NCBI GenBank assembly: GCA_002328405.1
Contig: DCXM01000006.1
Location: forward strand, 711,837-775,836
From: Proteobacteria bacterium UBA2136
Lineage (GTDB): Bacteria; Pseudomonadota; Alphaproteobacteria; UBA2136
Direction of reading: 5' to 3'
DNA: 64,000 nt
Shown: piece by piece, positions 1 through 64,000 of the stretch
Layout: each line of letters starts with the position of its first letter
How positions within the stretch are numbered: position 1 is the stretch's first letter
Notes under the pieces: generated by a model
What the model saw: the letters and a program-made list of their open reading frames with translations, nothing else
Databases searched by the model: none
What the model was told of the DNA's origin: nothing
Made by a program: the position numbers and the translations under genes

Positions 1-876
1 AGGTTCTCCCTCGAAAAAGGCCATGCGGAAATTTTGCGCAAAGCGGCCGAGGCGGAAAAGGCGCATGGCTTTGACGTCAACTTTATTGAAGGCCACGACA
101 AGGTGATGGAAATTTTGGGCACGGACCGTATTTCTCAAGACATTACCGCCATCAATTACAGTGAAGGCGAAGGCGCGATTGACACTGCTAAAGCGTTAGA
201 TGGTCTGCGTAAGATGATCATTCAAGCCGGTGTGCGCATTTGGGGCAGCGATGTGGTGGAAAAAGTTGAAATGGATGCAAGCCGCATCACCAAAGTGGTG
301 ACCGACACAGGCGAAGAATGCGTGGCGGAAAATTATATCATCGCCACAGGGGTGTGGAGCGGCGAATTTTTGAAAAAGATCAATTTGTCATTACCCATTC
401 GCCCAGCCAGAGTCCACATTTTGCAGCTGATTCCCACAGGTTCGATGCCCAATGCCATTTTAAGCAGTGGCGAAAAATTTGGTAACATTGTCATCAAGTC
501 GCAGGTCAATGGCCGTGCTTTGGTGATGTACACCGCATCGATGGACCCTGCCCAAGCCACTTGGTCCACCGACCAAGACCCTGAACTGATTGACTGGTTG
601 CGTCACCAAGCAGGCTTAATGGTTACATCGCTAGAACATGCGCAAATGCGCAGTGTTAACGTGGTGACCACCGCCATTACACCGGATAAAAACCCTTATA
701 TCGGCCAGCTAGAAGGGGTGGGAAATGCCTACATCGCCGCCGGAATGAATGGTAAAAGCTACGCTTATGCCGCAGGTGCCGCCAAATTTTTAGGGGCGCT
801 GATGCGTGGGGAAGAGCATAGCTTTTCAGACGAAACTGTCCAAGCGCTGAAGCCAAGTGCCACACGCTTTAAGTAA
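1..876 (+). CDS. FAD-dependent oxidoreductase (DAO / glycine-oxidase-like family), C-terminal part; 5' end lies outside the window
   Basis: Frame 1 is open from nt 1 into the listed 34..876 ORF. DAO-family-like C-terminal motifs IIATGVWSGEF and NAYIAAGMNGKSYAYAAGAAKFLG. Family call from memory. Confidence 0.55.
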   Translation, partial: RFSLEKGHAEILRKAAEAEKAHGFDVNFIEGHDKVMEILGTDRISQDITAINYSEGEGAIDTAKALDGLRKMIIQAGVRIWGSDVVEKVEMDASRITKVVTDTGEECVAENYIIATGVWSGEFLKKINLSLPIRPARVHILQLIPTGSMPNAILSSGEKFGNIVIKSQVNGRALVMYTASMDPAQATWSTDQDPELIDWLRHQAGLMVTSLEHAQMRSVNVVTTAITPDKNPYIGQLEGVGNAYIAAGMNGKSYAYAAGAAKFLGALMRGEEHSFSDETVQALKPSATRFK

Positions 877-1003
877 TTTTTACACAGGGGTTGAATTTCT
901 TTTGTTTTGCGCTTGAAATTTTTAAAAATAAGCACATATTTAAAAATGATAACAGTCTCACTTCATTCGTTTTAACCAACGCACATGGCGTTTAAGGAAA
1001 TTT

Positions 1004-1414
1004 ATGTCAATTTTGTCAGGTGATACACTGGCCGATGCTTTTTCACAAAGTGTTTTAGAGGTTTTAACCCAAGCAAAAGCGTTGCTTACAAAACAGGGGC
1101 GCTTTAGGGTGTGCACCATTAAAGGGGTCACCTACTATGTGGACCGCAAAAGGCTTACGGCGAAAGCTCGGTCGGTCAGCTTTAGTTACAATGAATTTGC
1201 GTTCATGGTTGATGCTAACACCAACATTGATAACATGGTTCGGCGTTATTTGAACAAAAAGTTTTGTGGCTTGTCAGGTCTGCCGGATGGATGGGTGTTG
1301 GGTTCTAATCAAGGCCCCATAACAGGTAAAGAGCTTGAAAATGAACGTCGTTGCGAAATGGCGGGAAAGTCAAAGTTAAAGCGGTATTGCTTAAAGCGTC
1401 GTTACTTAATTTAG
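1004..1414 (+). CDS. Hypothetical protein (136 aa), no recognisable motif
   Basis: Clean ORF followed 30 nt later by a second small ORF and then a strong + strand terminator, suggesting a two-gene unit. Confidence 0.4.
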   Translation: MSILSGDTLADAFSQSVLEVLTQAKALLTKQGRFRVCTIKGVTYYVDRKRLTAKARSVSFSYNEFAFMVDANTNIDNMVRRYLNKKFCGLSGLPDGWVLGSNQGPITGKELENERRCEMAGKSKLKRYCLKRRYLI

Positions 1415-1444
1415 TTTTAACAATTTTTTTAAAGGTAAAAGATT

Positions 1445-1663
1445 ATGTGTTTACACATTACGCAAGAACTTAAAAATGAATGTATTGCCGAATTTAGACG
1501 TGCAACATGCAGCCGTAATGGCAAAAGCTTGGAGCAGGTTCGCAAACTTAAAAGCAGCAAGCAAGCACGCATCAAACGTGAAAAAGTGTTTTTTGACCAT
1601 GCAGCCAAAAACCCGCAACTGCCACATTTGGCATATCTTTATAAGGCGGATCTTTACAAATAA
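1445..1663 (+). CDS. Hypothetical small basic protein (72 aa)
   Basis: AAAGG upstream of the ATG. Stop TAA at 1661-1663 lies about 20 nt before the terminator at 1683-1707. The competing ORFs 1451..1756(-) and 1476..1727(+) run through that terminator. Confidence 0.35.
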   Translation: MCLHITQELKNECIAEFRRATCSRNGKSLEQVRKLKSSKQARIKREKVFFDHAAKNPQLPHLAYLYKADLYK

Positions 1664-1682
1664 CTCAAAAATCGATTGGAAA

Positions 1683-1707
1683 AGGGCACGTGAGTGCTCT
1701 TTTTTTT
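1683..1707 (+). terminator. Rho-independent terminator
   Basis: AGGGCAC-GTGA-GTGCTCT hairpin (7 bp, one G.U) followed by a run of T ending at 1707. Confidence 0.75.
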
Positions 1708-1779
1708 GTGGCATATTGCACCTTTGAATGCGCTGTGGCATATTGCTTTTAAGCAATTGAGAAGAAGGCAGGCTAAAGC

Positions 1780-3558
1780 ATGACAGCGTCCATCACCGGT
1801 AAATTATGGCAAATGAAAAGCACCAATGTGCGGGGTGGGCTAAACTTGTCCCAAAAGTTGGGTATTAGCCCCATTGTGGGTCACATTTTGTCCAGCCGTG
1901 GTTTTGTGGAAACCGACATTGCCTTGTCCTTTTTAACGCCCAAACTGTCCGACCTGCCAGACCCAAACCATTTGATGGATATGGACAAGGCGGTCGCTCG
2001 TTTGATGGTTGCCATTGAAAACAATGAAAAAATTGCCATTTTTGGCGACTATGATGTGGACGGTGGTTGCGCCACCGCTTTATTGGTGCGCTATTTTAGG
2101 TCCATTGGTTTAGAAGCCTTGCTTTATATTCCCGATCGGATGACTGAAGGTTATGGCCCTAACAACCAAGCGATGGACACTCTAAAGGAAATGGGCGCCG
2201 ATGTGGTGATTACGGTGGACTGTGGCTCTGTCGCGTTTGAGCCGATGGCTTATGCCCAAAAAATTGGCTTGGATGTCATTATTACTGACCACCACCAAAC
2301 CGTGCCCGAAAAGCCCGAATGTGTGGCCTTGGTCAACCCAAACCGGGTGGATGAAACGTCACCCTGCACCATGCTTTCAGGGGCGGGGGTTGCTTTTTAT
2401 ATGGTGCTTTCTCTTACCCGTGCCTTGCGGGAAAAGGGCTTTTTTAACGATGACAGAAATGAGCCTGACAACCGCTATTTGTTAGACCTTGTCGCCGTTT
2501 CCACCGTGTGCGACATGGTGCCACTGCTGGGCCCAAACAGGGTGTTGGTGGCCATGGGGCTCAAAGCCTTGGCGTCCCGCCGCAACCTTGGTTTAGCGGC
2601 CTTGGCGGATGTTTCGGGCGTGAACGAAAAACCCAACACTTACCACGCAGGGTTTATGATTGGCCCACGCATCAACGCCGGTGGGCGGATCAGCGACTGT
2701 GACTTGGGCGCCAAACTGCTGGCCACTGAAAACCAAGAAGAGGCAATGCGCTTGGCCGAGCACCTTCACTTGCTGAATGAAGAGCGCAAAAATATTGAAT
2801 CTGAAGTGTTGGCTGAAGCGCTAACGCAGGCCGAAAAATTGATGGCGGACAACCCCAACTGTTTAATTGTCGCTGGCGAAGGTTGGCACGAAGGGGTGAT
2901 TGGGATTGTTGCCTCCCGTGTGAAGGAGAAATTCCACCGTCCCACCGTGGTCATCGCCATCGATGGGGAAGAGGCCAAAGGCTCAGGGCGTAGCATTTCA
3001 GGGGTGGACTTGGGCAAAGCCATTATTGACAATAAGCACCTGCTTATAAAAGGCGGTGGCCACAAGATGGCGGCTGGTCTTTCCATTCAAACCACGCAAA
3101 TTGAAGCGTTTAGGCAAGCCATGGAACAACATGTCACAGCGCAAATCAACAACACAGAAGACGATTTGTTGACCCAAAAATTGTATGTCGATGACTGTAT
3201 CAGCTTGGCAGGGGTTAACTTAAAACTGCTGGATGAATTGGACAGGTTGGAACCTTACGGCAACGGCCATTATGAACCTAAATTTGTCATCAGTGGGGTG
3301 TATGTGAATTATGCCAAAGCGGTGGGCGCCGATGGGTCGCACCTTTCCCTTTCCATCAGCAGTTCAACGGGCGACCAATTGCGTGGCATTGCCTTTAGGG
3401 CGATGGAAAACGACATTGGACCATTTTTGCTGGCGGCACAGCGCTCTAAAAAATCGGTGTCAGTGTTGGCAACTTTAAAGCGCAACAGCTGGCAAGGGCG
3501 GGACAGTGTTCAAATGCAAGTGGTGGACGTGATGGAAGGCACCTTTAAAAACAGCTAA
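1780..3558 (+). CDS. recJ: Single-stranded-DNA-specific exonuclease RecJ
   Basis: DHH-family motifs IAIFGDYDVDGGCA, ITVDCGS, IITDHHQ and the DHHA1 motif KGGGHKMAAG; size 592 aa. Confidence 0.93.
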   Translation: MTASITGKLWQMKSTNVRGGLNLSQKLGISPIVGHILSSRGFVETDIALSFLTPKLSDLPDPNHLMDMDKAVARLMVAIENNEKIAIFGDYDVDGGCATALLVRYFRSIGLEALLYIPDRMTEGYGPNNQAMDTLKEMGADVVITVDCGSVAFEPMAYAQKIGLDVIITDHHQTVPEKPECVALVNPNRVDETSPCTMLSGAGVAFYMVLSLTRALREKGFFNDDRNEPDNRYLLDLVAVSTVCDMVPLLGPNRVLVAMGLKALASRRNLGLAALADVSGVNEKPNTYHAGFMIGPRINAGGRISDCDLGAKLLATENQEEAMRLAEHLHLLNEERKNIESEVLAEALTQAEKLMADNPNCLIVAGEGWHEGVIGIVASRVKEKFHRPTVVIAIDGEEAKGSGRSISGVDLGKAIIDNKHLLIKGGGHKMAAGLSIQTTQIEAFRQAMEQHVTAQINNTEDDLLTQKLYVDDCISLAGVNLKLLDELDRLEPYGNGHYEPKFVISGVYVNYAKAVGADGSHLSLSISSSTGDQLRGIAFRAMENDIGPFLLAAQRSKKSVSVLATLKRNSWQGRDSVQMQVVDVMEGTFKNS

Positions 3559-4454
3559 AAGTTTAAAATCATGGCGCTGGCATCGTCAATGTGTTTGCCA
3601 CGGATGTATTTTAACTTGTGCCAGTCAATGTCTTGCTCAAAGCGGTCTCTTAGATTGTTGTAATACCCTTCAATGCTGTGCATTTTCATGTATTTTGCGG
3701 CTTCAATGTAAGTGTTTTGAAGGTCATAATCGGGGTCGGCCATGCCGTCGCTCATCATAATGAGGGACTGGGTGTTTTGAAGGTCTATCCGCCCTTGATG
3801 TATAAAATCATTCATCGCAAGCTCGCCTGTGGCCACCCCTTTTTGAACGTTGGACATGGCGCGGTGTGCTTTAATAGCGGCCATAACTTCCGGCTCTTGG
3901 CGCACATCTAAAATGCCGCAACCTCGCTTTTGTGCAAGTTGCTCAGCAATTTTTAAATATTTCAAGTCATCGTCATAACGGCTGTCCACCGTCCATTCAT
4001 GCCAATGGTTTTGGGTTGTTTGTTCAATCAGCATACAGTCACCCACTTGGGCATAGGTTGCAATACCATCGCCTTGCAATTTCACCAAAACCACTGAACC
4101 CGAAGGCCCATTTTTGCCCAATTGGTGCACCTTTGGGTGTTGGCTGGCCAAGTGTTCACCAAAGGCTTGGTTGGTTTGCGCCAAAATCTCCGCCGCGGTT
4201 TGGTTTGTAAAATCACCCTGTTCAATCTGCTCTTTAAAAAAAGCGGCAATGTAAGCACCGTCGGTTAAGCCGTTTATCTCCACATGGCTGGCCGAAGTGG
4301 CCCCGTCAAAAACACCGTAAATTTGCTGGGATTTGTTCACAATCAAGCGGTCCTCGCACATTTTCACTTCATGGTGGGGTGTTTTGTAGCCAATGTGGCT
4401 GAAGGTTTCAATTTGCGGCATTTGCTGTCTTCTTTTTCTTGGTGTTTGGGTCAA
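3555..4454 (-). CDS. PP2C-like (PPM-fold) phosphatase-like protein, divergent
   Basis: PPM-like motif series GVFDGATSAS / YAQVGDCMLI / LIMMSDGMADPDYD / HIDDASAMILNF. An alternative start is the ATG at 4421 (MPQIETF). Its stop TAG overlaps the recJ stop (CTAA at 3555-3558). Confidence 0.55.
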   Translation of the reverse strand: MTQTPRKRRQQMPQIETFSHIGYKTPHHEVKMCEDRLIVNKSQQIYGVFDGATSASHVEINGLTDGAYIAAFFKEQIEQGDFTNQTAAEILAQTNQAFGEHLASQHPKVHQLGKNGPSGSVVLVKLQGDGIATYAQVGDCMLIEQTTQNHWHEWTVDSRYDDDLKYLKIAEQLAQKRGCGILDVRQEPEVMAAIKAHRAMSNVQKGVATGELAMNDFIHQGRIDLQNTQSLIMMSDGMADPDYDLQNTYIEAAKYMKMHSIEGYYNNLRDRFEQDIDWHKLKYIRGKHIDDASAMILNF

Positions 4455-4474
4455 AAGGTTGTAAAATAAAGCTT

Positions 4475-5356
4475 ATGACTATGTTAATGGAAAATAATAA
4501 TACACACAAGAGCGAGCTGGCGGATATGGCTGGCCGCCCAGACTTGGACATTCGCATGGTCAGCGCTTTGGCGGGGGACCGCACCTTAAACGAGCGTGAA
4601 AAACACACCCTGATCCGCCTCAAAGAAGAGCGGGGTGAGGGGATATACAGCGACCTTTTGTACGCTTTAACCTATCGGTCATTCCCATCCAAGCAAGCCA
4701 AACACTTGTGGGACGAAATTACCAACCACCGCCACAACCTTAAGAGTCAATTGGGGCGGGATGTTGGCATCAGCGTCGCCACCCATGACTATTTAAGCAA
4801 TGTCGCCAACCTCCTCAAAGGTGTTGCGATGATTGAAGAATCGAAAATGTCTTCCATTGCTTCCACCGCAAGTAAGGACGGTTTAACAGGTTTGTTTGAC
4901 CATGCCACTTTCAAGCACCGCCTTAAAGAGGAAATGGAGCGCCAAGTACGTTACGGAAACCCCTTTACCTTGGTGATGTTTGACTTGGACTATTTTAAAA
5001 AAATCAATGACACTTTTGGCCACGCCGAAGGGGACATTGTCCTTAAAAAAGTTTCGGACATTTTGTTGGCACAAGCCCGTAAGATGGACACTGCAGCCCG
5101 CTACGGTGGAGAAGAGTTTGCCGTCATTCTACCCGAGGTGGAAGAGACAAGCGCCTTCATTTTTGCCGAACGTTTGCGCCAAGCGGTGGAGGAAAACTTT
5201 AAGGATGGCGCGTTCCCTGTGACCATCAGTGTTGGCTTAGCGGCTTGCAAGCCTGGGGTGGAAGAAACGCCGGAAAATCTCATCCGCAAGGCGGATGAAC
5301 AGCTTTATAAATCCAAGCAAAATGGTCGCAACCGCGTTTCTGCGCAAAATATCTAA
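4475..5356 (+). CDS. Diguanylate cyclase (GGDEF domain) with an uncharacterised ~130-aa N-terminal domain
   Basis: Active-site RYGGEEFAVILP with an RxxD I-site (RKMD) five residues upstream. The listed ORF starts at TTG 4439; ATG 4475 (MTMLMENNN) is chosen here, so the start is uncertain. Confidence 0.85.
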   Translation: MTMLMENNNTHKSELADMAGRPDLDIRMVSALAGDRTLNEREKHTLIRLKEERGEGIYSDLLYALTYRSFPSKQAKHLWDEITNHRHNLKSQLGRDVGISVATHDYLSNVANLLKGVAMIEESKMSSIASTASKDGLTGLFDHATFKHRLKEEMERQVRYGNPFTLVMFDLDYFKKINDTFGHAEGDIVLKKVSDILLAQARKMDTAARYGGEEFAVILPEVEETSAFIFAERLRQAVEENFKDGAFPVTISVGLAACKPGVEETPENLIRKADEQLYKSKQNGRNRVSAQNI

Positions 5357-5453
5357 GCTTTTTTGTGCTTTTATTTTACAGTTCAAATTGTTACAGTAAC
5401 TTCAGTGATTGACCTTTTCTTTTGACGTTCACCTGACCTTAGGGGGTGTTGCC

Positions 5454-5891
5454 ATGTTTTTAAACTTATTTAAAGGTTGTTACCATAACCTTGTAAACTT
5501 GAACCGTTCTAATCGCTTTTTTGTGTTGCAAGGGCTTTACCTTGCCTTCTTTTTTTCCTTTGTGTTTCGACCGTTGGCTTTGTTGGGGCTTGTGATGTTG
5601 GCCCTTGGCGTGGTGGGCATGTTGATGGTTCAGCGCAAGAATGACTTTTTTGTTTATTCGCTGCCGACCGTGCCTGAAGTGGCCGAAATTTTAAAGGAAA
5701 GGGGCGAGGTGGCACAATTTTTTGCACCGCTTTCTTTGGTTGTTTTTTTGCCTTGTGCGGTGTGTTTTATGATGGGGCTGGCCTTTTTTATAAAGCAAAG
5801 TTTGCTTTATTCGGGCTTTCTCTTCATGGCTTTTTTGTGGCTGACTTGGCGCTATAACACTTTGATTGACCATTTAAACGAACGCTCTTAA
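5454..5891 (+). CDS. Small polytopic membrane protein (about 4 TM), unknown function
   Basis: ATG at 5454 is preceded by AGGGGGTG. Four hydrophobic segments. Confidence 0.5.
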   Translation: MFLNLFKGCYHNLVNLNRSNRFFVLQGLYLAFFFSFVFRPLALLGLVMLALGVVGMLMVQRKNDFFVYSLPTVPEVAEILKERGEVAQFFAPLSLVVFLPCAVCFMMGLAFFIKQSLLYSGFLFMAFLWLTWRYNTLIDHLNERS

Positions 5892-6006
5892 CTTGGTTTA
5901 AGGGCTTTTTTTTTGTGGGTGGTTGTGGTAAGGTTTGGTTAAATTGTTTCATCTTTTAACGTTCGTTAAAAACTCTTTTTTATATTTTCTCAATGGAGGT
6001 GGTGTT

Positions 6007-6927
6007 ATGTATACCCCTACAAAAATTGAAACCTTTACCCAAACGGGTGCACACCCAGGTAACAACTTTAAACCAACCCTTTTTCAAAACGGTGATGCGT
6101 TGGTTAATATATTAACACCAAACGGTATTCGCATTTTTGGCGTGATAGACGGTGCCAAAGCACCTTTTGACTATCAAGTAAACGGCCAAGCGAATGACGC
6201 TTACGCGTCTGACCTGATGCACAAATTGGTTGAGCTAAACTTTGGCGTGCTGAAAAACTTGGATGAGTGGGAGTTTGCGTTAGAGTCGGTTATTTGTTCG
6301 TACCGTAACACGTTTGACGTGGTACGTCGTCAACACCCTCAATATCACACTGAAGATTACCGCTATTTCAACGGTGCTTGTGCTTTTGCGCTGGTGCTGG
6401 TGGATGAAAGGTCTGGCGATGCAGTGATGCTGCAAGCGACAGACTGTTATGTGGTGACCCAAGGCCTGCAAGGTGACCTTAAAAGTTGGTCTCATTATGA
6501 TGAAGACGCGGTGGTCAACAGTGGTTTGTTGAACCGTAGCCCACTTTTAAGTGACTGGCTTAACAAAGGTTTGCCACTGGCAGAAGCCACCAAGCGGGAA
6601 CAAGCCCGCGTGCTTGAAAACCGCAAGCGTGTTTACAACAAGTGCCAAAGCATCAACAACATGGGCATGGCGGTGATGAATGGCGACATGGACCTGATGG
6701 ACTGTGTTCAGGTGGATTATTTTAATATTCACACCGATGCGATAGAAAGTTTTGTGGTGATGAGTGATGGCTACATGTGTATTCATGATGACATTTTAAA
6801 GTCAGCGCAAGGTGCTTTAGACCATGGTGTTACAAACTTTTACCAACAACATATTCAGCCTTTGTGGTTGCAACAAAAAGGTCATGTTATGACCGATATC
6901 AGCTGTATTAAAGTTATTTACACTTAA
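6007..6927 (+). CDS. PP2C-like (PPM-fold) protein, paralog-like of 3555..4454
   Basis: ATG at 6007 is preceded by GGAGGTGG. Motifs FGVIDGAKAP / LQATDCYVV / FVVMSDGYMCIHDD / MTDISCIKVIY parallel those of 3555..4454. Confidence 0.5.
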   Translation: MYTPTKIETFTQTGAHPGNNFKPTLFQNGDALVNILTPNGIRIFGVIDGAKAPFDYQVNGQANDAYASDLMHKLVELNFGVLKNLDEWEFALESVICSYRNTFDVVRRQHPQYHTEDYRYFNGACAFALVLVDERSGDAVMLQATDCYVVTQGLQGDLKSWSHYDEDAVVNSGLLNRSPLLSDWLNKGLPLAEATKREQARVLENRKRVYNKCQSINNMGMAVMNGDMDLMDCVQVDYFNIHTDAIESFVVMSDGYMCIHDDILKSAQGALDHGVTNFYQQHIQPLWLQQKGHVMTDISCIKVIYT

Positions 6928-6944
6928 AAATAGGAGAAATTCTC

Positions 6945-7547
6945 ATGTCTGATTTAAAAAAAATGGCTAAAGCACGGGTGATGTGGTTTTACATATCGCT
7001 TGCTGTGATGTTCTGCTGTGCGCTGGTATCATTCGCGATACCGACCACCTTACCTGGTATTATTGCTGTGAGCATTGTTACAATTGTGGCCAGTGCTTAT
7101 ATAATGCTGGTGTGGATACATCACAAATGCTTTAACTATTCCAAACAGCTTGCGGAATTGATATATCTTGGTGATTTTATACTATCTTTAGCCCCTTTTG
7201 CGATTTTGGCTCAACGTGACGCTTACGTCAATGTTTCGGGGCTGGTTGTGTTTGTTGCTATCTTGGTCACTTTCCTTGTGACGTGTAAGGTGCTTGGCCG
7301 CTGTTTCTTTAAGAAGTTTAGTCAGGAATGGTCGGAAAGCTACGAAAGTCAGCAAATTGAAGACAAAAAGTCCGAACTTCGGAGTTTGTTTGATAAATAT
7401 GGTCACCCGGCTGACGCACCAGGATTTGAGCGTGAACGTAAACTGGTGGAAGATTCTATCAATTTGAACTGTCAACGTGAGCTGGATAAAGCCATTAGCT
7501 ATTTTAAGTCCAAGTCAGAATGTTTCGGCCTGAAACCCAAAGCTTAA
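6945..7547 (+). CDS. Membrane protein (about 4 TM plus a charged C-terminal tail), unknown function
   Basis: AGGAGA lies 7 nt upstream of the ATG. Hydrophobic N-terminal two-thirds. Lies 17 nt downstream of the PP2C-like gene. Confidence 0.55.
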   Translation: MSDLKKMAKARVMWFYISLAVMFCCALVSFAIPTTLPGIIAVSIVTIVASAYIMLVWIHHKCFNYSKQLAELIYLGDFILSLAPFAILAQRDAYVNVSGLVVFVAILVTFLVTCKVLGRCFFKKFSQEWSESYESQQIEDKKSELRSLFDKYGHPADAPGFERERKLVEDSINLNCQRELDKAISYFKSKSECFGLKPKA

Positions 7548-7556
7548 TCATCGAAT

Positions 7557-7587
7557 AAAAAAAGCCCCAACATTGGGGCTTTTTTTT
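7557..7587. terminator. Bidirectional rho-independent terminator between convergent genes
   Basis: A-run, then GCCCC-AACATT-GGGGC, then T-run. Confidence 0.75.
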
Positions 7588-8797
7588 ATTGTTCAAAGCA
7601 CATAATAACAAGGTTGTTGGTGTTACAGCTACTGGAGGCATTGGTTCCCCACCATGTGCCATAGCGGTGACCTGAATGTGAAGAGGAACTTGAAGTCCAT
7701 CCGTTACAATTGTCCACCAAGGGGTCGCCCGTATCAACAGCTGTGCCGTCACCGTTCACACCCGTCCATTCATTGACGGAAGTTCCAAACTTATTGCCGC
7801 TTGCGTAAACATCCACCATGTTAACGTCACCATCGGTTAAGTCAATCCAGTTGTGAGCCATGCGTGAGCCGTTGGTGTAGTAGTATGGTGTATCGCTATA
7901 TTTTGTAAAACGCGATTCGGGGTCATTTGTGGCGTCGGTGGCGACCCATGCCATAAATGTGCCAGTTAAGCCTGCTGCACTTGCTGCATTGTTACATGTG
8001 GTATCTGCGCCTGCAACACCGCCTAAATTACCATTATTGGTGCTTACCTTAAAAACTTTTTTATGTGCGGGTGGGCCTGCTTTTGTGGTTGTTGTAAAGC
8101 TGGTTGAATAGCTACCAACCGTAACTGTCATGCTGGTGTCTGTGCTATACTGGTCAGAGCTGTCATTGCGTAACTGTAAAAATTGTCCGTCATCAATTGT
8201 TTGGGTGCCTGTTCGCCAGGTGTGGATTGTGCTGCTACAATTTGAGTCACTGCATATACGATACTCTGGGTCAGGGGCGCCACTGACGGTGACATCTACT
8301 GCGCATGAAATGCCAGTGACTTCCACAATGCGACTGTATGATGTGGATTCTCTGTTGCGATTGACTTCGTCACCAAAGGTGAAACCGTCGGGTCTATCAT
8401 CACAGCTGTTTTCAATGACCGACCAAGCTGTGCCGTTACAAATGTCCAATTTTTTGGTTGTGTCGTTGTAGCGAATGGTTCCTTCGGTGTTGGTGTTGCA
8501 AGCCAAACCAGTTGATGTGCCCACCTTAATTTCGCCCGCAATGTCCATTAAAGGTTTTTGTCCGTCTGTTCGGCCACCCATTTTACCAGATGAGTCATGA
8601 CGGCTAAGGGAAACCCATGTTCCGCCATCGCAAATCAGGCGGTGAAAACGGTTGTTGTAACTGCTGACTTTAATGGCGCCATTGGTGGCACATGCACTAC
8701 CAGGTGCTTTGTCAATACTATGAGCAGGCAATGCTAGGGCCATGTTGAATGCAATGCAAACAACAAGTTTTATAATCTTAAATGAACTGTATTGCAT
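7586..8797 (-). CDS. Secreted modular protein with C-terminal endostatin-like / DUF1554-like domain
   Basis: Signal peptide MQYSSFKIIKLVVCIAFNMALALPAHS. Two Cys-bracketed ~30-aa modules (for example CNTNTEGTIRYNDTTKKLDICNGTAW). C-terminal KKVFKVSTNNGNLGGVAGADTTCNNAASAAGLTGTFMAWVATDATNDPESRF ... WTGVNGDGTA ... DNCNGWT ... LVIMCFEQ. Confidence 0.7.
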   Translation of the reverse strand: MQYSSFKIIKLVVCIAFNMALALPAHSIDKAPGSACATNGAIKVSSYNNRFHRLICDGGTWVSLSRHDSSGKMGGRTDGQKPLMDIAGEIKVGTSTGLACNTNTEGTIRYNDTTKKLDICNGTAWSVIENSCDDRPDGFTFGDEVNRNRESTSYSRIVEVTGISCAVDVTVSGAPDPEYRICSDSNCSSTIHTWRTGTQTIDDGQFLQLRNDSSDQYSTDTSMTVTVGSYSTSFTTTTKAGPPAHKKVFKVSTNNGNLGGVAGADTTCNNAASAAGLTGTFMAWVATDATNDPESRFTKYSDTPYYYTNGSRMAHNWIDLTDGDVNMVDVYASGNKFGTSVNEWTGVNGDGTAVDTGDPLVDNCNGWTSSSSSHSGHRYGTWWGTNASSSCNTNNLVIMCFEQ

Positions 8798-8808
8798 TTT
8801 GTCACCTT

Positions 8809-10044
8809 CTATTGTTCAAAGCAATAAAGCCAATTTTGTTGGTCACATTGTTCGTCGTTAGCGCTTGACCATGTACCTGTGGTGTTGTTGGCGCCATCAC
8901 GCCCTGTGTAGGCGCTACCATTTGTGGTCCATTTGTTACAGTTATCGTAAAGTGGGTCACCATTAGTAAGGTAGGCAGTACCATCTTGATTAACGCCTGT
9001 CCAAGGGCTGGAAGAAAAGCCTGTTACATTTCCATCAGCATGCATACGTTTGTTGGCTACACTAATAGCCCCGTCAACAAGGTCTGTCCAGTCATTGGCC
9101 ATTTTTGTACCATCAACAAAGCGGTATGGTACAGTGGCGCGGGTGAAGCGTGATTCGGGGTCGTTTGTGGCGTCTGTTGCAACCCAAGCATAGTAAGTAC
9201 CAGAAAGGCCTGCAGCACTGGCTTCGGACATACAAATGTTATCCGCAGCTGTTACCCCTCCAAAGTTACCACGGTAACGATTGCTGGTGATAAAAACCCG
9301 TTTGTATGTGGCGTTGTCAGTTGTTGAAATATTATAATTATCCACGGCTGAGCCAACGTTTAAAGTGGCGGTTGTTACCTTACCGTCCGCACTGTCAGAG
9401 GTGTTGCGTACTTGAATGTATTGACCATTGGTGATGTTTTGAGAGGTTGAACCATAAGCCACTGCCACGTTGGAGCATGTGGCGTCGTTGCAAATGCGAA
9501 ATTCCGGCGCTGGTGACCCTGAAATGCTGACTAAGGTCGGGCATGAGATATCCGTAATTTGCACAATGGATGAAGGGTAGCTGGTGCTTGTACTGGCTCC
9601 GGTCGTGTTGGGGATATCAAAGCCGCTTGGACTATTGTCACAACTTAAGTTTAAACTGTCCCAAGTGGCGCCTGTGCAAATTTCTAAAACTTTGGTCGTG
9701 CTGTCAAATCGCAGTGTACCTTCATTGCTACTATTACATAAAATGCCTGTGGATGCGCCGACTTTAATTTCACCGGCTACGTCTAACGGTGCTTCAGGCG
9801 ATGATTTGTTGATCCCTAAATATCCACTGGTCGTCCCTTGGGTTAAAATAACCCAATTGGCACCATCACAAATAAAAGTACTAAAGGTGTTGCCGTTATT
9901 GTCCATTGAAGTTTGGCCCGTAACCGAGCAGGCTTCTCCTTCGGTTACCGCCAAAGTTGTCTGTGAAAGTAGGGTGACAGTAAAAAATAAAAATAAAAAT
10001 GCGGCCACAGGGCGGCAAAAAAATTGGAGTGGATTAAACGCCAT
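8809..10044 (-). CDS. Secreted modular protein with C-terminal endostatin-like / DUF1554-like domain (tandem paralog)
   Basis: Same architecture as 7586..8797. KRVFITSNRYRGNFGGVTAADNICMSEASAAGLSGTYYAWVATDATNDPESRF ... NWLYCFEQ. The start is placed at ATG 10044 (MAFNPLQ), preceded by AGGTGA; the listed ORF extends to GTG 10053. Confidence 0.7.
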   Translation of the reverse strand: MAFNPLQFFCRPVAAFLFLFFTVTLLSQTTLAVTEGEACSVTGQTSMDNNGNTFSTFICDGANWVILTQGTTSGYLGINKSSPEAPLDVAGEIKVGASTGILCNSSNEGTLRFDSTTKVLEICTGATWDSLNLSCDNSPSGFDIPNTTGASTSTSYPSSIVQITDISCPTLVSISGSPAPEFRICNDATCSNVAVAYGSTSQNITNGQYIQVRNTSDSADGKVTTATLNVGSAVDNYNISTTDNATYKRVFITSNRYRGNFGGVTAADNICMSEASAAGLSGTYYAWVATDATNDPESRFTRATVPYRFVDGTKMANDWTDLVDGAISVANKRMHADGNVTGFSSSPWTGVNQDGTAYLTNGDPLYDNCNKWTTNGSAYTGRDGANNTTGTWSSANDEQCDQQNWLYCFEQ

Positions 10045-10075
10045 ACACATCACCTAATATTTTGATTTTGTATAA

Positions 10076-10104
10076 ATTATGGATATTAAACATTAAAAAG
10101 TCAA
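10076..10104 (-). promoter_or_regulatory. Sigma-70-like promoter for the 10044..7586 gene pair
   Basis: On the minus strand: TTGACT, 17 nt, CATAAT, about 30 nt upstream of the start codon. Confidence 0.45.
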
Positions 10105-10126
10105 TGTGTTGAGGTTTTTTAGGTAT

Positions 10127-10156
10127 AAAAAAGCACCGCGATTGCAGTGCCTTTTT
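10127..10156. terminator. Hairpin terminator downstream of rpsD
   Basis: A-run, then GCACCGC-GATT-GCAGTGC (one mismatch), then T-run. Confidence 0.5.
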
Positions 10157-10175
10157 GTCGCTAAAATGTAACAAA

Positions 10176-10796
10176 TTAACGAGAGTAGAACTCTACCACC
10201 AAGTTCGGGTTCATCTGAACTGGGTAAGGAACTTCGTCCATCACAGGAAGACGGTTGAATGTACCTTTGCAGTTAGATGGTTCGAAAGCAAGGTAAGCAG
10301 GCACTTCACGCTCAACTTTTTCAAGCGATTCGATCACCATTGGGATCTGGCGGCTCTTCTCGCGTACTTCAATCACATCACCAGGGCGGCAACGGTATGA
10401 AGGAATGTTCACCACTTTACCGTTCACAGTCACGTGTTTGTGGTTTACAAACTGACGTGCAGCAAAAACAGTTGGAACAAAGTTCAAGCGGTAAACAATC
10501 GCATCTAGGCGAGACTCAAGCAGAGCAATAAGGTTTTCAGAAGTATCACCCTTACGACGCACAGCTTCTTTAAAGATTGTGCGGAACTGACCTTCCTTCA
10601 CGTCACCGTAGTAACCTTTAAGCTTTTGCTTTTCACGTAGCTGGATACCGTAGTCAGTCAATTTCTTGCGACGGGCACCGTGCATACCAGGGCCAGTTGG
10701 GTTCGTGTTAGTTGGGCATTTGTCGCGACCCCATAGGTTTTCACCTAAGCGGCGGCAGATTTTATACTTCGGAGTTTGACGAACGTTAGACATCAA
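10176..10796 (-). CDS. rpsD: 30S ribosomal protein S4
   Basis: Typical S4 sequence ([17 protein letters not shown]4 RNA-binding domain [14 protein letters not shown]), about 205 aa. Confidence 0.95.
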
Positions 10797-11093
10797 TTTA
10801 ATCCTTATTTACATTTGTTTTATGTTTAGGAAAGTATATCTAAAGAATTCTATTTCACTTTTCTTTACACGTCAGCTACAAACAAGTAGCTTTCCGTTTT
10901 GAAAAGCAAAATATAAATATTTATCTACACTTTCTGGCGGTGCATCATTTCAGTGCGTTGCCGGCTTATTGTTGTGGTAATTTCATGTACCGCCTTGGTC
11001 GAAAGGTTTTGTTTTTGCAAACATCGCCCCACCAAGTGGACCACAACTGCCTTGTTTTTAAGCATGATCAGCTGTTTTGTCAACTTAAAAACA

Positions 11094-11125
11094 TAAAAAA
11101 AGCCCCTGTTTTTAAAAACAAAGGC
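11094..11125 (-). terminator. Rho-independent terminator of 11135..11515
   Basis: Minus strand: GCCTTTGTTTTT/AAAAACAGGGGC hairpin followed by a T-run. Confidence 0.6.
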
Positions 11126-11134
11126 TTTATTTCG

Positions 11135-11515
11135 CTAATAACCCACGGCTGTGCATTCAATGCTTAAGTAATCGGTGATCACACGGGGGGAGCAAAGCAG
11201 GGGGTAGTTGGGGTCCTCTTCAAAGCTTTTGGCCAGCTTTAAAGCTGCATTTTTGGCTTTTTTAAAGCTGGTGGTGTAAGGGCCTTTGGCTTTAGGTTTG
11301 CCATTTTTGCGGTTGCTGTTGTGCGCCACAACTTTTAAATAGTTGCTACGCGCGATGCGCAGGTTAATCAGTACCTGTGCTTCATTTTGCAACTTATTGC
11401 TTTTTAACAAACGAATGTATGAGTTAAAGCGCTGAGCCAGAATGTTGTTTTTGGGTGGGACGTCACCAAACTTCAGTTCGATGGGGTGGACAGGTTCGAA
11501 ATAACGTTTATTCAT
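11135..11515 (-). CDS. Hypothetical small basic protein (126 aa)
   Basis: Shares a core pattern (N.I..FK/LKSN ... EA.V..NL.IA.SNY) with 11651..12019. Has its own terminator. Confidence 0.5.
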   Translation of the reverse strand: MNKRYFEPVHPIELKFGDVPPKNNILAQRFNSYIRLLKSNKLQNEAQVLINLRIARSNYLKVVAHNSNRKNGKPKAKGPYTTSFKKAKNAALKLAKSFEEDPNYPLLCSPRVITDYLSIECTAVGY

Positions 11516-11609
11516 AAAATAAACCTCATCAGGTTAAAAACGGTATGAACTGTACAACTGTCCCTTAATATGCTGAGGGTTGTTTATAAAATCAAGGTTA
11601 TTTTAAAGC

Positions 11610-11643
11610 AAAAAACAACCCTCTGTTTAAAAACAAAGGGTTG
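11610..11643 (-). terminator. Rho-independent terminator of 11651..12019
   Basis: Minus strand: CAACCCTTTGTTT/AAACAGAGGGTTG hairpin followed by a T-run. Same design as 11094..11125. Confidence 0.6.
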
Positions 11644-11650
11644 TGGTCGG

Positions 11651-12019
11651 TTATAATTTTCCAAGCTCTTGGTTTGTTAAAAACGCAAGGTCAGTGGAAA
11701 GGCCAAAAATGTTGGCACAGGGACAGGCGTTTAACATTTCAGTGAGTTTTTGCCCTTCTTTTATCGCTTTGTGGAGCGAATGTTTGTAAGGGCTTAAACT
11801 CCGCAAGTGTCTTTGCTTGAAGGCAAACTGCGCCGATTGATAATTGCTTTGGGCAATCAACAAGTTTTCAATAACCCTAGCTTCGTATGAAAGACCAGCG
11901 TTTTTGAAGTTTTTAATGCTGTTGCGCAAGCGCGTTTCAATGGCTTTGTTGTGCAAGGGTTGATAAAGCCAACGCAAGCGAATTTTGCGTGGCGTTTTAG
12001 GGGGCTTGTGTTCAGACAT
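11651..12019 (-). CDS. Hypothetical small basic protein, paralog-like of 11135..11515
   Basis: The start is moved to ATG 12019 (MSEHKPPKT) because the listed 5' extension runs into the upstream terminator hairpin at 12034-12060. Confidence 0.5.
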   Translation of the reverse strand: MSEHKPPKTPRKIRLRWLYQPLHNKAIETRLRNSIKNFKNAGLSYEARVIENLLIAQSNYQSAQFAFKQRHLRSLSPYKHSLHKAIKEGQKLTEMLNACPCANIFGLSTDLAFLTNQELGKL

Positions 12020-12033
12020 AAGACTTACCTGAT

Positions 12034-12060
12034 AAAAAAAGCGCCTCAAGGTTGAGGCGC
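12034..12060 (-). terminator. Rho-independent terminator of 12090..12659
   Basis: Minus strand: GCGCCTCAA-CC-TTGAGGCGC followed by T7. Confidence 0.7.
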
Positions 12061-12089
12061 ATCGTTAAAGGGAAGGGGTGATGTGTTTT

Positions 12090-12659
12090 TTAGGCGCAAT
12101 GAGCGTAGGGTCTGTTGCCCACCACGCCATGACTAAAAGAATCGTCACCGATGTAGGGGTCAGTGGGTGCACTGTCAATAAATTGACGTTGCACAGCACG
12201 TTTTTCCGCACGCTCTTTTTTAAAGCGCTTCACCGAACCGTTGTTTTTGCTGTGAACGGGGATGTTCTTGCCAACTTGCGGTTTTTCGGTGTGAATCCGT
12301 GGTGTCCAATGGTTGAGGTAATCCAACAAAATCTCTTCTAGGAGAACAAAATTCGCCAAATCGCTGTCGTCTGTCACATCGTCAGCAAGTTGCTCTACGC
12401 GGGCTTTCAAGTTTTCATAAACGGCTTTTAGGGCAGCAAAGTTACGGTTTTGGTCAACTTTAAGGTTGATTTTAACCATTTTTGTTGCACCAGATATGGC
12501 TTTGCGGAGTTTGCGGTCATTGGCAGCATACTTCAAAAAGTTTTCCAGGTCTTGTTTGTAAGAACTGTCTAACCAAGTGTTTATTTTTGCCATAGCGGTG
12601 GTAACTTCTTTACGAAGTTGGTGCTCTTGTGGCACCCAGCTTTTCATGAACGCGCTCAT
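12090..12659 (-). CDS. Hypothetical protein (189 aa)
   Basis: ATG at 12659 (MSAFMKSW) is preceded by AAGGAG at good spacing. No recognisable domain. Confidence 0.5.
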   Translation of the reverse strand: MSAFMKSWVPQEHQLRKEVTTAMAKINTWLDSSYKQDLENFLKYAANDRKLRKAISGATKMVKINLKVDQNRNFAALKAVYENLKARVEQLADDVTDDSDLANFVLLEEILLDYLNHWTPRIHTEKPQVGKNIPVHSKNNGSVKRFKKERAEKRAVQRQFIDSAPTDPYIGDDSFSHGVVGNRPYAHCA

Positions 12660-12904
12660 AGTAGGCTCCTTAAAACACGTCAAATGTAATGCATATATTC
12701 AGCATACATGCCATTTTCAGTGTTTAAAATGGGGTAAGTTAACAAAGGGTGAAATTTAAACAAAGGTGTTTAAGGTTAAAAAAGTTTCGGTCAATAAAAC
12801 AATACACGAAAGTATGCGTACGGTAGGGTGTTTTGTCAACCGTTTTAGGTTAAAAACATTTCTTTTCTTGCAATTTTGGGGTGTTTGGTTTCAATATGGT
12901 TTTT

Positions 12905-14905
12905 ATGAAATTTAAGTTAAACAGCGCATACCAACCCGCAGGGGACCAGCCACAAGCCATTGACAAACTGGTGGCAGGGGTTCAAGCCAATGCCCGTGAC
13001 CAAGTTTTGCTGGGGGTGACAGGCTCGGGTAAAACTTACACCATGGCTAAAATTATTGAGCAAACGGGCAAACCCGCCTTAATTTTGGCGCACAATAAAA
13101 TTTTGGCCGCACAGCTTTATGAAGAATTTAAAGAGTTCTTCCCCGACAATGCGGTGGAATATTTCGTGTCTTATTACGATTATTACCAGCCCGAAGCCTA
13201 TGTGCCCAGAAGTGACACTTACATTGAAAAAACCGCTTCAATCAATGAACAAATTGACCGGATGCGCCACAGCGCCACCCGTGCATTGTTTGAGCGGGAG
13301 GACGTGATTATTGTGGCTTCGGTTTCTTGTATTTATGGTATTGGTGACCCCGAAAGTTACAGCGAGATGATTATTCCCATTGAAGCGGGGGACACCATGG
13401 AGCGTGACGCCTTGATGAAACGCTTGGTGGAACTGCAATACAGCCGCCACGACCATGACTTTCAGCGCGGGGCTTTCCGCACCAAAGGCGACACGTTGGA
13501 CATTTACCCCTCCCACTTAGAAGACAGTGCGTGGCGTTTTATGTTCTTTGACGATGAAATTGAAGAAATATACGAATTTGACCCGTTAACAGGCAAAAGA
13601 ATACAGTCCCTTGAAAAGGTGACCATTTACGCCAACAGCCACTATGTGGTGCCCAAGCCCACCGTTTTAAAAGCCTTTAAAGCCATTAAGGCGGAATTGG
13701 TGGACCACCTGCCCAAACTTGAAGCGCAAAATAAATTGCTGGAAGCCCAGCGCTTGAAGGAGCGGACCACCTACGACTTGGAGATGATTCAAGCCACAGG
13801 TTTTTGCAACGGTATTGAGAATTACTCAAGGCATTTAACAGGGCGACCACCCGGTGCGCCACCGCCTACCTTGTTTGACTATTTACCAAAGGATGCATTG
13901 CTGTTTGTCGATGAATCCCACGTTACCGTGCCACAAATTGGCGGGATGAGCAAAGGTGACGCGGCGAGAAAGCAAACCTTGGTGGAATTTGGCTTCCGCC
14001 TGCCTTCCGCGCGGGACAATCGCCCCCTTAATTTTGAAGAATGGGACCAAAGGCGCCCGCAGACCGTTTATGTCAGCGCCACCCCGCAAGACTATGAGCT
14101 GAAACTTTCAGGCGATCATGTGGCGGAGATGATTGTCCGCCCCACAGGGCTGGTGGACCCTGAAATGGAAATGCGACCCGTGGAAGGCCAAATTGATGAC
14201 CTGATGGCGGAAGTCCACAAAGTCAACAAAGACGGTTACCGCACTTTGGTCACCACGTTAACCAAGCGCATGGCCGAACAGTTGACCGACTATTTGCACG
14301 AAAATGGTATTAAAGTGCGTTACATGCACAGCGACATTGACGCCATTGAGCGGATGGAAATTATCCGTGACTTGCGCCTTGGCGCTTTTGACGTGTTGGT
14401 GGGCATCAACCTCTTACGTGAAGGGTTGGACATTCCCGAAGTGGGTCTGGTGGCTATTTTGGATGCCGATAAGGAAGGATTCCTCCGCAGCACCACCTCC
14501 TTAATTCAAACTGTGGGCCGTGCAGCAAGGAACGTTGACGGTCGGGTTATTTTTTATGCCGACACCATGACCAAGTCCTTACAGGCGACCTTTGATGAAT
14601 GTGGCCGCCGCCGTCAAATTCAGTTGGCCTATAACAAAGAACATAACATCACGCCAAGGTCGGCCAGCCGTGGCATTAAAAAAGTGGTGGAAAAGGCCAG
14701 CGATGAAGCCGAACAGCAAACCCGCATGATCAACCTTGCCAAAGGCGAGCTCAACAAAAAAGGCAAGGTGGACATTGCCAAGGACATTGCCGCCTTGAAG
14801 CGGGAAATGCTGACCGCCGCCGAAAACCTAGAATTTGAGCTGGCAGCTGAAATTCGCGACCGAGTCCGTGAGTTAGAAGAGGCGCACATGAAATTCGGTG
14901 GCTGA
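12905..14905 (+). CDS. uvrB: Excinuclease ABC subunit B
   Basis: MKFKLNSAYQPAGDQPQAI N-terminus, Walker A GVTGSGKTYT, DESH box FVDESHVT, C-terminal UVR motif LEFELAAEIRDRVRELE. The start is set at ATG 12905 by analogy with the E. coli N-terminus. Confidence 0.95.
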   Translation: MKFKLNSAYQPAGDQPQAIDKLVAGVQANARDQVLLGVTGSGKTYTMAKIIEQTGKPALILAHNKILAAQLYEEFKEFFPDNAVEYFVSYYDYYQPEAYVPRSDTYIEKTASINEQIDRMRHSATRALFEREDVIIVASVSCIYGIGDPESYSEMIIPIEAGDTMERDALMKRLVELQYSRHDHDFQRGAFRTKGDTLDIYPSHLEDSAWRFMFFDDEIEEIYEFDPLTGKRIQSLEKVTIYANSHYVVPKPTVLKAFKAIKAELVDHLPKLEAQNKLLEAQRLKERTTYDLEMIQATGFCNGIENYSRHLTGRPPGAPPPTLFDYLPKDALLFVDESHVTVPQIGGMSKGDAARKQTLVEFGFRLPSARDNRPLNFEEWDQRRPQTVYVSATPQDYELKLSGDHVAEMIVRPTGLVDPEMEMRPVEGQIDDLMAEVHKVNKDGYRTLVTTLTKRMAEQLTDYLHENGIKVRYMHSDIDAIERMEIIRDLRLGAFDVLVGINLLREGLDIPEVGLVAILDADKEGFLRSTTSLIQTVGRAARNVDGRVIFYADTMTKSLQATFDECGRRRQIQLAYNKEHNITPRSASRGIKKVVEKASDEAEQQTRMINLAKGELNKKGKVDIAKDIAALKREMLTAAENLEFELAAEIRDRVRELEEAHMKFGG

Positions 14906-14931
14906 GGCACACAGCCACCAAATGCCCTTAT

Positions 14932-15021
14932 GCCGAAAACCTAGAATTTGAACTGGCGGCTGAAATTCGCGACCGAGTCCGGGAGCTGGAAGAGGCGCAC
15001 ATGAAGCTTGGCGGTGTTTGA
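14932..15021 (+). pseudogene. Orphan copy of the last 29 codons of uvrB (+2 frame relative to uvrB, no start codon)
   Basis: Aligns codon for codon with 14819..14905. There are 7 synonymous codon differences, one F->L change and one extra codon before its own TGA. Confidence 0.8.
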
Positions 15022-15091
15022 TTACAGCTTTATTGTGCTTTGGTGTTAATTTTGCAATTAAAATGGTTTGTCGCTTTTTTGGTGTGTATGG

Positions 15092-15120
15092 TTGATAAAT
15101 TACGCTAATGTAACTATAAT
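15092..15120 (+). promoter_or_regulatory. Near-consensus sigma-70 promoter
   Basis: TTGATA (15092-15097), 17 nt, TATAAT (15115-15120), upstream of 15155..16283. Confidence 0.55.
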
Positions 15121-15154
15121 TTAACCAGTGTTTTATGAAGCTTAAAGGTGTGTC

Positions 15155-15985
15155 GTGAGGTTTAAAGGATCAATATGGATGGCTATGGGTGCAGTGTTGC
15201 TGATGTTAAGTCTGCCAGCCGTTGCACAAATCCGCGATCTATCCAGCAATATGGTTTTTCAAATTTCGGGCGATGAAGCGATGCGCTTGCAAGACGATTA
15301 TGTCGTGGATGTTTCTGGCGCAGTTAAACTGCAAGACTCTTCGCTTACTTGCAATGCTGGCAACGAAGGTGCTTTTCGCTACAATGGCAGCGCCCTGCAA
15401 GTGTGCAATGGCACATTATGGCGGAGCATTCAATTTACCCCAGACTATCAACATTACTTTGTTCTCACTAAAAACACTTGGAATGGTGATTTAGGCGGCC
15501 TCAGCGGTGCAGATGCCAAATGCTTGACCGAGCTAACCAACGAAGACTGGATGGGCAAAAGTACAGCCAATTTATCGGTCAGTACAGTAAAAGCCTTTAT
15601 TGGGACTAATATTTCTAAATTTAAGGTGGAAACGTCGTATAATTTTGCTGTGGCGAGTAGTCCAACAATAGGTGGCGGAAGTTTTTATACATCGGTGTCA
15701 CGTTTGGGGCCTAACAATTTAGATACTTGGGATGATGCAACTCATTTTGGTGATACATACTTGTATTGGACAGGTTTAAAGGGGAGCTCTACTCAGTGGA
15801 GCCATAACCCAGGGGATCCTGCAACAGATTGTAGCGGGTGGACCGATGCTACCTTCGGATCACAGGGTGAAGATGGAACAAGTACTGTAAGTTCTGGTAA
15901 TGAAGTGGAACGCTATTATATCAGTGGAAGTAATACCCTCTGCTTAGCTGATAGGCACCTTATTTGTATAGTAAACGCAGAATAG
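15155..15985 (+). CDS. Secreted protein with one Cys-bracketed module and a C-terminal endostatin-like domain
   Basis: Signal peptide MAMGAVLLMLSLPAVAQ (likely real start ATG 15179 after AAAGGA). Module CNAGNEGAFRYNGSALQVCNGTLW. Then YFVLTKNTWNGDLGGLSGADAKCLTELT ... WTGLKG ... DCSGWTD ... HLICIVNAE. Confidence 0.65.
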   Translation: MRFKGSIWMAMGAVLLMLSLPAVAQIRDLSSNMVFQISGDEAMRLQDDYVVDVSGAVKLQDSSLTCNAGNEGAFRYNGSALQVCNGTLWRSIQFTPDYQHYFVLTKNTWNGDLGGLSGADAKCLTELTNEDWMGKSTANLSVSTVKAFIGTNISKFKVETSYNFAVASSPTIGGGSFYTSVSRLGPNNLDTWDDATHFGDTYLYWTGLKGSSTQWSHNPGDPATDCSGWTDATFGSQGEDGTSTVSSGNEVERYYISGSNTLCLADRHLICIVNAE

Positions 15986-15989
15986 GAAT

Positions 15990-16283
15990 GTGATGAAAAT
16001 GAAGTTGATGTCTATGTCTATGGGGATTTTGTTGTTGCTGGCACCAGCCTTAGCGCAAGCACAGATGAACAGCCAAGGGGCTGACATGGTTTTTGAAGTC
16101 AACAACAATGAGGTGATGCGCTTGACCCAAACGGGGCTGATGGACGTTTCTGGCACGTTAAAGCTTAAGTCATCCACCGCCACATGCAGCGGCACGGTGG
16201 AAGGTGTTTTGCGGTACAACAGCACCACTAAAGTGGCTGAACTTTGCGACGGAACGGACTGGAAAGCGCTGAATTTCCAATAA
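15990..16283 (+). CDS. Small secreted protein consisting only of the N-terminal region and one Cys-bracketed module
   Basis: Signal peptide ...LLLLAPALAQA, then MVFEVNNNEVMRLTQTGLMDVSGTLKL and CSGTVEGVLRYNSTTKVAELCDGTDW. Starts 5 nt after the preceding stop. Confidence 0.6.
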   Translation: MMKMKLMSMSMGILLLLAPALAQAQMNSQGADMVFEVNNNEVMRLTQTGLMDVSGTLKLKSSTATCSGTVEGVLRYNSTTKVAELCDGTDWKALNFQ

Positions 16284-16302
16284 AATGTCTGCACGAAAAT
16301 TC

Positions 16303-16327
16303 AAAAGGGGCTTGAAGCCCCTTTTTT
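16303..16327. terminator. Bidirectional rho-independent terminator
   Basis: AAAA-AGGGGC-TTGAA-GCCCCT-TTTTT between convergent genes. Confidence 0.8.
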
Positions 16328-16348
16328 GGTGAGATGGCTTTTAAAAAG

Positions 16349-17410
16349 CTAGTGATTTTTAATATCTTCCGAAAAATCTTGGACATTGGCGGAAATGTTG
16401 TTGATGTTGATGTTAATGTCCTGAAATGCGTCTTGTTGTTGGGAGAGCGCCATGCTAATTTGCTCGAAACTGTCGGCTAAATTAGATGTGTTTTCATTGC
16501 TGGAAAGCACTTTGCTGACCGCACTGGCGGTGGACTCTAAAATTTCGTTGATTTTTTGGCTGATGCTGCTGGCCGCATTTTCCGTGTTGTGGGACAATTT
16601 TTTAACTTCGTCGGCCACTACGGCAAAGCCTCTACCCGCTTCGCCAGCGCGCGCCGCCTCAATCGAAGCGTTTAAGGCCAGCAAGTTTGTTTGTTTGGCC
16701 AAGCCGCCAATAATGTTAATAAATTCGTGAATTTGCTCCACATGGCTGTTTAAATTTTCAATGGTTTCTGCAGCTTCTTGTGTTTTGCTGCTGGTTTGGT
16801 TAATCAGCGTGTTGTTGTTTTGGGTGAGGTTGCTGATGGCATGCAAGGAGCTGTTAAACTGTTCGGCTGCGCTGGCCACACTGTCAATGGACATGGCAAT
16901 TTTGTTGGAAAAGCTTTCAATCACGTTGTGTTTAAATTCTTCTTCTAAGTGTTTAAGGTGTTGTTCATAACAGCTGATGGACTGTGCCATGTCCACAGTG
17001 ATGACGGTGTCCAACGTTTGAATGTGCTGAATAATTTTTTGACTGTCCGTGTTAAAGCGCTTTGTGCATTTTTCCACAATAACTTGGGTCAGTTCGTTTT
17101 TAATCAGGTTGTAACTTTCAATATAAGGCTCTGGCGGTAGGCCAATTTTAACATGGGCCATGCCAATGCGCTTGGTGCGGGCAAAAAAGTCTTCGGTAAA
17201 GCCTTCTTTAAAAGTTTGTGCCCAGTGGTTCTTTTGGGCTTTTTTTAAACGGTCCTCTTGCCCTTTTACCAAGTGGCCGTATGTTTTGCTCCTGTTTAAA
17301 ACAACATAAAATTTATCCAACGTTTGTTGAATGTCACTTTCTATCAGTTGCCAAAGTTCCTGACGTTTTTGGTTGAAGGTTTGGTCCAGTTGAATAAAGT
17401 TTAATTGCAT
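16349..17410 (-). CDS. Soluble globin-coupled methyl-accepting chemotaxis protein (HemAT-like)
   Basis: N-terminal globin-sensor-like region ([20 protein letters not shown]). C-terminal MCP signalling domain [30 protein letters not shown]. No TM segment. Confidence 0.8.
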
Positions 17411-17474
17411 CACACACCATTTTTAAAGTTTTTGTATTTTTTACATTGTATGAAGATGATAAAAAACTTCAAAC

Positions 17475-17502
17475 AAAAAAGGAAGCCGAAGCTTCCTTTT
17501 TT
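17475..17502. terminator. Rho-independent terminator (works on both strands)
   Basis: A6-GGAAGC-CGAA-GCTTCC-T6. On the minus strand the loop is UUCG. Separates 17510..17986 from the HemAT-like gene. Confidence 0.8.
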
Positions 17503-17509
17503 ATGCGCT

Positions 17510-17986
17510 TTAATTTTGCCACATTCGCTTTGAATTACCATCTTTGTCGATGCGGTAATGGGGGTTGATGCTGTCATAAACCTTTTCAAAGCGCTGGTAT
17601 ATCTTTTCCAGCGCTTGAATGTCGTTGGGGACAATTTTGCGCAACCAGCGTAAATAGTCGCCTTGTTCAAACAGATGTTTATAACTTTGTATGACCAATT
17701 CATCCTTTTGAGTTTTGCGTATGACCCGTAGAAGTTCTTGGTCGGCAACAATGTGTTTTGGCAAGTTGAATATGTCCCTCTTTGTAATAGGTAAGTTAAT
17801 ACCGTACATCGTCCCTTTTAAATAAACCGCCACAAGCGGTAAAATATTTTGTGGAGTGATTTGTTTTGGTTGCAGGGCTTTGCCATTGACCCTGATGTTA
17901 AACGAAGGGCCAGACAGTGTTCCTGCGTTGGTATCAAAAGCAATGCTGTTGCAAGGTGCGGTTTGTTCAGTTTTTGGCAGGTTCAT
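17510..17986 (-). CDS. Hypothetical protein (158 aa)
   Basis: ORF 36 nt downstream of 18023..18457 and followed by a terminator. No recognisable motif. Confidence 0.5.
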   Translation of the reverse strand: MNLPKTEQTAPCNSIAFDTNAGTLSGPSFNIRVNGKALQPKQITPQNILPLVAVYLKGTMYGINLPITKRDIFNLPKHIVADQELLRVIRKTQKDELVIQSYKHLFEQGDYLRWLRKIVPNDIQALEKIYQRFEKVYDSINPHYRIDKDGNSKRMWQN

Positions 17987-18022
17987 AAAGTTTCTCCTAA
18001 AAGGGAATAAAAAAGGGGGGTG

Positions 18023-18457
18023 TTACATCGGCTCATCATGCCAAGCAGGCACGGGGCCTGTGTTTTCAAAATGGGTCAGCAAAAATGCCCGATAAAGCTT
18101 GCAGGCAAGGGTTGTGAATGTTTGCCATGCCTCAAAGTCGCTTATGCTATAACAGTCTGCCGCTTGTGAAATAAAGTCATAAAATTCGCCATTTTCAGCA
18201 TGTTTAATGGCCTTTTCTTTTTTGGGGCCATTGGGGAGTGTGGGGTAAAGGGGGGTAATGACCATTTCCTGCCATTGTTGGCTTAGGTTAGGGTCGTTCA
18301 GTTTATCAATTGCGCGGAACATAAGGTTAAACCAGCATGCAACTTTGTCATAGTCACTGATGTGACAAAAGTAGCCTGCGTTTACGGGTCTGCCGTCGCC
18401 GTCTTCAATGGTGTAAAGTTTACTGTTACTGCGTGGGGCGGAAATGATGAATGACAT
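18023..18457 (-). CDS. Hypothetical protein (144 aa)
   Basis: ATG at 18457 is preceded by AGGAGA. No recognisable motif. Confidence 0.5.
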   Translation of the reverse strand: MSFIISAPRSNSKLYTIEDGDGRPVNAGYFCHISDYDKVACWFNLMFRAIDKLNDPNLSQQWQEMVITPLYPTLPNGPKKEKAIKHAENGEFYDFISQAADCYSISDFEAWQTFTTLACKLYRAFLLTHFENTGPVPAWHDEPM

Positions 18458-18664
18458 CAGCCGTCTCCTATCAATCAGAGGAAAAGAAAAGGTGGGTATT
18501 TTTCTAAATGGTAAAATAATGCCTGTTCTTGTGCATTACAAGGTGTAAAACGCCCTGTTGCTAGAAATTTTTTGCCCAGCAGGGCGGTAACCTACTCAAA
18601 AGTGGTGTGTTTTTTTGTATGATGAAGACCATTTTTGCCGCATAGTTGGAACGACGAGTCTGAA

Positions 18665-18673
18665 TTATCCACA
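18665..18673 (+). promoter_or_regulatory. Perfect consensus DnaA box TTATCCACA
   Basis: Exact 9-mer match in the 486-bp intergenic region between 18457(-) and uvrC(+). Confidence 0.5.
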
Positions 18674-18845
18674 TTTTTTGTATGCAAAAGCTTTTTTTTA
18701 CCCTTAAATGCTCTGTAAGTTGTTGAGTTTACGTTTAAGTAATTGATTTTTAATATATAAATTAACTGCACACTTTTTGTGCAAAGTGAAGAAGTTGAAT
18801 GGGTGTGGGGGATTATTATCACACACCCCCAACTTACCCACAAAG

Positions 18846-18854
18846 TTATCCACA
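18846..18854 (+). promoter_or_regulatory. Perfect consensus DnaA box TTATCCACA
   Basis: Second exact 9-mer, 181 bp from the first. A degenerate box lies nearby (the reverse complement of CGGGGATAA at 18860-18868 has 2 mismatches). Confidence 0.5.
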
Positions 18855-18988
18855 GGTTTCGGGGATAACATGATTTATCCTATAAATCACAACCTTATCG
18901 GGGCAATTTTTGCAGGGCACTTTTAACCCCACACGGGTAAATTATGCCGTTTCACTTGCTAAGGGATTGTGATACCTTACTTTGCAAG

Positions 18989-20842
18989 ATGACAGCAGAC
19001 GGTATTCACATTTTAAAGGACATTGTAAAGCGCGCGCCCGAAACGCCCGGCGTTTACCGTATGCTGAACCAAAATGGCGACGTTTTATATGTCGGCAAGG
19101 CCAAAAACCTTAAAAACAGGTTAACCAGCTATGCCCAAGGCACAGGTCTTTCTAATCGCATTCGCCAAATGGTCTTCCAAACCGCGCAAGTGGTGTTGGT
19201 GGAAGTGGCGTCCGAATCCGAAGCGTTGCTGCTGGAAATTAGCCTTATTAAAAATTTAAAGCCGAAATATAACATCATTTTCCGGGATGATACGTCATAC
19301 CCTTACATATTATTCACAAAAGCCGATGCGCCAAGGCTGACTGCGCACCGTGGTGCTAAAAAACCTAAAGGGCAATACTTTGGACCATACCCAGACGCTA
19401 GGGCGATGTATAAAACCATGGAAATGTTGGAAAAAGCCTTTTTACTGCGCACCTGTAAGGACAGTGAGTTTGCCAACCGCAGCCGCCCCTGCTTAAAATA
19501 TGACATTAAGCGGTGTAGTGCGCCATGTGTCAACCGTATTTCAAAAGCCGACTATGACGACTTGGTCAAACAAGCGCAAAAGTTTTTAAAAGGCCAAGGC
19601 ACCCAAGTTCAAAAAGACTTACAACAAAAAATGACAACCGCCGCCCAAACGTTGGACTATGAAAAAGCGGCGATGTACCGTGACCGATTGGAAGCTATTG
19701 CTCAAACCCTTGCGGTGCAGTCCACTTACGGTGCGGCGATAGAAAATGGCGATGTTGTCGCCCTTTACCGTCAACCGCCCCATGCCTGTGTCCAAATTTT
19801 CAGTTACAAAAATGGCCAACATGTGGGGAACGCCCAGTTTTACCCGAAAGAAACGGCTGACCTGACAGACGGCGAACTTTTACGGCTGTTTATCGCCATG
19901 CACTATGCCGGCAAAGACGTGCCGAAGGAAATTGCCACTTCCCACCCCGTTGAAGATGCGGAAACCTTGGCGCAGTCCCTCAAGTCGGGGCAGGTGGTGC
20001 GCCTTTACACCCCACAAAAAGGGGAAAAACGACACTTGGTGGAGCAGGCGTTGCTCAACGCTGAACAAAGCTTAAAACGCAAACTGTCGGAAGAAAGTTC
20101 ATGGCGTCAGCAAATGCGCCAATTTGGTGAAGTTTTGGGATTTGACGGCACCTTGGAGCGGATTGAATGTTTTGACATTTCAAACATCTCGGGCAAGCAG
20201 GCCGTGGCTTCCATGGTGGTGGCTGGCGAAGGGGGCATGTTAAAGTCGGACTATCGCAAGTTTGCCATCAAAGGTAAGGATACGCCGGACGACTACGCCA
20301 TGATGGCGGAAGTGCTCACCCGCCGTTACGGCAAACTGTTAAAGGAAACCCAAAAAGCCAAAGCTGGCGCCACAGCCAGCCCCACATGGCCGGACGTGAT
20401 TATGGTGGACGGCGGAAAGGGGCACCTTTCCACCCTTGAAAAAGTGATGGATGACTTGGGCCTAAAAGGCAGTGACAGCCCCATTTTGTTGGCCATTGCC
20501 AAAGGGGAATACCGGGACAAAGGGTTGGAAACCATTTTCCGCTCGGGCCACAGCCAACCCCTTGAAATTGACTATAACTCGCCGTTAAAATTCCTATTGC
20601 AAATTATCCGGGATGAATCCCATCGTTTTGCCATTGGCTACCACCGCCAAAAACGGGCGAAGGAAACGTTTAAATCGGCGTTAGATGGCATCCCCGGTGT
20701 GGGTGCAAAACGCAAAAAAGCACTGTTGCTCACCTTTGGCAGTGTCGCTGGGGTTAAAAAGGCTTCGGTGGAGGACCTAAAACGGGTGGAAGGTGTCAAC
20801 GCTGCTTTGGCACAGCAAATTTATGATTATTTAAACGCATAA
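18989..20842 (+). CDS. uvrC: Excinuclease ABC subunit C
   Basis: GIY-YIG motif PGVYRMLNQNGDVLYVGKAKNLKNRLTSY, UVR motif LDYEKAAMYRDRLEAI, C-terminal (HhH)2 GIPGVGAKRKKALL. The start is set at ATG 18989. Confidence 0.95.
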   Translation: MTADGIHILKDIVKRAPETPGVYRMLNQNGDVLYVGKAKNLKNRLTSYAQGTGLSNRIRQMVFQTAQVVLVEVASESEALLLEISLIKNLKPKYNIIFRDDTSYPYILFTKADAPRLTAHRGAKKPKGQYFGPYPDARAMYKTMEMLEKAFLLRTCKDSEFANRSRPCLKYDIKRCSAPCVNRISKADYDDLVKQAQKFLKGQGTQVQKDLQQKMTTAAQTLDYEKAAMYRDRLEAIAQTLAVQSTYGAAIENGDVVALYRQPPHACVQIFSYKNGQHVGNAQFYPKETADLTDGELLRLFIAMHYAGKDVPKEIATSHPVEDAETLAQSLKSGQVVRLYTPQKGEKRHLVEQALLNAEQSLKRKLSEESSWRQQMRQFGEVLGFDGTLERIECFDISNISGKQAVASMVVAGEGGMLKSDYRKFAIKGKDTPDDYAMMAEVLTRRYGKLLKETQKAKAGATASPTWPDVIMVDGGKGHLSTLEKVMDDLGLKGSDSPILLAIAKGEYRDKGLETIFRSGHSQPLEIDYNSPLKFLLQIIRDESHRFAIGYHRQKRAKETFKSALDGIPGVGAKRKKALLLTFGSVAGVKKASVEDLKRVEGVNAALAQQIYDYLNA

Positions 20843-20865
20843 GTTCACTTTATAGGTATGTTAAC

Positions 20866-20894
20866 TTGACAAGATCGTATACTAAGCCTATATA
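20866..20894 (+). promoter_or_regulatory. Sigma-70-like promoter upstream of nhaA
   Basis: TTGACA, 17 nt, TATATA. Confidence 0.4.
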
Positions 20895-21025
20895 ACAATG
20901 GAAGCGAAAGCAGATTTTTACATACCTTTTATCAAACCAAGAGTATTCTTGCTTTTGTTTTAAACATTTTTATTCATCGAACTGAAATAAGTTCTCTTTC
21001 CATTCCACGCTATTGGAGGCTTTTT

Positions 21026-22351
21026 ATGAGTCATAATAATAACAGCACAACGCTGGCAAAACTGCTTAGTGCAGAAGCTGTTGGCGGTATCAACTTGATA
21101 TTGGCGACGGTGTTCGCCCTGTTTGTGGTCAACATCCCTTATATGGAAGGTTTGATTGCTGGCATGGGCGGTAAATTTGAAAGTTTTGTCACGTTTAGTG
21201 AAGGGTACAAACATTTCCTACACCATGAATTTACGGTGTTTACCATTACCAAAACGGTCCACCATTGGATCAACGATGGTTTAATGTACATTTTCTTCTT
21301 TACCATTGGTTTGGAAGTAAAACGGGAAATTTGTGACCCAAAGGGGAACTTAAACACAATCAAAGGTGCGTTGCTACCTGGCATTGCTGCCGTCAGCGGG
21401 GTTATGTTGCCTGCGGCCATTTTTGCGTTCTTCACTTATAAAGTGGTGGGCGCCATGAACGGTTGGGCCATACCCACTGCAACAGACATTGCCTTTGCTT
21501 TAGGGGTGCTGATGTTGGTGCCCAAAAGCAAAGTGCCACTTTCTGTGAAGGTGTTTTTGTTGGCCATTGCGGTGATAGACGACTTGATTGCCGTTGCTGT
21601 TATTGCGTTGTTTTATTCAGGGGATATTCAAACCATTTGGCTGTTGAAAGCGCTGGTGCCATTGGCATTTTTGCTGGCTTTCAACCGTTCCAATTCAAGC
21701 AATCCTGTGCTTTATATGGTTGCTGGTATGGGTTTATGGATCTGCGTTTTAAACAGCGGTATCCATGCAACGGTGGCAGGGGTTATCACAGCGCTTGCTG
21801 TGCCTGCAACAGCCAAGTTTGGCAACAATTGGTCTATGCTTAAAACCATGGAGCATTGGTTTTCACCGGTCAATGCATGGTTTGTTATGCCAGCTTTTGC
21901 CCTTGCCAACGCAGGGATTGTGCTGGGTCATGTAACCTTAGACCATGTTTTCCAAGCAGTGACCATGGGCACAGCTCTTGGTTTGATGTTGGGTAAACCG
22001 CTGGCCATTGTGTTGTGTGTGTTGTTGGTTACCAAGCTGTTTAACGTCAAACTGCCAGACGGTATGACCAATCGCCATCTGATTGGCATTGGTTTGTTGG
22101 CGGGCATTGGTTTTACCATGTCCATCTTTGTGACGGACTTGGCCTATCTAACCAGTGGTGCTGGCTTTGCCGATCAAGCAAAGTTAGGTGTTTTGGCAGC
22201 GTCCTTTACCCAAGCGTTTATTGGTTGGCTGTGGTTTGTGTTTGTTTGCCCAAAGGCACAAACATCAGACCCTAAAGTTCAACCAAAGTCGCAAAGTACA
22301 CGCCATAAACATGAAGCAGAAGGTTCTGGCTCACACATTGTCGGTCCTTAA
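21026..22351 (+). CDS. nhaA: Na+/H+ antiporter NhaA
   Basis: PTATDIAFALGVL and AVIDDLIAV (the DD pair) motifs. Polytopic, 441 aa. Confidence 0.92.
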   Translation: MSHNNNSTTLAKLLSAEAVGGINLILATVFALFVVNIPYMEGLIAGMGGKFESFVTFSEGYKHFLHHEFTVFTITKTVHHWINDGLMYIFFFTIGLEVKREICDPKGNLNTIKGALLPGIAAVSGVMLPAAIFAFFTYKVVGAMNGWAIPTATDIAFALGVLMLVPKSKVPLSVKVFLLAIAVIDDLIAVAVIALFYSGDIQTIWLLKALVPLAFLLAFNRSNSSNPVLYMVAGMGLWICVLNSGIHATVAGVITALAVPATAKFGNNWSMLKTMEHWFSPVNAWFVMPAFALANAGIVLGHVTLDHVFQAVTMGTALGLMLGKPLAIVLCVLLVTKLFNVKLPDGMTNRHLIGIGLLAGIGFTMSIFVTDLAYLTSGAGFADQAKLGVLAASFTQAFIGWLWFVFVCPKAQTSDPKVQPKSQSTRHKHEAEGSGSHIVGP

Positions 22352-22365
22352 TCTCTCGAACAAAA

Positions 22366-22392
22366 GCACCCCACAAGGGGTGCTTTTTTTTT
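22366..22392 (+). terminator. Rho-independent terminator of nhaA
   Basis: GCACCCC-ACAA-GGGGTGC followed by T9. Confidence 0.85.
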
Positions 22393-23228
22393 GTGCGTAA
22401 ATCATTAAAAAAATCATGGGTTTTGGGTTGCCTACTTGCCATGCCAGCAACGCTGGCTTTTAAATTGCGAGGGCATCAAGTCAGGTAGGTTTATTTTGGT
22501 GTGGGGCGTCAATCGGTCATTGTGATAACGCCGTTTGATTGATGGATATCAAAACACATTGTGCGGATGACTCTAACACAAGGCTTATGCCTGCCTAGTG
22601 CTTTTTTCATGGCTTGCTATGTCACAGTCAGGAAAATGCGAGGAATTTTGTTGGCAGGTGATTTGCTCAAGCTTTTGTTGCTCCGCCATAGCTGAACGCT
22701 CAAGGTGTTTCGCCCAAAGAAATCTATGAAATAATCACGGGTGGTCTCATCCAGTCAGTCATTGGTTTTGCGCCATTCAACCCTCTAGTGTCCACTTTAT
22801 GGCAAACTTCAACGCAATCCTTGGCAGTTTCAGGTGTTGACCGTCTTGAATTGACACCGCCATTCAGGCTCCGGCTCATTATTGGATTTTGCATGGGTTT
22901 TTGAAGTGGTGGCTTTTTGAAAACTGCGGTGGTTGAACCACGGCTTTGATATTGGCAAGAGAATTTGCGTCGACACTTTGGGGCAAGGGATATTATGCTG
23001 GGTTTAGACAGCTTTGTTTGTGGTGCATCTTTTTTAAGTGAGCTGATTCCGCTTTGATGCGTCAGATGCGAAAAGGCACTCTATTTTTACAACCTTAGGT
23101 TGGTAAAATGGACTGTTTTTGCTTGTTTTAGGCAAAATTCAGGTTTGTGATGCGTCAATATGCGTCGCTAATTCCTATATTATGCGCTTTTAATTCGTCA
23201 TTTACCAATAAATTGGTGTGTAGCTAGG

Positions 23229-23921
23229 CTAGCCTTCAAAGCGTTTAACAAGTGAACATTGAACGTTGTAACCGTCCACGCCTTCTTGCTTATTACGGCG
23301 GTAAGAATGGAACAAATCCTTGTCCTGATAGGTGCACAATCCGCTGTCAACAATGTGGTTTTTGGGGACACCCATTTCCCTTGCTTGGTCAATGGCAATG
23401 CCTACTAAGTCCATTAAAACAAAGCCTTTTTTGCCTGCAGGTTTAAAGTGTTTTTCGTCAAACAATGCTTTATATTTGTCTTCTTCCACTTCGTATTTGT
23501 TTTGGCTAATGCAAGGGCCAATGTGAATAAAAACGTCCACCGCGGTGATGTTATATTCATCCATCAAAGTTTTAATGGTTTGCGGTAAAATTTCCGCCTC
23601 TAGGCCACGCCAACCGCAGTGAGCAACGGCTACAGCGTGCGGCGTGCTGATTAAAACAGGCACACAATCGGCGGTTTTGACCGCAAGCCAAAGATCGGGG
23701 TTGTCGGTGTAAATGGCGTCCGCTTCTTCAATGCAGCCGGCTTCATTTGTGTAAACAATGCGTGAGCCATGCACTTGACGCATGTGAGCAATAGGTCCCA
23801 AAACCTCTGTGTAAGAGCGGATCATATCATCGGTATCCACACTTGTTTTTTCGCCTTCTGAAATGGTTCCAAAGGCGTGTTCGGCATGTTGCAATTGTTG
23901 GTCTAGTTCTAATAATCTCAT
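23229..23921 (-). CDS. pgeF: Peptidoglycan editing factor PgeF (YfiH / DUF152 laccase-domain family)
   Basis: Motifs QVHGSRIVY, EADAIYTD, KTADCVPVLI, AVAHCGWRGL. Confidence 0.85.
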   Translation of the reverse strand: MRLLELDQQLQHAEHAFGTISEGEKTSVDTDDMIRSYTEVLGPIAHMRQVHGSRIVYTNEAGCIEEADAIYTDNPDLWLAVKTADCVPVLISTPHAVAVAHCGWRGLEAEILPQTIKTLMDEYNITAVDVFIHIGPCISQNKYEVEEDKYKALFDEKHFKPAGKKGFVLMDLVGIAIDQAREMGVPKNHIVDSGLCTYQDKDLFHSYRRNKQEGVDGYNVQCSLVKRFEG

Positions 23922-23986
23922 GGCTTTTAAGTTATTTATTTTTTAGTTTATTTGCAAGGTATTATCTGGGCTTTGTCACGCTTTTA

Positions 23987-25054
23987 TTAAGCAGCGTGGC
24001 TTTTGGGTTGGCTTTCAAAGTAAAGGCCTGCCACGTCATAACTGTTGTCGGTTCGGTAGGCAATGGCTTTAAAAGTTTGCCCCATTTGTTCGGGGTGCAT
24101 CAACCGGTAAGTCGCTTGCTCAATTTCTGCCTTTTGTGAAGGCTCGGCACGCTCTAATAAGGCGGCGGCACGCATGGGTAAGCCAATGCTGTTTAAAAAT
24201 TGCCCCATAGGCTCTGCAAAGCTTGTGCGGTCTGCACCAAGGACACGGCGGACATTGTCAAAGTTGACATGTGCGGTGAGGTCGGACAATCCAGGTTTGT
24301 GGAAAATGTCCACTTTTTGGTGTTTTTCGATGGCTTGTAAGCTGTCGCCTGTGGCGTGGTCGCCGTAATCAATAAACAAGGCGACACCGTTTGTCAGCTT
24401 ATCCTTGAGTTTGCAAAGGAAGCTTTCCATCGCGTCGGATGTTTCAACAATTTCGCTGTTAAATGGCAAATTTGTTGTGTTTTCGCTGTTGTGCCACTGA
24501 AGTTGACCGTCCTTGTAGGTGATCAGTTTCTCGCGGTATTGTTGGTCCGCCACTTTGGTGAATTGACGTACAGGAAAGGCATCCAACAGTTCATTACCAA
24601 CAACAATGGTCGGTAAGTCAAAATTGACATCATCTAGGCTGTTGGCCCAGCAAATGTGATGATCTAGCAAGTTGTCACGCTGTTTGATTTTGAGCATTGG
24701 GCTAATTTCAAGCAAGGTGATGGCCGCACCTTCATAACATTCTGGCAGGGCATATTTTAGGGTGCGGAGCATATCTTTCATCAAAGTGCCGTTGCCAGGA
24801 CCAGCTTCAAGCAGTTGCCAGCTTTGTGGGCGGCCCAGTTTGATCCATGTATCGGCAACCCAAGCGCCAAGCATTTCGCCAAAAATTTGACTAATTTCGG
24901 GTGCGGTGACAAAGTCGCCCTCGGTCCCAAATGGTGTTTGGCTCATGTAGTAGCCGTGTTCATTGTGGTAAAGGCATGTTTCCATGTATTCTGCCACATT
25001 CATTGGGCCTGATTCTTGTATCTTTTGAACAAGAATGTCTTTAACAGCAGTCAT
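23987..25054 (-). CDS. Class I SAM-dependent methyltransferase, NDUFAF7 / MidA (DUF185) family
   Basis: YYMSQTPFGTEGDFVTAPEISQIFGEMLGAW signature. Sits between lgt and pgeF, as is common in Alphaproteobacteria. Confidence 0.8.
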   Translation of the reverse strand: MTAVKDILVQKIQESGPMNVAEYMETCLYHNEHGYYMSQTPFGTEGDFVTAPEISQIFGEMLGAWVADTWIKLGRPQSWQLLEAGPGNGTLMKDMLRTLKYALPECYEGAAITLLEISPMLKIKQRDNLLDHHICWANSLDDVNFDLPTIVVGNELLDAFPVRQFTKVADQQYREKLITYKDGQLQWHNSENTTNLPFNSEIVETSDAMESFLCKLKDKLTNGVALFIDYGDHATGDSLQAIEKHQKVDIFHKPGLSDLTAHVNFDNVRRVLGADRTSFAEPMGQFLNSIGLPMRAAALLERAEPSQKAEIEQATYRLMHPEQMGQTFKAIAYRTDNSYDVAGLYFESQPKSHAA

Positions 25055-25840
25055 TTAAGTGCTCCGTTTGTTAAAAAGGAATATGAGTATACAACCGATA
25101 ACGATCATTGGCAAGCTTAGGATTTGCCCCATGGAAATATAGGTATAAAACCCGTCTTGAAGTTGAGGGTCTGGCACCCGCACAAATTCAACTAAGAAGC
25201 GGAAAAGGCCATAAAAAATCAAAAACAAACCGCTGGTTAAACCAATGCTCGGTTTATATTTGAGCGTAAAGTGAAGAATGAAAAACAGTAAGAAACCTTC
25301 CAGCGCGGCTTCATAAAGTTGGGAAGGGTGACGTGGCAAGCTGCCGGCATGGGGGAAAATAACACCCCATGGATGTTGGGTAACATGGCCGTAAAGTTCG
25401 CCGTTGATAAAATTTGCAATCCGCCCTAAAAATAGGCCAATGCAAAAGGCTGGCGCCATACGGTCTGTTAAGTTTAGTGGGTGTATGTTGTATTTTTTGC
25501 CATAAAGTAAAATGGCGGTAATGACGCCGAGTAAACCACCGTGGAAGGACATGCCGCCTTGCCAAATTTTAACAATGTCCACAGGGTTGTGAAGGTAAAA
25601 GTCAAAATTATAAAACAAAACGTAACCCAGTCGACCACCAAGGATAACCCCAAAAATAACCCATGTGAAAATGCGATCAGCGTCTTCTTTGCGGATGTTG
25701 GTATGCGCTGGTGCTTTGTTAAAGGCACGTTCAATATACTTGAGGCCTAGCATAAATGAAGCCACATATGCCAAACCATACCAGTGGACATCAAAGCCAA
25801 AAATGCTGAAGGCCACTGGGTTTATTGTTGGGAAGTCCAT
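25055..25840 (-). CDS. lgt: Prolipoprotein diacylglyceryl transferase
   Basis: GGRLGYVLFYN and QGGMSFHGGLLG motifs. Polytopic, 261 aa. Confidence 0.93.
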   Translation of the reverse strand: MDFPTINPVAFSIFGFDVHWYGLAYVASFMLGLKYIERAFNKAPAHTNIRKEDADRIFTWVIFGVILGGRLGYVLFYNFDFYLHNPVDIVKIWQGGMSFHGGLLGVITAILLYGKKYNIHPLNLTDRMAPAFCIGLFLGRIANFINGELYGHVTQHPWGVIFPHAGSLPRHPSQLYEAALEGFLLFFILHFTLKYKPSIGLTSGLFLIFYGLFRFLVEFVRVPDPQLQDGFYTYISMGQILSLPMIVIGCILIFLFNKRST

Positions 25841-25860
25841 AACGGTTTATGATCTAACTC

Positions 25861-26853
25861 TTACAGGTATTGGTCGGCTTTAAGCAGGTGTTCTTGAACA
25901 TAGTCCGTCACCCCATCTTCAAGGGATGTTGGGGTGTAGTCACGCCCTTCAATACTTTTGTAAACATGGTTAAAGTTGTTCATGTTCGCTTCTGTAAAGT
26001 ATTGGTACTGGTCTTTTAAGCTGTCCGGCATTTCAATATACTCAATGTTTTCGGGCACATCCATCGCCTTGAATGTAGCTGCCACAAGGTCCTTAAAGCT
26101 GCGGGCTTCGCCTGTGCCTTGGTTGAAGATACCTGAAACTGTTGGGTTTTGAATAAACCAAACAATGTTTTGTGCAATGTCCTTGACGGAGACGAAGTCA
26201 CGCAGTTGTTTGCCGTCTTCATAGTCTGGGTGGTAGCTTTTAAACAGCTTCATTTTGCCTGTTTCTTGAATTTGTTTAAAGGCATGGGCCACTACACTTT
26301 TTTGACCACCTTTGTGATATTCGTTAGGGCCGTAAACATTGAAGAACTTTAAACCGACCCATTGGCTTGGTTTGTTTGTCTTTTGCATAATCGCTTTGTC
26401 GATCATGTGTTTGCTAAAGCCATAAGCGTTGAGAGGTGCCAGTTTTTGCAGGTGCTTCATGTCAGTGCTGTCGTTAAAGCCGTGCTCGCCTTGGCCGTAG
26501 GTGGCTGCAGATGAGGCGTAGATAAACGGCGTGTCAGTTTCAGCGCACCAGTCAAAAAGGTCTAAGGTGTAGCCGATGTTTTGTTCGACAATGCGGTTAA
26601 CATTGCGCTCTGTCGTGGTGCTGATGGCGCCCATGTGGATAACGGCTTTAATCTCATCTTTGTGGTCTTCTAAGTAGTCCAGCGTATCTTCTGGGAAAAT
26701 AATGTCAGCCAAGGTGCGTTTGTTTAGGTTTTTCCAGCGGTCATCTTCTTCCAACCAGTCAATCACTGTAATTCGCTGTTGGGGAAATGCCTTTTCCAAT
26801 TCCGCAATAATAACAGAACCAATAAAACCTGCGCCACCTGTAACAATATACAT
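25861..26853 (-). CDS. hldD: ADP-L-glycero-D-manno-heptose 6-epimerase
   Basis: MYIVTGGAGFIGS Rossmann start, FIYASSAATYG, LNAYGFSK, FFNVYGPNEYHKG, GIFNQGTGEARSF, all colinear with E. coli HldD as recalled. Confidence 0.88.
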   Translation of the reverse strand: MYIVTGGAGFIGSVIIAELEKAFPQQRITVIDWLEEDDRWKNLNKRTLADIIFPEDTLDYLEDHKDEIKAVIHMGAISTTTERNVNRIVEQNIGYTLDLFDWCAETDTPFIYASSAATYGQGEHGFNDSTDMKHLQKLAPLNAYGFSKHMIDKAIMQKTNKPSQWVGLKFFNVYGPNEYHKGGQKSVVAHAFKQIQETGKMKLFKSYHPDYEDGKQLRDFVSVKDIAQNIVWFIQNPTVSGIFNQGTGEARSFKDLVAATFKAMDVPENIEYIEMPDSLKDQYQYFTEANMNNFNHVYKSIEGRDYTPTSLEDGVTDYVQEHLLKADQYL

Positions 26854-26981
26854 CTTATTTCCTTTTGAATGATTTAATTTGTGTGAGAAATATACTGCGC
26901 TGGGGCGAGATTGTCAAAGTTAAGATATCTGTTGAGATGTGATACTATGATAAAATGATTGGATAGAGAAGGAGTGTTTTG

Positions 26982-27779
26982 ATGGCTGTTAAAGTTTTGG
27001 TAATTGGTTTGGGGAATATGGCACATGCCCTGATTTCTCGGATGTTGGATCAAGGTACGCTGAATCGAGAAGATGTTTACGCCGTGGCCCACGGTGAAAA
27101 GAGCCGTCAAAAAATTGCTGATTTAAATATTCAAACATATAGCGCAGATGATGACATGGCGTTTGATGTGGTGATGCTGGGGGTTAAGCCGCAGGCGCTT
27201 AAAAGCATTGCACCAGAACATCGAGAAGTAGTTTCAAAGTCGCATTTGCTTATTAGCATGTTGGCAGGGGTGGAATGTAAAACTTTACAAAATACCTTTG
27301 GTTGTCAAGCCGTGGTGCGGATTATGCCCAATATGCCATGTGCTATTGGCCAAGGTGTTGTGGGATATTATATGCCAAAGCAGTCGTTAGCCATTCAATT
27401 GGAAGCGTTGTTTGAACCATGTGGTGCCGTGGTGGCTGTTGAAAAAGAAGAACATCTTCATTTGGTGACTGCCTTGGCAGGGTCTGGCACGGCTTTTTAT
27501 TATTACATTATAAGGTCATTTGTAGACCAAGCAGTGGCGATGGGGTTGGACCGCAAAAGTGCGACAAAGATGGCTGCGATGACCTGTCAAGGTGCAGGTG
27601 CGCATGTGTTGCAGGAGGGGGAGGCTAAACATTTGTCAGACATGATTGCAAGCGTCGCCAGTAAAGGTGGAACAACTCAGGCGGGTTTGGACTGTTTGGC
27701 AGAAAATAAGGTGGATGAACGATTATCTATGGTTGTAAATGCTGTTTACAAAAGGTCTCTGCAACTTTCTGGCGATTAA
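26982..27779 (+). CDS. proC: Pyrroline-5-carboxylate reductase
   Basis: VLVIGLGNMAHAL dinucleotide fold and VASKGGTTQAGL motif. GAAGGAG RBS before ATG 26982. Confidence 0.88.
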   Translation: MAVKVLVIGLGNMAHALISRMLDQGTLNREDVYAVAHGEKSRQKIADLNIQTYSADDDMAFDVVMLGVKPQALKSIAPEHREVVSKSHLLISMLAGVECKTLQNTFGCQAVVRIMPNMPCAIGQGVVGYYMPKQSLAIQLEALFEPCGAVVAVEKEEHLHLVTALAGSGTAFYYYIIRSFVDQAVAMGLDRKSATKMAAMTCQGAGAHVLQEGEAKHLSDMIASVASKGGTTQAGLDCLAENKVDERLSMVVNAVYKRSLQLSGD

Positions 27780-28019
27780 AAATTTATCAATTTTAAATAT
27801 CTATTGAACTGATTTATGGACACTTTTGGTTGTAAATAAGTCTATATATTACAATTATCTTTACAATATCATTGTTATGATATAGCATAATCTTGTTTTT
27901 GGATTTGTGAAAAATATTACATCTTTAGACAACTTAAAGTTGTTTTTGTGAGATTTTATAACAGACATGCCCTGGTCAGGTGTGTTTGAACCGAAAAAAA
28001 TAAGAGAGGATAAAATTCA

Positions 28020-28715
28020 ATGAATCAATCAGTAGATCTACCAATGGTAGATAGTCAACCACGTGTACGTCGTTCAACCTATATTGCCAATCACTTGCGT
28101 AATATGATTTTTACAGGTGCCTTAAAACCAGGTGACCGCTTACCAACAGAAGAGCAGCTATGCAAGCATTTTGGTGTATCTCGCACCACATTGCGTGAGT
28201 CTGTTCAGATGTTGCGTGTTTCTGGCCTTTTGGATGTGACACCCGGTCGCGGTAGCTTTATTCGCTTGCCAGACCCTGGTGTTTTGATGAAGGATCTTGC
28301 GCTTTTGGGGCAATACAGCACCATGGATAAAGAAGACGTTGCAGCATTGCGTGTTTTGTTAGAAGTGGAAATGGTTCGCCTTGCTTGTGAAGCTTCTGCT
28401 GAAAAGAAAAAGATTTTACAGTCTTACGTTATCAGCCGCCAAGGCAACGCAGAAGAAATTGAAGAAACAGAGCGTCAATGGCACATGGCAATTGCGGAAG
28501 TGGCTGGCAACAGCCTGAGCAAAACCATGCTAGAAGCGTTGCTGAGCATGCAAAAAGTGGATCGCTTAAAGCGTTTTGAGGACGCTGACGAGATTATGAG
28601 AACCATGGGTGTGCAAATTCGCCTAAATTCTGCCATCAATGAAGGCGATAAGAACATGGCTGTGCGCGTGATCTCAAGCTACTTGGGTAGCGTTGCGCCA
28701 CAGTTGCAAAACTAA
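28020..28715 (+). CDS. GntR-family transcriptional regulator (FadR/FCD subfamily)
   Basis: wHTH LPTEEQLCKHFGVSRTTLRESVQMLRVSGLLDVTPGRGSFI plus a helical C-terminal domain. Confidence 0.85.
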   Translation: MNQSVDLPMVDSQPRVRRSTYIANHLRNMIFTGALKPGDRLPTEEQLCKHFGVSRTTLRESVQMLRVSGLLDVTPGRGSFIRLPDPGVLMKDLALLGQYSTMDKEDVAALRVLLEVEMVRLACEASAEKKKILQSYVISRQGNAEEIEETERQWHMAIAEVAGNSLSKTMLEALLSMQKVDRLKRFEDADEIMRTMGVQIRLNSAINEGDKNMAVRVISSYLGSVAPQLQN

Positions 28716-28733
28716 GCTTCCGCTTGGTGAAGG

Positions 28734-29285
28734 TTACTTTAAGTTTTTGATGTAATCTTGAATAATTTGGAAGGCTACGTTAATTTTTTTAACGTGGTCT
28801 TCTTCTTTTTTAGAGCCCTTGTTAAGGTCTGGGTGGTGCTTTTTCATCAACGCAAGGTATGTCTTTTTTAAGGTGGCAAAGTCAATGGGCAGTTTAATGC
28901 TTAAAATATCGCAAGCCTCTTGCACATCTGGGGTGACTTCTTCGGCTTCTTCTTCTGTGTAAAATCCATATGATTTACGGATGTTTTCTTCCCGCTGGCG
29001 CTGTTTGAAAAAGGTGAACAAGTCTTCGGCATTGGCAAAGGTGAACTGTGCTGTTTTGGCGCTGACACCGTGGATGCCAAAGCGTCTTGTAGGTCGGTTC
29101 CATGTGGACTTTGTTTGCATGGCGAAGATATCGTCATCGCTCATGCCATCCAAGCCGTTCCATCGTTTGTTGAATTCTTTAATATGCTCTTGGCAAAAGT
29201 ATTGACGGTCGTAAATGTCCTTCGTGCTCTTGGGAGCAGCAAAAGTTCCTTCTTCCTTACAGTTTGGCCATGCACATTTTTTCAT
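28734..29285 (-). CDS. J-domain protein with N-terminal Cys-rich region
   Basis: C-terminal J domain (LKKTYLALMKKHHPDLNKG, HPD present). N-terminal CAWPNC ... FCQEH. Lies 47 nt downstream of the prepilin peptidase gene on the same strand, with no obvious terminator between them. Confidence 0.75.
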   Translation of the reverse strand: MKKCAWPNCKEEGTFAAPKSTKDIYDRQYFCQEHIKEFNKRWNGLDGMSDDDIFAMQTKSTWNRPTRRFGIHGVSAKTAQFTFANAEDLFTFFKQRQREENIRKSYGFYTEEEAEEVTPDVQEACDILSIKLPIDFATLKKTYLALMKKHHPDLNKGSKKEEDHVKKINVAFQIIQDYIKNLK

Positions 29286-29332
29286 GTGCTAGTTATAGGG
29301 CGGTTTGCCCGATAAAGCAAGTGATTGATTTG

Positions 29333-29926
29333 TTATAGAAGGTGCTTAAAAAGCATAAAGCTCCACAAGGCCAAAATCAGGGCAGGTCCAAAGGAAATAT
29401 GTTTGTTATATGCCCTTAAAACTGGCCAAAGTAAAAGCGCAAAAAAGAATGCCAACCAAAAAAAGTAATGTAGATTTAAAACCCCGACAAAAGCCCCTGC
29501 GGCAAGGCAAAACTTAATGTCGCCACCGCCGATGCCGCTGTGTTTGTCCATTTTTTCTGAAATGAAGTTAAGTATCAGCAAGCTAAAGCCAGCAACCACA
29601 ACCCCAAAAAAGGATTCTACGGGTGTAACATGGCTTGACCAAAAGCTGTAAATCAGACCAATTAAAGCCAGTGGAAGGGTGTAAATATCCAATAAAATAA
29701 GGTGCTTAAGGTCAAGGGCGGTCAGCCGTGCCAGTAAGGGGGAAATGGCGCAGAGAACCATGGCCTCTAAGCTTAAAATTGCACCGTTGAAAGCGCATGT
29801 TAAACTGGTTATGAACAGCAACCATAAGCCCAGCCAAAGCTTGTTGAGGGGCAGTTGATGAAAAGGCCCTTTATCAATTTCAGCTTGGGGGATAAACCGC
29901 TTTTCAATTGGCCACATATCACTCAT
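29333..29926 (-). CDS. Prepilin peptidase (A24 family), peptidase-only form without N-methyltransferase domain
   Basis: ARLTALDLKHLILLDIYTLPLALIGLIY and GIGGGDIKFCLAAGAFVG, the two catalytic Asp motifs. About 197 aa. ATG 29926 overlaps the upstream stop (ATGAGTGA); the listed ORF extends to 29992. Confidence 0.75.
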   Translation of the reverse strand: MSDMWPIEKRFIPQAEIDKGPFHQLPLNKLWLGLWLLFITSLTCAFNGAILSLEAMVLCAISPLLARLTALDLKHLILLDIYTLPLALIGLIYSFWSSHVTPVESFFGVVVAGFSLLILNFISEKMDKHSGIGGGDIKFCLAAGAFVGVLNLHYFFWLAFFFALLLWPVLRAYNKHISFGPALILALWSFMLFKHLL

Positions 29927-30824
29927 AAATAATGGACGCAGAAAACGGTGGTTTGTTTGGGTTTGGTCGGTCTTGGATAAAGTTGGAGTCATATTTTAAA
30001 ACCCGTTTCCAAGGGTCAAAGGCAAACTCTTCAGGCAAGCCAATTTTTTTCATCAATTCGGCCATGCTTAAGCTGTCGCCGGAAACGTAAATGGTGTTGC
30101 TGCCACCGGTTTTGACGTCGTCATAGTAAGTGGCGCCGGAAATATCGGTGTTGGATTGTGGGTAAAAGTTAAATTCGGTGTATTTGTCACCATCGAGTGG
30201 GAAGTTGTAGCACCAAGCGGCTTCTGGGCATTCGGCCTGCGCTTCAATAAAGTTGGCTGAGCTGTAATCTTCTAGCTTGCTGATAATCAATTGGGCACGA
30301 CCTTGATATTCGTTCACACGGGCTTTTTCCACTTCAAAGGTAGTGTATTTAATGCCAATGTCATCGTTTAAAGGTTGCCATGTGTTCCACTCGGCTTCAA
30401 AAGTTGGTGCAGGGGTGTCGTCGACACCGTCTTTACCGGAAGAGTGGATGGTGGCAAGGTTTTCGGTCACCTCAAAGTCATTGATGCGGGTTGTGCGGGT
30501 TAAGGTGTTGTAACGCCACTCATTGTCCCACGGGTCTTTTAAAAGGGTGGTTTCTTCAATGTAGCCTGTTTCAAAAAGGGTGCGCACGTCAGGTGCAAGG
30601 GCTGTAAAGCCTTTGCCTTTGTAATGGTTTTCTAACGCGTCTTTAATAATTTGTAGGCCAATTTCAGCGCCTTCAACGCGGCTTCGCTCAAGTTTTGACA
30701 TCATGGTTACGCCACCTGTGGCCGCCAGCACACTGGCGATAATCAGCGCAATACGCGCATCCATACCAAACATGGCACCTTTTTGGTTGGCTAAAAAGTG
30801 ATTCAATTTGAGCAATGGTTTCAT
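29919..30824 (-). CDS. GspG-like pseudopilin with non-canonical leader junction
   Basis: MKPLLKLNHFLANQKG|AMFGMDARIALIIASVLAA, then a GspG-type motif LLKDPWDNEWRYN ... IHSSGKDGVDD. Confidence 0.6.
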   Translation of the reverse strand: MKPLLKLNHFLANQKGAMFGMDARIALIIASVLAATGGVTMMSKLERSRVEGAEIGLQIIKDALENHYKGKGFTALAPDVRTLFETGYIEETTLLKDPWDNEWRYNTLTRTTRINDFEVTENLATIHSSGKDGVDDTPAPTFEAEWNTWQPLNDDIGIKYTTFEVEKARVNEYQGRAQLIISKLEDYSSANFIEAQAECPEAAWCYNFPLDGDKYTEFNFYPQSNTDISGATYYDDVKTGGSNTIYVSGDSLSMAELMKKIGLPEEFAFDPWKRVLKYDSNFIQDRPNPNKPPFSASIIYE

Positions 30825-30834
30825 GCGTTGATTT

Positions 30835-31560
30835 TTACCTCATATCTAAACGTTTTTTATAAGTATAACCCCAAGGCGCCGTAAATGAAAGCACAACAAC
30901 CTTGTCTGACTTTCGGTCATATTTAAAAGGTTGGCCCCACACGTCTTTAAGGCCTGTGGCGGCATTGACTTGTGTTTTATATTCTTCATTAGATGGGAAC
31001 TTGTAACCGTAAGTCATGTAAGAGCGGTAAATGACCGAGGTTTCACGCTCTAGCAGTTTTTTGCTTTCAGCAATTTGTTTTTTGCGTACATCTTCGCTGT
31101 CAAACATCACCACACTGTCTTTTGCGGTGTTATAATCGGCCATAGCGTCACTGCCCAGTGTGCCAATTTCTTTTTGAATGCTTTCATCGTCGGATGTGGT
31201 GATCAACACCCGTTTGTTGGTGGTGTTAAAAGCACCACTTTTGACGGCACTGCTTAAAAAGGCTTGTTCGCCAGACTTTGTTTTACCTGTACTACCACTT
31301 AAAAATTGTTGCGCACGCTCAAGGTTGATGTCATTGCTAAAGCCTGTGGTTGCAACGTTTTCTGTCAGCATCGCGTTTTCAAGGGCTTGTTTGATTTGCT
31401 CGGCCTTTTGGCGTTCTTGCTGGATGTTTTGCTCTTCAATGTTGACAATTTCACGCTTGGCCCAGTGGTTCATGGCGGCGCTAAAGACAGCCACCCCCAT
31501 CAACATACCATACATAAAAGGGGAAAAAGCACCGCGCTGGTTTTGAAGACCTTTAAGCAT
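30835..31560 (-). CDS. Pilin-like protein (short basic leader ending in G-A, hydrophobic helix)
   Basis: MLKGLQNQRG|AFSPFMYGMLMGVAVFSAAM. C-terminal DVWGQPFKYDRKSDKVVVLSFTAPWG resembles the GspG DPWG..Y motif. Confidence 0.5.
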   Translation of the reverse strand: MLKGLQNQRGAFSPFMYGMLMGVAVFSAAMNHWAKREIVNIEEQNIQQERQKAEQIKQALENAMLTENVATTGFSNDINLERAQQFLSGSTGKTKSGEQAFLSSAVKSGAFNTTNKRVLITTSDDESIQKEIGTLGSDAMADYNTAKDSVVMFDSEDVRKKQIAESKKLLERETSVIYRSYMTYGYKFPSNEEYKTQVNAATGLKDVWGQPFKYDRKSDKVVVLSFTAPWGYTYKKRLDMR

Positions 31561-31574
31561 GCAAACCTCCTTGT

Positions 31575-32720
31575 TTATAAGGCAATTTTAATTTCTAGGA
31601 CGTATTGGTTGTCCAACATATCAAGCACAACTTTGCGTGATAAGATTTCTTTAATCGTTGCATTAATCTTATGGGAGTTACCTTGAGTTTTTTGCCCTAA
31701 AATACCGGCACGTTCAGCAAATTGATCCAACGCTTCTTGCTTTAAAAGCAGGTACTGGTTGTAGGATTCTTCTGAAATAGCTTCCTTGTTCGGCATGTAA
31801 GACTCGATCAATGCTTCAATTTCTGATGTGTCCTGCTCGGCATAGGTGACACGAATGGGGATGCGGTCCCCTTCGGTGTAGCGTTTGTTGTTGATAATGG
31901 CATAAGGGTACGGCGAGGTAACAATGCTTTGAATGCTTAGCTTTGCAAGTTCGCTTTCAAAGTCAATTTCCTTGATGTTTGCATCCCGTGTTTTGGTGGC
32001 TTGGGTGATGATGTTTTCCAAAAAGGATGCAAATGCGTCCAACCCTTGCCTTTGTTCGGTGGTGATTTTATCAAGGTTTGGCAAGTCGTTGATAGAAATA
32101 TGGTACTCAGGCAATCCGGTAATGTCGGGTGTTTGCTCTTCTTCCTCTGCAAGGTCGCTGGACTTAAGATATTGATTGCTTTCCCCTAGCATGGAGTCGA
32201 ATGATTCGGCAATGCTTTTTTCGCGGTGAGCTTCCACCACGTAGCCTTCATCATCGACTTCAATTTTAACTTTGCGATTGTCGGCCAAAATTCTGGCTTG
32301 ATTGCTGGATACCAGTTCGGCTTGTGCCACAGCACCGGTGGACAAGCGCACTTCTAAACCGCTGCCAATTTCAACATCGGGGTACACTTCTTTAAACTTA
32401 CGGTTTTGTTTTTTAAGGCCGAACCTTTGTTCGAAAACGTCACGGCTGTATTTACTGCGCCCAATGTCGGATGTCAGGGGTTTGGGGGTGTAAGGGTCAA
32501 TGTTTTTGGTGGTCAACAGGTCCTTTAAAGTTGCAATGTACTTTTCGGACTCGTCGCCTTTTTTGCGTTCATATTCGCTGATGACATCTTGCCTTAAAAA
32601 CTCAAAGTCTGGCTGGCCAACAAAGGTTTTTGGCCATGGTAAACCTTCTTGGGCCACTGCGGTGGAAATAAATATAGATGACGCCAGTAAAATGTTAAAT
32701 GATGTTCGGATCATACGCAT
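31575..32720 (-). CDS. Secreted/periplasmic component of the filament operon, function unknown
   Basis: Signal peptide MRMIRTSFNILLASSIFISTAVAQ. Acidic 381-aa protein. No secretin-type motifs recognised. Confidence 0.5.
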   Translation of the reverse strand: MRMIRTSFNILLASSIFISTAVAQEGLPWPKTFVGQPDFEFLRQDVISEYERKKGDESEKYIATLKDLLTTKNIDPYTPKPLTSDIGRSKYSRDVFEQRFGLKKQNRKFKEVYPDVEIGSGLEVRLSTGAVAQAELVSSNQARILADNRKVKIEVDDEGYVVEAHREKSIAESFDSMLGESNQYLKSSDLAEEEEQTPDITGLPEYHISINDLPNLDKITTEQRQGLDAFASFLENIITQATKTRDANIKEIDFESELAKLSIQSIVTSPYPYAIINNKRYTEGDRIPIRVTYAEQDTSEIEALIESYMPNKEAISEESYNQYLLLKQEALDQFAERAGILGQKTQGNSHKINATIKEILSRKVVLDMLDNQYVLEIKIAL

Positions 32721-33201
32721 AGAGGTACCCTTCTATATTGATCATGTGTTGGTCTTCGGCCAGTTGTTCGTTGGTAGCGCCGCAGCCAAAGCACAGGTTG
32801 TAAATGACAAAGCCTGGCAATGACGGCAAGGTTTGCATTTTTTTAAGCAGTTCTTGCGTTTCGTTAAATGTGGCTGGGCCGGTAATTTTAAAGGTGTGGC
32901 GAATGATGCCAAGGTGGGCATCTTGCCTTCTGGCTTGGCCAATGAAGTTAAATTTCAGGCCAGGTTCACCAATTTCAAGTAAACGCTCGATGATGTTTTT
33001 CTTGTCGTCACCACGGACCACGGCAAATTTTGGAATTTGCTTGCTGCGCTGTTCAATGCGTTGGTAGCGGTCAAGTTTGTCCTTTGCTTCAATGAGGCCA
33101 CGTTTTTTGGCAACAATCAGGTCTTCATTTTCCATGTATTTATAACTGCCGACAATGGCTGTAAAAACAAGGATAGCAATACCGAGTGTGAATTTCATCA
33201 T
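32695..33201 (-). CDS. GspM / PilO-like bitopic assembly protein (topology-based call)
   Basis: N-terminal TM (FTLGIAILVFTAIVGSY), a coiled-coil stretch, then a ~100-aa globular domain. Position is between the GspL-like and periplasmic genes. Confidence 0.4.
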   Translation of the reverse strand: MMKFTLGIAILVFTAIVGSYKYMENEDLIVAKKRGLIEAKDKLDRYQRIEQRSKQIPKFAVVRGDDKKNIIERLLEIGEPGLKFNFIGQARRQDAHLGIIRHTFKITGPATFNETQELLKKMQTLPSLPGFVIYNLCFGCGATNEQLAEDQHMINIEGYLYAYDPNII

Positions 33202-33206
33202 GGGGT

Positions 33207-34337
33207 TTATTCTCCTTCGCTGGTGGCCGTGCTGATGGTTTGCTGTTGCGCACGCTTCACATCTTCTTGGTATTCGGCCAGCATTTCCGAAATAGGTTCT
33301 AGTTCTACCAAGCCTTCAATGGTAAATTGGTTGCCACCTGGTGGACGGCGAATACCGGACATGGTCACGCTTTGACCCAACAACGCCTTGCTAATCGGCT
33401 CTTCTTCCAGCCAGCCTTTGTAAGCATCTTTTTGGGCTTTGATGGTCACCAGTAAGATGTCCGAAGGTTCTTGCGCGTCCGGTGTTTTAATTTCAAAGTT
33501 AGCAATTTTCATGCCCGAGCGTTGAATGGCGTTGGCCACGTCGGTCGCCACGAATGACATAAGATTGCGGTAACGCATAAATTGCTGTTGCTCGGTGATG
33601 GCACGGTTAAGCTCTAGGTAGCTTTTACCCGATGGTGTTTCAAGGTCCACCGTACGAATTTTTTGTGAAAGGTCGTCAATTTCACTGCCTTGAATGAAGA
33701 TAACGATATACGCCATGATCGCCACAAGAATGGAAACAAACATCAAGGCAAAGCCATACTTTTCTTGGAAGCTTGGCATGTTAACCCAAGCATCTTCTGT
33801 GATCTCTAGATCGTTCACAGAGCGCAGTTTAACGCCCAGTTCGCTAATGCGGTTGTTTTCCCATGAGGTGTATAAAAATCGTTCCGTTGTCCGTGGGTAT
33901 GACTTTAAAATGTTTTGAATGTCCCGCACCCATGAAACAGGGGAGGTGGGCTGAACATAACTGTCATTGCTGTCCCAGTGGAAGATGATGTCTGCGGTGA
34001 CGAGAATATGCACTTCGTTGGCGTTGTTACTGCGCATCCGGCACATGTCAATCAATGGAATGTCCCCAAAGGCTTGTTGTGCAATTAAAATGCTTTGTTC
34101 GTCGGCTTCCTCTTCAGAATCTGTAAGGTAGATGTACGGGTCAATCGGCTCGCCGTCAAGGTCACGTGGTGCAAAGAAAAGTAGCGCTAAGTTTCGGCGT
34201 GACTGTTCATCGGTCACGTCCTGCCACGTGTCCGCAAAGATGGACTCGCTTGAACTTTCGGGGAAGTATTCAACACGGTTTAAGCCAAGAAAGCAGATGT
34301 TCTTGAACTTTTGACCAATTTCAAAACTTTTTGACAT
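33207..34337 (-). CDS. GspL / PilM-PilN-like bitopic assembly protein (topology-based call)
   Basis: About 195-aa cytoplasmic part, a single TM (FALMFVSILVAIMAYIVIFIQ), and about 160-aa periplasmic part. Immediately downstream of the platform gene. Confidence 0.4.
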   Translation of the reverse strand: MSKSFEIGQKFKNICFLGLNRVEYFPESSSESIFADTWQDVTDEQSRRNLALLFFAPRDLDGEPIDPYIYLTDSEEEADEQSILIAQQAFGDIPLIDMCRMRSNNANEVHILVTADIIFHWDSNDSYVQPTSPVSWVRDIQNILKSYPRTTERFLYTSWENNRISELGVKLRSVNDLEITEDAWVNMPSFQEKYGFALMFVSILVAIMAYIVIFIQGSEIDDLSQKIRTVDLETPSGKSYLELNRAITEQQQFMRYRNLMSFVATDVANAIQRSGMKIANFEIKTPDAQEPSDILLVTIKAQKDAYKGWLEEEPISKALLGQSVTMSGIRRPPGGNQFTIEGLVELEPISEMLAEYQEDVKRAQQQTISTATSEGE

Positions 34338-34353
34338 GTTTTATTTTCCCTTT

Positions 34354-35448
34354 TTAGTTTTGTGACATCACAATAGCCAACATTTCCAACAGCAACACAG
34401 CGCCACCTAACAACCACATAATGGTTGAAAATACACTGATAAACTTGGTGTAAGCGTCGTTCAGCTCACGCTCAAGAATAGAATAGGCGTGGTTCATCCC
34501 CTCAATCATCACATCGTTGATGCCACGTTCGTTACCAGCGTAAGTTTCTGAAACTTTAACCGGTGTCACAGAAATCATTGGGAAGCCAGCTTTTTCCATA
34601 GCGTCGGACATTTGCCCACCTGTGGTAATAACCTGATTAAACAGGTCAATCCGTCTTTTTAAAATGGCGTTGGTGGCCAAGGCTTCCATAATGGGGATCA
34701 TTTGCTTTGGTTTCACGCCACTGGCAATTAAATGTGGGAAGTAAAGCAACATGCTGGCATATGTTTTGTATGTGATGTACTTACCAAAACCAGGGATACG
34801 TAAAACATAACTGTCAATCCAAAAGCGGCCTTGGGCGGACTTGGCCACACTGTAAGCTGTGACACAAAAAATAATAAATCCACTTAATAAAAAGTACCAG
34901 TAGTTTGCCATGCTTGCGGTAAAGTCCATAATCATTTGTGGAATGGCAGCCATTTGCTTGCCTTGCGCTTGGCGCATTTGTGCCATGGTTGGCATGGTGT
35001 TTAAACCGGTGTTAAAAAGGGAAATGCAACTCATAAAGAAGAGAATGGAAGGCGTGATAATTTCCGCCATACCACTGCGCTGGTTTTTAATCTTCTTGTC
35101 TTCAAGTTGTTGTAATAACTGGAACGCTTGGGTCATGTTGTTAGAAGCTTCACCTGCCAAAATGGCAGCGCGGTGAATATCCGTAAACAGGACATATTCA
35201 TGTTCAGATGCGCGGCTAAGCGGCTTACCCTGTGCCACTTTTTGGGCAATACCGTGGAGGGCGGCGCTCAGCTCTTCTTTTTTCTCAGATCGGAAGGCAC
35301 GGGCAACAGCGCGGACACAAGCCTCGGTAGGCTGTCCACTTTTGAGCATTTGGTGCATCAAGAAAAACAAGCGCTCGCGGTCACGCGCGCTGATTTCTCG
35401 ACATCTAGGGCCAATGCCGTCGTTACTGAATTGTTTCCATATCTGCAC
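34354..35448 (-). CDS. GspF / PilC-family inner-membrane platform protein
   Basis: Two-repeat layout with ILAGEASNNMTQAFQLLQ-type motifs and three TM segments. Overlaps the ATPase gene end by 26 nt. Confidence 0.75.
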   Translation of the reverse strand: MQIWKQFSNDGIGPRCREISARDRERLFFLMHQMLKSGQPTEACVRAVARAFRSEKKEELSAALHGIAQKVAQGKPLSRASEHEYVLFTDIHRAAILAGEASNNMTQAFQLLQQLEDKKIKNQRSGMAEIITPSILFFMSCISLFNTGLNTMPTMAQMRQAQGKQMAAIPQMIMDFTASMANYWYFLLSGFIIFCVTAYSVAKSAQGRFWIDSYVLRIPGFGKYITYKTYASMLLYFPHLIASGVKPKQMIPIMEALATNAILKRRIDLFNQVITTGGQMSDAMEKAGFPMISVTPVKVSETYAGNERGINDVMIEGMNHAYSILERELNDAYTKFISVFSTIMWLLGGAVLLLEMLAIVMSQN

Positions 35449-37120
35449 TAAAGAATTTCTCCAGTTCTTCTAAACTTGTAATACCATTTTTAACATGCAA
35501 CAAACCGCCTGAAAGCATGTCAATCATATGACCGCTTGAGCGTGCTTGTTCTCGAATAATGTCCAGCCAGTCTGGGCGCAAACGGGTGTTTGTCCAAATG
35601 TTACGGCTGATGTCCTTGCGCCAAAGTTCTAAAACCTCTTCAATGGCAATACGGCCAAGGTAGCCGCGGTAACGGCAATGTTCACAGCCGTTGCGGTTGG
35701 GTCTGTAAATAATGTCGCCAGCTCTAAAGCCTACTTTGCGCAAGTTGTTTAATTTGTCGGCGTATTCCAAATCAATCTCTGTGGGGATTTTGCATTTAGA
35801 ACAAAGTCTACGCACCAATCTTTGCGAAATAATCCCACGGACGTTGGTGAAAATCTGCTCTGGCGGCACTTTACGTTGAATCAATCGATCCAGCGTCATA
35901 AAGGTATCGTTGGCGTGCATGGTGGTGATAACAAGGTGACCAAGGTTACCAGCGTCAATCGCCTTTTGGGTGTCCTCAGGACTTCGCACCTCACCAATAA
36001 ACAGCACGTCAGGGTCCAAGCCAAGGGCTGCATACATAAATGTTTCAAGGTTTAAACCGGCGGATGTGTCTTCCTCTGTTTGGATGACGTTGTCCATCCG
36101 TTCCTCAATTTGTTTTTCATACGAAATAACGTTTTGACCTGGGCGTTGACCACGGCGAATCATCAAACGTGCGGCGGTGGATTTACCTGAACCTGTTGGA
36201 CCAGAGAAGATGATACAGCCTTCTTCAAAGCGCATGAGGTTGTCAATTTTTTCAATGGTGGTGTTGGAGTAACCAAAGCTGTCCAAGTTCCCTTCAAAGG
36301 ACCTTAAGAAACGCATAGCAATTTTGGCTGTACCTTCTAAGGTGATGGGCTGGGTTGTGTAACGAATATCCACCTGTTGCCTTGATGAAAGGTCAAAGGT
36401 CATACGGCCGTAAAGTGGCTTTTTGTAGTTTTCCGCACGGACACCGGCAATGTGGCGCAAGCGTCCCAAAACGCGCTCATACACTTCCACAGGCAGGGGC
36501 ACAAGCTCTTCAAGTTCGCCATCAATACGGGCAAGAACCGTTGGCTTACGGTTTAAAATTTCAATGTGTAAATCGGTGGCGCCGTTTTTAAAAGCGGTGC
36601 GGATGATTTCGTCTGTTAGTGAAACGATAGCGTCATCATTCCCTTGGTTGATTTGCGCATAAGCATTCTCAACCAAGAATTTTAGGGAGTGACCTTCACG
36701 CTTGGACATGCGCTCAATCGCCCCTTCAATGGCTTTAGGCGTTGCCCAAACAAACTCGTGGCGGGACTTGCGGTGACGCAACACAATTTCACTGACCAAG
36801 CGCTTGTTCGGCAGATCGGCAGCGGCCCAAATAATGGTTCCACGTGCCAACTCAATCGGGCAGGCGGTGTAAAACATCATAAACTCACGGTCAATGCCGT
36901 CAATCTGGTGTGGGGTGGTGGCCATCATTTCTTCATCGCTTTTGATAGTGTAGTCATAAGCAATGGCACGGTAGCGCATTTGCTGCACTTCTGACAATTT
37001 ACCCGCACGACCAAGGGCTTCAATCAAGGCGTCAGGATCTTTTTGTACCGTAACAGGGAAACCTTGTAGGTCCCCAATTGTTACAATATGATCACTGATC
37101 ATCAAATCGACAATGTCCAA
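35423..37120 (-). CDS. Type II secretion / type IV pilus assembly ATPase (GspE/PilB family)
   Basis: Walker A FSGPTGSGKST, Walker B DPDVLFIGEVR, His box GHLVITTMHAN, tetracysteine CSKC...CEHC. TTG start preceded by AGGGGG. Confidence 0.9.
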   Translation of the reverse strand: MDIVDLMISDHIVTIGDLQGFPVTVQKDPDALIEALGRAGKLSEVQQMRYRAIAYDYTIKSDEEMMATTPHQIDGIDREFMMFYTACPIELARGTIIWAAADLPNKRLVSEIVLRHRKSRHEFVWATPKAIEGAIERMSKREGHSLKFLVENAYAQINQGNDDAIVSLTDEIIRTAFKNGATDLHIEILNRKPTVLARIDGELEELVPLPVEVYERVLGRLRHIAGVRAENYKKPLYGRMTFDLSSRQQVDIRYTTQPITLEGTAKIAMRFLRSFEGNLDSFGYSNTTIEKIDNLMRFEEGCIIFSGPTGSGKSTAARLMIRRGQRPGQNVISYEKQIEERMDNVIQTEEDTSAGLNLETFMYAALGLDPDVLFIGEVRSPEDTQKAIDAGNLGHLVITTMHANDTFMTLDRLIQRKVPPEQIFTNVRGIISQRLVRRLCSKCKIPTEIDLEYADKLNNLRKVGFRAGDIIYRPNRNGCEHCRYRGYLGRIAIEEVLELWRKDISRNIWTNTRLRPDWLDIIREQARSSGHMIDMLSGGLLHVKNGITSLEELEKFFSADMETIQ

Positions 37121-37164
37121 AATTAAACCCCCTGTTTAAATAGATTTATCCTTGGGTAGTCTAC

Positions 37165-37200
37165 ACTAAAAAACGCCAAACATAAAAGACTTGGCGTTTA
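37165..37200 (-). terminator. Rho-independent terminator after the major pilin-like gene
   Basis: Minus strand: AAACGCCAA-(11 nt)-TTGGCGTTT followed by a T-run. Lies between the pilin gene and the ATPase gene, the arrangement typical for major pilins. Confidence 0.65.
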
Positions 37201-37274
37201 AATGGGCTTAAATTAACCAAAGAGCGTGCAGAGCGATGCGTTGTTTTTCACACACTCTAAAAAGTTATAGCTCT

Positions 37275-37838
37275 TTATTTTCTGGTCAGGCGGTAATAAA
37301 GGGTAGCTTTGTCGGTTGCTTGGTCAATGTCCACCAGCAAGCGGCCACTGTCTGGCGAGCCTTTTTCGTCCAAGGCGCCGTCAATGTGTTCATCAACCGA
37401 TGCGGCAAGGTTGGCGGGCACTTCTGTAAGTTTGGCCCAAACAAAGCAAATGTCACGGCGGTTCACACATGGGCGCGGGCTGCGACCTTTAATTTTACGC
37501 ATTTCAATGCCATATTCTAAGCTGTAACGACCAAAGGATACATGGTTCTCTGAGGACATGATCATGTAAGGGCCGCTCCACCCAAGCTGACCACCGTCGT
37601 TGTTCAATAGATCCGAAAAGGTGTTGGTGTTGACAGATGTATCAAGCTGGAAGTTTGTATAAGCTTTAGAGATGTTGTCAAGCTCGGTGGCAAGGGCGGT
37701 TACTTGGGTTTGTTGAATGTAGCCGTAACCAGCGGTACCTGCAATAACACTTAAACCACTGAAGATGGCCAAGGTGATCCGTGCATCCATACCAAACAAT
37801 GCACCTGTTTGAGATTTTAATTTTTTAAATAACAACAT
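37275..37838 (-). CDS. Major pilin/pseudopilin-like protein with non-canonical leader junction
   Basis: The start is set at ATG 37838: MLLFKKLKSQTG|ALFGMDARITLAIFSGLSVIAG. Contains GWSGPY, as in GspG-type pseudopilins. First gene of the cluster, with its own terminator. Confidence 0.6.
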   Translation of the reverse strand: MLLFKKLKSQTGALFGMDARITLAIFSGLSVIAGTAGYGYIQQTQVTALATELDNISKAYTNFQLDTSVNTNTFSDLLNNDGGQLGWSGPYMIMSSENHVSFGRYSLEYGIEMRKIKGRSPRPCVNRRDICFVWAKLTEVPANLAASVDEHIDGALDEKGSPDSGRLLVDIDQATDKATLYYRLTRK

Positions 37839-38014
37839 CTTAAAGCCCTTAAATTTTAATTTGTCTTTTAATGTATGTTTATTTGCGCCTTGTTTGCAAG
37901 TTTTTTGCAAGAACTTAAGCGGTAGGGTGTGAAATCGCACTTTGTTGTTGTGTGGATTTCGTCACGCATTAAGCGCGCATTAAAAAAGAGGCCGAAGCCC
38001 CTTTTTTTTAATCA

Positions 38015-38530
38015 TTAGCGTTGCTCTTTCATCCAAGCAATCAGGTCCAGCCTGTCCTTGGCTTTGCGAATGCCAGGGAAGGCCATTTTTGTGCCCTTGA
38101 TGTATTTTTTAGGTTTGTGTAAAAAGGCGTCAATTTCGTCATCATTCCAAATGATTTCGCCTTGTTTTGCTTCAAACGCAGAGGAGTATGAGTAACCGGC
38201 TTGGCTGGCAATCGGCGAGCCGAAGATGCCCCAAAGTGCTGGGCCTGTTTTGTGTTTGCCACCGGCGTTGAAGTCGTGACAGGCTTTACATTTACCTGCA
38301 ACTTTTTTACCTCGGTCAGCGCTTGCAACGTAGTTTGATAAGTCTTCCACAGGGGCTTTCACTGTTTTAACGGCCACGGCTTCTTCAGTTTCCACCTCAA
38401 CCAAAAGCTTTGGCTGGTCCTTAGAAGATTCTACACTGCCTGTGAGGTAGTAACGGCCGCCAAAGAACACAATGGCAATTAAGTTGGCTGCAAAAACAGC
38501 GACGATAAACTTGTTTTCAAAATTTCTCAT
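38015..38530 (-). CDS. Membrane-anchored class I cytochrome c
   Basis: N-terminal TM, heme motif CKACHDF, then GPALWGIFG ... MAFPGIRK ... LIAWMKEQ. Confidence 0.85.
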   Translation of the reverse strand: MRNFENKFIVAVFAANLIAIVFFGGRYYLTGSVESSKDQPKLLVEVETEEAVAVKTVKAPVEDLSNYVASADRGKKVAGKCKACHDFNAGGKHKTGPALWGIFGSPIASQAGYSYSSAFEAKQGEIIWNDDEIDAFLHKPKKYIKGTKMAFPGIRKAKDRLDLIAWMKEQR

Positions 38531-38649
38531 GCTTAGGTTATGAAACTCGGTATTGTTATAATTATCTCATCGGTGAATAATATAGACGGATGTAACCTTG
38601 CCCGTCAATCATAATTCGTTTATCTTGTTGCAATTAAATAAAGGTATAT

Positions 38650-39465
38650 GTGCATTTGCTTGGTAAATTTTTAGGCTTATTTATTGGTTTTGGCGCAACG
38701 CAAGATAGTATTGGCGCTGTGGCTGGGCTTTTGATTGGGGCGCTTTTTGATGCCCACTTTGCCCGTGTGGAAAAACCGTATCGGAAGCGTGGCGCTTGGC
38801 AAACTGAATTTTCATACTTGGTGACGGTTTTGCACGCAAAGTTTGCCAAAATGGACGGTCAAGTGACTGCTGATGAGGTGCGGTTGTTTCAAAATGTGGT
38901 TGCTGTTTCAAAGGAAGATTTACCTGCCGTGCGTGCGGTTTATAACCAATTCCGCCGCAGTTCGGACGGTTTTGAGCATGTGGCTGTGAGATTGTCCGAA
39001 ATGTTGGCGTTTGATCCATCTTCTAAAAATCATGTGGTGGAGACTTTGTGTTATGTCATGTATGGCACAGGTCAAGGTGCAGACCTTTACCAAAAGGCGT
39101 TTATTCAAGCGGTGGCGCGGATATTTTCCATTGCGGATGCGGATTTGCAAAAATTGATGGACGGTGTGCGGTTGCAGTTTGAGGTGGGTGGCGCATCCAC
39201 AGCTGGGGCGTCATCCGGTCAGAGTGAAGGGGCTTATAACGACGCACCGTGGTTGGACCACAGCAAGGCTTTCAAGGTTTTAGGGTTGAAGGGCACGGCC
39301 ACTTATGAGGAAATGCGCAAGGCTTACAAAAAGCTGATTCGGGAACATCACCCTGACAAGGTGCGCGGTGCGGGTGGGACGGATCAAGATGTGGAGCAGG
39401 CGGAGGATCGTTTGTCCGACATCAATGAGGCTTATGCGGTGTTGTGCCAATATTATGATCGCTAA
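38650..39465 (+). CDS. djlA: Co-chaperone DjlA (TM + TerB-like domain + C-terminal J domain)
   Basis: 271 aa, colinear with E. coli DjlA as recalled. C-terminal YKKLIREHHPDKV. Confidence 0.75.
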   Translation: MHLLGKFLGLFIGFGATQDSIGAVAGLLIGALFDAHFARVEKPYRKRGAWQTEFSYLVTVLHAKFAKMDGQVTADEVRLFQNVVAVSKEDLPAVRAVYNQFRRSSDGFEHVAVRLSEMLAFDPSSKNHVVETLCYVMYGTGQGADLYQKAFIQAVARIFSIADADLQKLMDGVRLQFEVGGASTAGASSGQSEGAYNDAPWLDHSKAFKVLGLKGTATYEEMRKAYKKLIREHHPDKVRGAGGTDQDVEQAEDRLSDINEAYAVLCQYYDR

Positions 39466-39526
39466 ACTTGCGCCCATCAGGTAGCTTTGCTATATTAACA
39501 GAAAATAGCTAAAAAGAGATTTTTCT

Positions 39527-40135
39527 GTGAGCTTTCAAAGGTTTTTATGCAGTGTTTTGTGTTGTACAGCGTTGGCGTCATGCGCCATGCCTCAGGGTTA
39601 CAGCCGTTATCATCAAAAATCTGTGCCAGTTGTTTCTGCTTCTCGTGGTGCGGGGGAGTATATTTCCCGTGAAGATTCTGTCAGTTACAAGGAATATGTC
39701 AGCGCGCTGGAAGAAGCGAAAAAGGAAAGCTCTGCAAAGTCTCAACCTTCTTATGAAAATCCGATTGATGAATTTATTGCAGGGTTGGGCGATGAAGATG
39801 CAATTGAATATGAATCTTTAGAAGGTTCGTCCCTGTCGTCTCTTTGGGGGAAACCGCTGGGGAGCATTGGCGAGGGTGTTACCATTATGAATTTAGGTGT
39901 CCGCAAGCGCTTTAATGATGCGTTGAGCACTACACCTGTTGGCAGTCAAGCCAAGTGGCGTTCGGGTGAAAGCCGTTTTATTTTTATGCCCAATTCTGAC
40001 GTTTACCAACCTTATTACAGCGGTGGCAATTGCCGTGATGGGGTTTTTGTGAACCTAAGCCAAGGCCGTGAGGAAAAGGTGCGTGGCCTGTTTTGCCAAA
40101 AAGGTCGTGGGGCGGACTGGTTTTACATCCGCTAA
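39527..40135 (+). CDS. Lipoprotein, unknown function
   Basis: Lipobox ALASC near the N-terminus. GTG start. Confidence 0.5.
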   Translation: MSFQRFLCSVLCCTALASCAMPQGYSRYHQKSVPVVSASRGAGEYISREDSVSYKEYVSALEEAKKESSAKSQPSYENPIDEFIAGLGDEDAIEYESLEGSSLSSLWGKPLGSIGEGVTIMNLGVRKRFNDALSTTPVGSQAKWRSGESRFIFMPNSDVYQPYYSGGNCRDGVFVNLSQGREEKVRGLFCQKGRGADWFYIR

Positions 40136-40178
40136 ATTTCCGCTCAGATTTAAATTTTTCTGTTGAAAATACGATTGC

Positions 40179-41156
40179 TTAGTAAAAGATCGACCTTGTC
40201 AGGTGGTGTGGCTTTTGCTCATATTCCGCATTGAAGGAGTTGTTCCAAATCCACCAATCCAGCTGAATATCCGAAAATTGATTGTTGAGCATCACCTTTA
40301 ACTGGTGCACGGCTTGAATGGTGCAGGCACGCAGTTCAACTTCCATATCGCTGCCATGTTCAATGACGATGTAGTTGTTGATCTTTTCTTCCAGTTCAGG
40401 GCTATATGTCATCACTCCAAGGGCGTTGAGGAACTGGGGCAGTTTATAGTCAGCAAAAATGGTGAGTTTGTGGATGTCGTGAAAGGTGCCAAGGTCTTCA
40501 CCTTTAAAGGCGCCCCAAAGGTCAGCCGCTAAAATTTGAGCCCGTTTTAAAATGGGGGTTTCAATGCCTTGGTAGCTGGCAATGTCTCTAAAGTCTTCAA
40601 AGTGGTTGGCTACCAAGTTTGTTAAAGTAACAGCGCTTTGATTGGCTTGTTTAATAACGTTGCTGAACTGACCGTCAAATTCTTCAAGTAGGGTGCGGCC
40701 AATGTTGTGGCAAACTTCTACCCTTTTTTCCAGCAGAGGCGGAGTGTTTTGACCTGCAAAAATCTGCGCCAAATCATCTTGGGTTATTTTGGTCCAAAAT
40801 GCGGCGTTGCAAATGTCATGGGTTTCAACAGCTTTTTTTAAAGCGGTTGTCAGTGCCCAGTAGCCTTTAACCCATTCACCTTGATAGTTGACCGCCCATA
40901 GTTCTTCAGCCTTGCCATCCCAAAATGAAAAGTTAAGCGCGCTGGAAAGGAACAGGATTTGTGCTGTTTTTTCGGCGTCGCCTGTGTAATGGTAATTAAA
41001 GTCTAGCTCGGTCCACCCTGTGTTGATGCTTTCGTTAGACTCACGAATTTTGTTGGCAAGTTTAAGCATGGCGTCTTCGTGAATTTGAACATGTTTTGCT
41101 TTTTGAGCCACCTTAAGTGTTTGGGGTAAAATAGCTTGTTGGTAATGTTGAATCAC
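40179..41156 (-). CDS. Queuosine salvage protein family (DUF2419 / Qng1-like)
   Basis: FADYKLPQFLNALGVM ... GSDMEVELRACTIQAV pattern recalled from DUF2419 proteins; size 325 aa. Confidence 0.55.
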   Translation of the reverse strand: MIQHYQQAILPQTLKVAQKAKHVQIHEDAMLKLANKIRESNESINTGWTELDFNYHYTGDAEKTAQILFLSSALNFSFWDGKAEELWAVNYQGEWVKGYWALTTALKKAVETHDICNAAFWTKITQDDLAQIFAGQNTPPLLEKRVEVCHNIGRTLLEEFDGQFSNVIKQANQSAVTLTNLVANHFEDFRDIASYQGIETPILKRAQILAADLWGAFKGEDLGTFHDIHKLTIFADYKLPQFLNALGVMTYSPELEEKINNYIVIEHGSDMEVELRACTIQAVHQLKVMLNNQFSDIQLDWWIWNNSFNAEYEQKPHHLTRSIFY

Positions 41157-41214
41157 GTTGTCAATCCTTATTTGCCTTGATCTTTTGTCTTTATGGCATA
41201 GCTTTGCTTAAACT

Positions 41215-42120
41215 TCAAGGTTGGGTGTTTTCTTTTTCTATGGTTAATGGTTCTTTGCCCTCTAGGCTGTTCAGTTGCCAGTTGTGGGGCAGGTAGCCGT
41301 CAAACTCCGCACCGTACAAAAATACATAGCGTTGAATGAATCGCTGGATGTTTCCGTGTTCAAAGTCATTTTTGAACCATTGGAATATTTGCGAAACTTT
41401 GTATTTGTCTGTTTGTTGAATGCGGGTGTTTTTGGGTGCGGCTTTTATAATGGTCACACCTTTGTGGGGGTTGCGTAAAAACTTGCGGGTTTGTTTTTCC
41501 AGTTGTGTGTAAATGCGCTTTGGCCAGTAAGGTGTATTTTTAAGGTCAGGGCAGGAAAGGGCGGCGCATGTTAAGCTAAAGTGTGTTCGTGGTTCGCCCA
41601 TGCTGCGCAGTGTTTGGTGCTGAATTTGGCTTAAAGTGGTTTCTAACCCATCAATCACCCATGAAAATTCGTTCCAAGGGTCACCTACCAATCCACCAAG
41701 GTTGTGGATGCTTTGCTGTTCGCCGTTTTTAATAATCAGGTCAATGGTCAACAGGTTGTAAGCGTTGATCCAAAAACTTAGTTTCTCTTCTTTGGATGTC
41801 AATTCGGTTAAGGATGTACTTTCTAAGGCTTCCATGGCAATTTTGTGGCGCGGGTCGCGTTGCCATTCAAGATAGTTGATGCCTGTGCCGGCCATGTCAC
41901 CTTTTTCGTGGGCTTGAACATATTCTGCCAATAAGCCTTCATAGCTTTTTAAAAAAGGCATTTTTTGATAGACGCTGTCATTTTGCTGGGCGTGGGATGT
42001 CTGCGCTAAAACAAAAAGGGTTAAGCCAGCCCAAAGGGTTGTGAGAGTTGTGCGGGTGTATAACTTTAATGTGGTTGTGGTGCTTTGTGCCATGGGGGTG
42101 CTTGTTCCTTTAGTCAGCAT
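41215..42120 (-). CDS. DUF547 domain protein, secreted
   Basis: FWINAYNLLTIDLII signature of DUF547. N-terminal signal-like segment. Confidence 0.6.
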   Translation of the reverse strand: MLTKGTSTPMAQSTTTTLKLYTRTTLTTLWAGLTLFVLAQTSHAQQNDSVYQKMPFLKSYEGLLAEYVQAHEKGDMAGTGINYLEWQRDPRHKIAMEALESTSLTELTSKEEKLSFWINAYNLLTIDLIIKNGEQQSIHNLGGLVGDPWNEFSWVIDGLETTLSQIQHQTLRSMGEPRTHFSLTCAALSCPDLKNTPYWPKRIYTQLEKQTRKFLRNPHKGVTIIKAAPKNTRIQQTDKYKVSQIFQWFKNDFEHGNIQRFIQRYVFLYGAEFDGYLPHNWQLNSLEGKEPLTIEKENTQP

Positions 42121-42216
42121 CTTTTTATTGTTAAGGTTTTATTGTACCTTGGATTGATATAATATACCAGTCCACCTTCGGGCAAGTGTTGAGTGTGAAT
42201 TTTTTTTGATTTGTGC

Positions 42217-42245
42217 TTGACTTGTGAGGTGAGAGGGGATATAAG
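42217..42245 (+). promoter_or_regulatory. Sigma-70-like promoter of rpmH
   Basis: TTGACT, 17 nt, TATAAG, about 48 nt upstream of the rpmH ATG. Confidence 0.5.
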
Positions 42246-42292
42246 TCCCATCTGAATTGAATAAATTTTGAGTTTTATAAGAGGATAGAAGC

Positions 42293-42427
42293 ATGAAACG
42301 TACATTCCAACCAAGTCAGACTAAGCGTACACGCCGTCACGGTTTCCGTGCTCGTATGGCGACTACAGGTGGTCGTGAAGTATTGCGTCGTCGCCGTGCA
42401 AAAGGCCGTAAGCGTCTATCCGCTTAA
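42293..42427 (+). CDS. rpmH: 50S ribosomal protein L34
   Basis: Not in the ORF track (44 aa). Hand translation gives [44 protein letters not shown]. Confidence 0.95.
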
Positions 42428-42494
42428 TTGATGTAAAGACTTTATCAAGCCTGTCTGGCCTTTGCTAGGCAGGTTTTTTGTTTTGAGATGGTGT

Positions 42495-42857
42495 ATGTTT
42501 AAGTTTAAAAAAATTCAAAAAAGGTCCGAGTTTTTGGCAGTAGGCAACCGTTGCCAGCGTTTGGTTTTGCCAGGGTTTATTATTTTATTGCATCACAACA
42601 ACACTGGCGATGAAGTGCGCATTGGTTACACTGCCAGTAAAAAGGTGGGCAATGCGGTGGCACGTAATTTGGCAAAACGTCGGATGAGGGCTGTTTTTCA
42701 TCAGTTGTTTGAAAAGGGTGGCTTGCTTGAAAAATATGACGGCCCCGCACTTTCTATGAACTGGATAGCAAGGCCTTATCTGTTAACGAGGGACTTTTCA
42801 AAGCTGTTGAAAGAAACTGAAAAAGAGCTTTTGAAGCAGCTGAAGGTTGAGGGTTAG
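42495..42857 (+). CDS. rnpA: Ribonuclease P protein component
   Basis: RIGYTASKKVGNAVARNLAKRRMR (RNR-type motif). Position after rpmH. Start at ATG 42495. Confidence 0.85.
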   Translation: MFKFKKIQKRSEFLAVGNRCQRLVLPGFIILLHHNNTGDEVRIGYTASKKVGNAVARNLAKRRMRAVFHQLFEKGGLLEKYDGPALSMNWIARPYLLTRDFSKLLKETEKELLKQLKVEG

Positions 42858-42911
42858 CCCGTGCATTTTAGGCTTTTGTCTTTTTTAGATAAAATTTTTC
42901 AATTTATCTTA

Positions 42912-43172
42912 ATGAAATTTGTTGTATTTTATCGTACATTCTTGTCAGTCCTTTTTAGGCAAGCGGGTGGCAAGTGTCGGTTTTATCCAACATGTTCCAC
43001 TTACGCCGTAGAGGCTTTAAAGGTACATGGTGGTTTCAAAGGTGGTTGGCTTGCCTTAAAGCGCTTTTTAAAGTGTGGGCCTTTTCACCCCGGTGGTGTT
43101 GACATGGTTCCGCCACCAAACAGCTCAAAATGCTGTCACGAAAATGTTAAAAATAAGGAAATTAACGGATAA
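42912..43172 (+). CDS. yidD: Membrane protein insertion efficiency factor YidD
   Basis: [19 protein letters not shown] signature. The start is uncertain (GTG 42861 or ATG 42912). Confidence 0.85.
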
Positions 43173-44857
43173 TGAGTTCTTTTGATCCAAGAAAAAACAG
43201 ACAACCGGAAGGTAACAACGGGCTATTGTTGGCGGCTTTGGCTGCTGTGTTGTTTATGATGGGCTGGGATTACTTTGCCCCACAACAAAACAGTGTCGCT
43301 CAACCCGTGGCGGAGCAAAGCACCATCAATGGCATGCCAGGTGCGCCAGCGGCGATTGCTGGTCAAGCCATGGCCAGCGCACAAAGCTCTGATGCAGATG
43401 CGGCAAGTCCGAGTGTTCAGCGCATTGCCCTTGAAAGTGCATCCCTTTCTGGTGGTGTAGCATTGGTCGGTGGTCGCATTGATGAATTGGACTTGAAGAA
43501 CTACACCGTCACCTTAGAAGGTTCTCAAACGGTTCAGCTTTTAAGCCCTTCTGGTAAGCGTGTGCAGTTTTTTGATGCCGGTTGGCAAAGTGTGAACGTG
43601 CCTGTGCCAACAGGCAACGCCACTTGGCAAGCCAAAGGCGATAAGTTAACTCCAAAATCTCCCCTTGTTTTGACATGGTCGAATGATGAAGGTCAAACCT
43701 TTACCAGAACCTTTACCATGGACGAAAAGGGTTACACCGTCCGCATTATTGACGAGGTGATGAACAAATCAAACCGGGACATTCAGGTAGGTCACTATGC
43801 GCAAATTCACCGCGCTGATGGCATTGAACAAGGTGGCGATGGTTATGAAGAAGAAGTCAGCACTTTTTATAACTTCATTGGTCCGGAAGCGTTGATTGAA
43901 GGCATTAAGTACGAACATGACTACGATGACATTAAAAAAGAAAAGGTGTTTAAGTACACGGGGCAAAAAGGTTGGGCAGCCATCAAGTCACGTTACTTTG
44001 TCACAGCGGTTATCCCAGACCAACAGTCTGAAAATACATGGCAGTTTAAGCACAGCAAAGTCGGAGAAAGAGACTTTTACAGCGCCATCGTCCAAGCACC
44101 AATGGTGAATCTTGTGGCGGCCAATGGTGGAACATTCACCAAGTCCTACCGTGTGTACATGGGTCCAAACAAGCGTCAAGAAATGGCGAAAGAAGGTGTG
44201 AATCTTGAAGACTCTGTGGACTATGGTTGGTACCACGCTATTGCTTTGCCCATTTATAAAGCGATGATGTTTTTATATGACTATGTCGGCAACTTAGGTG
44301 TCGCCATTATTTTGGTGACCATTGGTCTGAAAATTTTGCTGATGCCATTGGCGGCGAAAAGTTACCGTTCTATGGCGCGCTTGAAGAAGTTGACACCGAA
44401 AATGGAAGCTTTGAAAGAGCGTTACGGCGACAACCGTGAGCAAATGGGCTTGGAAATGATGAAGCTTTACAAACAGCACAAGGTGAACCCTGCGTCAGGT
44501 TGCTGGCCAATGTTGCTTCAAATTCCTATTTTCTTTGCGTTTTACAAGGTTATTCTGATTTCCTTCGAGTTTAGACATGAACCATTGGGCTTGTGGATTG
44601 ACGACTTGAGCGCCAATGACCCATTCTTCGTACTGCCTGTGTTGATGGGTGCTTCGATGTGGTTCCAACAAAAGCTTAACCCACCAGCGACTGACCCTGT
44701 CCAGCGTCAGGTTATGCAGGCATTGCCGATTATTTTCACCGTGATGTTTGCCTTGTTCCCTGCGGGTTTGGTGCTTTACTGGTTGGTGAACAACGTGGTT
44801 TCCATTGCCCAGCAGTGGATCATCACCAAGCGTATTGAAAAAGCAGAAGAAAAGTAA
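43172..44857 (+). CDS. yidC: Membrane protein insertase YidC
   Basis: Large periplasmic P1 domain followed by the conserved core (KLYKQHKVNPASGCWPMLLQIPIFFAFY). Confidence 0.93.
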   Translation: MSSFDPRKNRQPEGNNGLLLAALAAVLFMMGWDYFAPQQNSVAQPVAEQSTINGMPGAPAAIAGQAMASAQSSDADAASPSVQRIALESASLSGGVALVGGRIDELDLKNYTVTLEGSQTVQLLSPSGKRVQFFDAGWQSVNVPVPTGNATWQAKGDKLTPKSPLVLTWSNDEGQTFTRTFTMDEKGYTVRIIDEVMNKSNRDIQVGHYAQIHRADGIEQGGDGYEEEVSTFYNFIGPEALIEGIKYEHDYDDIKKEKVFKYTGQKGWAAIKSRYFVTAVIPDQQSENTWQFKHSKVGERDFYSAIVQAPMVNLVAANGGTFTKSYRVYMGPNKRQEMAKEGVNLEDSVDYGWYHAIALPIYKAMMFLYDYVGNLGVAIILVTIGLKILLMPLAAKSYRSMARLKKLTPKMEALKERYGDNREQMGLEMMKLYKQHKVNPASGCWPMLLQIPIFFAFYKVILISFEFRHEPLGLWIDDLSANDPFFVLPVLMGASMWFQQKLNPPATDPVQRQVMQALPIIFTVMFALFPAGLVLYWLVNNVVSIAQQWIITKRIEKAEEK

Positions 44858-44869
44858 GGTTGTTGAGCC

Positions 44870-45487
44870 ATGGCAAAGTCGGTTAAAAGCTACTTTAATG
44901 GAGACGTCAGCCACGTTTGGGGCACTGAAGTCTCGGCCGTGGCCTTTCCGGAAGAGCGCTTGCCAGAAGTGGCTTTTATTGGCCGCTCCAATGTGGGTAA
45001 ATCTTCTTTGATCAATGCTTTGATGGGGCGCCATAAACTGGCACGCACATCCAGCAACCCGGGGGCCACCAAAGGTGTTCATTTCTTCCAAGTGAAGGAT
45101 GACTTTAACTTGGTGGACTTGCCAGGGTATGGCTATGCCAAAATTTCAAAGGAAATGTCCGCTAAAATTGCCCGAATGACCGAGCAATACTTTTCGGACA
45201 GGCGGTTACTTAAACGTGTTTATGTGTTGGTGGATGGTCGTCACGGCTTGAAAGAGTCCGACAAAAACGCCCTGCAACTTTTGACCGAAATGGGCATTCA
45301 AACCCAAATTATCTTAACCAAGATGGACAAAGTGCGCGGCAAGGGTGTTGAGGCTGTTGTGCGCAGTGTTCAAGCGGAAACGGTGGATTATTTTGTGGAT
45401 GAGTTGATCTTGCAGTCGTCATCGGAAAAGGGTTTGGGTATCGACGATATTCGCCTGTCCATCCTTAAAGCTTGTGAAATTTTGTGA
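44870..45487 (+). CDS. engB: Ribosome biogenesis GTPase EngB/YihA
   Basis: G1 GRSNVGKSSLINAL, G3 DLPGYG, G4 TKMDK. Confidence 0.9.
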   Translation: MAKSVKSYFNGDVSHVWGTEVSAVAFPEERLPEVAFIGRSNVGKSSLINALMGRHKLARTSSNPGATKGVHFFQVKDDFNLVDLPGYGYAKISKEMSAKIARMTEQYFSDRRLLKRVYVLVDGRHGLKESDKNALQLLTEMGIQTQIILTKMDKVRGKGVEAVVRSVQAETVDYFVDELILQSSSEKGLGIDDIRLSILKACEIL

Positions 45488-46149
45488 TGGGTTGGTCAAT
45501 GTTTTCGGGTAAAACGGTTTGGTTGTTTGACTTGGATGATACGCTCTATGCACCGCAAACCGGCTTTGCAAAGGCAATGAGCTTGGTTCAGCATCAGGCG
45601 TTGGCCAATCAGTTGAATGTAACGGTTACTGAAGTGAAGCCAATTTTAACAGGATTGGTGGAGCAGTACGGCGGTGCACCTTTTACAGGGCTACACAAAA
45701 CGAAGGTGATTGACATGGATCGCTTTATTGAAGAGGGTTTTGACCTAAACTATTCAAGCTTGAAGCCCGATTTGGATGTGCTGGCTTATTTAAAAGTGTT
45801 GCCTGGCCGTAAAGTGGTGTTTACCAATTCCCCTCAATGTCACGCCCAAAAGGTGCTTAAGGTATTAGGCTTAAATTCTGTTTTTGACGAGGCGGACATT
45901 TTTGACGTGGTGCGTTTAAATTTTGAAAGTAAACCGAAAAAATCAGCTTTTGAATTTGTGTTGGCCGAGCTTGCAGTGGCACCCGAAAACTGCGTGATGA
46001 TTGAAGATAGTTTAAGCAATTTAAAAGTGGCGAAAGATTATGGCATGACTACGGTCAGCGTGTATGCAGAAGGGCAAAAACCGCCTTATGTTGACATTGC
46101 ACATACCGACTTGAAGAGTTTTTTGTCAAACGTGTCAGCATGTGTTTAA
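45484..46149 (+). CDS. HAD-superfamily hydrolase (pyrimidine 5'-nucleotidase-like)
   Basis: Motif I WLFDLDDTLY, motif IV-like MIEDSLSNL. Confidence 0.7.
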   Translation: MMGWSMFSGKTVWLFDLDDTLYAPQTGFAKAMSLVQHQALANQLNVTVTEVKPILTGLVEQYGGAPFTGLHKTKVIDMDRFIEEGFDLNYSSLKPDLDVLAYLKVLPGRKVVFTNSPQCHAQKVLKVLGLNSVFDEADIFDVVRLNFESKPKKSAFEFVLAELAVAPENCVMIEDSLSNLKVAKDYGMTTVSVYAEGQKPPYVDIAHTDLKSFLSNVSACV

Positions 46150-46178
46150 ATAAAACATAATTTTTAAAAGGAGAGAAG

Positions 46179-46838
46179 ATGGTTGCAGGTTACCAAGGTG
46201 TGGATACATGGATTTTTGACTTAGACCGCACACTTTACACAGGTCCTTTTAAGTGGGAGCGTCGTGCTTTTGAAAACTTTTTTCAATATGTTGAAACGCA
46301 TTACGGTGTTTCAAAGGAAAAGGCGGCCGAGCTGGACAAGGTTTTCTCACAAAGAAGTTTTTATTTGAAAGGATGGCTGGAAGAACTGCCACAGTTTGAT
46401 ATTCAACATTGGTGGGATCAAATTGATCAAGTGGATGCGTCCGACGTGCCGGTTTGCACTTTAACTCAAAAGCGTTTGCATGACCTGCCGGGTAATAAAG
46501 TGCTTTTTACCAACGGTCACCCCAGCCATGCGGATAAATTTTTAAAGCACCTCGGGCTGGAAAACCACTTTGATGAAGTGATTGCCATTGACGAAAACGA
46601 CATTCGCCAAAACCGCTTTAAGCCCAACCCGGATATCTACCATGAGATTATTAAGAAGATGAAAACGACAGCGCAAAAGTGTGTGATGTTTGAAGATAAT
46701 CTCCACAACTTGGAAACAGCCCACAACCTTGGCATGGGAACTGTGTTGGTGAACCAGCCGGATTGTTACCGCCACTTGGATTATATCCATAATCAAAAAG
46801 ACACCTTTACCCAGTGGTTAGAAGAACATATGAAATAA
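46179..46838 (+). CDS. HAD-superfamily hydrolase, tandem paralog
   Basis: Motif I WIFDLDRTLY, later MFEDNLHNL. Same length class as the preceding gene. Confidence 0.7.
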   Translation: MVAGYQGVDTWIFDLDRTLYTGPFKWERRAFENFFQYVETHYGVSKEKAAELDKVFSQRSFYLKGWLEELPQFDIQHWWDQIDQVDASDVPVCTLTQKRLHDLPGNKVLFTNGHPSHADKFLKHLGLENHFDEVIAIDENDIRQNRFKPNPDIYHEIIKKMKTTAQKCVMFEDNLHNLETAHNLGMGTVLVNQPDCYRHLDYIHNQKDTFTQWLEEHMK

Positions 46839-46862
46839 AAAAAGCCCGCACTGCGGGCTTTT
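46836..46862. terminator. Bidirectional terminator between convergent genes
   Basis: A-run, then AGCCCGC-ACT-GCGGGCT, then a short T-run. The T-run is stronger on the minus strand. Confidence 0.65.
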
Positions 46863-46902
46863 GAATGTTTAACGTGTGGGGTGGTTAGCTTGCTTTGGTT
46901 AT

Positions 46903-47385
46903 TCAACGCCTGATGCCTTCTAACAATTGAACCGCCTGTTGTTTGCTTTGCGGCGTGTTTTGTTTTAACAAACGCTCCGCTTTAAAAACCATGGCTGGCC
47001 AATATTGGATTTTACACAAGGTTTCGACCCATTCATCTATCGGCCACTTTTTGTGAACGACGGTAATGTAAATGTCGGGCGGGTTGATGAGGTGTTGGTG
47101 TTTGATATCTCTGTGTTCAATTGGGATATCCTTGTAATAGAGTCGGTAGTCTCTATGCGCTACAAAAAGGGTTTTTATGGCGCTTAAATTACCGGCAAGC
47201 GCTTCTTTTTCGAGTGCTTCAAGAGATTTGGTTAAAGCTAAGCCTGCAAGGGCATTGTGTTTTTTCTTTGAAAGCAATGCGCTTTTGCTGCTTGCTTTGC
47301 GTTTAAGTTGTTTTTGGTGGACGTAATAGCCTGCAAAAAATGTCAAAACGACAATGGGTATTAAAATTAAAAAGTGAAGCTGCAT
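46903..47385 (-). CDS. Hypothetical membrane-anchored protein
   Basis: The start is set at ATG 47385 (MQLHFLILIPIVVLTFFAGYY), giving one N-terminal TM. Confidence 0.45.
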   Translation of the reverse strand: MQLHFLILIPIVVLTFFAGYYVHQKQLKRKASSKSALLSKKKHNALAGLALTKSLEALEKEALAGNLSAIKTLFVAHRDYRLYYKDIPIEHRDIKHQHLINPPDIYITVVHKKWPIDEWVETLCKIQYWPAMVFKAERLLKQNTPQSKQQAVQLLEGIRR

Positions 47386-47567
47386 AGGGGTAAAACCTCG
47401 CAAGATGGGAAATGTAAGGCTGATGATAAAGGTTTTGCCATGCATGTTCAAGTTTATTATGGCGATAATATCACACCGATGTTAGTGGTTATTAACGTGA
47501 ATGTGTTAAGTGGCAAATGTTTGTGTTAAATTGTGGGTAGTTCGTTAAAAATTAAAGAGGTTGTGCC

Positions 47568-48158
47568 ATGAGCTTAGGTGAAATGACAGATGGAAAATTG
47601 CGTATTTTGCGTGCGGTTTCAACATTGTTAGAGGACCCGTCAAACCGCATTACCATTAGTAAAATTGCAAAAACTGTCCATGTGACAGATGCGGCTATTT
47701 ACCGTCATTATAAATCTAAAGATGAGATCTTTTCTTCCCTTTTGGCTTATATGGAAACCAACCTCCTTGGTCCGCTTAACGCCGAACAGAGTGATAACCA
47801 CGAAACCGCGGTGCGGATGCACGAGGTGTTTAATCATTATATGGACTTCCTTGAAGGGCACCCAGGCCTTGCACGTCTTTATCTTGGTCACGGTGCGACA
47901 GAAGCATCAGGCGTGGCAGAACGTATTAAAATGTTGCATGCCAAAATGCGTTCACAAGTTGCACAAATTTTGCGCACAGGGCAAAGCCGAGGCCACTTGT
48001 TAGACGGCCTGTCGCCAGAACAGGGGACAGAAATTTTCTACGGCATGTTGGTTTCTGCTGCTATGGCGCAAGTTTATGGCTTCCCAATGGTTGAAGTGGA
48101 AGGTAGATGGGAAGCGTTTGCCGTTTCCACATTGGGGATCAAAGGGCATGCAGCTTAA
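47568..48158 (+). CDS. TetR-family transcriptional regulator
   Basis: HTH ITISKIAKTVHVTDAAIYRHYKSKDEIF. The overall layout is reminiscent of SlmA-type TetR proteins. Confidence 0.8.
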   Translation: MSLGEMTDGKLRILRAVSTLLEDPSNRITISKIAKTVHVTDAAIYRHYKSKDEIFSSLLAYMETNLLGPLNAEQSDNHETAVRMHEVFNHYMDFLEGHPGLARLYLGHGATEASGVAERIKMLHAKMRSQVAQILRTGQSRGHLLDGLSPEQGTEIFYGMLVSAAMAQVYGFPMVEVEGRWEAFAVSTLGIKGHAA

Positions 48159-48669
48159 AAAGTTTGCTTGTTTGCTGGTGGTGGCCTTTGCGCTGCTTGC
48201 TTGTGTGGAACAAAAATCGGAAGAGCACCCGCTTCTAGGCCAGAAAATGCCTTATCTTAAAATTCAAAACATGATGGGTGCGGTGACCCGTATGCAACCA
48301 CACGGCTTTGATAAACCAGCTTTAGTCAACTTGTGGGCAACATGGTGTAAGCCATGTATTAAGGAAATGCCAGCCTTAGAAGAGTTGGCCAGGCAAGGTG
48401 ATTACCGTGTCATCGCCATTTCCAATGATGCCAACAAACAAGTGGTCAGTAAATTTATTGCCGATGGTGACTATCAAAAAATTCAGTTTTTTTACGACGC
48501 TTTTGGCAAGCAGTCACGCAGTGGTTTGAACGCTCAAGGCCTGCCAATGACCTTTTTGGTGGACCGTGACGCCACCGTCCGCCATGTTTTTGTGGGCGAG
48601 GAGGACTGGTTGAGCGACGCCGAGGTTGTTAAAATTCTCAATAAGTACAAAGTGAAATACGATGATTAA
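48148..48669 (+). CDS. TlpA/ResA-like thiol:disulfide oxidoreductase lipoprotein
   Basis: ATG 48148 overlaps the end of the TetR gene. Lipobox LLAC. Thioredoxin motif WATWCKPC. Confidence 0.8.
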   Translation: MQLKKFACLLVVAFALLACVEQKSEEHPLLGQKMPYLKIQNMMGAVTRMQPHGFDKPALVNLWATWCKPCIKEMPALEELARQGDYRVIAISNDANKQVVSKFIADGDYQKIQFFYDAFGKQSRSGLNAQGLPMTFLVDRDATVRHVFVGEEDWLSDAEVVKILNKYKVKYDD

Positions 48670-48883
48670 ACTGTTTTTTATCATCATCGGTTTGTTGGCA
48701 ATTTTGTGTGCTTTGTTACGTTTTTTTATAGGGCATGGCCCAAAGTTGAGTGCAAAAAACAAGCAAACTGACAGTGAGATCGCGCTTGAAAAATGCCCTT
48801 ATTGTGGTGATTATGTGCCACAACAACCGGACTTTGAAGCTGGGCAATGTGAAATATGCGCTAAAAAACGTGGCGATAGCTAG
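48662..48883 (+). CDS. Small membrane protein with C-terminal zinc-ribbon (CPYC...CEIC)
   Basis: N-terminal TM LFFIIIGLLAILCALL, then CPYCGDYVPQQPDFEAGQCEICAKK. Overlaps the upstream stop. Confidence 0.55.
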   Translation: MIKLFFIIIGLLAILCALLRFFIGHGPKLSAKNKQTDSEIALEKCPYCGDYVPQQPDFEAGQCEICAKKRGDS

Positions 48884-48955
48884 ATCAAAGCCTTTTTTAT
48901 CTTTACATTCTGATTGTTTGAGTTACCTTATTTGTAATCAAAACCATAAGAAGTT

Positions 48956-49672
48956 ATGAAAAAAATGCTAAAAAGAACAATCTACTTGCTGGCCCTTGCT
49001 GTGGCTGTGTCTACAACGTCTCCTGCTTTGGCTGTGAATGACCCGATAGAGCCTGTCAACCGTGCGGTGATGAAGTTTAACGACCAAGTCGATAAATACC
49101 TACTTAAGCCACTTGCCAAAGGGTATGATGCGGTGATGCCAGAATTTGCACAAGCCGGTGTGGGTAACTTCTTCAGCAACCTTAAATATCCTGTGGTTGT
49201 TGCCAACCAGTTTTTGCAAGGTAAGGTTAAAGACGGTTTTCAGGATACCACTAGATTCCTCATCAACACCACCTTTGGCGTGGCTGGAGTGATGGACGTG
49301 GCCAAGCATTTTGGCTTAAAAGAAAACAAAGAAGACTTTGGTCAAACATTGGGCGTGTGGGGCGTGGGTTCAGGGCCTTATGTTGTGTTGCCATTGTTAG
49401 GTCCGGCCACCACAAGGGGCGTTGTGGGACGCTTTGCGGATTACCACGTTGACCCCATGAATTCCGACTATTTTGATGACCGTGACGCGACTCAAAACCA
49501 AATGCGCGCGTTGGATATCATCCACACCCGTGCCCAACTTTTAAAAGTGGAACGTTTGGTTTCGGGTGACCGTTATGTGTTTGTGCGTGATGCTTACTTA
49601 CAAAAAAGACAAGACCTGATCAACGATGGTCGCTATGATACCAATAGTGACCCTTTTTTGGACGGGGAATAA
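48956..49672 (+). CDS. mlaA: MlaA/VacJ-family outer-membrane lipoprotein
   Basis: NDPIEPVNRAVMKFNDQVDKYLLKPLAKGY and LGVWGVGSGPYVVLPLLGP motifs. Confidence 0.85.
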   Translation: MKKMLKRTIYLLALAVAVSTTSPALAVNDPIEPVNRAVMKFNDQVDKYLLKPLAKGYDAVMPEFAQAGVGNFFSNLKYPVVVANQFLQGKVKDGFQDTTRFLINTTFGVAGVMDVAKHFGLKENKEDFGQTLGVWGVGSGPYVVLPLLGPATTRGVVGRFADYHVDPMNSDYFDDRDATQNQMRALDIIHTRAQLLKVERLVSGDRYVFVRDAYLQKRQDLINDGRYDTNSDPFLDGE

Positions 49673-49707
49673 TCGAAATAATCAATTGATCTAAAGGGGT
49701 TACGGGC

Positions 49708-52149
49708 TTGAAAGGCTTTATTTTTAACATTTACAGACGTTGCATTCAGCAGTCATTGGTCATGTTTATGGTCATTATTGCGCTGTGTACCTTAGCAGGT
49801 TACTTCACCAAGCAGTTCACTTTTGATGCCTCGGCAGATACCTTGGTGGCTGAATCCGACCCCGACCTTTTGTACTACCGTAAAATTGTCAATTACTTTG
49901 GCGAGGAGGACTTTTTGTTCCTTACCTACAAACCCATTTATGATGACCTACTTTCTAAAGAGGCAATTGAAAAGATTGACCTGTTAAGTCGCCAATTGCG
50001 TGAAATTGAAGGTGTTGCAGGGGTGGATTCTGTGGTGGATGCGCCATTGCTTAAAAGCCCGCCCATTCCACTGTCTGAATTGGCAACAGGGTTTAGAACC
50101 TTAAAGTCAGAAGATGTGAATCTAAAAATGGCCCATCAGGAGCTGACAACAAGCCCACTTTTTAAAAACTTACTGATTTCCGATGATGGTAAAACAACGC
50201 TGATCCGGATCCGCTTGGAAGAAGACGAAGAGCTGAGAACTTTGATCAAACAGCGTGACCTTTTACGCCTAAAACCCAATAAAAGCGACGATGATTACGC
50301 CCAGCTTAAAAAAGTGGAATCGGCCTACCGGGTAGCGAAGGAAAACTTTGTCCGATCTCGTGATGTGGTTTTAGAAGAGGTACGTGAAATCCGTGACGAC
50401 CTGAAAAAAGAAGCAGTGGTGCACCTGGGTGGCGTCACCCTTGTTGCGTCGGACATGATACGCTATGTGAAAAGTGATATCACCACCTTTGGTGCCAGTG
50501 TCCTCGGTTTGATTATCTTGGTGCTTTTTGCCTTCTTTAGGCGTTTGCGTTGGGTGTTTATCCCCATTGCAACCACAGCTATCACCATTTTAATCACGGT
50601 GGGTATCTTAGGATTTATCCGCCAACCAGCCACGGTTATTTCGTCAAACTTTGTGTCGTTGCTTTCCATTACCACCATTTCCTTTACCATTCACTTGATC
50701 AATAAATATCATGAGTTGATCCGGAAATATAAAAACGCTCCACATGAAGAAATTATTGTGCGCACCATGCGCGAAAAGGTGGAGCCATGTTTGTACACCT
50801 CGCTTACCACAATGGTTGCGTTTGGTTCATTGATGACCAGTGATATCATCCCTGTGATCGACTTTGGTTGGATTATGTGCTTGGGTGTGATGGTGGCATT
50901 TTTCGTGACATACAGCTTCTTTGCAGTGGCGCTGATGCTGATTCCTAAGGGGACGCCCACCAATTCGCTGGACACCACACCAAAAGCCATCCGCTTACTG
51001 TGTAAATATACGATTGACCACACCCAACAAATTATCAAGTTTACCTTTGGTATTGGTTTAATTTCTGTTGTGGGTATGGCACTGTTAAGCTTGGACAGCC
51101 GCTTTATTGACTATTTCAAAAAAGGTACCGAAATTAACGAAGGTCTCGTCTTTATTGATAAAAACTTTGGCGGTACCATTCCTTTGGATATTGTCATCAA
51201 GTTCCCACCTTATGTCGCACCTATTCAGGACATTGAAAGTGACTTTTTCAGCGATGAGGAGGACCTATATCCCGAGCGTTACTGGTTCACACCTGATAAA
51301 ATTGAAGTGCTCAATAAAATGCAAAACTACCTTGATACAAGGCCAGAGGTTGGTAAAGTTGTTTCACTGGCAACGCTTGAAAGTGTCGCCCGTAACTTCA
51401 ATGAAGGTCAACCGCTGGGTGCGGTGGAATTGGTATCCACACTGTCCTTGGTGCCAGAATCTATCCGTAAGGACTTGATTGAACCTTATGCTGCACCAGA
51501 CCAAGGCTTGATGCGTATCACCACTAGAATTCATGAAACAGGTGAGCCATTTTCCCGTGATGAATTGATTCAAGACATCAAAGATTACGCTGTGGAAGAA
51601 TTGAACATTGCACCGGAAGACATCCACGTGACGGGGATGACAGTGCTCTTCAACGGCATGCTGAAAAAGCTGTTTTCTTCACAGGCTTCTACTTTGTTAT
51701 TTGTTATTGGCGCCACCTTCTTAATGTTTTGGATTCTGCTCCGTTCGGCGCGTTTGGCCATCATTGGCCTCATTCCTAACATTTTGGCGGCCATGGTTAT
51801 TTTGGCCATCATGGGCTTTGCTGGTATTCCGCTGGATATGATGACCATCACCATTGCGGCCATTATTGTCGGCATTGGGGTGGATGATGCCATTCATTAC
51901 CTTTACCGCTTTAAGGCAGAATTTAAAGAAACTGCGGACGTTAAGCTGTCCGTTAAAAACAGCCACGACACCATTGGTAGTGCTTTATACTTCACCTCCA
52001 TCACGGTGGTGATTGGTTTTTCAGTTTTAGCATTTTCAAACTTTATTCCAACGGTGTATTTTGGTATTTTAACAGCCATTGCCATGATTTTAGCATTGCT
52101 GGCAAATTTAACAATTTTACCAAGCTTGCTTGTTAAATATTATAAATAA
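49708..52149 (+). CDS. RND-superfamily MMPL-type exporter (COG1033 / HpnN-like)
   Basis: 813 aa with two 6-TM bundles, each preceded by a large soluble loop. TTG start. Confidence 0.75.
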   Translation: MKGFIFNIYRRCIQQSLVMFMVIIALCTLAGYFTKQFTFDASADTLVAESDPDLLYYRKIVNYFGEEDFLFLTYKPIYDDLLSKEAIEKIDLLSRQLREIEGVAGVDSVVDAPLLKSPPIPLSELATGFRTLKSEDVNLKMAHQELTTSPLFKNLLISDDGKTTLIRIRLEEDEELRTLIKQRDLLRLKPNKSDDDYAQLKKVESAYRVAKENFVRSRDVVLEEVREIRDDLKKEAVVHLGGVTLVASDMIRYVKSDITTFGASVLGLIILVLFAFFRRLRWVFIPIATTAITILITVGILGFIRQPATVISSNFVSLLSITTISFTIHLINKYHELIRKYKNAPHEEIIVRTMREKVEPCLYTSLTTMVAFGSLMTSDIIPVIDFGWIMCLGVMVAFFVTYSFFAVALMLIPKGTPTNSLDTTPKAIRLLCKYTIDHTQQIIKFTFGIGLISVVGMALLSLDSRFIDYFKKGTEINEGLVFIDKNFGGTIPLDIVIKFPPYVAPIQDIESDFFSDEEDLYPERYWFTPDKIEVLNKMQNYLDTRPEVGKVVSLATLESVARNFNEGQPLGAVELVSTLSLVPESIRKDLIEPYAAPDQGLMRITTRIHETGEPFSRDELIQDIKDYAVEELNIAPEDIHVTGMTVLFNGMLKKLFSSQASTLLFVIGATFLMFWILLRSARLAIIGLIPNILAAMVILAIMGFAGIPLDMMTITIAAIIVGIGVDDAIHYLYRFKAEFKETADVKLSVKNSHDTIGSALYFTSITVVIGFSVLAFSNFIPTVYFGILTAIAMILALLANLTILPSLLVKYYK

Positions 52150-52156
52150 AGGAACA

Positions 52157-52795
52157 ATGATGTTTAAATTTATGAAGTTATGGTCGCTTTTTGTGCTCCT
52201 TGCATTCAGCGCCACATCTGCGATCAGTCAAGAAAATGACCCGGTGTCTGTTGTGAAAACGTCCATTGATAAGGTGATGTTGTCAATTGATGTGAACCGC
52301 GACTCGTTTGATCAAAACCCGGATGTGTTAACCAATGAGATGATTGTGATTTTAGACCCTGTGGTGGCGTTTGATTCTATCGCCTCTGGTGTGATGGGTC
52401 GCTACCGCAAAGATGCAAGTGATGAGCAGATTGAAAAATTTGCTAAAACCTTTAAAAAGACAATGGTTAAGCTTTACGCCAAAGCGCTTATTTCATTCGA
52501 GTCCAAAAGCATTGAAGTGTTAGAGCCATCGGCAGAAGATATTAGCCCTAAAAAAGCCAAAATTGTCAGCCATGTTACCGCCGAAAATGGCACGGTTTAC
52601 AAGGTTATTTACTCCATGCGCAAAAGCAAAGAAGGTGTCTGGCAGGCCCGTAATATGATTGTCGACGGCATCAACCTAGGCCTGACATATGTCAACCAGT
52701 TTGACAGTGCGATGAACCGTTACGGCGGAGACATTGACTTGGTGATCAACTCTTGGCAGTCGGACCTTGATCAGTCGGATGTGGGTGGTCGGTAA
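52157..52795 (+). CDS. MlaC / Ttg2D-family periplasmic lipid-binding protein
   Basis: Signal peptide, then a pattern colinear with E. coli MlaC as recalled (VAFDSIASGVMGRYRKDASDEQIEKFAKTFKKTMVKLY ... VWQARNMIVDGINLGLTYVNQF). Confidence 0.75.
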   Translation: MMFKFMKLWSLFVLLAFSATSAISQENDPVSVVKTSIDKVMLSIDVNRDSFDQNPDVLTNEMIVILDPVVAFDSIASGVMGRYRKDASDEQIEKFAKTFKKTMVKLYAKALISFESKSIEVLEPSAEDISPKKAKIVSHVTAENGTVYKVIYSMRKSKEGVWQARNMIVDGINLGLTYVNQFDSAMNRYGGDIDLVINSWQSDLDQSDVGGR

Positions 52796-52808
52796 TCCAT
52801 CTCTTAAA

Positions 52809-52837
52809 TAAAAAAACACCCTTTCGGGTGTTTTTTT
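52809..52837. terminator. Bidirectional rho-independent terminator
   Basis: A-run, then CACCC-TTTC-GGGTG, then T7. The tyrS stop lies within the T-run. Confidence 0.8.
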
Positions 52838-54107
52838 ATTTGCCTAACTCCAGCATGAACCAATGCTTTTTACCTTTTTTGATCACATGAACACCGTGTA
52901 AGGTGTTGCTGGCATCAAGGCTGTGCTCAAAGTCGGTTGTTTTGTCGCCATTTAAAGCAATGGCGTTGCCTTTAATCAGCTTACGACCTTCATTGTTGGA
53001 AGGGGCAATTTCAGCCTCAACCAACCCTTGTAGCAAGGTGCAGCTGCTTTGTGACAACTTTTTGTAAGGCATGCCATCTTGCTTAAGTTGAGCAATGTCC
53101 GCACTATCTAAGTCGCTTAGGTTGCCTTTAAATAGGGCATGGGTAATACGCTGGGCAGACTCTAATGCCTCAGCGCCGTGCACCAATTCTGTCATGGCAT
53201 TGGCCAATGCTTTTTGACCATGTCTTAAGTGTGGTTCGCCCTGCTGTTTGGCCATAATTCCCATGATCACTTCTGGTGATAAGAACGTGAAGAGTTTAAG
53301 GTATTCTTCCACCTTACTGTCTTCAACGTTCAACCAAAACTGATAAAATGCATAAGGCGATGTTTTGTTGGCCGAAAGCCAAACTGCGCCAGACTCGGTC
53401 TTACCAAACTTTGTGCCATCCGATTTTGTAACAAGTGGTAGTGTTAAAGCGTGCACTTGGTTGTTGTTCATGCGGCGGGTTAGCTCTACACCGCTGATGA
53501 TGTTGCCCCACTGGTCAGAACCACCAATTTGCAGGGTGCAGTTGTGCTGTTCGTTCAGCACTTTATAGTCCAAACCTTGCAGCAAAGTGTAGCTAAATTC
53601 TGTAAAGGAAATGCCTTGGTCTTCACGGCTTAAGCGTTGTTTTACACTCTCACGGTTCATCATCATATTGACACTAAAATGTTTGCCGATATCTCTTAAA
53701 AACTCAATCACATTGAGGGACGATGTCCAGTCGTAATTGTTAACCGCAAGGGCCGAGGTTTCACTGTCATCAAAGCGGACAAATTGGCTGGTTTGCTGCT
53801 GGAGCTTTTCGGTCCATTCTTGTACGGTTTGTGCGGTGTTGAGGGATCTTTCTGTGGCTTTAAAGCTGGGGTCACCAATCATGCCGGTGGCACCGCCGAC
53901 CAACACCACAGGTCGGTGGCCATAATCTTGAAAACGTTTCAGCATTAAAAGGGGTACAAGGTGGCCAACGTGCAAGCTGTCTGCTGTGGGGTCAAAGCCT
54001 GAATAAACGGTGCAAACGCCGCTGTCTAAGTGTTGTTTAAGGGACTCTAAATCGGTGCTTTGATTGATAAGCCCGCGCCACTGTAAATCTTCAATTAAAT
54101 TCATCAT
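52836..54107 (-). CDS. tyrS: Tyrosine--tRNA ligase
   Basis: HIGH-type LHVGHLVPL, KMSKS-type KFGKTESG, C-terminal S4-like domain. Confidence 0.95.
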   Translation of the reverse strand: MMNLIEDLQWRGLINQSTDLESLKQHLDSGVCTVYSGFDPTADSLHVGHLVPLLMLKRFQDYGHRPVVLVGGATGMIGDPSFKATERSLNTAQTVQEWTEKLQQQTSQFVRFDDSETSALAVNNYDWTSSLNVIEFLRDIGKHFSVNMMMNRESVKQRLSREDQGISFTEFSYTLLQGLDYKVLNEQHNCTLQIGGSDQWGNIISGVELTRRMNNNQVHALTLPLVTKSDGTKFGKTESGAVWLSANKTSPYAFYQFWLNVEDSKVEEYLKLFTFLSPEVIMGIMAKQQGEPHLRHGQKALANAMTELVHGAEALESAQRITHALFKGNLSDLDSADIAQLKQDGMPYKKLSQSSCTLLQGLVEAEIAPSNNEGRKLIKGNAIALNGDKTTDFEHSLDASNTLHGVHVIKKGKKHWFMLELGK

Positions 54108-54215
54108 TTCACCTCTTTTATTGCCCCAAGAATTTAGCAGAATTGAAGGCGAATAGCAACGTATTGAGGCTTATGTAACTATATTTTTTATAAGCGCTTT
54201 TGAGGGGGATAAATG

Positions 54216-54815
54216 TCAGTTTTTGAGTGACGCTTTGTGGTGCATGCTTAAAAGGGTGTTACCAAAGGTTTTAAGCCAGCGCTCGGCCTTGGCGTAATGT
54301 GGGTCATTTTGGGCGACCAGTTGCCAAAAACGGTTGGAATGGTTCATATGCGTCAGGTGGCAAAGCTCGTGCACCACCACATATTCAATCACAAATTCGG
54401 GCGCAAAATAAAGCATGAGGTTGATGTTCATGTTTTGTTTGGATGAAAGGCTGCCCCAGCGTGAAGTCATATTTTTAATTTTTAATTGCTTGGGCGCGCC
54501 TAATGTATTGTGGTGTTTGGCAATGTAGCGTTTAACAATTTTCTTCAGTTGGCATTTGGCTTCTAGCCAACCTTCTGTGGTTGTGGGGATGGCGGTTCGT
54601 GGTTCAAAACTTGCTGTTTTTTGCTGCAGAAGGTTCAGCTGTGTTTGCGCCCAAGCCTGTTTTTCGGCCATAAATTTGTGGCCATAATCTTCTTTTAAAT
54701 GCGGGGGTATGACCACTTCAAAAAGGCCATTTTTAAATGTGATACGGCCATACTTACAGCGGCTACTGACACGGATGCTGTATGGGATTTGGCTTTCTGG
54801 CGTGGTGTGTATCAT
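54216..54815 (-). CDS. M48-family metal-dependent hydrolase (YgjP / DUF45-like)
   Basis: HELCHLTHMNHSNRFW zinc-binding signature. Confidence 0.75.
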   Translation of the reverse strand: MIHTTPESQIPYSIRVSSRCKYGRITFKNGLFEVVIPPHLKEDYGHKFMAEKQAWAQTQLNLLQQKTASFEPRTAIPTTTEGWLEAKCQLKKIVKRYIAKHHNTLGAPKQLKIKNMTSRWGSLSSKQNMNINLMLYFAPEFVIEYVVVHELCHLTHMNHSNRFWQLVAQNDPHYAKAERWLKTFGNTLLSMHHKASLKN

Positions 54816-54851
54816 GGTTGTTAATTTAGCATTGCCACCGTGTAAAAGCCA

Positions 54852-54880
54852 ATAAAAAACACCCTTTGTTCAAGGGTGTT
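54852..54880 (-). terminator. Rho-independent terminator of the Sel1-repeat gene
   Basis: Minus strand: CACCCTT-GAACA-AAGGGTG followed by a T-run. Confidence 0.7.
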
Positions 54881-54897
54881 TGCTTTGCGATTGGGGG

Positions 54898-55770
54898 TTA
54901 ATTCAAGCGGTGTAAGCTTGCGATGAGGTTTTGTTGTTGCGCTGTGCGGCGCTGCATAAGTTCCAGTTCCACCTCCTTTTGGTAACCTTCGCCGCAGTTG
55001 GCCAACCATTGGTTGACAAGAGGTGGTGCTTCTTTTTGGGAGAATTTATAATAAATGCAAGCCTTTGCCATGTTTTGGCTGATATGCTTGCCAGTTAGGT
55101 AGCAAAGGGCCAGTTGCTGGCATGCTAAAAGGTGGCTTTTTTCCGCCGCTTTGTGCAGTAACGCAAGTTCGGGTATTTGCTTACTTTCCAGTTGGGCATT
55201 AAACAGGGCGTACATGGCTTTGGCATTGCCTTTTTCTGCCGACTTTTCAAGAAACGCCATAAAGTTTTGGTTTTTTTGTTTGTCGGGGAAAAGCTTATGA
55301 TAAGCGCAGTGTCCCAAGGCGTAGTCTCCTTCGGCACTGCCGTGGTTGGCGGAAATTTCGGCCAGCTGAATAGCTGTTAAAACGTCCTCATCACAAGTGG
55401 CGTTTGTTAAGATTTTTTGGCTGACTAAGCCTTGTGCATCGCTGTGTCCAGCGTGACTTGCCAGTTCAATAAGACTATGTCCTTTTTGAGGGTCTTGTGC
55501 CACAACAACGCCGTGGAGGTGAAGCTTGCCAAGGGCAAAAAGGGCGCCTGCGTGGCTGCCACAAGCCGCTCTTTGTAAAAAGGCGATACCTTTTGAAGCT
55601 GCTTCAACGTTGGTTTTGCCTTGCTCTGTCATGCAGTTTTTTAAGTGCGCAAACGCCAAATGGTAACAGGCGTCATAGTCGCCTTTTAGGGAGCGGTTGG
55701 TTAAGGTGTGGAGCGCGCGGGGGCGCTTGGCCACAATGTCTTTAAATAATTGAGAATTTGACTTCTTCAT
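54898..55770 (-). CDS. Sel1-repeat (SLR/TPR-like) protein
   Basis: Repeated A..G...A...LG..Y..G units (GSHAGALFALGKLHLHG, GHSDAQGLV, GSAEGDYALGHCAY, GNAKAMYAL). Confidence 0.7.
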   Translation of the reverse strand: MKKSNSQLFKDIVAKRPRALHTLTNRSLKGDYDACYHLAFAHLKNCMTEQGKTNVEAASKGIAFLQRAACGSHAGALFALGKLHLHGVVVAQDPQKGHSLIELASHAGHSDAQGLVSQKILTNATCDEDVLTAIQLAEISANHGSAEGDYALGHCAYHKLFPDKQKNQNFMAFLEKSAEKGNAKAMYALFNAQLESKQIPELALLHKAAEKSHLLACQQLALCYLTGKHISQNMAKACIYYKFSQKEAPPLVNQWLANCGEGYQKEVELELMQRRTAQQQNLIASLHRLN

Positions 55771-55991
55771 GGTGTCACCTTCAAAAAATGTCAGGAATAG
55801 GGGGTGGATGTCCGATGCGTAAATTGCGCATCAAAAGTGAAAAATGACGCATAAATGTGCATCAATACGCATTTTATGCATCTATCATATTTTTGAGTTG
55901 TGAAACTTAAAAACTGGAAAGAAGATTTTTAAAAGATGACTTATCGTATCACTTTTTATGTGTAATTGTCAATTTTTTGATAAAAAAGCCC

Positions 55992-56228
55992 CTACGGTGT
56001 GTAGGAGCCTTTGTTAATGTCGTTTTTCAGTTTTAGTTTGTCCTTCCGGCGGTTGGACTTTTTGTTTTTATCCCGTTCGCCGTGAACACCAGCTTGTTTC
56101 ATCATCTCTGGGTCAACGTAAGCCATGTTGCGGTGCGGCGTGTTGCCACTTACAGCTTCTTGAATGCGCTTTTGTTTTCGGCGTTCAAGTGCTTTTGCAC
56201 TGCGTCGCTTGTTTTTCTTTCGAGCCAT
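55992..56228 (-). CDS. Small highly basic protein (78 aa); weak ArfA-like features
   Basis: MARKKNKRRSAKALERRKQKR ... VDPEMMKQ ... KNKKSNRRKDK ... KGSY. The stop codon sits in the 3' arm of the terminator hairpin at 55982-56008. Confidence 0.5.
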   Translation of the reverse strand: MARKKNKRRSAKALERRKQKRIQEAVSGNTPHRNMAYVDPEMMKQAGVHGERDKNKKSNRRKDKLKLKNDINKGSYTP

Positions 56229-56408
56229 AAGCCCTCCAGTTCAGTGGTTGTGAAAAAAGGTGAAAGATGTTGTTTGACAAAAAGAATGTGTGGGGTGGCC
56301 ATCCTTGCTTTTCAAGCGTGCTTGCATAAAATTATGGCAGAATATGCAAAACGGTGCGACTTTTGCTTGAAAGCGCAGCAAGCCCGTGGTAAACATTAAA
56401 CATCTTAT

Positions 56409-56482
56409 GCGGGATTAGCATAGTGGTAATGCTCTAGCCTTCCAAGCTAGCTAGAGGGGTTCGATTCCCCTATCCCGCTCCA
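56409..56482 (+). tRNA. tRNA-Gly (anticodon UCC), CCA encoded
   Basis: Hand-folded cloverleaf: acceptor GCGGGAT/ATCCCGC, D stem GCAT/ATGC, anticodon stem CTAGC/GCTAG with loop CTTCCAA, T arm AGGGG-TTCGATT-CCCCT, then TCCA. Confidence 0.9.
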
Positions 56483-56519
56483 ATTTACCCCCAGCGTTAA
56501 AAATAAGTTATGCCCTTGG

Positions 56520-56720
56520 TCAGGCTTCGCTTTGGCATGGTGTGAGAAGGGAGGGGAAGCGAAAAGAAGGTGACAGCCTTCGTGTGACCGGTTCGGTCAC
56601 GCCCCTCGTAAAAAGAGGGGTTTGACAGGAGGGCAGATAACCTGCCCGACGCAGACGACAAGCGAAAGCTTGGTCGCCCGCAAGGGTAAGCGTCAGCGCA
56701 TCATTCTCACGCACCACACC
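56520..56720 (+). ncRNA. Candidate structured RNA or cis-regulatory leader, class unknown
   Basis: Five local hairpins (56584-56600, 56602-56620, 56631-56647, 56657-56675 with a GAAA loop, 56676-56687 with a GCAA loop). They are enclosed by a possible long-range helix, GTGTGAGAA (56540-56548) with TTCTCACGC (56704-56712). The GNRA loops exist only on the + strand. Confidence 0.35.
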
Positions 56721-56807
56721 TTGATTTTTCATTGATGACGGGTGTAACATGTTGCGTGGTTCCATAAGTAAATAGTGAAATGGTAAGAAAAAAGAAGGCC
56801 GAAGACT

Positions 56808-57512
56808 ATGATTCAAATTCGCTTGGCAGATGGCCGTGGCTTAACCCAATTGGGTTGGCTGAAAAGTCAGCACAGTTTCTCCTTTGGTGACTATTATGAC
56901 CCTGATCATAACGGTTTTGGCACTTTGCGGGTGATCAATGAAGATGTTGTTGCACCAGGGCAGGGTTTTGGCAAGCATCCACACCGCAACATGGAAATTT
57001 TGTCCATTGTGTTAAGCGGCACCCTTGAACATAAGGACAGCATGGGCAACGGCTCTCGCATTCAAGCGGGAGATGTTCAGCGGATGAGTGCTGGCACAGG
57101 GGTGACCCATAGCGAGTTTAACCCATCAGCCGATGAGGCTGTCCACTTTTTGCAGGTTTGGTTTGTGCCCAACAAGCAAGGGATGGCGCCAAGTTATGAC
57201 CAAAAGTCCTTCGATGAAAAAGGGCGGATGGGGCAATTGCAACTGATTGTGTCACCTTCAGGGCGGGACGGCTCGCTAACCATCCATCAAAATGTGGATA
57301 TTTACGCAGGAACATTGGCGCACTCCAGTCAAGGTTTTGATTATGTCACGCTTGCGGGGCGTCGGGTTTGGGTGCAGGTGGCGAAAGGGCAATGCCATAT
57401 GAATGGTCACCCCCTCAAAGCAGGGGACGGTGCGGCGGTGATGGACGAAGAACGGCTGACCTTCACAAACGGTGAAGATGCCGAGATTTACATTTTTGAC
57501 ATGGCGGCATAA
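56808..57512 (+). CDS. Pirin-family protein (cupin; YhhW-like)
   Basis: GFGKHPHRNMEILSIVLSGTLEHKDSMGN metal-binding signature; 234 aa. Confidence 0.88.
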   Translation: MIQIRLADGRGLTQLGWLKSQHSFSFGDYYDPDHNGFGTLRVINEDVVAPGQGFGKHPHRNMEILSIVLSGTLEHKDSMGNGSRIQAGDVQRMSAGTGVTHSEFNPSADEAVHFLQVWFVPNKQGMAPSYDQKSFDEKGRMGQLQLIVSPSGRDGSLTIHQNVDIYAGTLAHSSQGFDYVTLAGRRVWVQVAKGQCHMNGHPLKAGDGAAVMDEERLTFTNGEDAEIYIFDMAA

Positions 57513-57529
57513 CTGAGCACAGAAGAGTT

Positions 57530-57566
57530 AAAAAAGGCTGTCACGCTTTGGACAGCCTTATTTTTT
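57530..57566. terminator. Bidirectional terminator between pirin and the 647-aa gene
   Basis: A-run, then GGCTGTC-(8 nt)-GACAGCC, then TTATTTTTT. Confidence 0.7.
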
Positions 57567-59508
57567 ATGGGTTTTCAGACCTTTTGATTTCCAATTTAAA
57601 GGGGTAAGTGCGGGACTGTTCTTGGGTGGAATAGACCACTTTTACAAATTGAGGTGTGCCTGAAGCGTATTGCGTGATGCTGTCGCCCGATTTAGTTTTC
57701 ATGTTGGCTTTCAGCACTTGCTTTTTGCCGCTAAGCGGTAACACATTGAGAATTTGCCCCTCAGGGTCTTCTAACTTGTAAGTGAGGTTGTTGTATTCTG
57801 CCTTTTCAATATGCACCAAGGCTTTGCCCACTTTATGCGGTTTGTCGGTCGTTGCGGGTATCACATCCTCTTGAATGACATTGGCAATGCGCAGTTCTAA
57901 AATGCCGTGGACGGTTGTGGCGTCATCCGTGGTATAGCCGTCGGCCAGTCTTAGGGCTTTTTCACCTTTTACGGTGTGTTGGTATAGGGCGCTGTCCCCT
58001 TGGTAGGTCATATGGGAAGAGGCTGATAAAGCTTGGGGTTTATTGTTGCGGTCCTTCCCGCAGGTTTCTAGTTTTAAAATGTTGTTGCCTTGGCTATTTT
58101 CCACCCTTTGGATGGTAACTTTGGCGCGGGCGTTTTCGTCATTGCTGTGCATGCTGGCGGGTATGTTGGGGATGATGCCACTTTTAACATGGACAAATAA
58201 TGTGCTGTCATTTTGTTTTCTGCGATTGGAGAAGGACTGGGCTTCGGCGCCAACCAGCACTCTAAATGGGCCAAACTTTTCGCCAAGGTCTTGGCTGAAT
58301 TGGTCAATGTTGCTGGTGTCAATGTTGTCAATGTCTGCATTGTTTTGATAGTAAGGAATTTGCCTTGGGTCCGCCAATACATCTTCTTTTGGCTCGGTGG
58401 ATTCGGACTCTGATTCGGTTGTGGATTGAAACTTGAATTGGGACTGAATCAAGGTGGCAATTTGATTTTGAATGTCACTCATCTGGCTGATTTGGTCGCC
58501 AGATATTGCCATGTTGAAGGTGAGTTTGTTGCCGCTGGCGTCAAATTCCATGCTTTCAAGGATGTCCTTGTAAAACTGGATGCTTGCCGGCTCTTTGGGG
58601 AACAGTTTCACAAAGCCGTCCCTTTTTTCCTGTGCGTTGGTGGCCAGTTCTTTGGCTTGTTCGGCCGTGGTCCATGACTGAAGGTTTAACGCCACGCCAC
58701 GATCCATCAGGCTCACCTCGGCGCCAAAGTAGGTTTTGGTAAAGTCTTCGGTGGGGGCTTGCGCCAGCATCATCCGTGTCATCGGTTCTTTAATTTGTTT
58801 TTTGGCTAATTCTGGGTTGAAAATGGCGGCGGCAAACAGTTTGTTTTGGCGGTAAGTTTTCCACGGTGCGGCATGGTCACTGTTTTTTGGATTGGTCAGT
58901 TTTTTAAGCGCTTGTTTGATTTTACCTTCGGCGGTGATGATGATGTTGTCCTGTTGGATTGAAATATCCAAGTTAGGGACTTTGCCACAGGTTTCCACAT
59001 CCTCTGGTGGGGTGACACGGTAAATATGGGCATTTTTGGCAATGGCGGTGGTGAGGGCGTTTTGTTTGATGGCGCTGGCCAGTTTTTCGGGGTTAAATTG
59101 CCCAGTCAACACCAAGGTGACGTCTAAGGTGGTTCTACTTGCTTCGGTGCTGGCTGCTTCCGCCACCAACAGCAATTTTTCAGCTTGTTTGTGGATGGGT
59201 GCGCCAGCGCTGTTGAGTTTTTGTAAAAAGCCAAGGGGGTTGCCAACGGACATTTTAGGCGCTTGGCTTAAAAGGTCCCCCTCTGTTTCGGCAAGGCTTA
59301 AACTGCGTTCAATATCGGCATAAAAAACCGCCACGGTTTGTGGGGTTAGCAGTTTTTGCTCGGCAATGTCAATGGTTTCGGATGGTTTAGATGTGGTGAG
59401 GGACTGGATGTATTGATAAACAATTAGCATAGCCAACAGAGCTACCACCAGGCCTGCGGCCATTAAAAGGTGTTTTTTTGGTAATTGTTGCAAGGGTTTG
59501 ATTTGCAT
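57565..59508 (-). CDS. Large membrane-anchored protein (647 aa), unknown function
   Basis: N-terminal TM (LLMAAGLVVALLAMLIVY). The long extracytoplasmic region has an acidic Ser/Glu linker (TTESESESTEPKED). No recognisable domain. Confidence 0.6.
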   Translation of the reverse strand: MQIKPLQQLPKKHLLMAAGLVVALLAMLIVYQYIQSLTTSKPSETIDIAEQKLLTPQTVAVFYADIERSLSLAETEGDLLSQAPKMSVGNPLGFLQKLNSAGAPIHKQAEKLLLVAEAASTEASRTTLDVTLVLTGQFNPEKLASAIKQNALTTAIAKNAHIYRVTPPEDVETCGKVPNLDISIQQDNIIITAEGKIKQALKKLTNPKNSDHAAPWKTYRQNKLFAAAIFNPELAKKQIKEPMTRMMLAQAPTEDFTKTYFGAEVSLMDRGVALNLQSWTTAEQAKELATNAQEKRDGFVKLFPKEPASIQFYKDILESMEFDASGNKLTFNMAISGDQISQMSDIQNQIATLIQSQFKFQSTTESESESTEPKEDVLADPRQIPYYQNNADIDNIDTSNIDQFSQDLGEKFGPFRVLVGAEAQSFSNRRKQNDSTLFVHVKSGIIPNIPASMHSNDENARAKVTIQRVENSQGNNILKLETCGKDRNNKPQALSASSHMTYQGDSALYQHTVKGEKALRLADGYTTDDATTVHGILELRIANVIQEDVIPATTDKPHKVGKALVHIEKAEYNNLTYKLEDPEGQILNVLPLSGKKQVLKANMKTKSGDSITQYASGTPQFVKVVYSTQEQSRTYPFKLEIKRSENP

Positions 59509-59612
59509 GGGTTGTGCCAGCCTCTTTTTTTATAGGTTATATCTAAAGTTTAGCGCAGGCTCCACCAAAAGTGAAGCCCTAACAAAGTTGTTAAAGTGGT
59601 GGCGTGGGTTTT

Positions 59613-61028
59613 TTAAATCACACGAATCATGTTGGTGGTGCCGGCCACGCCAAAGGGAAGGCCAGCGGTCAGCACAATCGGTGCGTCCACCTGTTCAAGT
59701 TTGGCGTCTTTAACCGCGCTGAGTGCAAGGTCGCTCAAGCTTTCTTGGCTGGTGGGGTTGGGTTTGATTTGACAGTTTAAGCCCCAAGCCAAGTTGATAC
59801 GGCGGGCGGTGTGAAGGTGCGGTGTCACCGCAATGATGTGGCGTCTTGGGCGCTGGCGGGACATTCGCAGTGCGGTCGATCCATATTCCGTGAAGGTCAC
59901 AATCACCTTGGCTTTCAATGCATAGGCTGTTTCCGCCGCGGCGTGGGTAATGGCGTCGCCAGTGTTGGGCATGGTGGAAACTTCACGGGCGTGGATCAAG
60001 TCATACCATGCGCTAGATTTTTCAACCCGACAAATCACATTGTGCATGGTTTGCACTGCCTTTTCGGGGAACTTGCCAGCTGCACTTTCCGCACTGAGCA
60101 TCAAGGCATCAGCGCCTTCAAAGGTGGCGTTGGCGACGTCGGAAACTTCCGCACGGGTGGGGGATGCGTTTTCAATCATGCTTTCCAGCATTTGGGTGGC
60201 CACAATCACCGGTTTGCCTTCTTGTCGGCACTTGCGGATGATTTTCTTTTGAATAGATGGCACGTCTTCAATGGGGCATTCTACGCCCAAGTCGCCCCTT
60301 GCGACCATAATGGCGTCCGACGCGTCTATGATGTTTTCAATGCGTTTTACGGCGTTGGGCATTTCAATTTTTGCGAGGACAGCGGCTTTACCATCCACCT
60401 TGGCTTTCACATCTAAGATGTCTTGTTCCTTTTGGACAAAGGAAACGGCTACCCAGTCCACGCCGTTTTCAAGGCCGAACTCAAGGTCCTGCCAGTCCTT
60501 TTCGGTGACAGAGGAAATGGGCAGGTCTACCCCAGGGAGGTTCACGCCCTTGCGGCTGGAAACAGTGCCACCTTCATACACTTTACAGGTGACTTTACGG
60601 CCCTGCTTTTCCACCACATTCATGCGGACAATGCCATCGTTGATGTACACCTTGTCGCCTTTGGTTAAAATGTCCAAAATTTCGGGGTGGGGTAGGTTAC
60701 AGCGGTTTTTGTCCCCTTCTTCAGGGTTGTCGTCAATGACAAAAAAGTCCCCTTCTTCAAGGTCGTGTTTCGCTTGGTCTTTAAATGCGCCAAGGCGAAT
60801 TTTAGGGCCTTGCAAGTCCTGCAAGATGGTGATGGGTTTTCCGTGCTTTTCTTCAAGCTTGCGGATATTTTCAATGTTGGTTTTGTGGGTGGCATAGTCC
60901 CCGTGGGAAAAGTTGAGGCGGAAAGCGTCCGCTCCGGCGATGAAAAGTTTATCCAACATTTCAAAGCTGGATGAGGCTGGGCCAATGGTGGCTAGAATTT
61001 TTGCATGACGATCTCGCAAATTTGACAC
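59613..61028 (-). CDS. pyk: Pyruvate kinase
   Basis: KILATIGPAS, RLNFSHG, MVARGDLGVE and VATQMLESM motifs; 471 aa. Confidence 0.95.
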   Translation of the reverse strand: MSNLRDRHAKILATIGPASSSFEMLDKLFIAGADAFRLNFSHGDYATHKTNIENIRKLEEKHGKPITILQDLQGPKIRLGAFKDQAKHDLEEGDFFVIDDNPEEGDKNRCNLPHPEILDILTKGDKVYINDGIVRMNVVEKQGRKVTCKVYEGGTVSSRKGVNLPGVDLPISSVTEKDWQDLEFGLENGVDWVAVSFVQKEQDILDVKAKVDGKAAVLAKIEMPNAVKRIENIIDASDAIMVARGDLGVECPIEDVPSIQKKIIRKCRQEGKPVIVATQMLESMIENASPTRAEVSDVANATFEGADALMLSAESAAGKFPEKAVQTMHNVICRVEKSSAWYDLIHAREVSTMPNTGDAITHAAAETAYALKAKVIVTFTEYGSTALRMSRQRPRRHIIAVTPHLHTARRINLAWGLNCQIKPNPTSQESLSDLALSAVKDAKLEQVDAPIVLTAGLPFGVAGTTNMIRVI

Positions 61029-61184
61029 AGGAGGTACCCTTTATTTTTTGTAATTCTTATGGTAAATGCAAAAAACGCTTAAACATTTTGGCATTCGCTT
61101 TTACACTTTAACATAGAATAGGTGTAAAAAGTTTGAAAAACAAGGCATCTACAACAAAGATTTTTTTAAATATGTGGAGAGAAT

Positions 61185-62192
61185 ATGTTAAGGCTTGCCA
61201 TTTTTTTAGTGCAAATTTGGAACTATAGATACCAAGTTTTGTTGCCGATTGTTTTATTGCCTTTGTTAGTTTTAAGCATAAGTTTGGCCTATAACCCTCT
61301 TTACGAAGCGACGACTACGGTCAGCGTGAACCGTGCAAAAGCCAGCTCTCCTGTGTTGATGAACATTTCCGACCCGAGTAATAGCCTGATTTTAGAGCGC
61401 CGCTTAAAAAGCGAGTCTGTGGTGAGGGACACCATTTTGGACACCGGCGCCGTGGTTGGTTTTGACCTGCTAGATAAAGAACAGCGCAACAAAGAACTGC
61501 GTGAGTTTACAAGCCGCATCCGCATGACCATTTTAAGCGACGATATGGTGCGCATCAATTACAAAGGTGCCAGCCCCGAAAAGGCGGAAAATGTCTTAGA
61601 AGTTTTGGTTTCCAACTTTATTGATGAAGTGCTTGCGCCCGAACGTGTCCGCGTGGGGGACCTTTTGTCTTCCCTTGGTAACCAAGTGCAACTTTATAGC
61701 GAGCAAGAAAAACGCGCGACTGAACGCTTGAATGTGATGCAAGCCAAGCTTTCCCGCACTACAGGCAAAGCCCGTGAAGCTTTGTTAAAAGAACTTGTGA
61801 ACGTGGAATTTGCAGTGCAAAAAGCGGTTGCCCAAAAGGACTTGGCGCAAAGCGAGTATGAAGAGCTGTTGTTACAGTCCCGCTCCTTGATGGGTGGCCA
61901 ATTCCACAATGAGCCAAACGCCATTTTGTGGATTGTGGATCCAGCGCTTTCTTTAAGTGCCAAGCGTGACATGAGCTATCACATCAACATTTTGTTCATT
62001 GCGCTGCAAGCGGCTTTAGTGTTGGCCTTGGTGTTGGTGCTTTACCGCAAGTTTACCGACGCAACGCTGAAAACAGAAGAAGAGATTTACGACGCTTTAG
62101 GCCTTAAAATTTTGGGTCACGTTCCCAACTTAGGCCATGTGCAAAATGAAGGTGGTAAGCTGATTATTACCACGCAATCCAAAGTTTTATAA
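61185..62192 (+). CDS. Polysaccharide chain-length determinant (Wzz/GumC-like, PCP family) protein
   Basis: N- and C-terminal TM segments flank a coiled-coil periplasmic domain. Followed by a BY-kinase-like ATPase gene. Confidence 0.65.
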   Translation: MLRLAIFLVQIWNYRYQVLLPIVLLPLLVLSISLAYNPLYEATTTVSVNRAKASSPVLMNISDPSNSLILERRLKSESVVRDTILDTGAVVGFDLLDKEQRNKELREFTSRIRMTILSDDMVRINYKGASPEKAENVLEVLVSNFIDEVLAPERVRVGDLLSSLGNQVQLYSEQEKRATERLNVMQAKLSRTTGKAREALLKELVNVEFAVQKAVAQKDLAQSEYEELLLQSRSLMGGQFHNEPNAILWIVDPALSLSAKRDMSYHINILFIALQAALVLALVLVLYRKFTDATLKTEEEIYDALGLKILGHVPNLGHVQNEGGKLIITTQSKVL

Positions 62193-62203
62193 GAGGTGAG
62201 AAG

Positions 62204-62998
62204 ATGACAGATATCAAACAAGAAGAGTTGGCATCCATTGCGAAGAAAAACCGCAAAAGCCGTGCTTCTGGCACCATGGGCACGTCCATCATTCAGCCGA
62301 CTTCCTACACCGAAGTCAGCCGTATTCACCGTGGCGCATTGTCCACCTTAAAAGGAAGTATGGTGGTGACAGCCGCCACAGCGGGCGAAGGCACAACTTT
62401 GCTGGCGCATTTAATGGCACAGCGCAGTGCCGAGGCCGGCCGCAAAACCTTGTTGGTTGACCTGAACATGCGCAACACCGAACTTTCAAACAACCTGTTG
62501 CCAGACCGTACTGCTTGGAACCTAGGCGGGCGCAACTTTGCTGAAGGTTTTGGGGACTTGATTCACCCAACGTCTGACCCGAACCTGTTTTTCATGCCTG
62601 CACCTTTAGACAGTGTCAGCGTCCAATTTTTGAAGGACATGTCCCACGCCGGTGCGTTCTTTGATGCATTGGAGAAAAGTTTTGAACACATTGTGGTGGA
62701 CACCACGCCCATTGGTTCACTGAACCGTTATAACGTAGACCCTGTGACCTTGTCCGCCGCGGCAAGACGTACGGTGCTGGTGATGATGGCCAACCGCACC
62801 CACAAGGACAAAGTGCACAAAGCAGTGAAACAGTTGCGAGAATCGGGTGCGAATGTTGAAGGCATGGTTGTGAACGACTTGGAAAACCCAAGCTTGCGCA
62901 GTCAGCTCAACAACTTTGCCGACTTCTTTAAACCGGTTGCTCCTGGTTTTACCCAATGGATGCGCCAAAAAATTGCCAAAAGTGAAAGGCTGGACTAA
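62204..62998 (+). CDS. BY-kinase-like (CpsD/MinD-fold) ATPase with degenerate Walker A
   Basis: VVTAATAGEGTTLLAHL where GEGK[ST] is expected. Walker A' LLVDLNMRN, Walker B IVVDTTPIG. No C-terminal Tyr cluster. Confidence 0.65.
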   Translation: MTDIKQEELASIAKKNRKSRASGTMGTSIIQPTSYTEVSRIHRGALSTLKGSMVVTAATAGEGTTLLAHLMAQRSAEAGRKTLLVDLNMRNTELSNNLLPDRTAWNLGGRNFAEGFGDLIHPTSDPNLFFMPAPLDSVSVQFLKDMSHAGAFFDALEKSFEHIVVDTTPIGSLNRYNVDPVTLSAAARRTVLVMMANRTHKDKVHKAVKQLRESGANVEGMVVNDLENPSLRSQLNNFADFFKPVAPGFTQWMRQKIAKSERLD

Positions 62999-63441
62999 TG
63001 CGCCTGCTTGGTGGCGTTTTGGCAGTTTTGATGCTTGGCGCTGTGGCGGTTAAGGCCGATGCGTCCAGTTACAGCCAATGCCGTGTGTTGGCGGTGGTGG
63101 AAGATGTCTATTTTAACAAAATGCACGTGCGTATTTTGCGCTTTAATGAACTGACCACCCAAAACACGGATTATAATTACCAGCAGTGTGACGGCTTGGT
63201 GGATAAAGTTGTGGCGCTGTATGAAAACGGCGATGATGCGCCAGACGAGTATTGTCATTTTAAATTCAAGGCCGATTTTCAAAGTAAAAAATGGCGCAAC
63301 CGCATCAAGGACAATATGGCCAAAGGCGACATGGTGAAGCTGGACTATATTTATTACAGTGCAATGACACCCGCAGGCCCCACCTGCATGAAAGATTGGC
63401 AATTGGTGGAGCATGTGCCGTTAAACAAACATGCCCGCTAG
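62998..63441 (+). CDS. Secreted hypothetical protein (147 aa)
   Basis: Signal peptide MRLLGGVLAVLMLGAVAVKA. The ATG overlaps the upstream stop (TAATG). Confidence 0.5.
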   Translation: MRLLGGVLAVLMLGAVAVKADASSYSQCRVLAVVEDVYFNKMHVRILRFNELTTQNTDYNYQQCDGLVDKVVALYENGDDAPDEYCHFKFKADFQSKKWRNRIKDNMAKGDMVKLDYIYYSAMTPAGPTCMKDWQLVEHVPLNKHAR

Positions 63442-63482
63442 CAAGGCTTGTATAATTTGAAAAGGTTGATATATTCAAACCC

Positions 63483-64000
63483 ATGAGCGTAAAACATGTA
63501 TTACTAGTTTGTTTGGATGAAGCGGATGGTCAAACCCTGAAAACCACAGGGCAATTGGCCTTGGCGGCTTGTGCCCAAGGTATTCAAGTTTCCATTTTAA
63601 CCAATGCGGTTGAGGGGTCGGAATTTGAGGGCATTCACAAGGACATCCAAGTGTTCCACAGTGTGGAAAGCAAATGGCCTGCCATGTTGGGTGGCAACGC
63701 TTTGGTGGCTTTGCGCCGTGCGCTTAAATCGGGCACTCAAATCAGCCATGTGCATTTTATTGGCATGAGCCTCCACACAATGGTTTTAGGTTGGGTTTGC
63801 CAACGTTACGACGTGCCGTTTTTAGCCACAGCGCTGAGTGACAGTTGCTTTGAATTGAACAAACAGCCCTTTGGCTTGCGTAAAAAATACCTCAAGCACC
63901 TTGATTATATGGATCAGATTGTCGTCAGCAATCAAATGATGTTGGAAAAAGCCAATTTGATTCACCTTGATAACATTTTGTTGATTAAAGAGGGTGTGGA
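63483..64000 (+). CDS. Probable glycosyltransferase (GT4-like N-terminal domain), 3' end outside the window
   Basis: Not in the ORF track because no stop lies in the window. Hand translation is open to nt 64000: MSVKHVLLVCLDEADGQTLKTTGQLALAACAQGIQVSILTN... Sits in an exopolysaccharide-type context. Confidence 0.45.
   Translation, partial: MSVKHVLLVCLDEADGQTLKTTGQLALAACAQGIQVSILTNAVEGSEFEGIHKDIQVFHSVESKWPAMLGGNALVALRRALKSGTQISHVHFIGMSLHTMVLGWVCQRYDVPFLATALSDSCFELNKQPFGLRKKYLKHLDYMDQIVVSNQMMLEKANLIHLDNILLIKEGV

Follow-up and report, generated by a model that had tools for sequence, protein, structure and literature searches.

Denise et al. (2019) define a generic type IV filament (TFF) system as a co-located PilB/GspE-family ATPase, GspF/PilC-family platform and pilin-like subunit, with an A24 peptidase as an optional further part, and describe the type IVa pilus (T4aP) as a multi-locus system (PMC6668835). 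Cultured organisms with complete genomes were the basis of their survey (Denise, Abby and Rocha 2019; PMC6668835), while the clade described here is known from MAGs only. The operon under study contains all of these generic parts, i.e., an ATPase (T2SSE, 3.9e-66), a platform (T2SSF, 8e-16), a pilin-like subunit (T2SSG, in the protein called pil3 below and in 15 of its 23 orthologues) and a peptidase (Peptidase_A24, 1.6e-12), and it is too divergent for any named TFF subtype. That is, the misfit to standard layouts suspected in a sequence-only reading of this DNA extends to the curated T2SS, T4aP, Com and Tad definitions alike, and the ATPase clade is isolated. We conclude that the operon encodes a complete inner-membrane assembly machine of the PilB/GspE (T4aP/T2SS/MSH/Com) branch, forming a deep clade of its own, and that it very probably specifies a working type IV filament system that none of the named subtypes covers. 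The fuller statement, namely that this deep, lineage-specific TFF clade builds a surface pilus and has its secretin encoded elsewhere in the genome, is the reading that we favor, with moderate confidence.

Operon organization and conservation

The 64-kb window, that is, the whole stretch of DNA that was analysed, carries nine co-directional minus-strand genes, as the sequence-only reading had it (all coordinates below are on the minus strand). All nine reading frames are intact, and independent gene callers predicted the same genes on identical Tara Oceans contigs, with products of 187, 565, 364, 376, 168, 381, 241, 301 and 197 aa. An intrinsic-terminator-like hairpin with an 11-bp stem and a T-run (37171..37199) separates the pilin gene from the ATPase gene, so the terminator that had been ascribed to the former alone is present. 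At the other end of the operon, ATGAGTGA is found at 29926-29919 and hence the ATG of the peptidase gene overlaps the TGA of pil3, which bears out the start/stop overlap proposed earlier at 29919-29926; at the remaining junctions, the genes are 5-16 nt apart or overlap by 26 nt. A gene for a J-domain protein (183 aa; 28734..29285; DnaJ domain, 3e-9) starts 47 nt past the peptidase stop, the distance given before, and is located 3' of the peptidase gene in most loci. Its product is homologous over its full length to the alphaproteobacterial J protein encoded between bolA and cobS-cobT in Sinorhizobium and Sphingomonas, and this alphaproteobacteria-wide housekeeping gene is most likely a neighbour rather than a component of the machine.

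Synteny in related genomes, which had been suggested as a check, is well conserved: the order E-F-L-M-381-pilin-pilin-peptidase is kept in 31 species-level genomes, all of them from uncultured alphaproteobacteria and with MarineProteo1 (GTDB order UBA1280) among them, recovered from marine, freshwater, groundwater and sludge samples, and therefore does not represent a chance arrangement. The operon is found only in this uncultured aquatic group (MarineProteo1/GTDB UBA1280 and relatives). All genes are under purifying selection, with dN far below dS (dN/dS of about 0.17 or lower everywhere), the peptidase gene being the fastest-evolving of the operon (dN of 0.50 vs. 0.03-0.16 elsewhere in the operon). 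That a standard T2SS or T4P is decaying here and has lost its function is thus extremely improbable; while the very low scores against all curated models and the fast evolution of the peptidase would fit decay, the nine intact reading frames, the invariant catalytic motifs, the low dN/dS ratios and a gene order shared by 31 species with ATPase identities as low as 63% would not.

Assembly ATPase and platform

The assembly ATPase (PilB/GspE type, 565 aa; 35423..37120) starts at a TTG (37120) with an AGGGGG Shine-Dalgarno sequence in front, and carries Walker A and B motifs, Asp and His boxes, a tetracysteine motif and an N-terminal MshEN-type domain (MshEN, 1.1e-5). The four cysteines that had been read as a GspE zinc-binding tetracysteine (C440, C443, C479 and C482) are invariant across 27 relatives, as are the catalytic residues. 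The inner-membrane platform (GspF/PilC type; 34354..35448) has an uncertain start, with 364 aa predicted from a GTG and 334 aa called on some contigs. The T2SSE and T2SSF matches given above agree with the family labels that both proteins had received.

Curated-family matches were obtained for four products (the ATPase, the platform, one PulG-fold pilin and the short A24 peptidase), all far under every equivalog cut-off. Assignment to T2SS was rejected based on the GspE (TIGR02533; 222.7 bits vs. a cut-off of 630), GspF (TIGR02120; residues 30-361 covered, 99 bits vs. 424) and GspG (TIGR01710; 20.7 vs. 88.85) equivalogs and the lack of grouping of the ATPase with XcpR and EtpE. T4aP was rejected based on the PilB (TIGR02538; full-length alignment, 244 bits vs. 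675.65) and PilC models (83 and 66 vs. 700) and the lack of grouping with PilB and HofB; nor was a separate PilM-N-O-P-Q cluster found in the window or in the loci of relatives, the L protein being fused. Com (ComGA, 156.9 vs. 300; ComGB, 49.5 vs. 240) and Tad/Flp (TadA-type model TIGR03819, 29.7 vs. 373; a single 364-aa platform; pilins of 187-301 aa) were rejected as well. Matches of the ATPase in the PDB were to PilB, PilF and GspE, all at about 205-211 bits. In a neighbour-joining tree with few labelled references and saturated distances (~2 substitutions per site), the ATPase clade was monophyletic (100/100 bootstraps) on a long branch, outside both the T2SS pair (XcpR, EtpE) and the T4aP pair (PilB, HofB), and identity was 63-95% inside the clade vs. 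at most 34% outside. Nesting of the ATPase inside a well-described clade, which the sequence-only reading had named as evidence against itself, was accordingly not seen with these T2SS and T4aP references.

Pilin-like subunits and proposed prepilin processing

Only three genes with a prepilin motif are found in the window. The product of the first, a pilA-type pilin of 187 aa (37275..37838; called on the Tara contigs too) and a candidate for the major subunit, has the N-terminus ...SQTGALFG↓MDARITLAIFSGLSVIAG and a W-x-G-P-Y motif in its globular part; its own sequence matches no Pfam family, and T2SSG was matched weakly in one of 11 orthologues. In relatives, pilA-type genes form tandem arrays of 2-7 copies. 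The second, pil2 (241 aa; 30835..31560), a candidate minor or tip subunit, has a variant motif, Q-x-G-A-F-S-P-F-M-[FY]-G, with no charged residue past the Gly, as well as a D-x-W-G-x-x-F-x-Y motif near the C-terminus, and no match among Pfam and NCBIfam families. The third, pil3 (301 aa; 29919..30824), is PulG-fold pilin-like, carries an AMFG-MDAR motif and two D-P-W-G...Y modules, and is found at all complete loci; its T2SSG score is 21.4 here vs. a gathering score of 21.0, with a best E-value among the matching orthologues of 1.9e-7. The GWSGPY and KDPWDNEWRY...SSGKDG motifs picked out previously are present, and the GspH-K set that had not been seen in the operon and window is indeed absent among the operon's pilin-like proteins in terms of GspH, I, J and K family matches, only two pilin-like genes being found besides the pilA-type one.

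The AMFG-[LM]-DAR motif is invariant across the lineage and common to the pilA-type protein, pil3 and 94 paralogues from metagenomes. Among these paralogues, 94/94 keep the Gly of AMFG, with the earlier Gly replaced by Ala in 30%, and cleavage is, judging from this pattern, most likely just past this invariant Gly. The motif A-M-F-G-[L/M]-D-A-R is non-canonical and has no Glu5, and none of the three pilin-like proteins or 34 orthologues matched N_methyl in Pfam. This motif is the most distinctive feature of the operon, and had been missed in the sequence-only reading.

The prepilin peptidase (~194-197 aa; 29333..29926) matches Peptidase_A24 over residues 83-188, with the catalytic Asp residues in A-L-D-L and G-G-G-D-I-K. 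As had been proposed for this 197-aa product, it lacks a methyltransferase domain: Pfam revealed no DiS_P_DiS/methyltransferase domain, and the orthologues (194-205 aa) consist of the A24 domain only. The T4aP/T2SS combination of a class III signal (G↓F-T-L-x-E) with a bifunctional PilD/GspO was rejected based on the missing N_methyl match and this A24-only architecture. Under our proposal, prepilins with the signal (K/R/Q)-x-(G/A)-A-M-F-G↓[L/M]-D-A-R-I-A-L would enter the inner membrane and the short peptidase would cut the leader, most likely past the Gly of A-M-F-G, presumably leaving the new N-terminus without N-methylation since the enzyme has no methyltransferase domain. The pilA-type protein, with its own terminator and its tandem arrays in relatives, would be the bulk subunit, and pil2 and pil3 probably minor, priming subunits.

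Putative alignment proteins, proposed outer-membrane conduit and relation to named systems

The accessory proteins of the operon are orphan families by homology searches. In the bitopic 376-aa protein (33207..34337), a cytoplasmic domain (about residues 1-185) is followed by a helix with transmembrane and coiled-coil parts (190-233) and by a ferredoxin-like domain in the periplasm (about 278-345). For the AF2 model of this protein (pLDDT 88.5), Foldseek ranked PilO and the GspL/EpsL/PulL cytoplasmic domain highest (prob 0.84-0.99; E of 1.6e-3 to 2e-2), the TM-scores being low because of domain orientation. The protein has no match in Pfam or NCBIfam, T2SSL and GspL_C included, and its profile retrieved only its own family from 1.84 billion proteins. 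Hence, the GspL-like label it had been given stands for predicted fold and architecture (the protein appears to fold like GspL) but not for sequence. Similarly, the GspM/PilO-like label of the small bitopic 168-aa protein (32695..33201) agrees with its size, topology and position, which alone suggest its role, but not with any sequence or profile match: searches of Pfam, NCBIfam, the PDB and profiles returned no family and no detectable GspM/PilO kinship. In this protein, a transmembrane segment at the N-terminus precedes the periplasmic domain, whose C-x-x-C is invariant; 22 relatives have the protein, and C137 and C140 do not vary among them. The GspL-like and 168-aa proteins would form the alignment complex in the periplasm, and the hexameric ATPase, docked on the cytoplasmic domain of the former, would power the platform, which in turn would raise subunits from the membrane into a helical filament.

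The 381-aa periplasmic protein (31575..32720) has a Sec signal peptide (AVA↓QE) and then a conserved W-P-x-T-F-x-G-Q-P-D-F-E-F motif, from which a variable linker leads to a beta domain at the C-terminus that contains a helical insert. It has a cleavable signal peptide instead of a transmembrane anchor, and neither a PDZ domain nor a lipobox was found. There was no PDB sequence match, and T2SSB was matched below threshold at residues 274-289. The C-terminal domain of the medium-confidence AF2 model (pLDDT 67.6 overall, about 80-88 in the C-terminal strands) appears weakly GspC-HR/GspB-like in Foldseek, with poor E-values (GspC-HR 3oss_C: prob 0.99, TMt 0.74, but E 0.39; GspB 4wfw: prob 0.89, E 1.0). 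Thus, the protein looks like a candidate PilP/GspC-type connector, and the earlier statement that GspC is missing becomes doubtful. Connectors of this type are known to bind the secretin, the HR domain being of a type that contacts N0 of the secretin, and the likeness therefore argues for a secretin encoded elsewhere. In our proposal, the N-terminal motif would contact the alignment complex and the C-terminal domain the outer-membrane conduit, most likely such a secretin.

No secretin was found by Pfam among the large ORFs of the window, by signature and tblastn in the +-10 kb around the operon of 31 genomes plus four Tara/Logan contigs bearing the same operon (656 kb), or in 355 kb of pilin loci, using a probe validated on a real secretin, EtpD. 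The earlier label of a secretin-less operon holds for the window and for these surroundings in relatives. These results would fit a secretin-independent filament machine in a diderm, with the filament being periplasmic or crossing the outer membrane by a non-secretin route. We consider this quite improbable, however, given that the search covered only about 20 kb per relative, that the 381-aa protein has an HR-like domain of the N0-binding kind, and that T4aP secretins are often distant from pilB and pilC, T4aP being described as multi-locus (PMC6668835). A similarly low probability is assigned to the most far-reaching reading, an undescribed family-level TFF branch restricted to a deep alphaproteobacterial lineage (MarineProteo1/UBA1280 and relatives), with its own AMFG signal, orphan alignment proteins and, in the strongest form, no secretin. 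If true, that form would mean that a diderm filament is built without a canonical outer-membrane pore, and a new branch would mean that an unmethylated [L/M]-D-A-R N-terminus replaces N-methyl-Phe...Glu5.

With a secretin encoded elsewhere as the preferred reading, the product could still be a pilus or a secretion device. A surface pilus for adhesion or uptake would be preferred over a T2SS piston based on the lone pilin gene with its terminator, the pilA-type arrays and the full-length alignment of the ATPase with the PilB model. A secretion role keeps some probability because the fused GspL-like architecture, candidate HR-type connector and PulG-fold pilins are T2SS hallmarks. Specifically, a streamlined T2SS, in which a short periplasmic pseudopilus acts as a piston for folded proteins that leave by a secretin encoded elsewhere, would account for the fused GspL-like protein in place of separate PilM and PilN, the weakly GspC-HR/GspB-like domain, the T2SSG fold of pil3, the GspG-type W-x-G-P-Y and D-P-W-G-x-x-Y motifs, the lack of a nearby retraction ATPase (no PilT or other second T2SSE-family gene in the window or any locus) and the encoding of all genes in a single operon. 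A single operon is the usual T2SS layout, but a tandem or monocistronic major subunit gene is unusual for GspG, and here this gene is monocistronic and, in relatives, amplified in tandem arrays. Further, the GspE, GspF and GspG equivalogs were missed by wide margins, the ATPase is apart from XcpR/EtpE with a PilB-like full-length architecture, no GspH-K set or adjacent secretin is found, and the peptidase lacks the methyltransferase domain of GspO. Hence, we find this alternative unlikely, though less so than secretin independence, and favor the pilus.

Compared to named systems, the operon resembles T2SS (Gsp/Xcp/Etp) in its tetracysteine ATPase, two-repeat platform, fused GspL-type bitopic protein with a small partner at the GspM position, candidate HR-domain connector, PulG-fold subunits with W-x-G-P-Y and D-P-W-G-x-x-Y, and single operon without a retraction ATPase. 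Unlike T2SS, it has no adjacent secretin or GspH-K, its connector lacks a PDZ domain and transmembrane segment, its peptidase lacks the methyltransferase domain, its prepilin motif is not G↓F-T-L-x-E, its major subunit gene is monocistronic, and its ATPase is outside the XcpR/EtpE pair, with all equivalogs missed. With the type IVa pilus it shares an ATPase that aligns end to end with PilB, including the MshEN-type N-terminal domain, a stand-alone pilin gene adjoining the ATPase and platform genes, pilin paralogue arrays in relatives, and a PilP-like design in which a linear motif at the N-terminus is paired with a beta domain at the C-terminus; it differs in lacking separate PilM and PilN, a lipobox on the connector, nearby PilT and PilQ, a bifunctional PilD and the N_methyl motif. 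The Tad-like traits noted previously hold for the peptidase, which is short, lacks a methyltransferase domain and thus has a TadV/CpaA-like architecture; as in Tad/Flp, the subunit would be expected to be non-methylated and to have a small or hydrophobic residue at +1. They do not hold for the remaining parts, as the ATPase is not of the TadA/CpaF type, one two-repeat platform replaces TadB and TadC, the globular subunits are 187-301 aa vs. Flp peptides of about 50 aa, and RcpA, TadZ and TadD are lacking. Finally, the generic TFF systems (PMC6668835), e.g., the chlamydial T2SS-like system, are similar in combining ATPase, platform, pilin and peptidase while the specific models fail; in contrast to the chlamydial system, the operon described here retains a GspL-like protein.

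Gene layout and chromosomal setting

The operon at 29333-37940 encodes a divergent member of the type IV filament superfamily that lies outside every named subtype, as the sequence-only reading had proposed, and would count as "generic" in the classification of Denise et al. (PMC6668835). What that reading observed was confirmed, and its interpretation was supported in part. At the locus, nine ORFs were found, all on the minus strand and in one direction, with the order and sizes first read from the sequence, and gene callers returned the same nine genes on Tara Oceans and Logan contigs of identical sequence. The leading pilin-like gene, pilA (37838..37275; 187 aa), is followed by a terminator-like hairpin with a T-run (37199-37171), in agreement with the terminator of its own that had been ascribed to it. 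The ATPase gene starts at TTG 37120 (minus strand) with an AGGGGG ribosome-binding site ahead, and the junctions downstream of this start are gaps of 5-16 nt or overlaps, including the start/stop overlap ATGAGTGA at 29926-29919 (minus strand) that had been reported. The 47-nt gap noted between the peptidase gene and the J-domain gene was likewise found. Immediately after a cytochrome c gene, at 37982-38002, a GC-rich hairpin (AGGGGCTTCGGCCTCT) with a T-run behind it shields the pilin gene from transcription coming from upstream; a mismatch in its stem kept it off the terminator scan.

An origin of the operon on a mobile element was rejected, since the flanks carry housekeeping genes (RecJ, UvrB, UvrC, NhaA, YidC, rnpA, rpmH, Lgt, TyrRS, and pyruvate kinase), GC content is even throughout the window, and the flanks are syntenic in relatives; that is, the region belongs to the core chromosome. 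Elsewhere in the window, a globin-coupled chemoreceptor of the HemAT type (16349-17413; Protoglobin plus MCP signalling domain) would imply aerotaxis and motility in the organism, two tandem paralogues of about 400 aa (7586-8797 and 8809-10053) each carry a C-terminal DUF1554 barely above the Pfam threshold, and a 647-aa ORF (57565-59508) has zero Pfam matches.

Two distinct J-domain proteins flank the operon, i.e., a DjlA-like TerB+DnaJ membrane protein upstream and divergent (38650-39465), and a bolA-type J protein downstream (28734-29285). The latter gene follows the peptidase gene in most loci, and is homologous over its full length (25-30% identity, 95% coverage) to a J protein found across the alphaproteobacteria, which is placed between bolA and cobS-cobT in Sinorhizobium and Sphingomonas. 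A role as a component of the system was rejected as the default for this reason, although the adjacency is unusually stable; the gene may be a co-transcribed neighbour. The divergent metagenomic variant L110 (897-5300) carries three pil3-like genes, a peptidase gene, a J-domain gene, and a pilA-type gene; therefore, the J-domain adjacency persists even at 26% peptidase identity.

ATPase, platform and peptidase

Few prokaryotic machines are as widespread as type IV filaments, which have been classified mostly on the basis of cultured bacteria. Curated families were matched by four of the nine operon products: the ATPase (T2SSE, 3.9e-66, plus an MshEN-type N-terminal domain), the platform protein (T2SSF, 8e-16), the pilin-like pil3 (301 aa), and the 197-aa peptidase (Peptidase_A24, 1.6e-12, residues 83-188, its sole match). 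All scores against the NCBI equivalog models were far under the model cut-offs (in brackets): the ATPase reached 244 bits for PilB (676), 223 for GspE (630), 157 for ComGA (300), and 30 for the TadA type (373), the platform 99 bits for GspF (424) and 83 for PilC (700), and the GspG model gave 21 bits (89). The solved structures of PilB, PilF, and GspE match the ATPase nearly equally (203-211 bits). Walker A, Walker B, the Asp box, the His box, and the four cysteines are invariant across 27 relatives, and the tetracysteine that had been described is thus present. In one Tara contig (L032, 5724-7298), the ATPase is called as 453 aa with a separate N-terminal fragment matching upstream, possibly a frameshift or an assembly error in that population variant.

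The peptidase orthologues (194-205 aa) have their catalytic aspartates in A-L-D-L and G-G-G-D-I-K and lack the methyltransferase domain, as had been claimed for the window protein. The "Tad-like traits" of the first reading hold for this architecture only, and not for the ATPase given its TadA-type score. The peptidase is also the fastest-evolving operon gene (dN 0.50 vs. 0.03-0.16 in the others); dN is far below dS for all operon genes, with dS saturated and dN/dS therefore rough. Compared to the related locus L001, the peptidase (29333-29926) is 49% identical and the other operon products 80-96%.

Cluster-level relatives of the ATPase number 81, at 63-95% identity, beyond which there is a sharp drop to 34% or less, and all 81 come from MAGs of uncultured "Alphaproteobacteria", "Proteobacteria", or "Magnetococcales" bacteria. 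In the GTDB data (one genome per species), 31 loci carry it, including MED694 (96% identity), MarineProteo1_Bin2, UBA6156, UBA6503, and UBA12223; the last belongs to the alphaproteobacterial order UBA1280 (PMC11142082), and MarineProteo1 is an early-branching group used in mitochondrial-origin studies (PMC10411912, PMC8879329). The order ATPase, platform, GspL-like protein, 168-aa protein, 381-aa protein, pil2, pil3, peptidase, and J-domain protein is retained in nearly all loci that are long enough, and upstream of it cytochrome c and pilA are likewise conserved in a subgroup to which the window belongs. A neighbour-joining tree combining 27 clade members with the 39 nearest matches from outside the clade and eight annotated references (A. 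baumannii PilB, E. coli HofB, pO157 EtpE, P. aeruginosa XcpR, and IncI PilQ, among others) recovered the clade in 100 of 100 bootstraps, with distances of at most 0.49 inside it and at least 1.53 to all else. The clade has no stable sister group and never fell inside the T2SS or T4aP reference pair; the tree is crude in method, yet agrees with the HMM scores. We found no description in the literature of this system, nor of pili in this lineage. The host lineage lies near the base of the Alphaproteobacteria and serves as an outgroup in work on mitochondrial origin; therefore, its envelope machinery has some evolutionary value.

Pilin-like proteins and the prepilin signal

The most original feature of the system is its prepilin signal. 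Pfam N_methyl matched none of pilA, pil2 (241 aa), or pil3. The N-terminus of pilA and pil3 is strictly conserved as Q-x-G-A-[M/L]-F-G-[M/L]-D-A-R-[I/V]-[A/T]-L followed by a hydrophobic helix, and that of pil2 reads Q-x-G-A-F-S-P-F-M-[F/Y]-G with the helix starting directly after. T2SSG is matched at the gathering score by pil3 and by 15 of its 23 orthologues (best 1.9e-7), which contain two D-P-W-G...Y modules; a PDB profile search with pil3 gave chance matches only. pilA carries W-x-G-P-Y, and just one of its 11 orthologues matches T2SSG.

Cleavage after Q-x-G was dropped as a candidate, because in 94 pilA-type proteins among the metagenomic array matches listed, this first Gly is Ala in 30% and the A-M-F-G Gly is invariant. 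Hence, cleavage likely occurs after A-M-F-G, with a predicted mature N-terminus of [L/M]-D-A-R-I-A-L. We infer that in the mature "DAR-type" pilin Asp2 and Arg4 would stand where the canonical Glu5 would be, i.e., that an invariant Asp/Arg pair replaces it. The conserved Glu5 is thought to be central to subunit registration, and the cleavage site and the packing of the subunits, once confirmed, would test how widely the Glu5/N-terminal-amine rule applies.

Back-translated, the pilA-type motif matched at least 120 stretches in a metagenome scan, and among the matches listed many contigs bear pilA-type genes in tandem arrays of 2-7 at intervals of about 600 nt, mostly distant from any ATPase gene, which suggests diversifying surface subunits. 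For instance, eight contigs (L050, L053, L065, L091, L093, L095, L104, and L106) hold 3-7 copies at this spacing, mostly not beside the ATPase operon and with unrelated neighbours. In one genome subgroup (loci L007-L017, L020, L021, L026-L028, and L031), the operon lacks a pilA-type gene ahead of the ATPase; the sole linked DAR-type pilin there would be pil3, or else the major pilin is encoded elsewhere.

Envelope proteins, secretin and known systems

Curated family searches matched no family to the 376-aa protein (33207..34337). In its AlphaFold model (pLDDT 88.5), an alpha/beta domain at the N-terminus is followed by a long membrane and coiled-coil helix and then by a ferredoxin-like domain at the C-terminus, and PilO together with cytoplasmic domains from GspL, EpsL, and PulL make up the seven best Foldseek matches in the PDB (prob 0.69-0.99); the proposed identity as a bitopic GspL-like protein is therefore supported at the level of the predicted fold. 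When 1.84 billion proteins were searched exhaustively with its family profile, there were only 27 matches, nearly all full-length members or fragments of its own family, and no sequence-level bridge to GspL, PilM, or PilN. Both this protein and the 381-aa protein represent orphan families confined to this lineage.

The 168-aa protein (32695..33201) is bitopic, and the "GspM/PilO-like" label gained no support from sequence: family, PDB profile, and profile-profile searches gave no link to either protein. A profile-profile comparison with the 376-aa family was empty as well. The periplasmic C-x-x-C of the 168-aa protein (C137 and C140) is invariant in 22 of 22 orthologues and could be a disulfide or metal site.

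The 381-aa protein (31575..32720) opens with a signal peptide (A-x-A site); conservation is seen in a W-P-x-T-F-x-G-Q-P-D-F-E-F motif and, beyond a middle part that varies, in a C-terminal beta domain that contains a helical insert. This domain matches Pfam T2SSB below threshold and gives weak fold matches to the GspD-bound HR domain of GspC (3oss_C, prob 0.99, TMt 0.74, E 0.39) and to GspB (4wfw, prob 0.89); a PDB profile search yielded chance matches only and no sequence support for such a reading. With moderate confidence, the protein may be a PilP/GspC-type connector, which renders the earlier statement that GspC is missing doubtful.

No secretin domain was found in the scanned window ORFs of >300 aa. 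A signature regex, validated on the real secretin EtpD, and tblastn with the EtpD C-terminus found no secretin in the window plus 35 loci (656 kb) or in the 80 pilin loci listed (355 kb), nor was a second T2SSE-family (PilT-like) gene found in the window or loci. That is, across the window and the loci searched, no secretin is linked to the operon. A secretin encoded elsewhere would be more likely than none, because the secretin gene of T4aP does not usually lie beside pilB and pilC, and the HR-like domain is of the type that binds the secretin N0 domain; if whole genomes do lack one, the system would become considerably more interesting.

The operon would be best explained as a pilus assembly machine that is functional and specific to this lineage, with its outer-membrane part encoded elsewhere. 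The main rival is a streamlined T2SS, which the operon resembles in its fused GspL-like protein, candidate HR-type connector, and PulG-fold subunits, whereas the PilB-length ATPase, the stand-alone pilin gene, and the pilin arrays resemble T4P. As predicted from the gene products, the locus would thus show a compact variant in which T2SS-type and T4P-type parts are combined, together with a putatively non-methylating peptidase.

Follow-up and report, generated by a model that had tools for sequence, protein, structure and literature searches.

According to PMC10191384, a class III (prepilin) signal consists of a leader whose last residue is Gly or Ala and of 20-25 mostly hydrophobic residues after it, with Glu5 present "often, but not always"; the same source gives the lack of Glu5 in the minor pilin at the filament tip as a known rule. 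An earlier note on this DNA had taken G|FTLIE to be the universal form of such junctions, which on this description is an overstatement. The window (the whole stretch of 64,000 nucleotides analyzed here) comes from an uncultured marine bacterium. It contains a conserved operon of ten genes in the same direction, whose last two genes encode an A24 enzyme of the peptidase-only type and a J-domain protein. A G|F-T-L-[IL]-E N-terminus is absent both from the frames of the motif-bearing pilins of this operon and from the logo of the family to which they belong. We suggest that the junction found in its place is an undescribed variant of the known signal, i.e. a variation on a well-known machine.

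The N-terminus of the protein encoded at 37275-37838 (minus strand), as read from the translation, is MLLFKKLKSQTG-ALFGMDARITLAIFSGL, and that of the protein encoded at 29919-30824 (minus strand) is MKPLLKLNHFLANQKG-AMFGMDARIALIIASVL; the pattern common to both is a basic leader-Q-x-G-A-[LM]-F-G-M-D-A-R-I. The nearly identical junctions thus read as previously quoted, and Asp is indeed located at +6, but Arg does not follow it directly: the order is D-A-R, with Arg at +8. In the first gene the putative leader peptide, short, basic and with Gly at its end (codons M1-G12, MLLFKKLKSQTG), occupies positions 37803-37838, and the junction motif (A13-I21, ALFGMDARI) positions 37776-37802, both on the minus strand. 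Among the genome's 19,422 stop-to-stop frames of 40 aa or longer, four match the regular expression for the motif, which is far beyond chance; besides the two genes above, these are a tandem pair on contig C2, so that the genome holds four such proteins rather than the two originally noticed. The genome's fifth match (C7:184001-184561, KSQTG-LAADE) was considered as an intermediate form and rejected, as the paralog closest to it, a 199-aa gene, belongs to the canonical pilin cluster. For the 187-aa pilin encoded at 37275-37838 we found 12 orthologs (64-99% identity), in all of which Q10, G12, A13, L14, F15, G16, D18, A19, R20 and I21 are invariant. A third protein, encoded at 30835-31560 (minus strand), begins with MLKGLQNQRG-AFSPFMYGML and, as noted before, has no acidic residue in this region.

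A profile search (E<=1e-3) revealed that the motif marks a large family of 857 clusters at 50% identity. F-G-x-[DE]-x-R is present in 148 of the 150 best family representatives, the two misses being N-terminally cut fragments. In the logo of these 148 sequences F, G and R are each found 148 times; there is no Glu at +5, and position +6 is occupied by Asp (145/148) or Glu (3/148). Position +1 is Ala in 143/148 and +2 is Met in 132/148, while the leader ends with Gly (125/148) or Ala (20/148), preceded by Lys or Arg in 126/148. The family consensus is a short basic leader ending with [KR]-[G/A], followed by a nearly invariant A-M/L-F-G-L/M-D-A-R-I; the leaders are mostly 4-19 residues long and vary in sequence, while the junction is fixed. 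They are hydrophilic and end with Gly or Ala, as in class III signals. Approximately 21 hydrophobic or neutral residues follow Arg+8, and the eight residues that precede them contain both Asp+6 and Arg+8, so that two charges rather than one break up the hydrophobic part behind the leader. In ten paralogs from two MAGs, 40-43 additional in-frame residues are found upstream of the junction (these inserts have no Rfam family), and tolerance of such insertions is expected if the part upstream of the junction gets removed. Among 8000 scored candidates we also noted one longer modular protein (423 aa) that bears the signal, which is weak evidence for proteins of this kind.

We counted 130 motif ORFs in 79 loci of 30 MAG assemblies (assemblies being distinguished by accession prefix), all carriers being uncultured Alphaproteobacteria-like MAGs. 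In the order of the present genome the family occurs in 28 of 29 genomes, and some carrier genomes contain approximately 30 or more pilin paralogs. "Hypothetical protein" is the sole product name among the members of ten representative clusters, and hundreds of clusters of the family remain "hypothetical". Our literature search found no publication on the motif, but the supplementary system tables of PMC6668835 could list such clusters as "generic".

Comparison of the family profile with six canonical GspG sequences (hhalign) gave a probability of 98.5% and an E-value of 1.7e-15, in an alignment that takes in the W-x-G-P-Y block. [quoted passage not shown] Because Arg+8 is aligned with canonical +7 and Gly+15 with Gly14, Asp+6 is the register equivalent of Glu5, and the junction can be understood as the canonical one with one extra residue and a new invariant Arg+8, two residues past the Asp. 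The earlier view of an undescribed class III variant thus gains in that the junction is family-wide, matches no signal model and was not found in print, but has to be amended in that the Asp does not define a new position. The standard signature models do not recognize the family: none of 62 members matches Pfam N_methyl (PF07963) at E<=0.1, although the canonical pilins of the same genome do, and the nine operon proteins have no match to a signal model (PF07963, TIGR02532) in Pfam or NCBIfam at E<=1. The T2SSG model (PF08334) matches 16 of the 62 members at E<=0.1. The product of 37275-37838 has no Pfam pilin match, and the 301-aa pilin encoded at 29919-30824 reaches 21.4 bits with PF08334 (cut-off 21) and 20.7 bits with TIGR01710 (cut-off 88.85). 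Against PDB sequences the family profile yielded only matches with E of about 1 (TnpB twice and geopilin), and the Atlas neighbours of the family are pilin clusters. Since PF07963 and TIGR02532 miss the whole family, carrier genomes look as if they possessed a machine without subunits.

The nine pilus genes are syntenic in nine complete loci and one cut locus, and the motif pilins are encoded with their own complete machine, which comprises an ATPase, a platform protein, three accessory proteins, the pilin-like protein without an acidic residue, the second, long pilin and the peptidase. All of these genes lie on the minus strand of the window. The first encodes the 187-aa GspG-related protein with the variant junction (37275-37838), the predicted major pilin, and is followed by a terminator-like hairpin (37171-37199, minus strand; an 11-pair stem and then a T run), which is a consensus match only, the number of such sites not exceeding the shuffle expectation; the number of promoter-like sites does not exceed it either. 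A predicted PilB/GspE-type extension ATPase of 565 aa (35423-37120; PF00437, E 3.9e-66; MshEN, 25.8 bits) scores 244 bits with the PilB model and 223 bits with the GspE model, both far under the cut-offs, 156-166 bits against solved PilF/PilB and GspE, and 29.7 and 25.8 bits with the TadA-family and FlaI models, respectively. Next to it is encoded a GspF/PilC-type inner-membrane platform protein of 364 aa (34354-35448; PF00482, E 8.2e-16; GspF model 99 bits, under the cut-off). The accessory proteins are one of 376 aa in a GspL-like position (33207-34337; no Pfam, NCBIfam or PDB match; syntenic in 10 loci), one of 168 aa with an N-terminal hydrophobic segment in a GspM/PilO-like position (32695-33201; no family match; syntenic in nine loci), and one of 381 aa with a Sec-type signal-like N-terminus (31575-32720; T2SSB 18 bits, under the cut-off; PDB E 0.45; syntenic in nine loci). 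GspL, GspC and GspH were considered as names for the 376-aa, 381-aa and 301-aa proteins, respectively, and abandoned, as phmmer searches against PDB gave nothing useful.

The 241-aa pilin-like protein without family match (30835-31560) has a junction of another class (Q-[KR]-G-[AGN]-[FV]-S-P-F), kept in 9/9 orthologs. Its lack of an acidic residue fits the tip minor pilin rule given in PMC10191384, which makes it a candidate for this role. The second pilin (301 aa, 29919-30824) has the junction NQKG-AMFGMDARI, which in its nine orthologs takes the form AMFG/AVFG-MDAR in five and AMFS-[ML]-DAR in four. The A24 prepilin peptidase of 197 aa (29333-29926) consists of PF01478 as its sole domain (E 1.6e-12), with both Asp motifs visible; FlaK alone among named proteins is matched, and weakly (NCBIfam E 0.006; PDB 3s0x E 0.35). 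The peptidase gene is followed, in 9/9 complete operon loci, by the conserved tenth gene, which encodes a J-domain protein of 183 aa (28734-29285, minus strand; PF00226, E 3.1e-9). A divergent GntR/FCD regulator (28020-28715, plus strand; PF00392 and PF07729) adjoins the cluster and is found beside it in 8/9 complete loci.

The A24 peptidase occupies the same position in 9/9 complete operon loci. In a sample of 401 genomes of the class, the seven genomes with matches that cover the junction are exactly those in which a relative of this peptidase adjoins the long pilin; the six weaker genome matches begin at profile position 19-23 and belong to canonical G|[FYVL]T[LF][ILV]E pseudopilins. In one motif-bearing genome (G238) the E-value of the peptidase relative (3.5e-14) does not stand out from those of the best non-carrier genomes (5.5e-14 and 2e-13), hence the peptidase subfamily is defined by synteny and not by score. 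Within the order the co-occurrence of pilin and peptidase is uninformative, because 28/29 genomes carry the family and 22/29 show two A24 matches. The absence of a methylase domain, on which the earlier note had relied, is confirmed in that PF01478 is the only domain found, but it does not set this enzyme apart, as in the order's 29 genomes every A24 match (51/51) sits in an open frame of <=307 aa. The genome also possesses a separate canonical cluster with N_methyl-positive pilins, an ATPase, a platform protein and a secretin of its own, and the only A24_N_bact gene of the genome is located there. The second A24 peptidase of the genome, on contig C7 at about 523 kb, could process the motif pilins instead of the operon's enzyme. 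None of the 79 loci was found to have a secretin within 10 kb; the two secretins of the present genome are that of the canonical cluster and an orphan located approximately 38 kb from the variant-junction operon.

We consider it probable that a large GspG-related pilin family carries, in this junction, its own lineage-specific form of the class III (prepilin) signal. The prepilins would insert into the inner membrane, and the A24 peptidase of the operon would remove the leader, to judge from the sequence most likely at [KR]-[G/A]|A. A cut at the first Gly is suggested because the Q-[KR]-G leader end is common to the pilins with D-A-R, the 241-aa class and the canonical pilins of the genome, because the second Gly is replaced by Ser in 4/9 orthologs of the 301-aa pilin, and because the first-Gly position tolerates only Gly or Ala, as in the definition given in PMC10191384. 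The mature subunits, probably not N-methylated, would then be polymerized by the ATPase and the platform protein into a pilus or pseudopilus, with the 241-aa protein as the candidate for the tip. Asp may assume the charge-neutralizing role of Glu5, and Arg+8 may be its partner or a part of what the peptidase recognizes; an outer-membrane secretin, if used, would be encoded elsewhere in the genome. It counts against this explanation that an Arg would be placed inside the membrane helix, an unusual situation in pilins.

The same family and machine could also be processed one residue later, at [KR]-G-A|M-F-G-L-D, which would yield a mature protein with Met1 and Asp5 in the canonical register, and Phe1 in the 241-aa protein. 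In the profile register the distance from the Gly to the acid is indeed greater by exactly one residue, the conservation of Ala+1 and Met+2 is unusual for an internal Met, G-[AGN]-[FV]-S-P-F in the 241-aa class would likewise produce Phe or Val at +1, and Ala-ending leaders are allowed by the definition in PMC10191384. We nevertheless regard the later cut as unlikely, since one ortholog of the 241-aa protein (L040) has Asn at the would-be -1 position and the basic residue would fall at -3, not at the usual -2. Moreover, peptidases without the methylase domain, such as TadV and FlaK, commonly cut G|A.

As the 21-residue hydrophobic stretch that comes after Asp+6 and Arg+8 would be able to span the membrane alone, one could also envisage an uncleaved signal anchor, i.e. 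bitopic inner-membrane proteins in which A-M-F-G-L-D-A-R serves as a cytoplasmic or interfacial docking motif. The homology to GspG pseudopilins, the conservation of the A24 peptidase in all complete operon loci, the variable length and sequence of leaders in front of a fixed junction, and the tolerance of in-frame leader insertions make this very improbable. Cleavage after the second Gly (A-M-F-G|L-D-A-R), which would make the leader long and partly hydrophobic and leave L-D-A-R as the mature end, could draw on the invariance of this Gly in the 148 short-pilin representatives, where the first one is Gly in 125 and Ala in 20; it seems extremely unlikely, as this residue is replaced by Ser in the four 301-aa pilin orthologs and by Pro in the 241-aa class, which belong to the same operon and share its peptidase, and as the acid would land at +2 by register. 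That the motif is an annotation artefact, with the true start elsewhere and a canonical junction hidden, or a local duplication without wider meaning, can practically be dismissed, even though the ORF listing stretches the frame of the 37275-37838 gene up to a GTG at 37940, since a regex search found no G[FM]TLIE-type string anywhere in the motif-bearing frames, the orthologs share the Met start (length 187-189 aa, with one gene call of 193 aa), and the motif is family-wide. The first two of these points indicate that the start codon holds, and the alternative start with a GFTLIE junction that the earlier note had allowed for did not materialize. Contigs from two RNA runs of one sample stop at 37833 and 37838, i.e. 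at the ATG, while DNA contigs continue past it; this is a weak hint for the start, and contigs from RNA runs may derive from library DNA, nor does their depth provide a ranking of the genes.

Beyond the assignment as a signal variant, it is conceivable, if doubtful, that the junction marks a separate type IV filament branch in deep-branching uncultured Alphaproteobacteria-like lineages including MarineProteo1. In such a branch a built-in Asp-Arg pair would take over from Glu5 and the N-terminal amine in neutralizing the buried charge of the helix core. The new junction would be recognized by a peptidase without methylase, co-evolved with it, which would keep these pilins separate from the canonical ones, and sets of at least 30 paralogs, whose N-termini are 97-98% identical, would provide a single fibre with exchangeable heads. 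The family represents a natural experiment on two traits that are commonly regarded as nearly fixed in bacterial pilins, namely the distance from the cleavage site to the acid and the lack of a basic residue in the buried helix, and the coexistence, in one small genome, of two peptidases and two classes of pilin signal could serve a study of peptidase specificity. The carriers belong to uncultured lineages with small genomes close to the base of Alphaproteobacteria, and one may speculate that the filaments bear on an attached or predatory life.

With the archaeal class III signals (substrates of FlaK/PibD) the variant junction shares the [KR]-[G/A] leader end, a small residue at +1 and the absence of Glu+5, and FlaK provides the only weak named matches of the peptidase; however, proteins and ATPase alike belong to the bacterial T2SS or type IVa pilus type, as reflected in the low FlaI score, and the junction has an invariant Asp and Arg. 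Tad/Flp pili with TadV resemble the present system in their peptidase-only A24 enzyme and in the small residue after the Gly, but the variant pilins lack G-x-x-x-x-E-Y, with no E-Y after the junction, and are ~190-300 aa long as compared to ~50 aa in Flp, the ATPase is PilB/GspE-type and not TadA/CpaF, and a single two-domain platform protein stands in place of TadB and TadC. The type IVa pilus (PilA, PilB, PilC, PilD) is similar in that the major pilin gene comes first, with its own terminator-like site, and in that the variant ATPase scores best with the PilB model and solved PilF/PilB; on the other hand, PilMNOPQ and PilT are not recognizable in the variant operon, the head of the pilin resembles that of GspG, the junctions are different and the peptidase is monofunctional. 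Compared to GspG/PulG and the T2SS, the variant pilins have A-M-F-G-L-D-A-R instead of F-T-L-[IL]-E and remain unmatched by PF07963 and TIGR02532, the operon contains neither a secretin nor GspC in it or nearby, its peptidase has no methylase domain, its ATPase and platform protein score far under the GspE and GspF cut-offs, and the pilin paralogs number ~30 or more in some genomes. Nevertheless, the helix from +8 and the globular head are homologous to those of GspG/PulG, with a Gly14 equivalent and the W-x-G-P-Y block, and both systems have Q-[KR]-G at the leader end. The PilB/GspE-type ATPase, the GspF-type platform protein and the two bitopic accessory proteins at the places of GspL and GspM all have their counterparts in the T2SS.

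The variant prepilin junction, a basic leader followed by G-A-[LM]-F-G-[LM]-D-A-R-I (residues are counted +1, +2 and so on after the leader-end Gly or Ala, which is position 0), is found in two pilin genes of the window, both on the minus strand: one of 187 aa at 37275-37838 (N-terminus MLLFKKLKSQTG-ALFGMDARITLAIFSGLSVIAG) and one of 301 aa at 29919-30824 (N-terminus MKPLLKLNHFLANQKG-AMFGMDARIALIIASVLAATGG). Of the 19,422 stop-to-stop frames in the 1.73-Mb genome (minimum length 40 aa), our regular-expression search for G-x-x-F-G-x-D-A-R retrieved only four, namely these two genes, in which the earlier note had recognized the junction, and two tandem frames on contig C2 (HNQKG-AMFGLDARITLAIF and SNQKG-AIFGFDARIAIAIF). 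The Arg, which the same note placed immediately after the Asp, in fact stands two residues beyond it (D-A-R). A shifted start exposing a canonical GFTLIE junction can be dismissed: the longest frame of the first pilin gene opens at a GTG at 37940, the equivalent Met is the start in all 12 relatives identified by word search (64–99% identity; 187–189 aa, with a single gene call of 193 aa), and the string G-[FM]-T-L-I-E occurs in none of the motif-bearing frames (regex). Contigs from two metatranscriptome runs of one sample contain the pilin gene as isolated segments (37289-37833 and 37192-37838) that stop at the ATG, and both ends of these segments are bridged by contigs of two DNA runs; coming from contigs of a single sample, with DNA possibly in the library, this is no more than a weak hint. 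The gene also has a promoter-like site, whose second hexamer ends at 37853, and a downstream terminator-like hairpin (37199-37171), both of classes that are not above shuffle expectation.

When 1.84 billion representatives were searched with a profile built from ten family members (alignment A2), 857 clusters matched at E ≤ 1e-3, of which 694 reached E ≤ 1e-10 and 46 reached E ≤ 1e-30. The pattern F-G-x-[DE]-x-R is present near the N-terminus in 148 of the best 150 of the 857 cluster representatives, and the two misses are N-terminally cut sequences. In the logo of the 148 sequences, Phe at +3, Gly at +4 and Arg at +8 are invariant (148 each), followed in conservation by Asp at +6 (145; Glu in 3), Ala at +1 (143), Ala at +7 (142), Leu at +5 (135), Met at +2 (132; Leu in 14) and Ile at +9 (130). 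The leader, 4–19 residues long in most representatives, ends in Q (70), K (48) or N (17) at -2, K (86) or R (40) at -1 and G (125) or A (20) at 0, and the sequence continues after +9 as A-L-A-I-F-G-A-L-S-V-I-S-G.

A back-translated motif search of species-representative genomes revealed 234 matching stretches, 161 of which encode relatives; the 79 loci kept contain 130 motif-bearing frames and derive from 30 assemblies (counted by accession prefix), all of them MAGs labelled Alphaproteobacteria, Proteobacteria, Magnetococcales, or with evidently loose labels such as Pseudomonadaceae. Paralogs, often in tandem, number at least 32 in MarineProteo1_Bin2 and at least 29 in UBA12223 in the DNA examined; their first 30 mature residues have a mean identity of 98% and 97%, respectively, and their heads diverge. 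The expansion loci (e.g. L043, L047, L060, L065 and L089) come from assemblies PTJW (19 loci) and DMEM (18 loci). MarineProteo1 is described, in the part of the source available, as a MAG-only basal lineage beside the core Alphaproteobacteria (PMC10411912). In an even sample of the class (401 genomes) we found 13 matches at E ≤ 1e-5, seven of which span the junction: the window's own genome, two of the same genus, one of the same order and three from two other families, all 1.6–2.0 Mb in size. Within the window's order the family is present in 28 of 29 genomes, and the sole genome without it is 78% complete.

The first pilin is named by no Pfam or NCBIfam model, and the 301-aa pilin barely reaches T2SSG (PF08334; 21.4 bits vs a cut-off of 21), a model that matches 16 of 62 family members at E ≤ 0.1; N_methyl (PF07963) matched none of the 62. 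The six weaker matches in the class sample begin only at profile positions 19–23 and read as ordinary GspG-type pseudopilins, G|[FYVL]-T-[LF]-[ILV]-E. Alignment of these six (A4) with the family (A3) by hhalign gave a probability of 98.5% (E 1.7e-15, 80 columns) over the region from the motif Arg to a W-x-G-P-Y block, in a register where Arg+8 corresponds to canonical +7 and the conserved Gly+15 to Gly14 of the canonical proteins; Asp+6 therefore falls on Glu5, and the spacing from the leader-end Gly to the acid is longer by one residue. The same one-residue gap appears in a non-significant HMMER alignment to geopilin. The nearest neighbours in the ESM Atlas are unnamed clusters (T2SSG in 11–13% of members), followed by N_methyl/T2SSG pilin clusters. 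From the profile homology, the register and these neighbours we therefore conclude, at the level of sequence comparison, that the carriers of the variant junction form a family of GspG-derived pilins. Read from these alignments, F-T-L-I-E became A-M-F-G-L-D, and the residue two further on became the invariant Arg.

We predict, with about even confidence, that the leader is cut at the first Gly (G|A). This site is favoured because the leader end Q-[KR]-G is common to the variant pilins, the canonical pilins and the class of the 241-aa pilin-like protein encoded at 30835-31560 (minus strand; MLKGLQNQRG-AFSPFMYGML), in which 9 of 9 orthologs read Q-[KR]-G-[AGN]-[FV]-S-P-F-[ML]-[FI]-G, and because position 0 admits only Gly or Ala, as in the class III signal definition given in the consulted part of PMC10191384. 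It is also favoured over the second Gly (+4), where the 241-aa class has Pro and 4 of the 9 orthologs of the 301-aa pilin have Ser. Cleavage one position further on (GA|M), which we regard as possible but rather doubtful, is favoured by the exactly one extra residue in the hhalign register and by the near-invariance of Ala+1 and Met+2. The mature pilins would then start at Met1 and carry Asp5, and the 241-aa protein would start at Phe1, but one ortholog of the 241-aa class would be left with Asn at -1.

Ten variant-pilin paralogs from two MAGs (L046:704-886, L047:960-1142, L048:551-733, L070:3977-4159, L073:6839-7021, L087:2261-2443, L088:9875-10057, L090:6284-6544, L079:1432-1605 and L093:1515-1688) carry an in-frame, stop-free insert of 120–129 nt (40–43 extra residues) that separates a partial first junction (..KG-AMFGL[ED]xR) from the real one, giving leaders of ~45–50 residues. 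The insert contains a terminator-like hairpin in which 3 pairs show compensatory changes; in L048 it has a different sequence of the same length. Its core 28-mer is confined to these pilin genes among 115 loci, and Rfam has no match for it. The pilins could tolerate such an insert provided that the whole stretch ahead of the real junction is cleaved off. The insert may act as a regulatory leader, or it may be an insertion tolerated within the part that is removed.

The first pilin gene is followed by genes for a PilB/GspE-type ATPase (35423-37120, minus strand; PF00437, E 3.9e-66), a GspF/PilC-type platform, three proteins of 376, 168 and 381 aa without a Pfam or NCBIfam family match, and, in the downstream part of the operon, the 241-aa protein, the 301-aa pilin and a 197-aa A24 peptidase (29333-29926). 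The ATPase scores 244 bits against the PilB model and 223 bits against the GspE model, both far below the cut-offs, and 156–166 bits against solved PilF, GspE and PilB. Its N-terminus matches the MshEN domain (25.8 bits vs a cut-off of 23.1). MshEN binds c-di-GMP in MshE, and the variant machine might be regulated by c-di-GMP through this domain. All operon genes are syntenic in eight loci (tblastn) and present in a ninth (L034), whose diverged peptidase was confirmed by Pfam; a tenth is interrupted by a contig end. In 9 of 9 complete loci the peptidase is followed by a J-domain gene with a Cys-rich N-terminal part (28734-29285, minus strand), a co-chaperone that is unusual as a fixed member of a pilus operon, and in 8 of 9 a divergent GntR/FCD regulator (28020-28715, plus strand) flanks the cluster.

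The window peptidase has its six best matches in the class sample (E ≤ 1.1e-18, nearly full length) in six of the seven junction-bearing genomes, each 1–2 kb from the long pilin. In the seventh (G238) a relative adjoins the long pilin at E 3.5e-14, no better than the best genomes without the junction (5.5e-14 and 2e-13); thus the link between peptidase and pilin is one of synteny in 7 of 7 genomes, not a clean score gap. No secretin lies within 10 kb of any of the 79 loci. Both secretins of the window's genome are away from the variant operon, and one of them, an orphan (PF00263) on contig C7 (701986-703701; L096:3986-5701) ~38 kb from it and preceded by an acidic, signal-bearing ORF of 218 aa, is a candidate for the outer-membrane pore that the secretin-less cluster would use; no such linkage was seen in other loci.

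The same genome encodes a canonical pilin cluster on C7 (391–405 kb; L094) with a secretin, an 880-aa ATPase, a platform and pilins with the junctions AAG-YTIDQ, AQG-FTIVE (PF07963-positive) and NKG-FSIID. Its last gene encodes a stand-alone 159-aa methylase-domain protein (A24_N_bact) that has no counterpart elsewhere in the genome. About 120 kb away (C7, ~523 kb; L095), beside a gene for a CCA-adding enzyme, lies another peptidase-only A24 gene, 31% identical to the operon's; together with the methylase-domain gene it looks like a split PilD. The earlier note saw the variant junction as fitting a peptidase without a methylase domain. The operon's peptidase indeed has PF01478 as its only domain, but across the order (29 genomes) none of the 51 A24 matches lies in an open frame longer than 307 aa. 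Having no fused methylase domain is therefore characteristic of the lineage rather than of this operon; the distinctive point is that the methylase-domain gene accompanies the canonical pilins instead of the variant ones. A stand-alone pilin-like gene on C7 (183998-184570; L005/L104), which reads KSQTG-LAADEAV (Asp4, Glu5) and is present in 21 of 21 relatives searched, was rejected as a member of the variant family: it is a paralog of the 199-aa gene after the canonical cluster's secretin.

Neither Pfam nor NCBIfam (release 20) has a model that recognises the junction, the named family members are all annotated as "hypothetical protein", and our literature search (full text by motif strings, which hit a single unrelated paper, and by keyword) retrieved no paper on such pilins. 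In the portion consulted of a survey of the superfamily (PMC6668835), clusters fitting no type stay "generic" and no Alphaproteobacteria-specific type is named. The proposal of a new class III signal variant holds family-wide: the junction is a real, conserved variant of this signal on GspG-related pilins with their own machine, and is apparently undescribed.

We propose that the prepilin would insert with its basic leader in the cytoplasm, that the operon's A24 enzyme would remove the leader without N-methylation, and that the ATPase and platform would polymerise the subunits, with the acid-less 241-aa pilin presumably at the tip. [quoted passage not shown] Arg+8 could be the partner of the Asp, as the earlier note suggested, or a determinant that restricts these pilins to their own peptidase. 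The acid-less 241-aa protein needs no new chemistry, because tip minor pilins without Glu5 are a known rule in the same source (PMC10191384).

Follow-up and report, generated by a model that had tools for sequence, protein, structure and literature searches.

3′ETS-leuZ of E. coli is a short, Hfq-bound RNA that works as a base-pairing sponge. Small RNAs derived from tRNA spacers, of which it is one example, have been discussed previously (bioRxiv 10.1101/2021.04.25.441314). The hairpin-rich module described here occupies the spacer behind a tRNA-Gly gene in a 64,000-nt window (by which we mean the whole stretch of DNA that was analyzed). Like 3′ETS-leuZ, it lies directly after a tRNA gene, has no promoter of its own and would presumably depend on processing of the tRNA precursor; unlike 3′ETS-leuZ, it is ~190 nt long, GC-rich and multi-branched. 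RNAs of the 3′ETS-leuZ type may be the nearest working analogy for the module, with no sponge role implied.

The GOLLD (RF01998), ROOL (RF03087), raiA and HEARO families, ornate noncoding RNAs encoded close to tRNA genes or within prophages and islands, are defined by wide conservation and covariation. The module resembles them in its high GC content, its many hairpins, GNRA loops and multi-way junctions, and its position near a tRNA gene and mobile DNA. Unlike these families, it is confined to one species; it falls far short of GOLLD and ROOL in size, and no Rfam model matches it even at E ≤ 10.

That tRNA genes are hot spots for integration is well documented (e.g., bioRxiv 10.1101/2020.11.02.365908; PMC11476347). 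The present locus fits this description, with a proven tRNA-Gly attachment site, a 27-nt repeat, a tyrosine integrase and variable downstream DNA. However, unlike island remnants, the module has neither a flanking repeat of the tRNA end nor a gene remnant, and its composition and fold are unlike those of ordinary island DNA. With REP/BIME, Correia, RPE and MITE elements it shares the packing of short, GC-rich, perfect palindromes into an intergenic region, but those elements are multi-copy by definition, whereas the module and its 12-mers are unique in the genome. If real as an RNA, the module would join the orphan structured small RNAs already on record, and its youth and hot-spot location would be its main points of note.

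Locus layout and fold of the core

The flanks are as the initial annotation had claimed: the spacer (56483-56807) follows tRNA-Gly(TCC) and precedes a pirin gene. The features of the locus are listed below in order of position.

56367-56395, plus strand: promoter-like motif TTGAAA-N17-TAAACA of tRNA-Gly, picked out by eye and putative
56409-56482, plus strand: tRNA-Gly(TCC) gene, found by ARAGORN and matched by Rfam RF00005 at 66.9 bits
56456-56482, plus strand: 27-nt attachment core from the T-arm to the CCA end, present as a direct repeat at both island ends in the conspecific contig L064
56483-56533, plus strand: AT-richer trailer from the tRNA end to the structured core, with a metatranscriptome contig over 56463-56534
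56534-56720, plus strand: structured core, RNAalifold consensus with 63 pairs
56566-56581, plus strand: predicted hairpin H1, GAAGG/CCTTC, which reads on the minus strand as a terminator-like hairpin and then TTTT
56584-56600, plus strand: predicted hairpin H2, with a 7-bp perfect stem and a 3-nt loop, unchanged across all variants
56601-56621, plus strand: predicted hairpin H3, GCCCCUC/GAGGGGU, with a 7-nt loop, then UUUG
56631-56647, plus strand: predicted hairpin H4, GGGCAG/CUGCCC, with a 5-nt loop that holds its sole change (56641)
56648-56694, plus strand: predicted three-way junction with two C(GNRA)G arms, its sole change being GAAA to GGAA
56714/56715, no strand: breakpoint at which, in the conspecific contigs L021-L023, a KAP/Sll1717-type P-loop NTPase gene and AT-rich DNA adjoin
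56721-56750, plus strand: U-rich tract directly 3′ of the closing helix, together with a putative promoter-like motif of pirin, picked out by eye
56808-57512, plus strand: pirin-family bicupin gene (Pfam Pirin and Pirin_C_2), a neighbor outside the module

The tRNA-Gly gene of the window is 95 to 99% identical to its copies in three genus relatives, and a TTGAAA-N17-TA.... motif can be seen by eye upstream of tRNA-Gly in all four genus genomes (the window's and the three relatives'). The putative pirin motif consists of TTGATT (56721-56726) and TAACAT (56745-56750) around an 18-nt spacer and is similar to the tRNA-Gly motif; a consensus promoter scan flagged neither of the two. The genome holds a second tRNA-Gly(TCC) gene (G000:C10:13787-13863, minus strand), which measures 77 nt against the 74 nt of the window copy. 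Next to pirin, the minus strand of the window (57565-59508) encodes a 647-aa protein that has no Pfam match, yet is not a complete orphan, since homologues occur in G003 (35% identity, syntenic, before pyruvate kinase) and in G001 (25%, elsewhere).

All five hairpins that had been proposed for the spacer are in place (56584-56600, 56602-56620, 56631-56647, 56654-56675 and 56676-56687), and two helices can be added to them, GAAGG/CCTTC (56566-56581) and GACGC/GCGTC (56648-56652 with 56690-56694). The second of these encloses both GNRA hairpins and thereby makes the three-way junction, whose tetraloops, GAAA (56664-56667) and GCAA (56680-56683), are both of the form C(GNRA)G. As had also been pointed out, the GNRA loops exist on the plus strand only, their minus-strand equivalents being UUUC and UUGC. 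The core as a whole is predicted to form a five-way junction that is closed by two irregular helices, 56534-56544/56710-56720 and 56549-56561/56697-56708.

The core fold is far from random, which confirms the initial observation. Its minimum free energy is −85.2 kcal/mol, compared with −59.6 ± 4.2 kcal/mol in dinucleotide shuffles (z = −6.0; none of 300 shuffles was as good), and it contains five perfect hairpins with a stem of at least 5 bp where 0.84 would be expected (P = 0.0005). Since every stem is a perfect Watson-Crick palindrome, the minus strand folds as well as the plus strand (z = −5.97). GC content peaks at 0.60 in the core, compared with 0.444 for the genome on average.

The closing helix is ambiguous because repeated CAC/GUG motifs permit at least three pairing registers. 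The 9-bp long-range helix suggested earlier (56540-56548/56704-56712) is present in the window, but T56707C introduces an A·C mismatch in four of the five other conspecific variants. The alternative pairings once likened to switchable structures are a product of the low-complexity, CAC-rich 3′ strand.

A single-copy module found in one species

The module is present in a single copy, matches no known family, was found in one species population only and is separable from pirin. The Rfam check advised in the initial annotation passes only the tRNA at gathering thresholds, and a search of Rfam 15 at E ≤ 10 on 551 nt gave nothing within the core. RNase P RNA, SRP RNA and tmRNA were located elsewhere in the same genome. 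Identity with 6S RNA was rejected on three grounds: no match at E ≤ 10, a predicted fold that is branched and not rod-like, and the lack of the module in the genus relatives. As a separate observation, RF00013 (6S) found nothing at E ≤ 0.001 in the whole genome (G000, 97% complete), while the Caulobacter control matches.

Dispersal as a repeat or MITE family would have told against the initial proposal; instead, both BLAST and a covariance model find it once in the 1.73 Mb of the genome, where no 12-mer of the core recurs. The description as an unclassified structured element thus holds, given the nonrandom fold, the lack of an Rfam match at E ≤ 10 and the evidence against a repeat or MITE. 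Beyond the genome, searches were equally negative. When the spacer was compared by BLAST with the genome it comes from, with 40 relatives and with phages and plasmids, only the self-match was returned, and a covariance model of the element (R1) had no credible match among the 29 genomes of the order or among 150 from the class. Its best foreign match (G006, 21 bits) turned out to be a generic GCCCCUC/GAGGGGC terminator-like hairpin with large gaps, and chance alone would yield as many class-level matches as the three at E = 0.016-0.027. When viral, metagenome and genome contigs were scanned for exact patterns, three patterns had no match; the 13 matches to a 20-mer of H2 have that hairpin alone in common with the module. 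No similarity was found between the module and known island ends, neighbors' genes, phages or plasmids.

A ranking of GC-rich intergenic segments was dropped as support because its top segments include small ORFs, e.g., that of an 87-aa Gly-rich protein. This ORF (G000:C7:596969-597232; L052:170-433), which specifies an N-terminal hydrophobic segment and a Gly-rich tail, is the most GC-rich segment of the genome outside long ORFs (0.667) and is followed by a strong terminator.

The 98-aa minus-strand ORF that spans the module and overlaps the pirin start (56520-56816) was already considered implausible in composition in the initial annotation, and we likewise judge it non-coding, as it has neither a Pfam match nor a real homologue. 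Compared with 1.84 billion protein representatives, it matched only its own conspecific copy and one cadherin-repeat protein. The latter match was discarded: its score is summed over near-identical repeats, and the best single stretch (28.9 bits) falls far below library significance. Segregating sites in the ORF are distributed 4/3/3 over the codon positions, with no third-position bias, and the frame is lost in L021. A pseudogene reading was rejected as well, since tblastn of the neighbors' and the islands' proteins against the spacer yielded nothing.

Conspecific contigs were recovered via pirin proteins 96 to 99% identical to that of the window; they are marine, and several come from Tara samples. 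Most of them carry the module, at 97 to 99% identity, and it was found in this one species only. Identity among pirin homologues then jumps from 96% to about 60%, and the species stands alone because its next pirin homologues are so distant. In L021-L023, which may derive from one sample, pirin is 97% identical and the same gene follows downstream, but the module is absent. From exactly 56715 onward these contigs align with the window again, and the 93 nt upstream of the pirin ATG show no change. The module is therefore dispensable, as three genus relatives and one conspecific variant do not have it.

Insertion hot spot at tRNA-Gly

This locus proves to be a hot spot for insertions and can now be listed as a tRNA-Gly integration site whose 27-nt core is defined. 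In the conspecific contig L064, a 9.3-kb island (L064:3560-12860) sits between the tRNA and the module, and the island also occurs in L011 and L015. A 596-aa DUF6538/tyrosine integrase is encoded next to attL; the other products are an 819-aa single-subunit RNA polymerase of the T7 type, a CI-like repressor and a 700-aa protein whose matches to GHKL-ATPase and HSDR_N are weak, and there are also two small ORFs and one ORF of 61 aa. The island has no phage structural genes, and a phage-type RNA polymerase is unusual on an island so small. Neither DNA-pattern nor protein searches turned it up in viral contigs. We also rejected a phage-borne copy of the module, because island DNA starts straight after the CCA end at attL and the island carries no copy of the module.

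The module lies between this tRNA attachment site and the second recombination breakpoint at 56714/56715. A direct repeat of the tRNA 3′ end was sought at its right edge and not found: when 56450-56510 is aligned locally with 56680-56760, shuffles score higher on average (P = 0.96). Next to attR, comparison of an island-bearing strain with L013 revealed 8 differences within 56495-56613, followed by 1176 identical nt, a clustering that would arise by chance with a probability of about 5e-9. This mosaic of differences shows that recombination has passed through the module recently.

The module is absent after tRNA-Gly in the three genus relatives, which have other DNA there. In G001 and G002, pyruvate kinase follows tRNA-Gly within 120-260 nt on the opposite strand, while in the window it lies 3.1 kb further on; in G003 three other ORFs lie between tRNA-Gly and the homologue of the 647-aa protein.

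Further variation around the locus was recorded in single contigs. In L021, the gene for the KAP/Sll1717-family P-loop NTPase (L021:2-1045, minus strand) stands beside pirin where the module would be; the closest homologues of the protein are about 50% identical (best 53%) and mostly gammaproteobacterial, so it looks like accessory or defense-type cargo. In the Tara scaffold L012 (L012:4759-7861), the gene of the 647-aa protein specifies only 589 aa and a 354-aa plus-strand gene takes the place of pyruvate kinase, which means that the right side of the locus is also strain-variable. One conspecific genome has an extra 159-aa ORF without a Pfam or PHROG match (L025:2974-3453) between a 78-aa gene and tRNA-Gly.

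A candidate trailer RNA and competing readings

The metatranscriptome X1 provides contigs over 56300-56492, 56463-56534 and 56565-56746 and nothing more until a pirin contig at 56893. Apart from a single gap of 30 nt, the stretch between the tRNA and 56746 is thus covered, and the cover ends just past the U-rich tract. Depth in X1 is about 4 (4.2) in the module, 14 in the tRNA contig and 149 in the contig holding pirin. This cover is a hint only, because contigs reveal neither the strand nor the ends nor the level of a transcript and carried-over DNA may contribute. In two other studies the pirin contigs start at 56787 and 56812, and runs X5-X7 cover pirin alone, so that their absent module cover carries no evidence. 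By eye, no promoter-like motif was seen between the tRNA and the core. Since the module itself lacks a promoter-like motif and the X1 contigs run nearly unbroken from the tRNA to 56746, it may be cotranscribed with the tRNA.

We infer the plus strand from the GNRA loops and from C/U changes that preserve pairing there as G·U. Two C/U polymorphisms opposite G (alignment columns 75 and 178) keep pairing on the plus strand only. By contrast, the path at 56537/56717 from G-C through A·C to A-U is paired throughout on the minus strand only.

Polymorphism and structure may point to function, although only weakly. Segregating sites in the core number 10 of 187 among 11 conspecific sequences, whereas four-fold sites segregate at 12 of 106 in pirin alone (P = 0.07) and, once those of the 647-aa gene and of pyruvate kinase are added, at 109 of 596 (P = 4e-6); these tests are weak, as the samples are few, related and different between regions, and the block of module plus pirin is low in diversity overall. 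The most polymorphic piece of the spacer is the trailer 56483-56533 (5 of 51 sites) and the least polymorphic is the stretch between the core and the pirin ATG (2 of 87). Within the core, changes affect 1 of 86 positions in local stems, 5 of 61 unpaired positions and 4 of 40 in the closing helices (stems versus unpaired, P = 0.08). The single local-stem change is a C to U opposite G that keeps the pair. It is found in L011 (C56604U, in H3), where the pair stays as G·U and a loop change at 56613 permits a second perfect register. The change of GAAA to GGAA falls on the free N position of the tetraloop. Of the 63 predicted pairs, 57 never vary, and in the covariation analysis shuffles do no worse than the data. 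The initial annotation would have doubted the module if relatives showed neither conservation nor covariation, and this doubt is half borne out, as no relative was found outside the species in the genomes and contig collections searched.

Our preferred, if tentative, reading is that the module is a young, species-restricted structured RNA of ~190-240 nt, encoded on the plus strand in the 3′ trailer of the tRNA-Gly transcript; we would place it somewhat short of probable. Transcription would start at the tRNA-Gly promoter, with the core as the 3′ trailer of the tRNA precursor, and processing of the tRNA 3′ end would set the core free. The released RNA might then fold as a five-way junction with two GNRA-capped arms, its 3′ end would fall near the U-rich tract (56721-56733), and it would not be part of the pirin mRNA. 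The z score of −6.0, the five hairpins, the plus-strand GNRA loops, the GC content of 0.60, the reduced polymorphism and the non-coding character of the module argue for such an RNA, as do the X1 cover, the genus-conserved promoter-like motif of tRNA-Gly and the module-free contigs L021-L023. Against it stands the persistence of the module in island-bearing strains, although there it is 9.3 kb away from the tRNA promoter. The module also has no relative that could be found beyond the species and is absent from genus relatives and one conspecific variant. RNA-library depth is low, the minus strand folds equally well, and the closing helices vary like loops. If the module functions as an RNA, a streamlined marine alphaproteobacterium would here possess a structured RNA gene of very recent origin that differs in presence between strains, affording a rare view of how such genes arise at tRNA-linked hot spots.

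Doubtful, though to be taken seriously, is the view that the module is a functionless relic of acquired DNA, e.g., the inner end of a decayed island or a foreign structured fragment, left stranded between the tRNA-Gly attachment site and pirin and too young to have decayed. The hot spot itself speaks for this origin, with the 9.3-kb island inserted at 56456-56482 and another accessory gene at 56714/56715, as do the genus relatives, in which unrelated DNA or nothing lies between tRNA-Gly and the next conserved gene. A relic is also consistent with a module that is species-restricted and dispensable, departs from its host in composition, has no promoter or canonical terminator of its own and lies in a mosaic block with recent recombination through it. 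However, random or decaying DNA does not look like a set of five perfect stems rich in GC together with two C(GNRA)G loops, and polymorphism is below that of synonymous sites and mostly avoids the local stems. Moreover, the right edge has no repeat of the tRNA 3′ end, and likeness to island ends, neighbors' genes, phages or plasmids is lacking. Should the module prove a relic, it would be a useful warning that an RNA gene takes more than a z score of −6 and GNRA loops.

Besides the trailer RNA, we considered a newly arisen or recently acquired RNA gene of an undescribed class, a five-way junction of ~190 nt with two GNRA-capped arms, tied to the tRNA-linked hot spot, acting, e.g., with or against integrating islands and defense-type cargo, which we think unlikely.

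The palindromes might alternatively serve at the DNA level, or as a cluster of terminators or insulators that shields pirin and its promoter from read-through of the highly expressed tRNA gene or from inserted islands. The terminator scan passes no hairpin on the plus strand and returns one terminator-like site on the minus strand (56581-56566), corresponding to H1. A shielding role would suit the perfect palindromes that fold equally on both strands, the UUUG after H3, the U-rich tract after the closing helix, the end of RNA-library cover at 56746, before pirin, and the position between the attachment site and the promoter-like motif. Yet ~190 nt with a GNRA three-way junction goes far beyond the needs of a terminator, the genus relatives manage with one bidirectional hairpin, and strains of the L021 type do without the module, all of which makes this role decidedly improbable.

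Even less credible is a minus-strand small RNA that would start in the pirin promoter region and end at the hairpin 56581-56566 and its T-run. The 182-nt contig 56565-56746 ends exactly at the base of this hairpin, so that its left end (56565) coincides with the terminator-like site, and the 56537/56717 path stays paired on the minus strand. Contig ends are imprecise at a depth of 4, however, and no promoter-like motif was seen on the minus strand to the right of the module. In such an RNA, the GNRA loops would become UUUC and UUGC, and the two C/U changes opposite G would break pairs.

Least of all does the evidence favor the leader proposed in the initial annotation, a riboswitch-like 5′ region of the pirin mRNA: although the module is co-directional with pirin, immediately upstream of it and equipped with alternative pairing registers in its closing helix, it is gone from L021-L023 with the 93 nt before the ATG intact, no predicted helix reaches the ribosome-binding site AGAAGG (56792-56797), the failure of any plus-strand terminator to pass the scan means that no expression platform was found, no contig in four metatranscriptomes joins module and pirin, and the promoter-like motif at 56721-56750, which lies downstream of the module, would leave it outside the pirin mRNA if it is the pirin promoter. 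Nothing module-like was found in about 190 related genomes and in contig collections, a survey that leaves out the upstream regions of more distant pirin genes, and the identity jump among pirin homologues means that there are no intermediate relatives in which a conserved leader could be present. Whether the module is an RNA gene or a relic, its reading as a riboswitch of pirin can be dropped. A minor observation concerns pirin itself: the homologue at G001:C12:44609-45312 (L004/L007) is apparently broken into two pieces, with an internal TAA.
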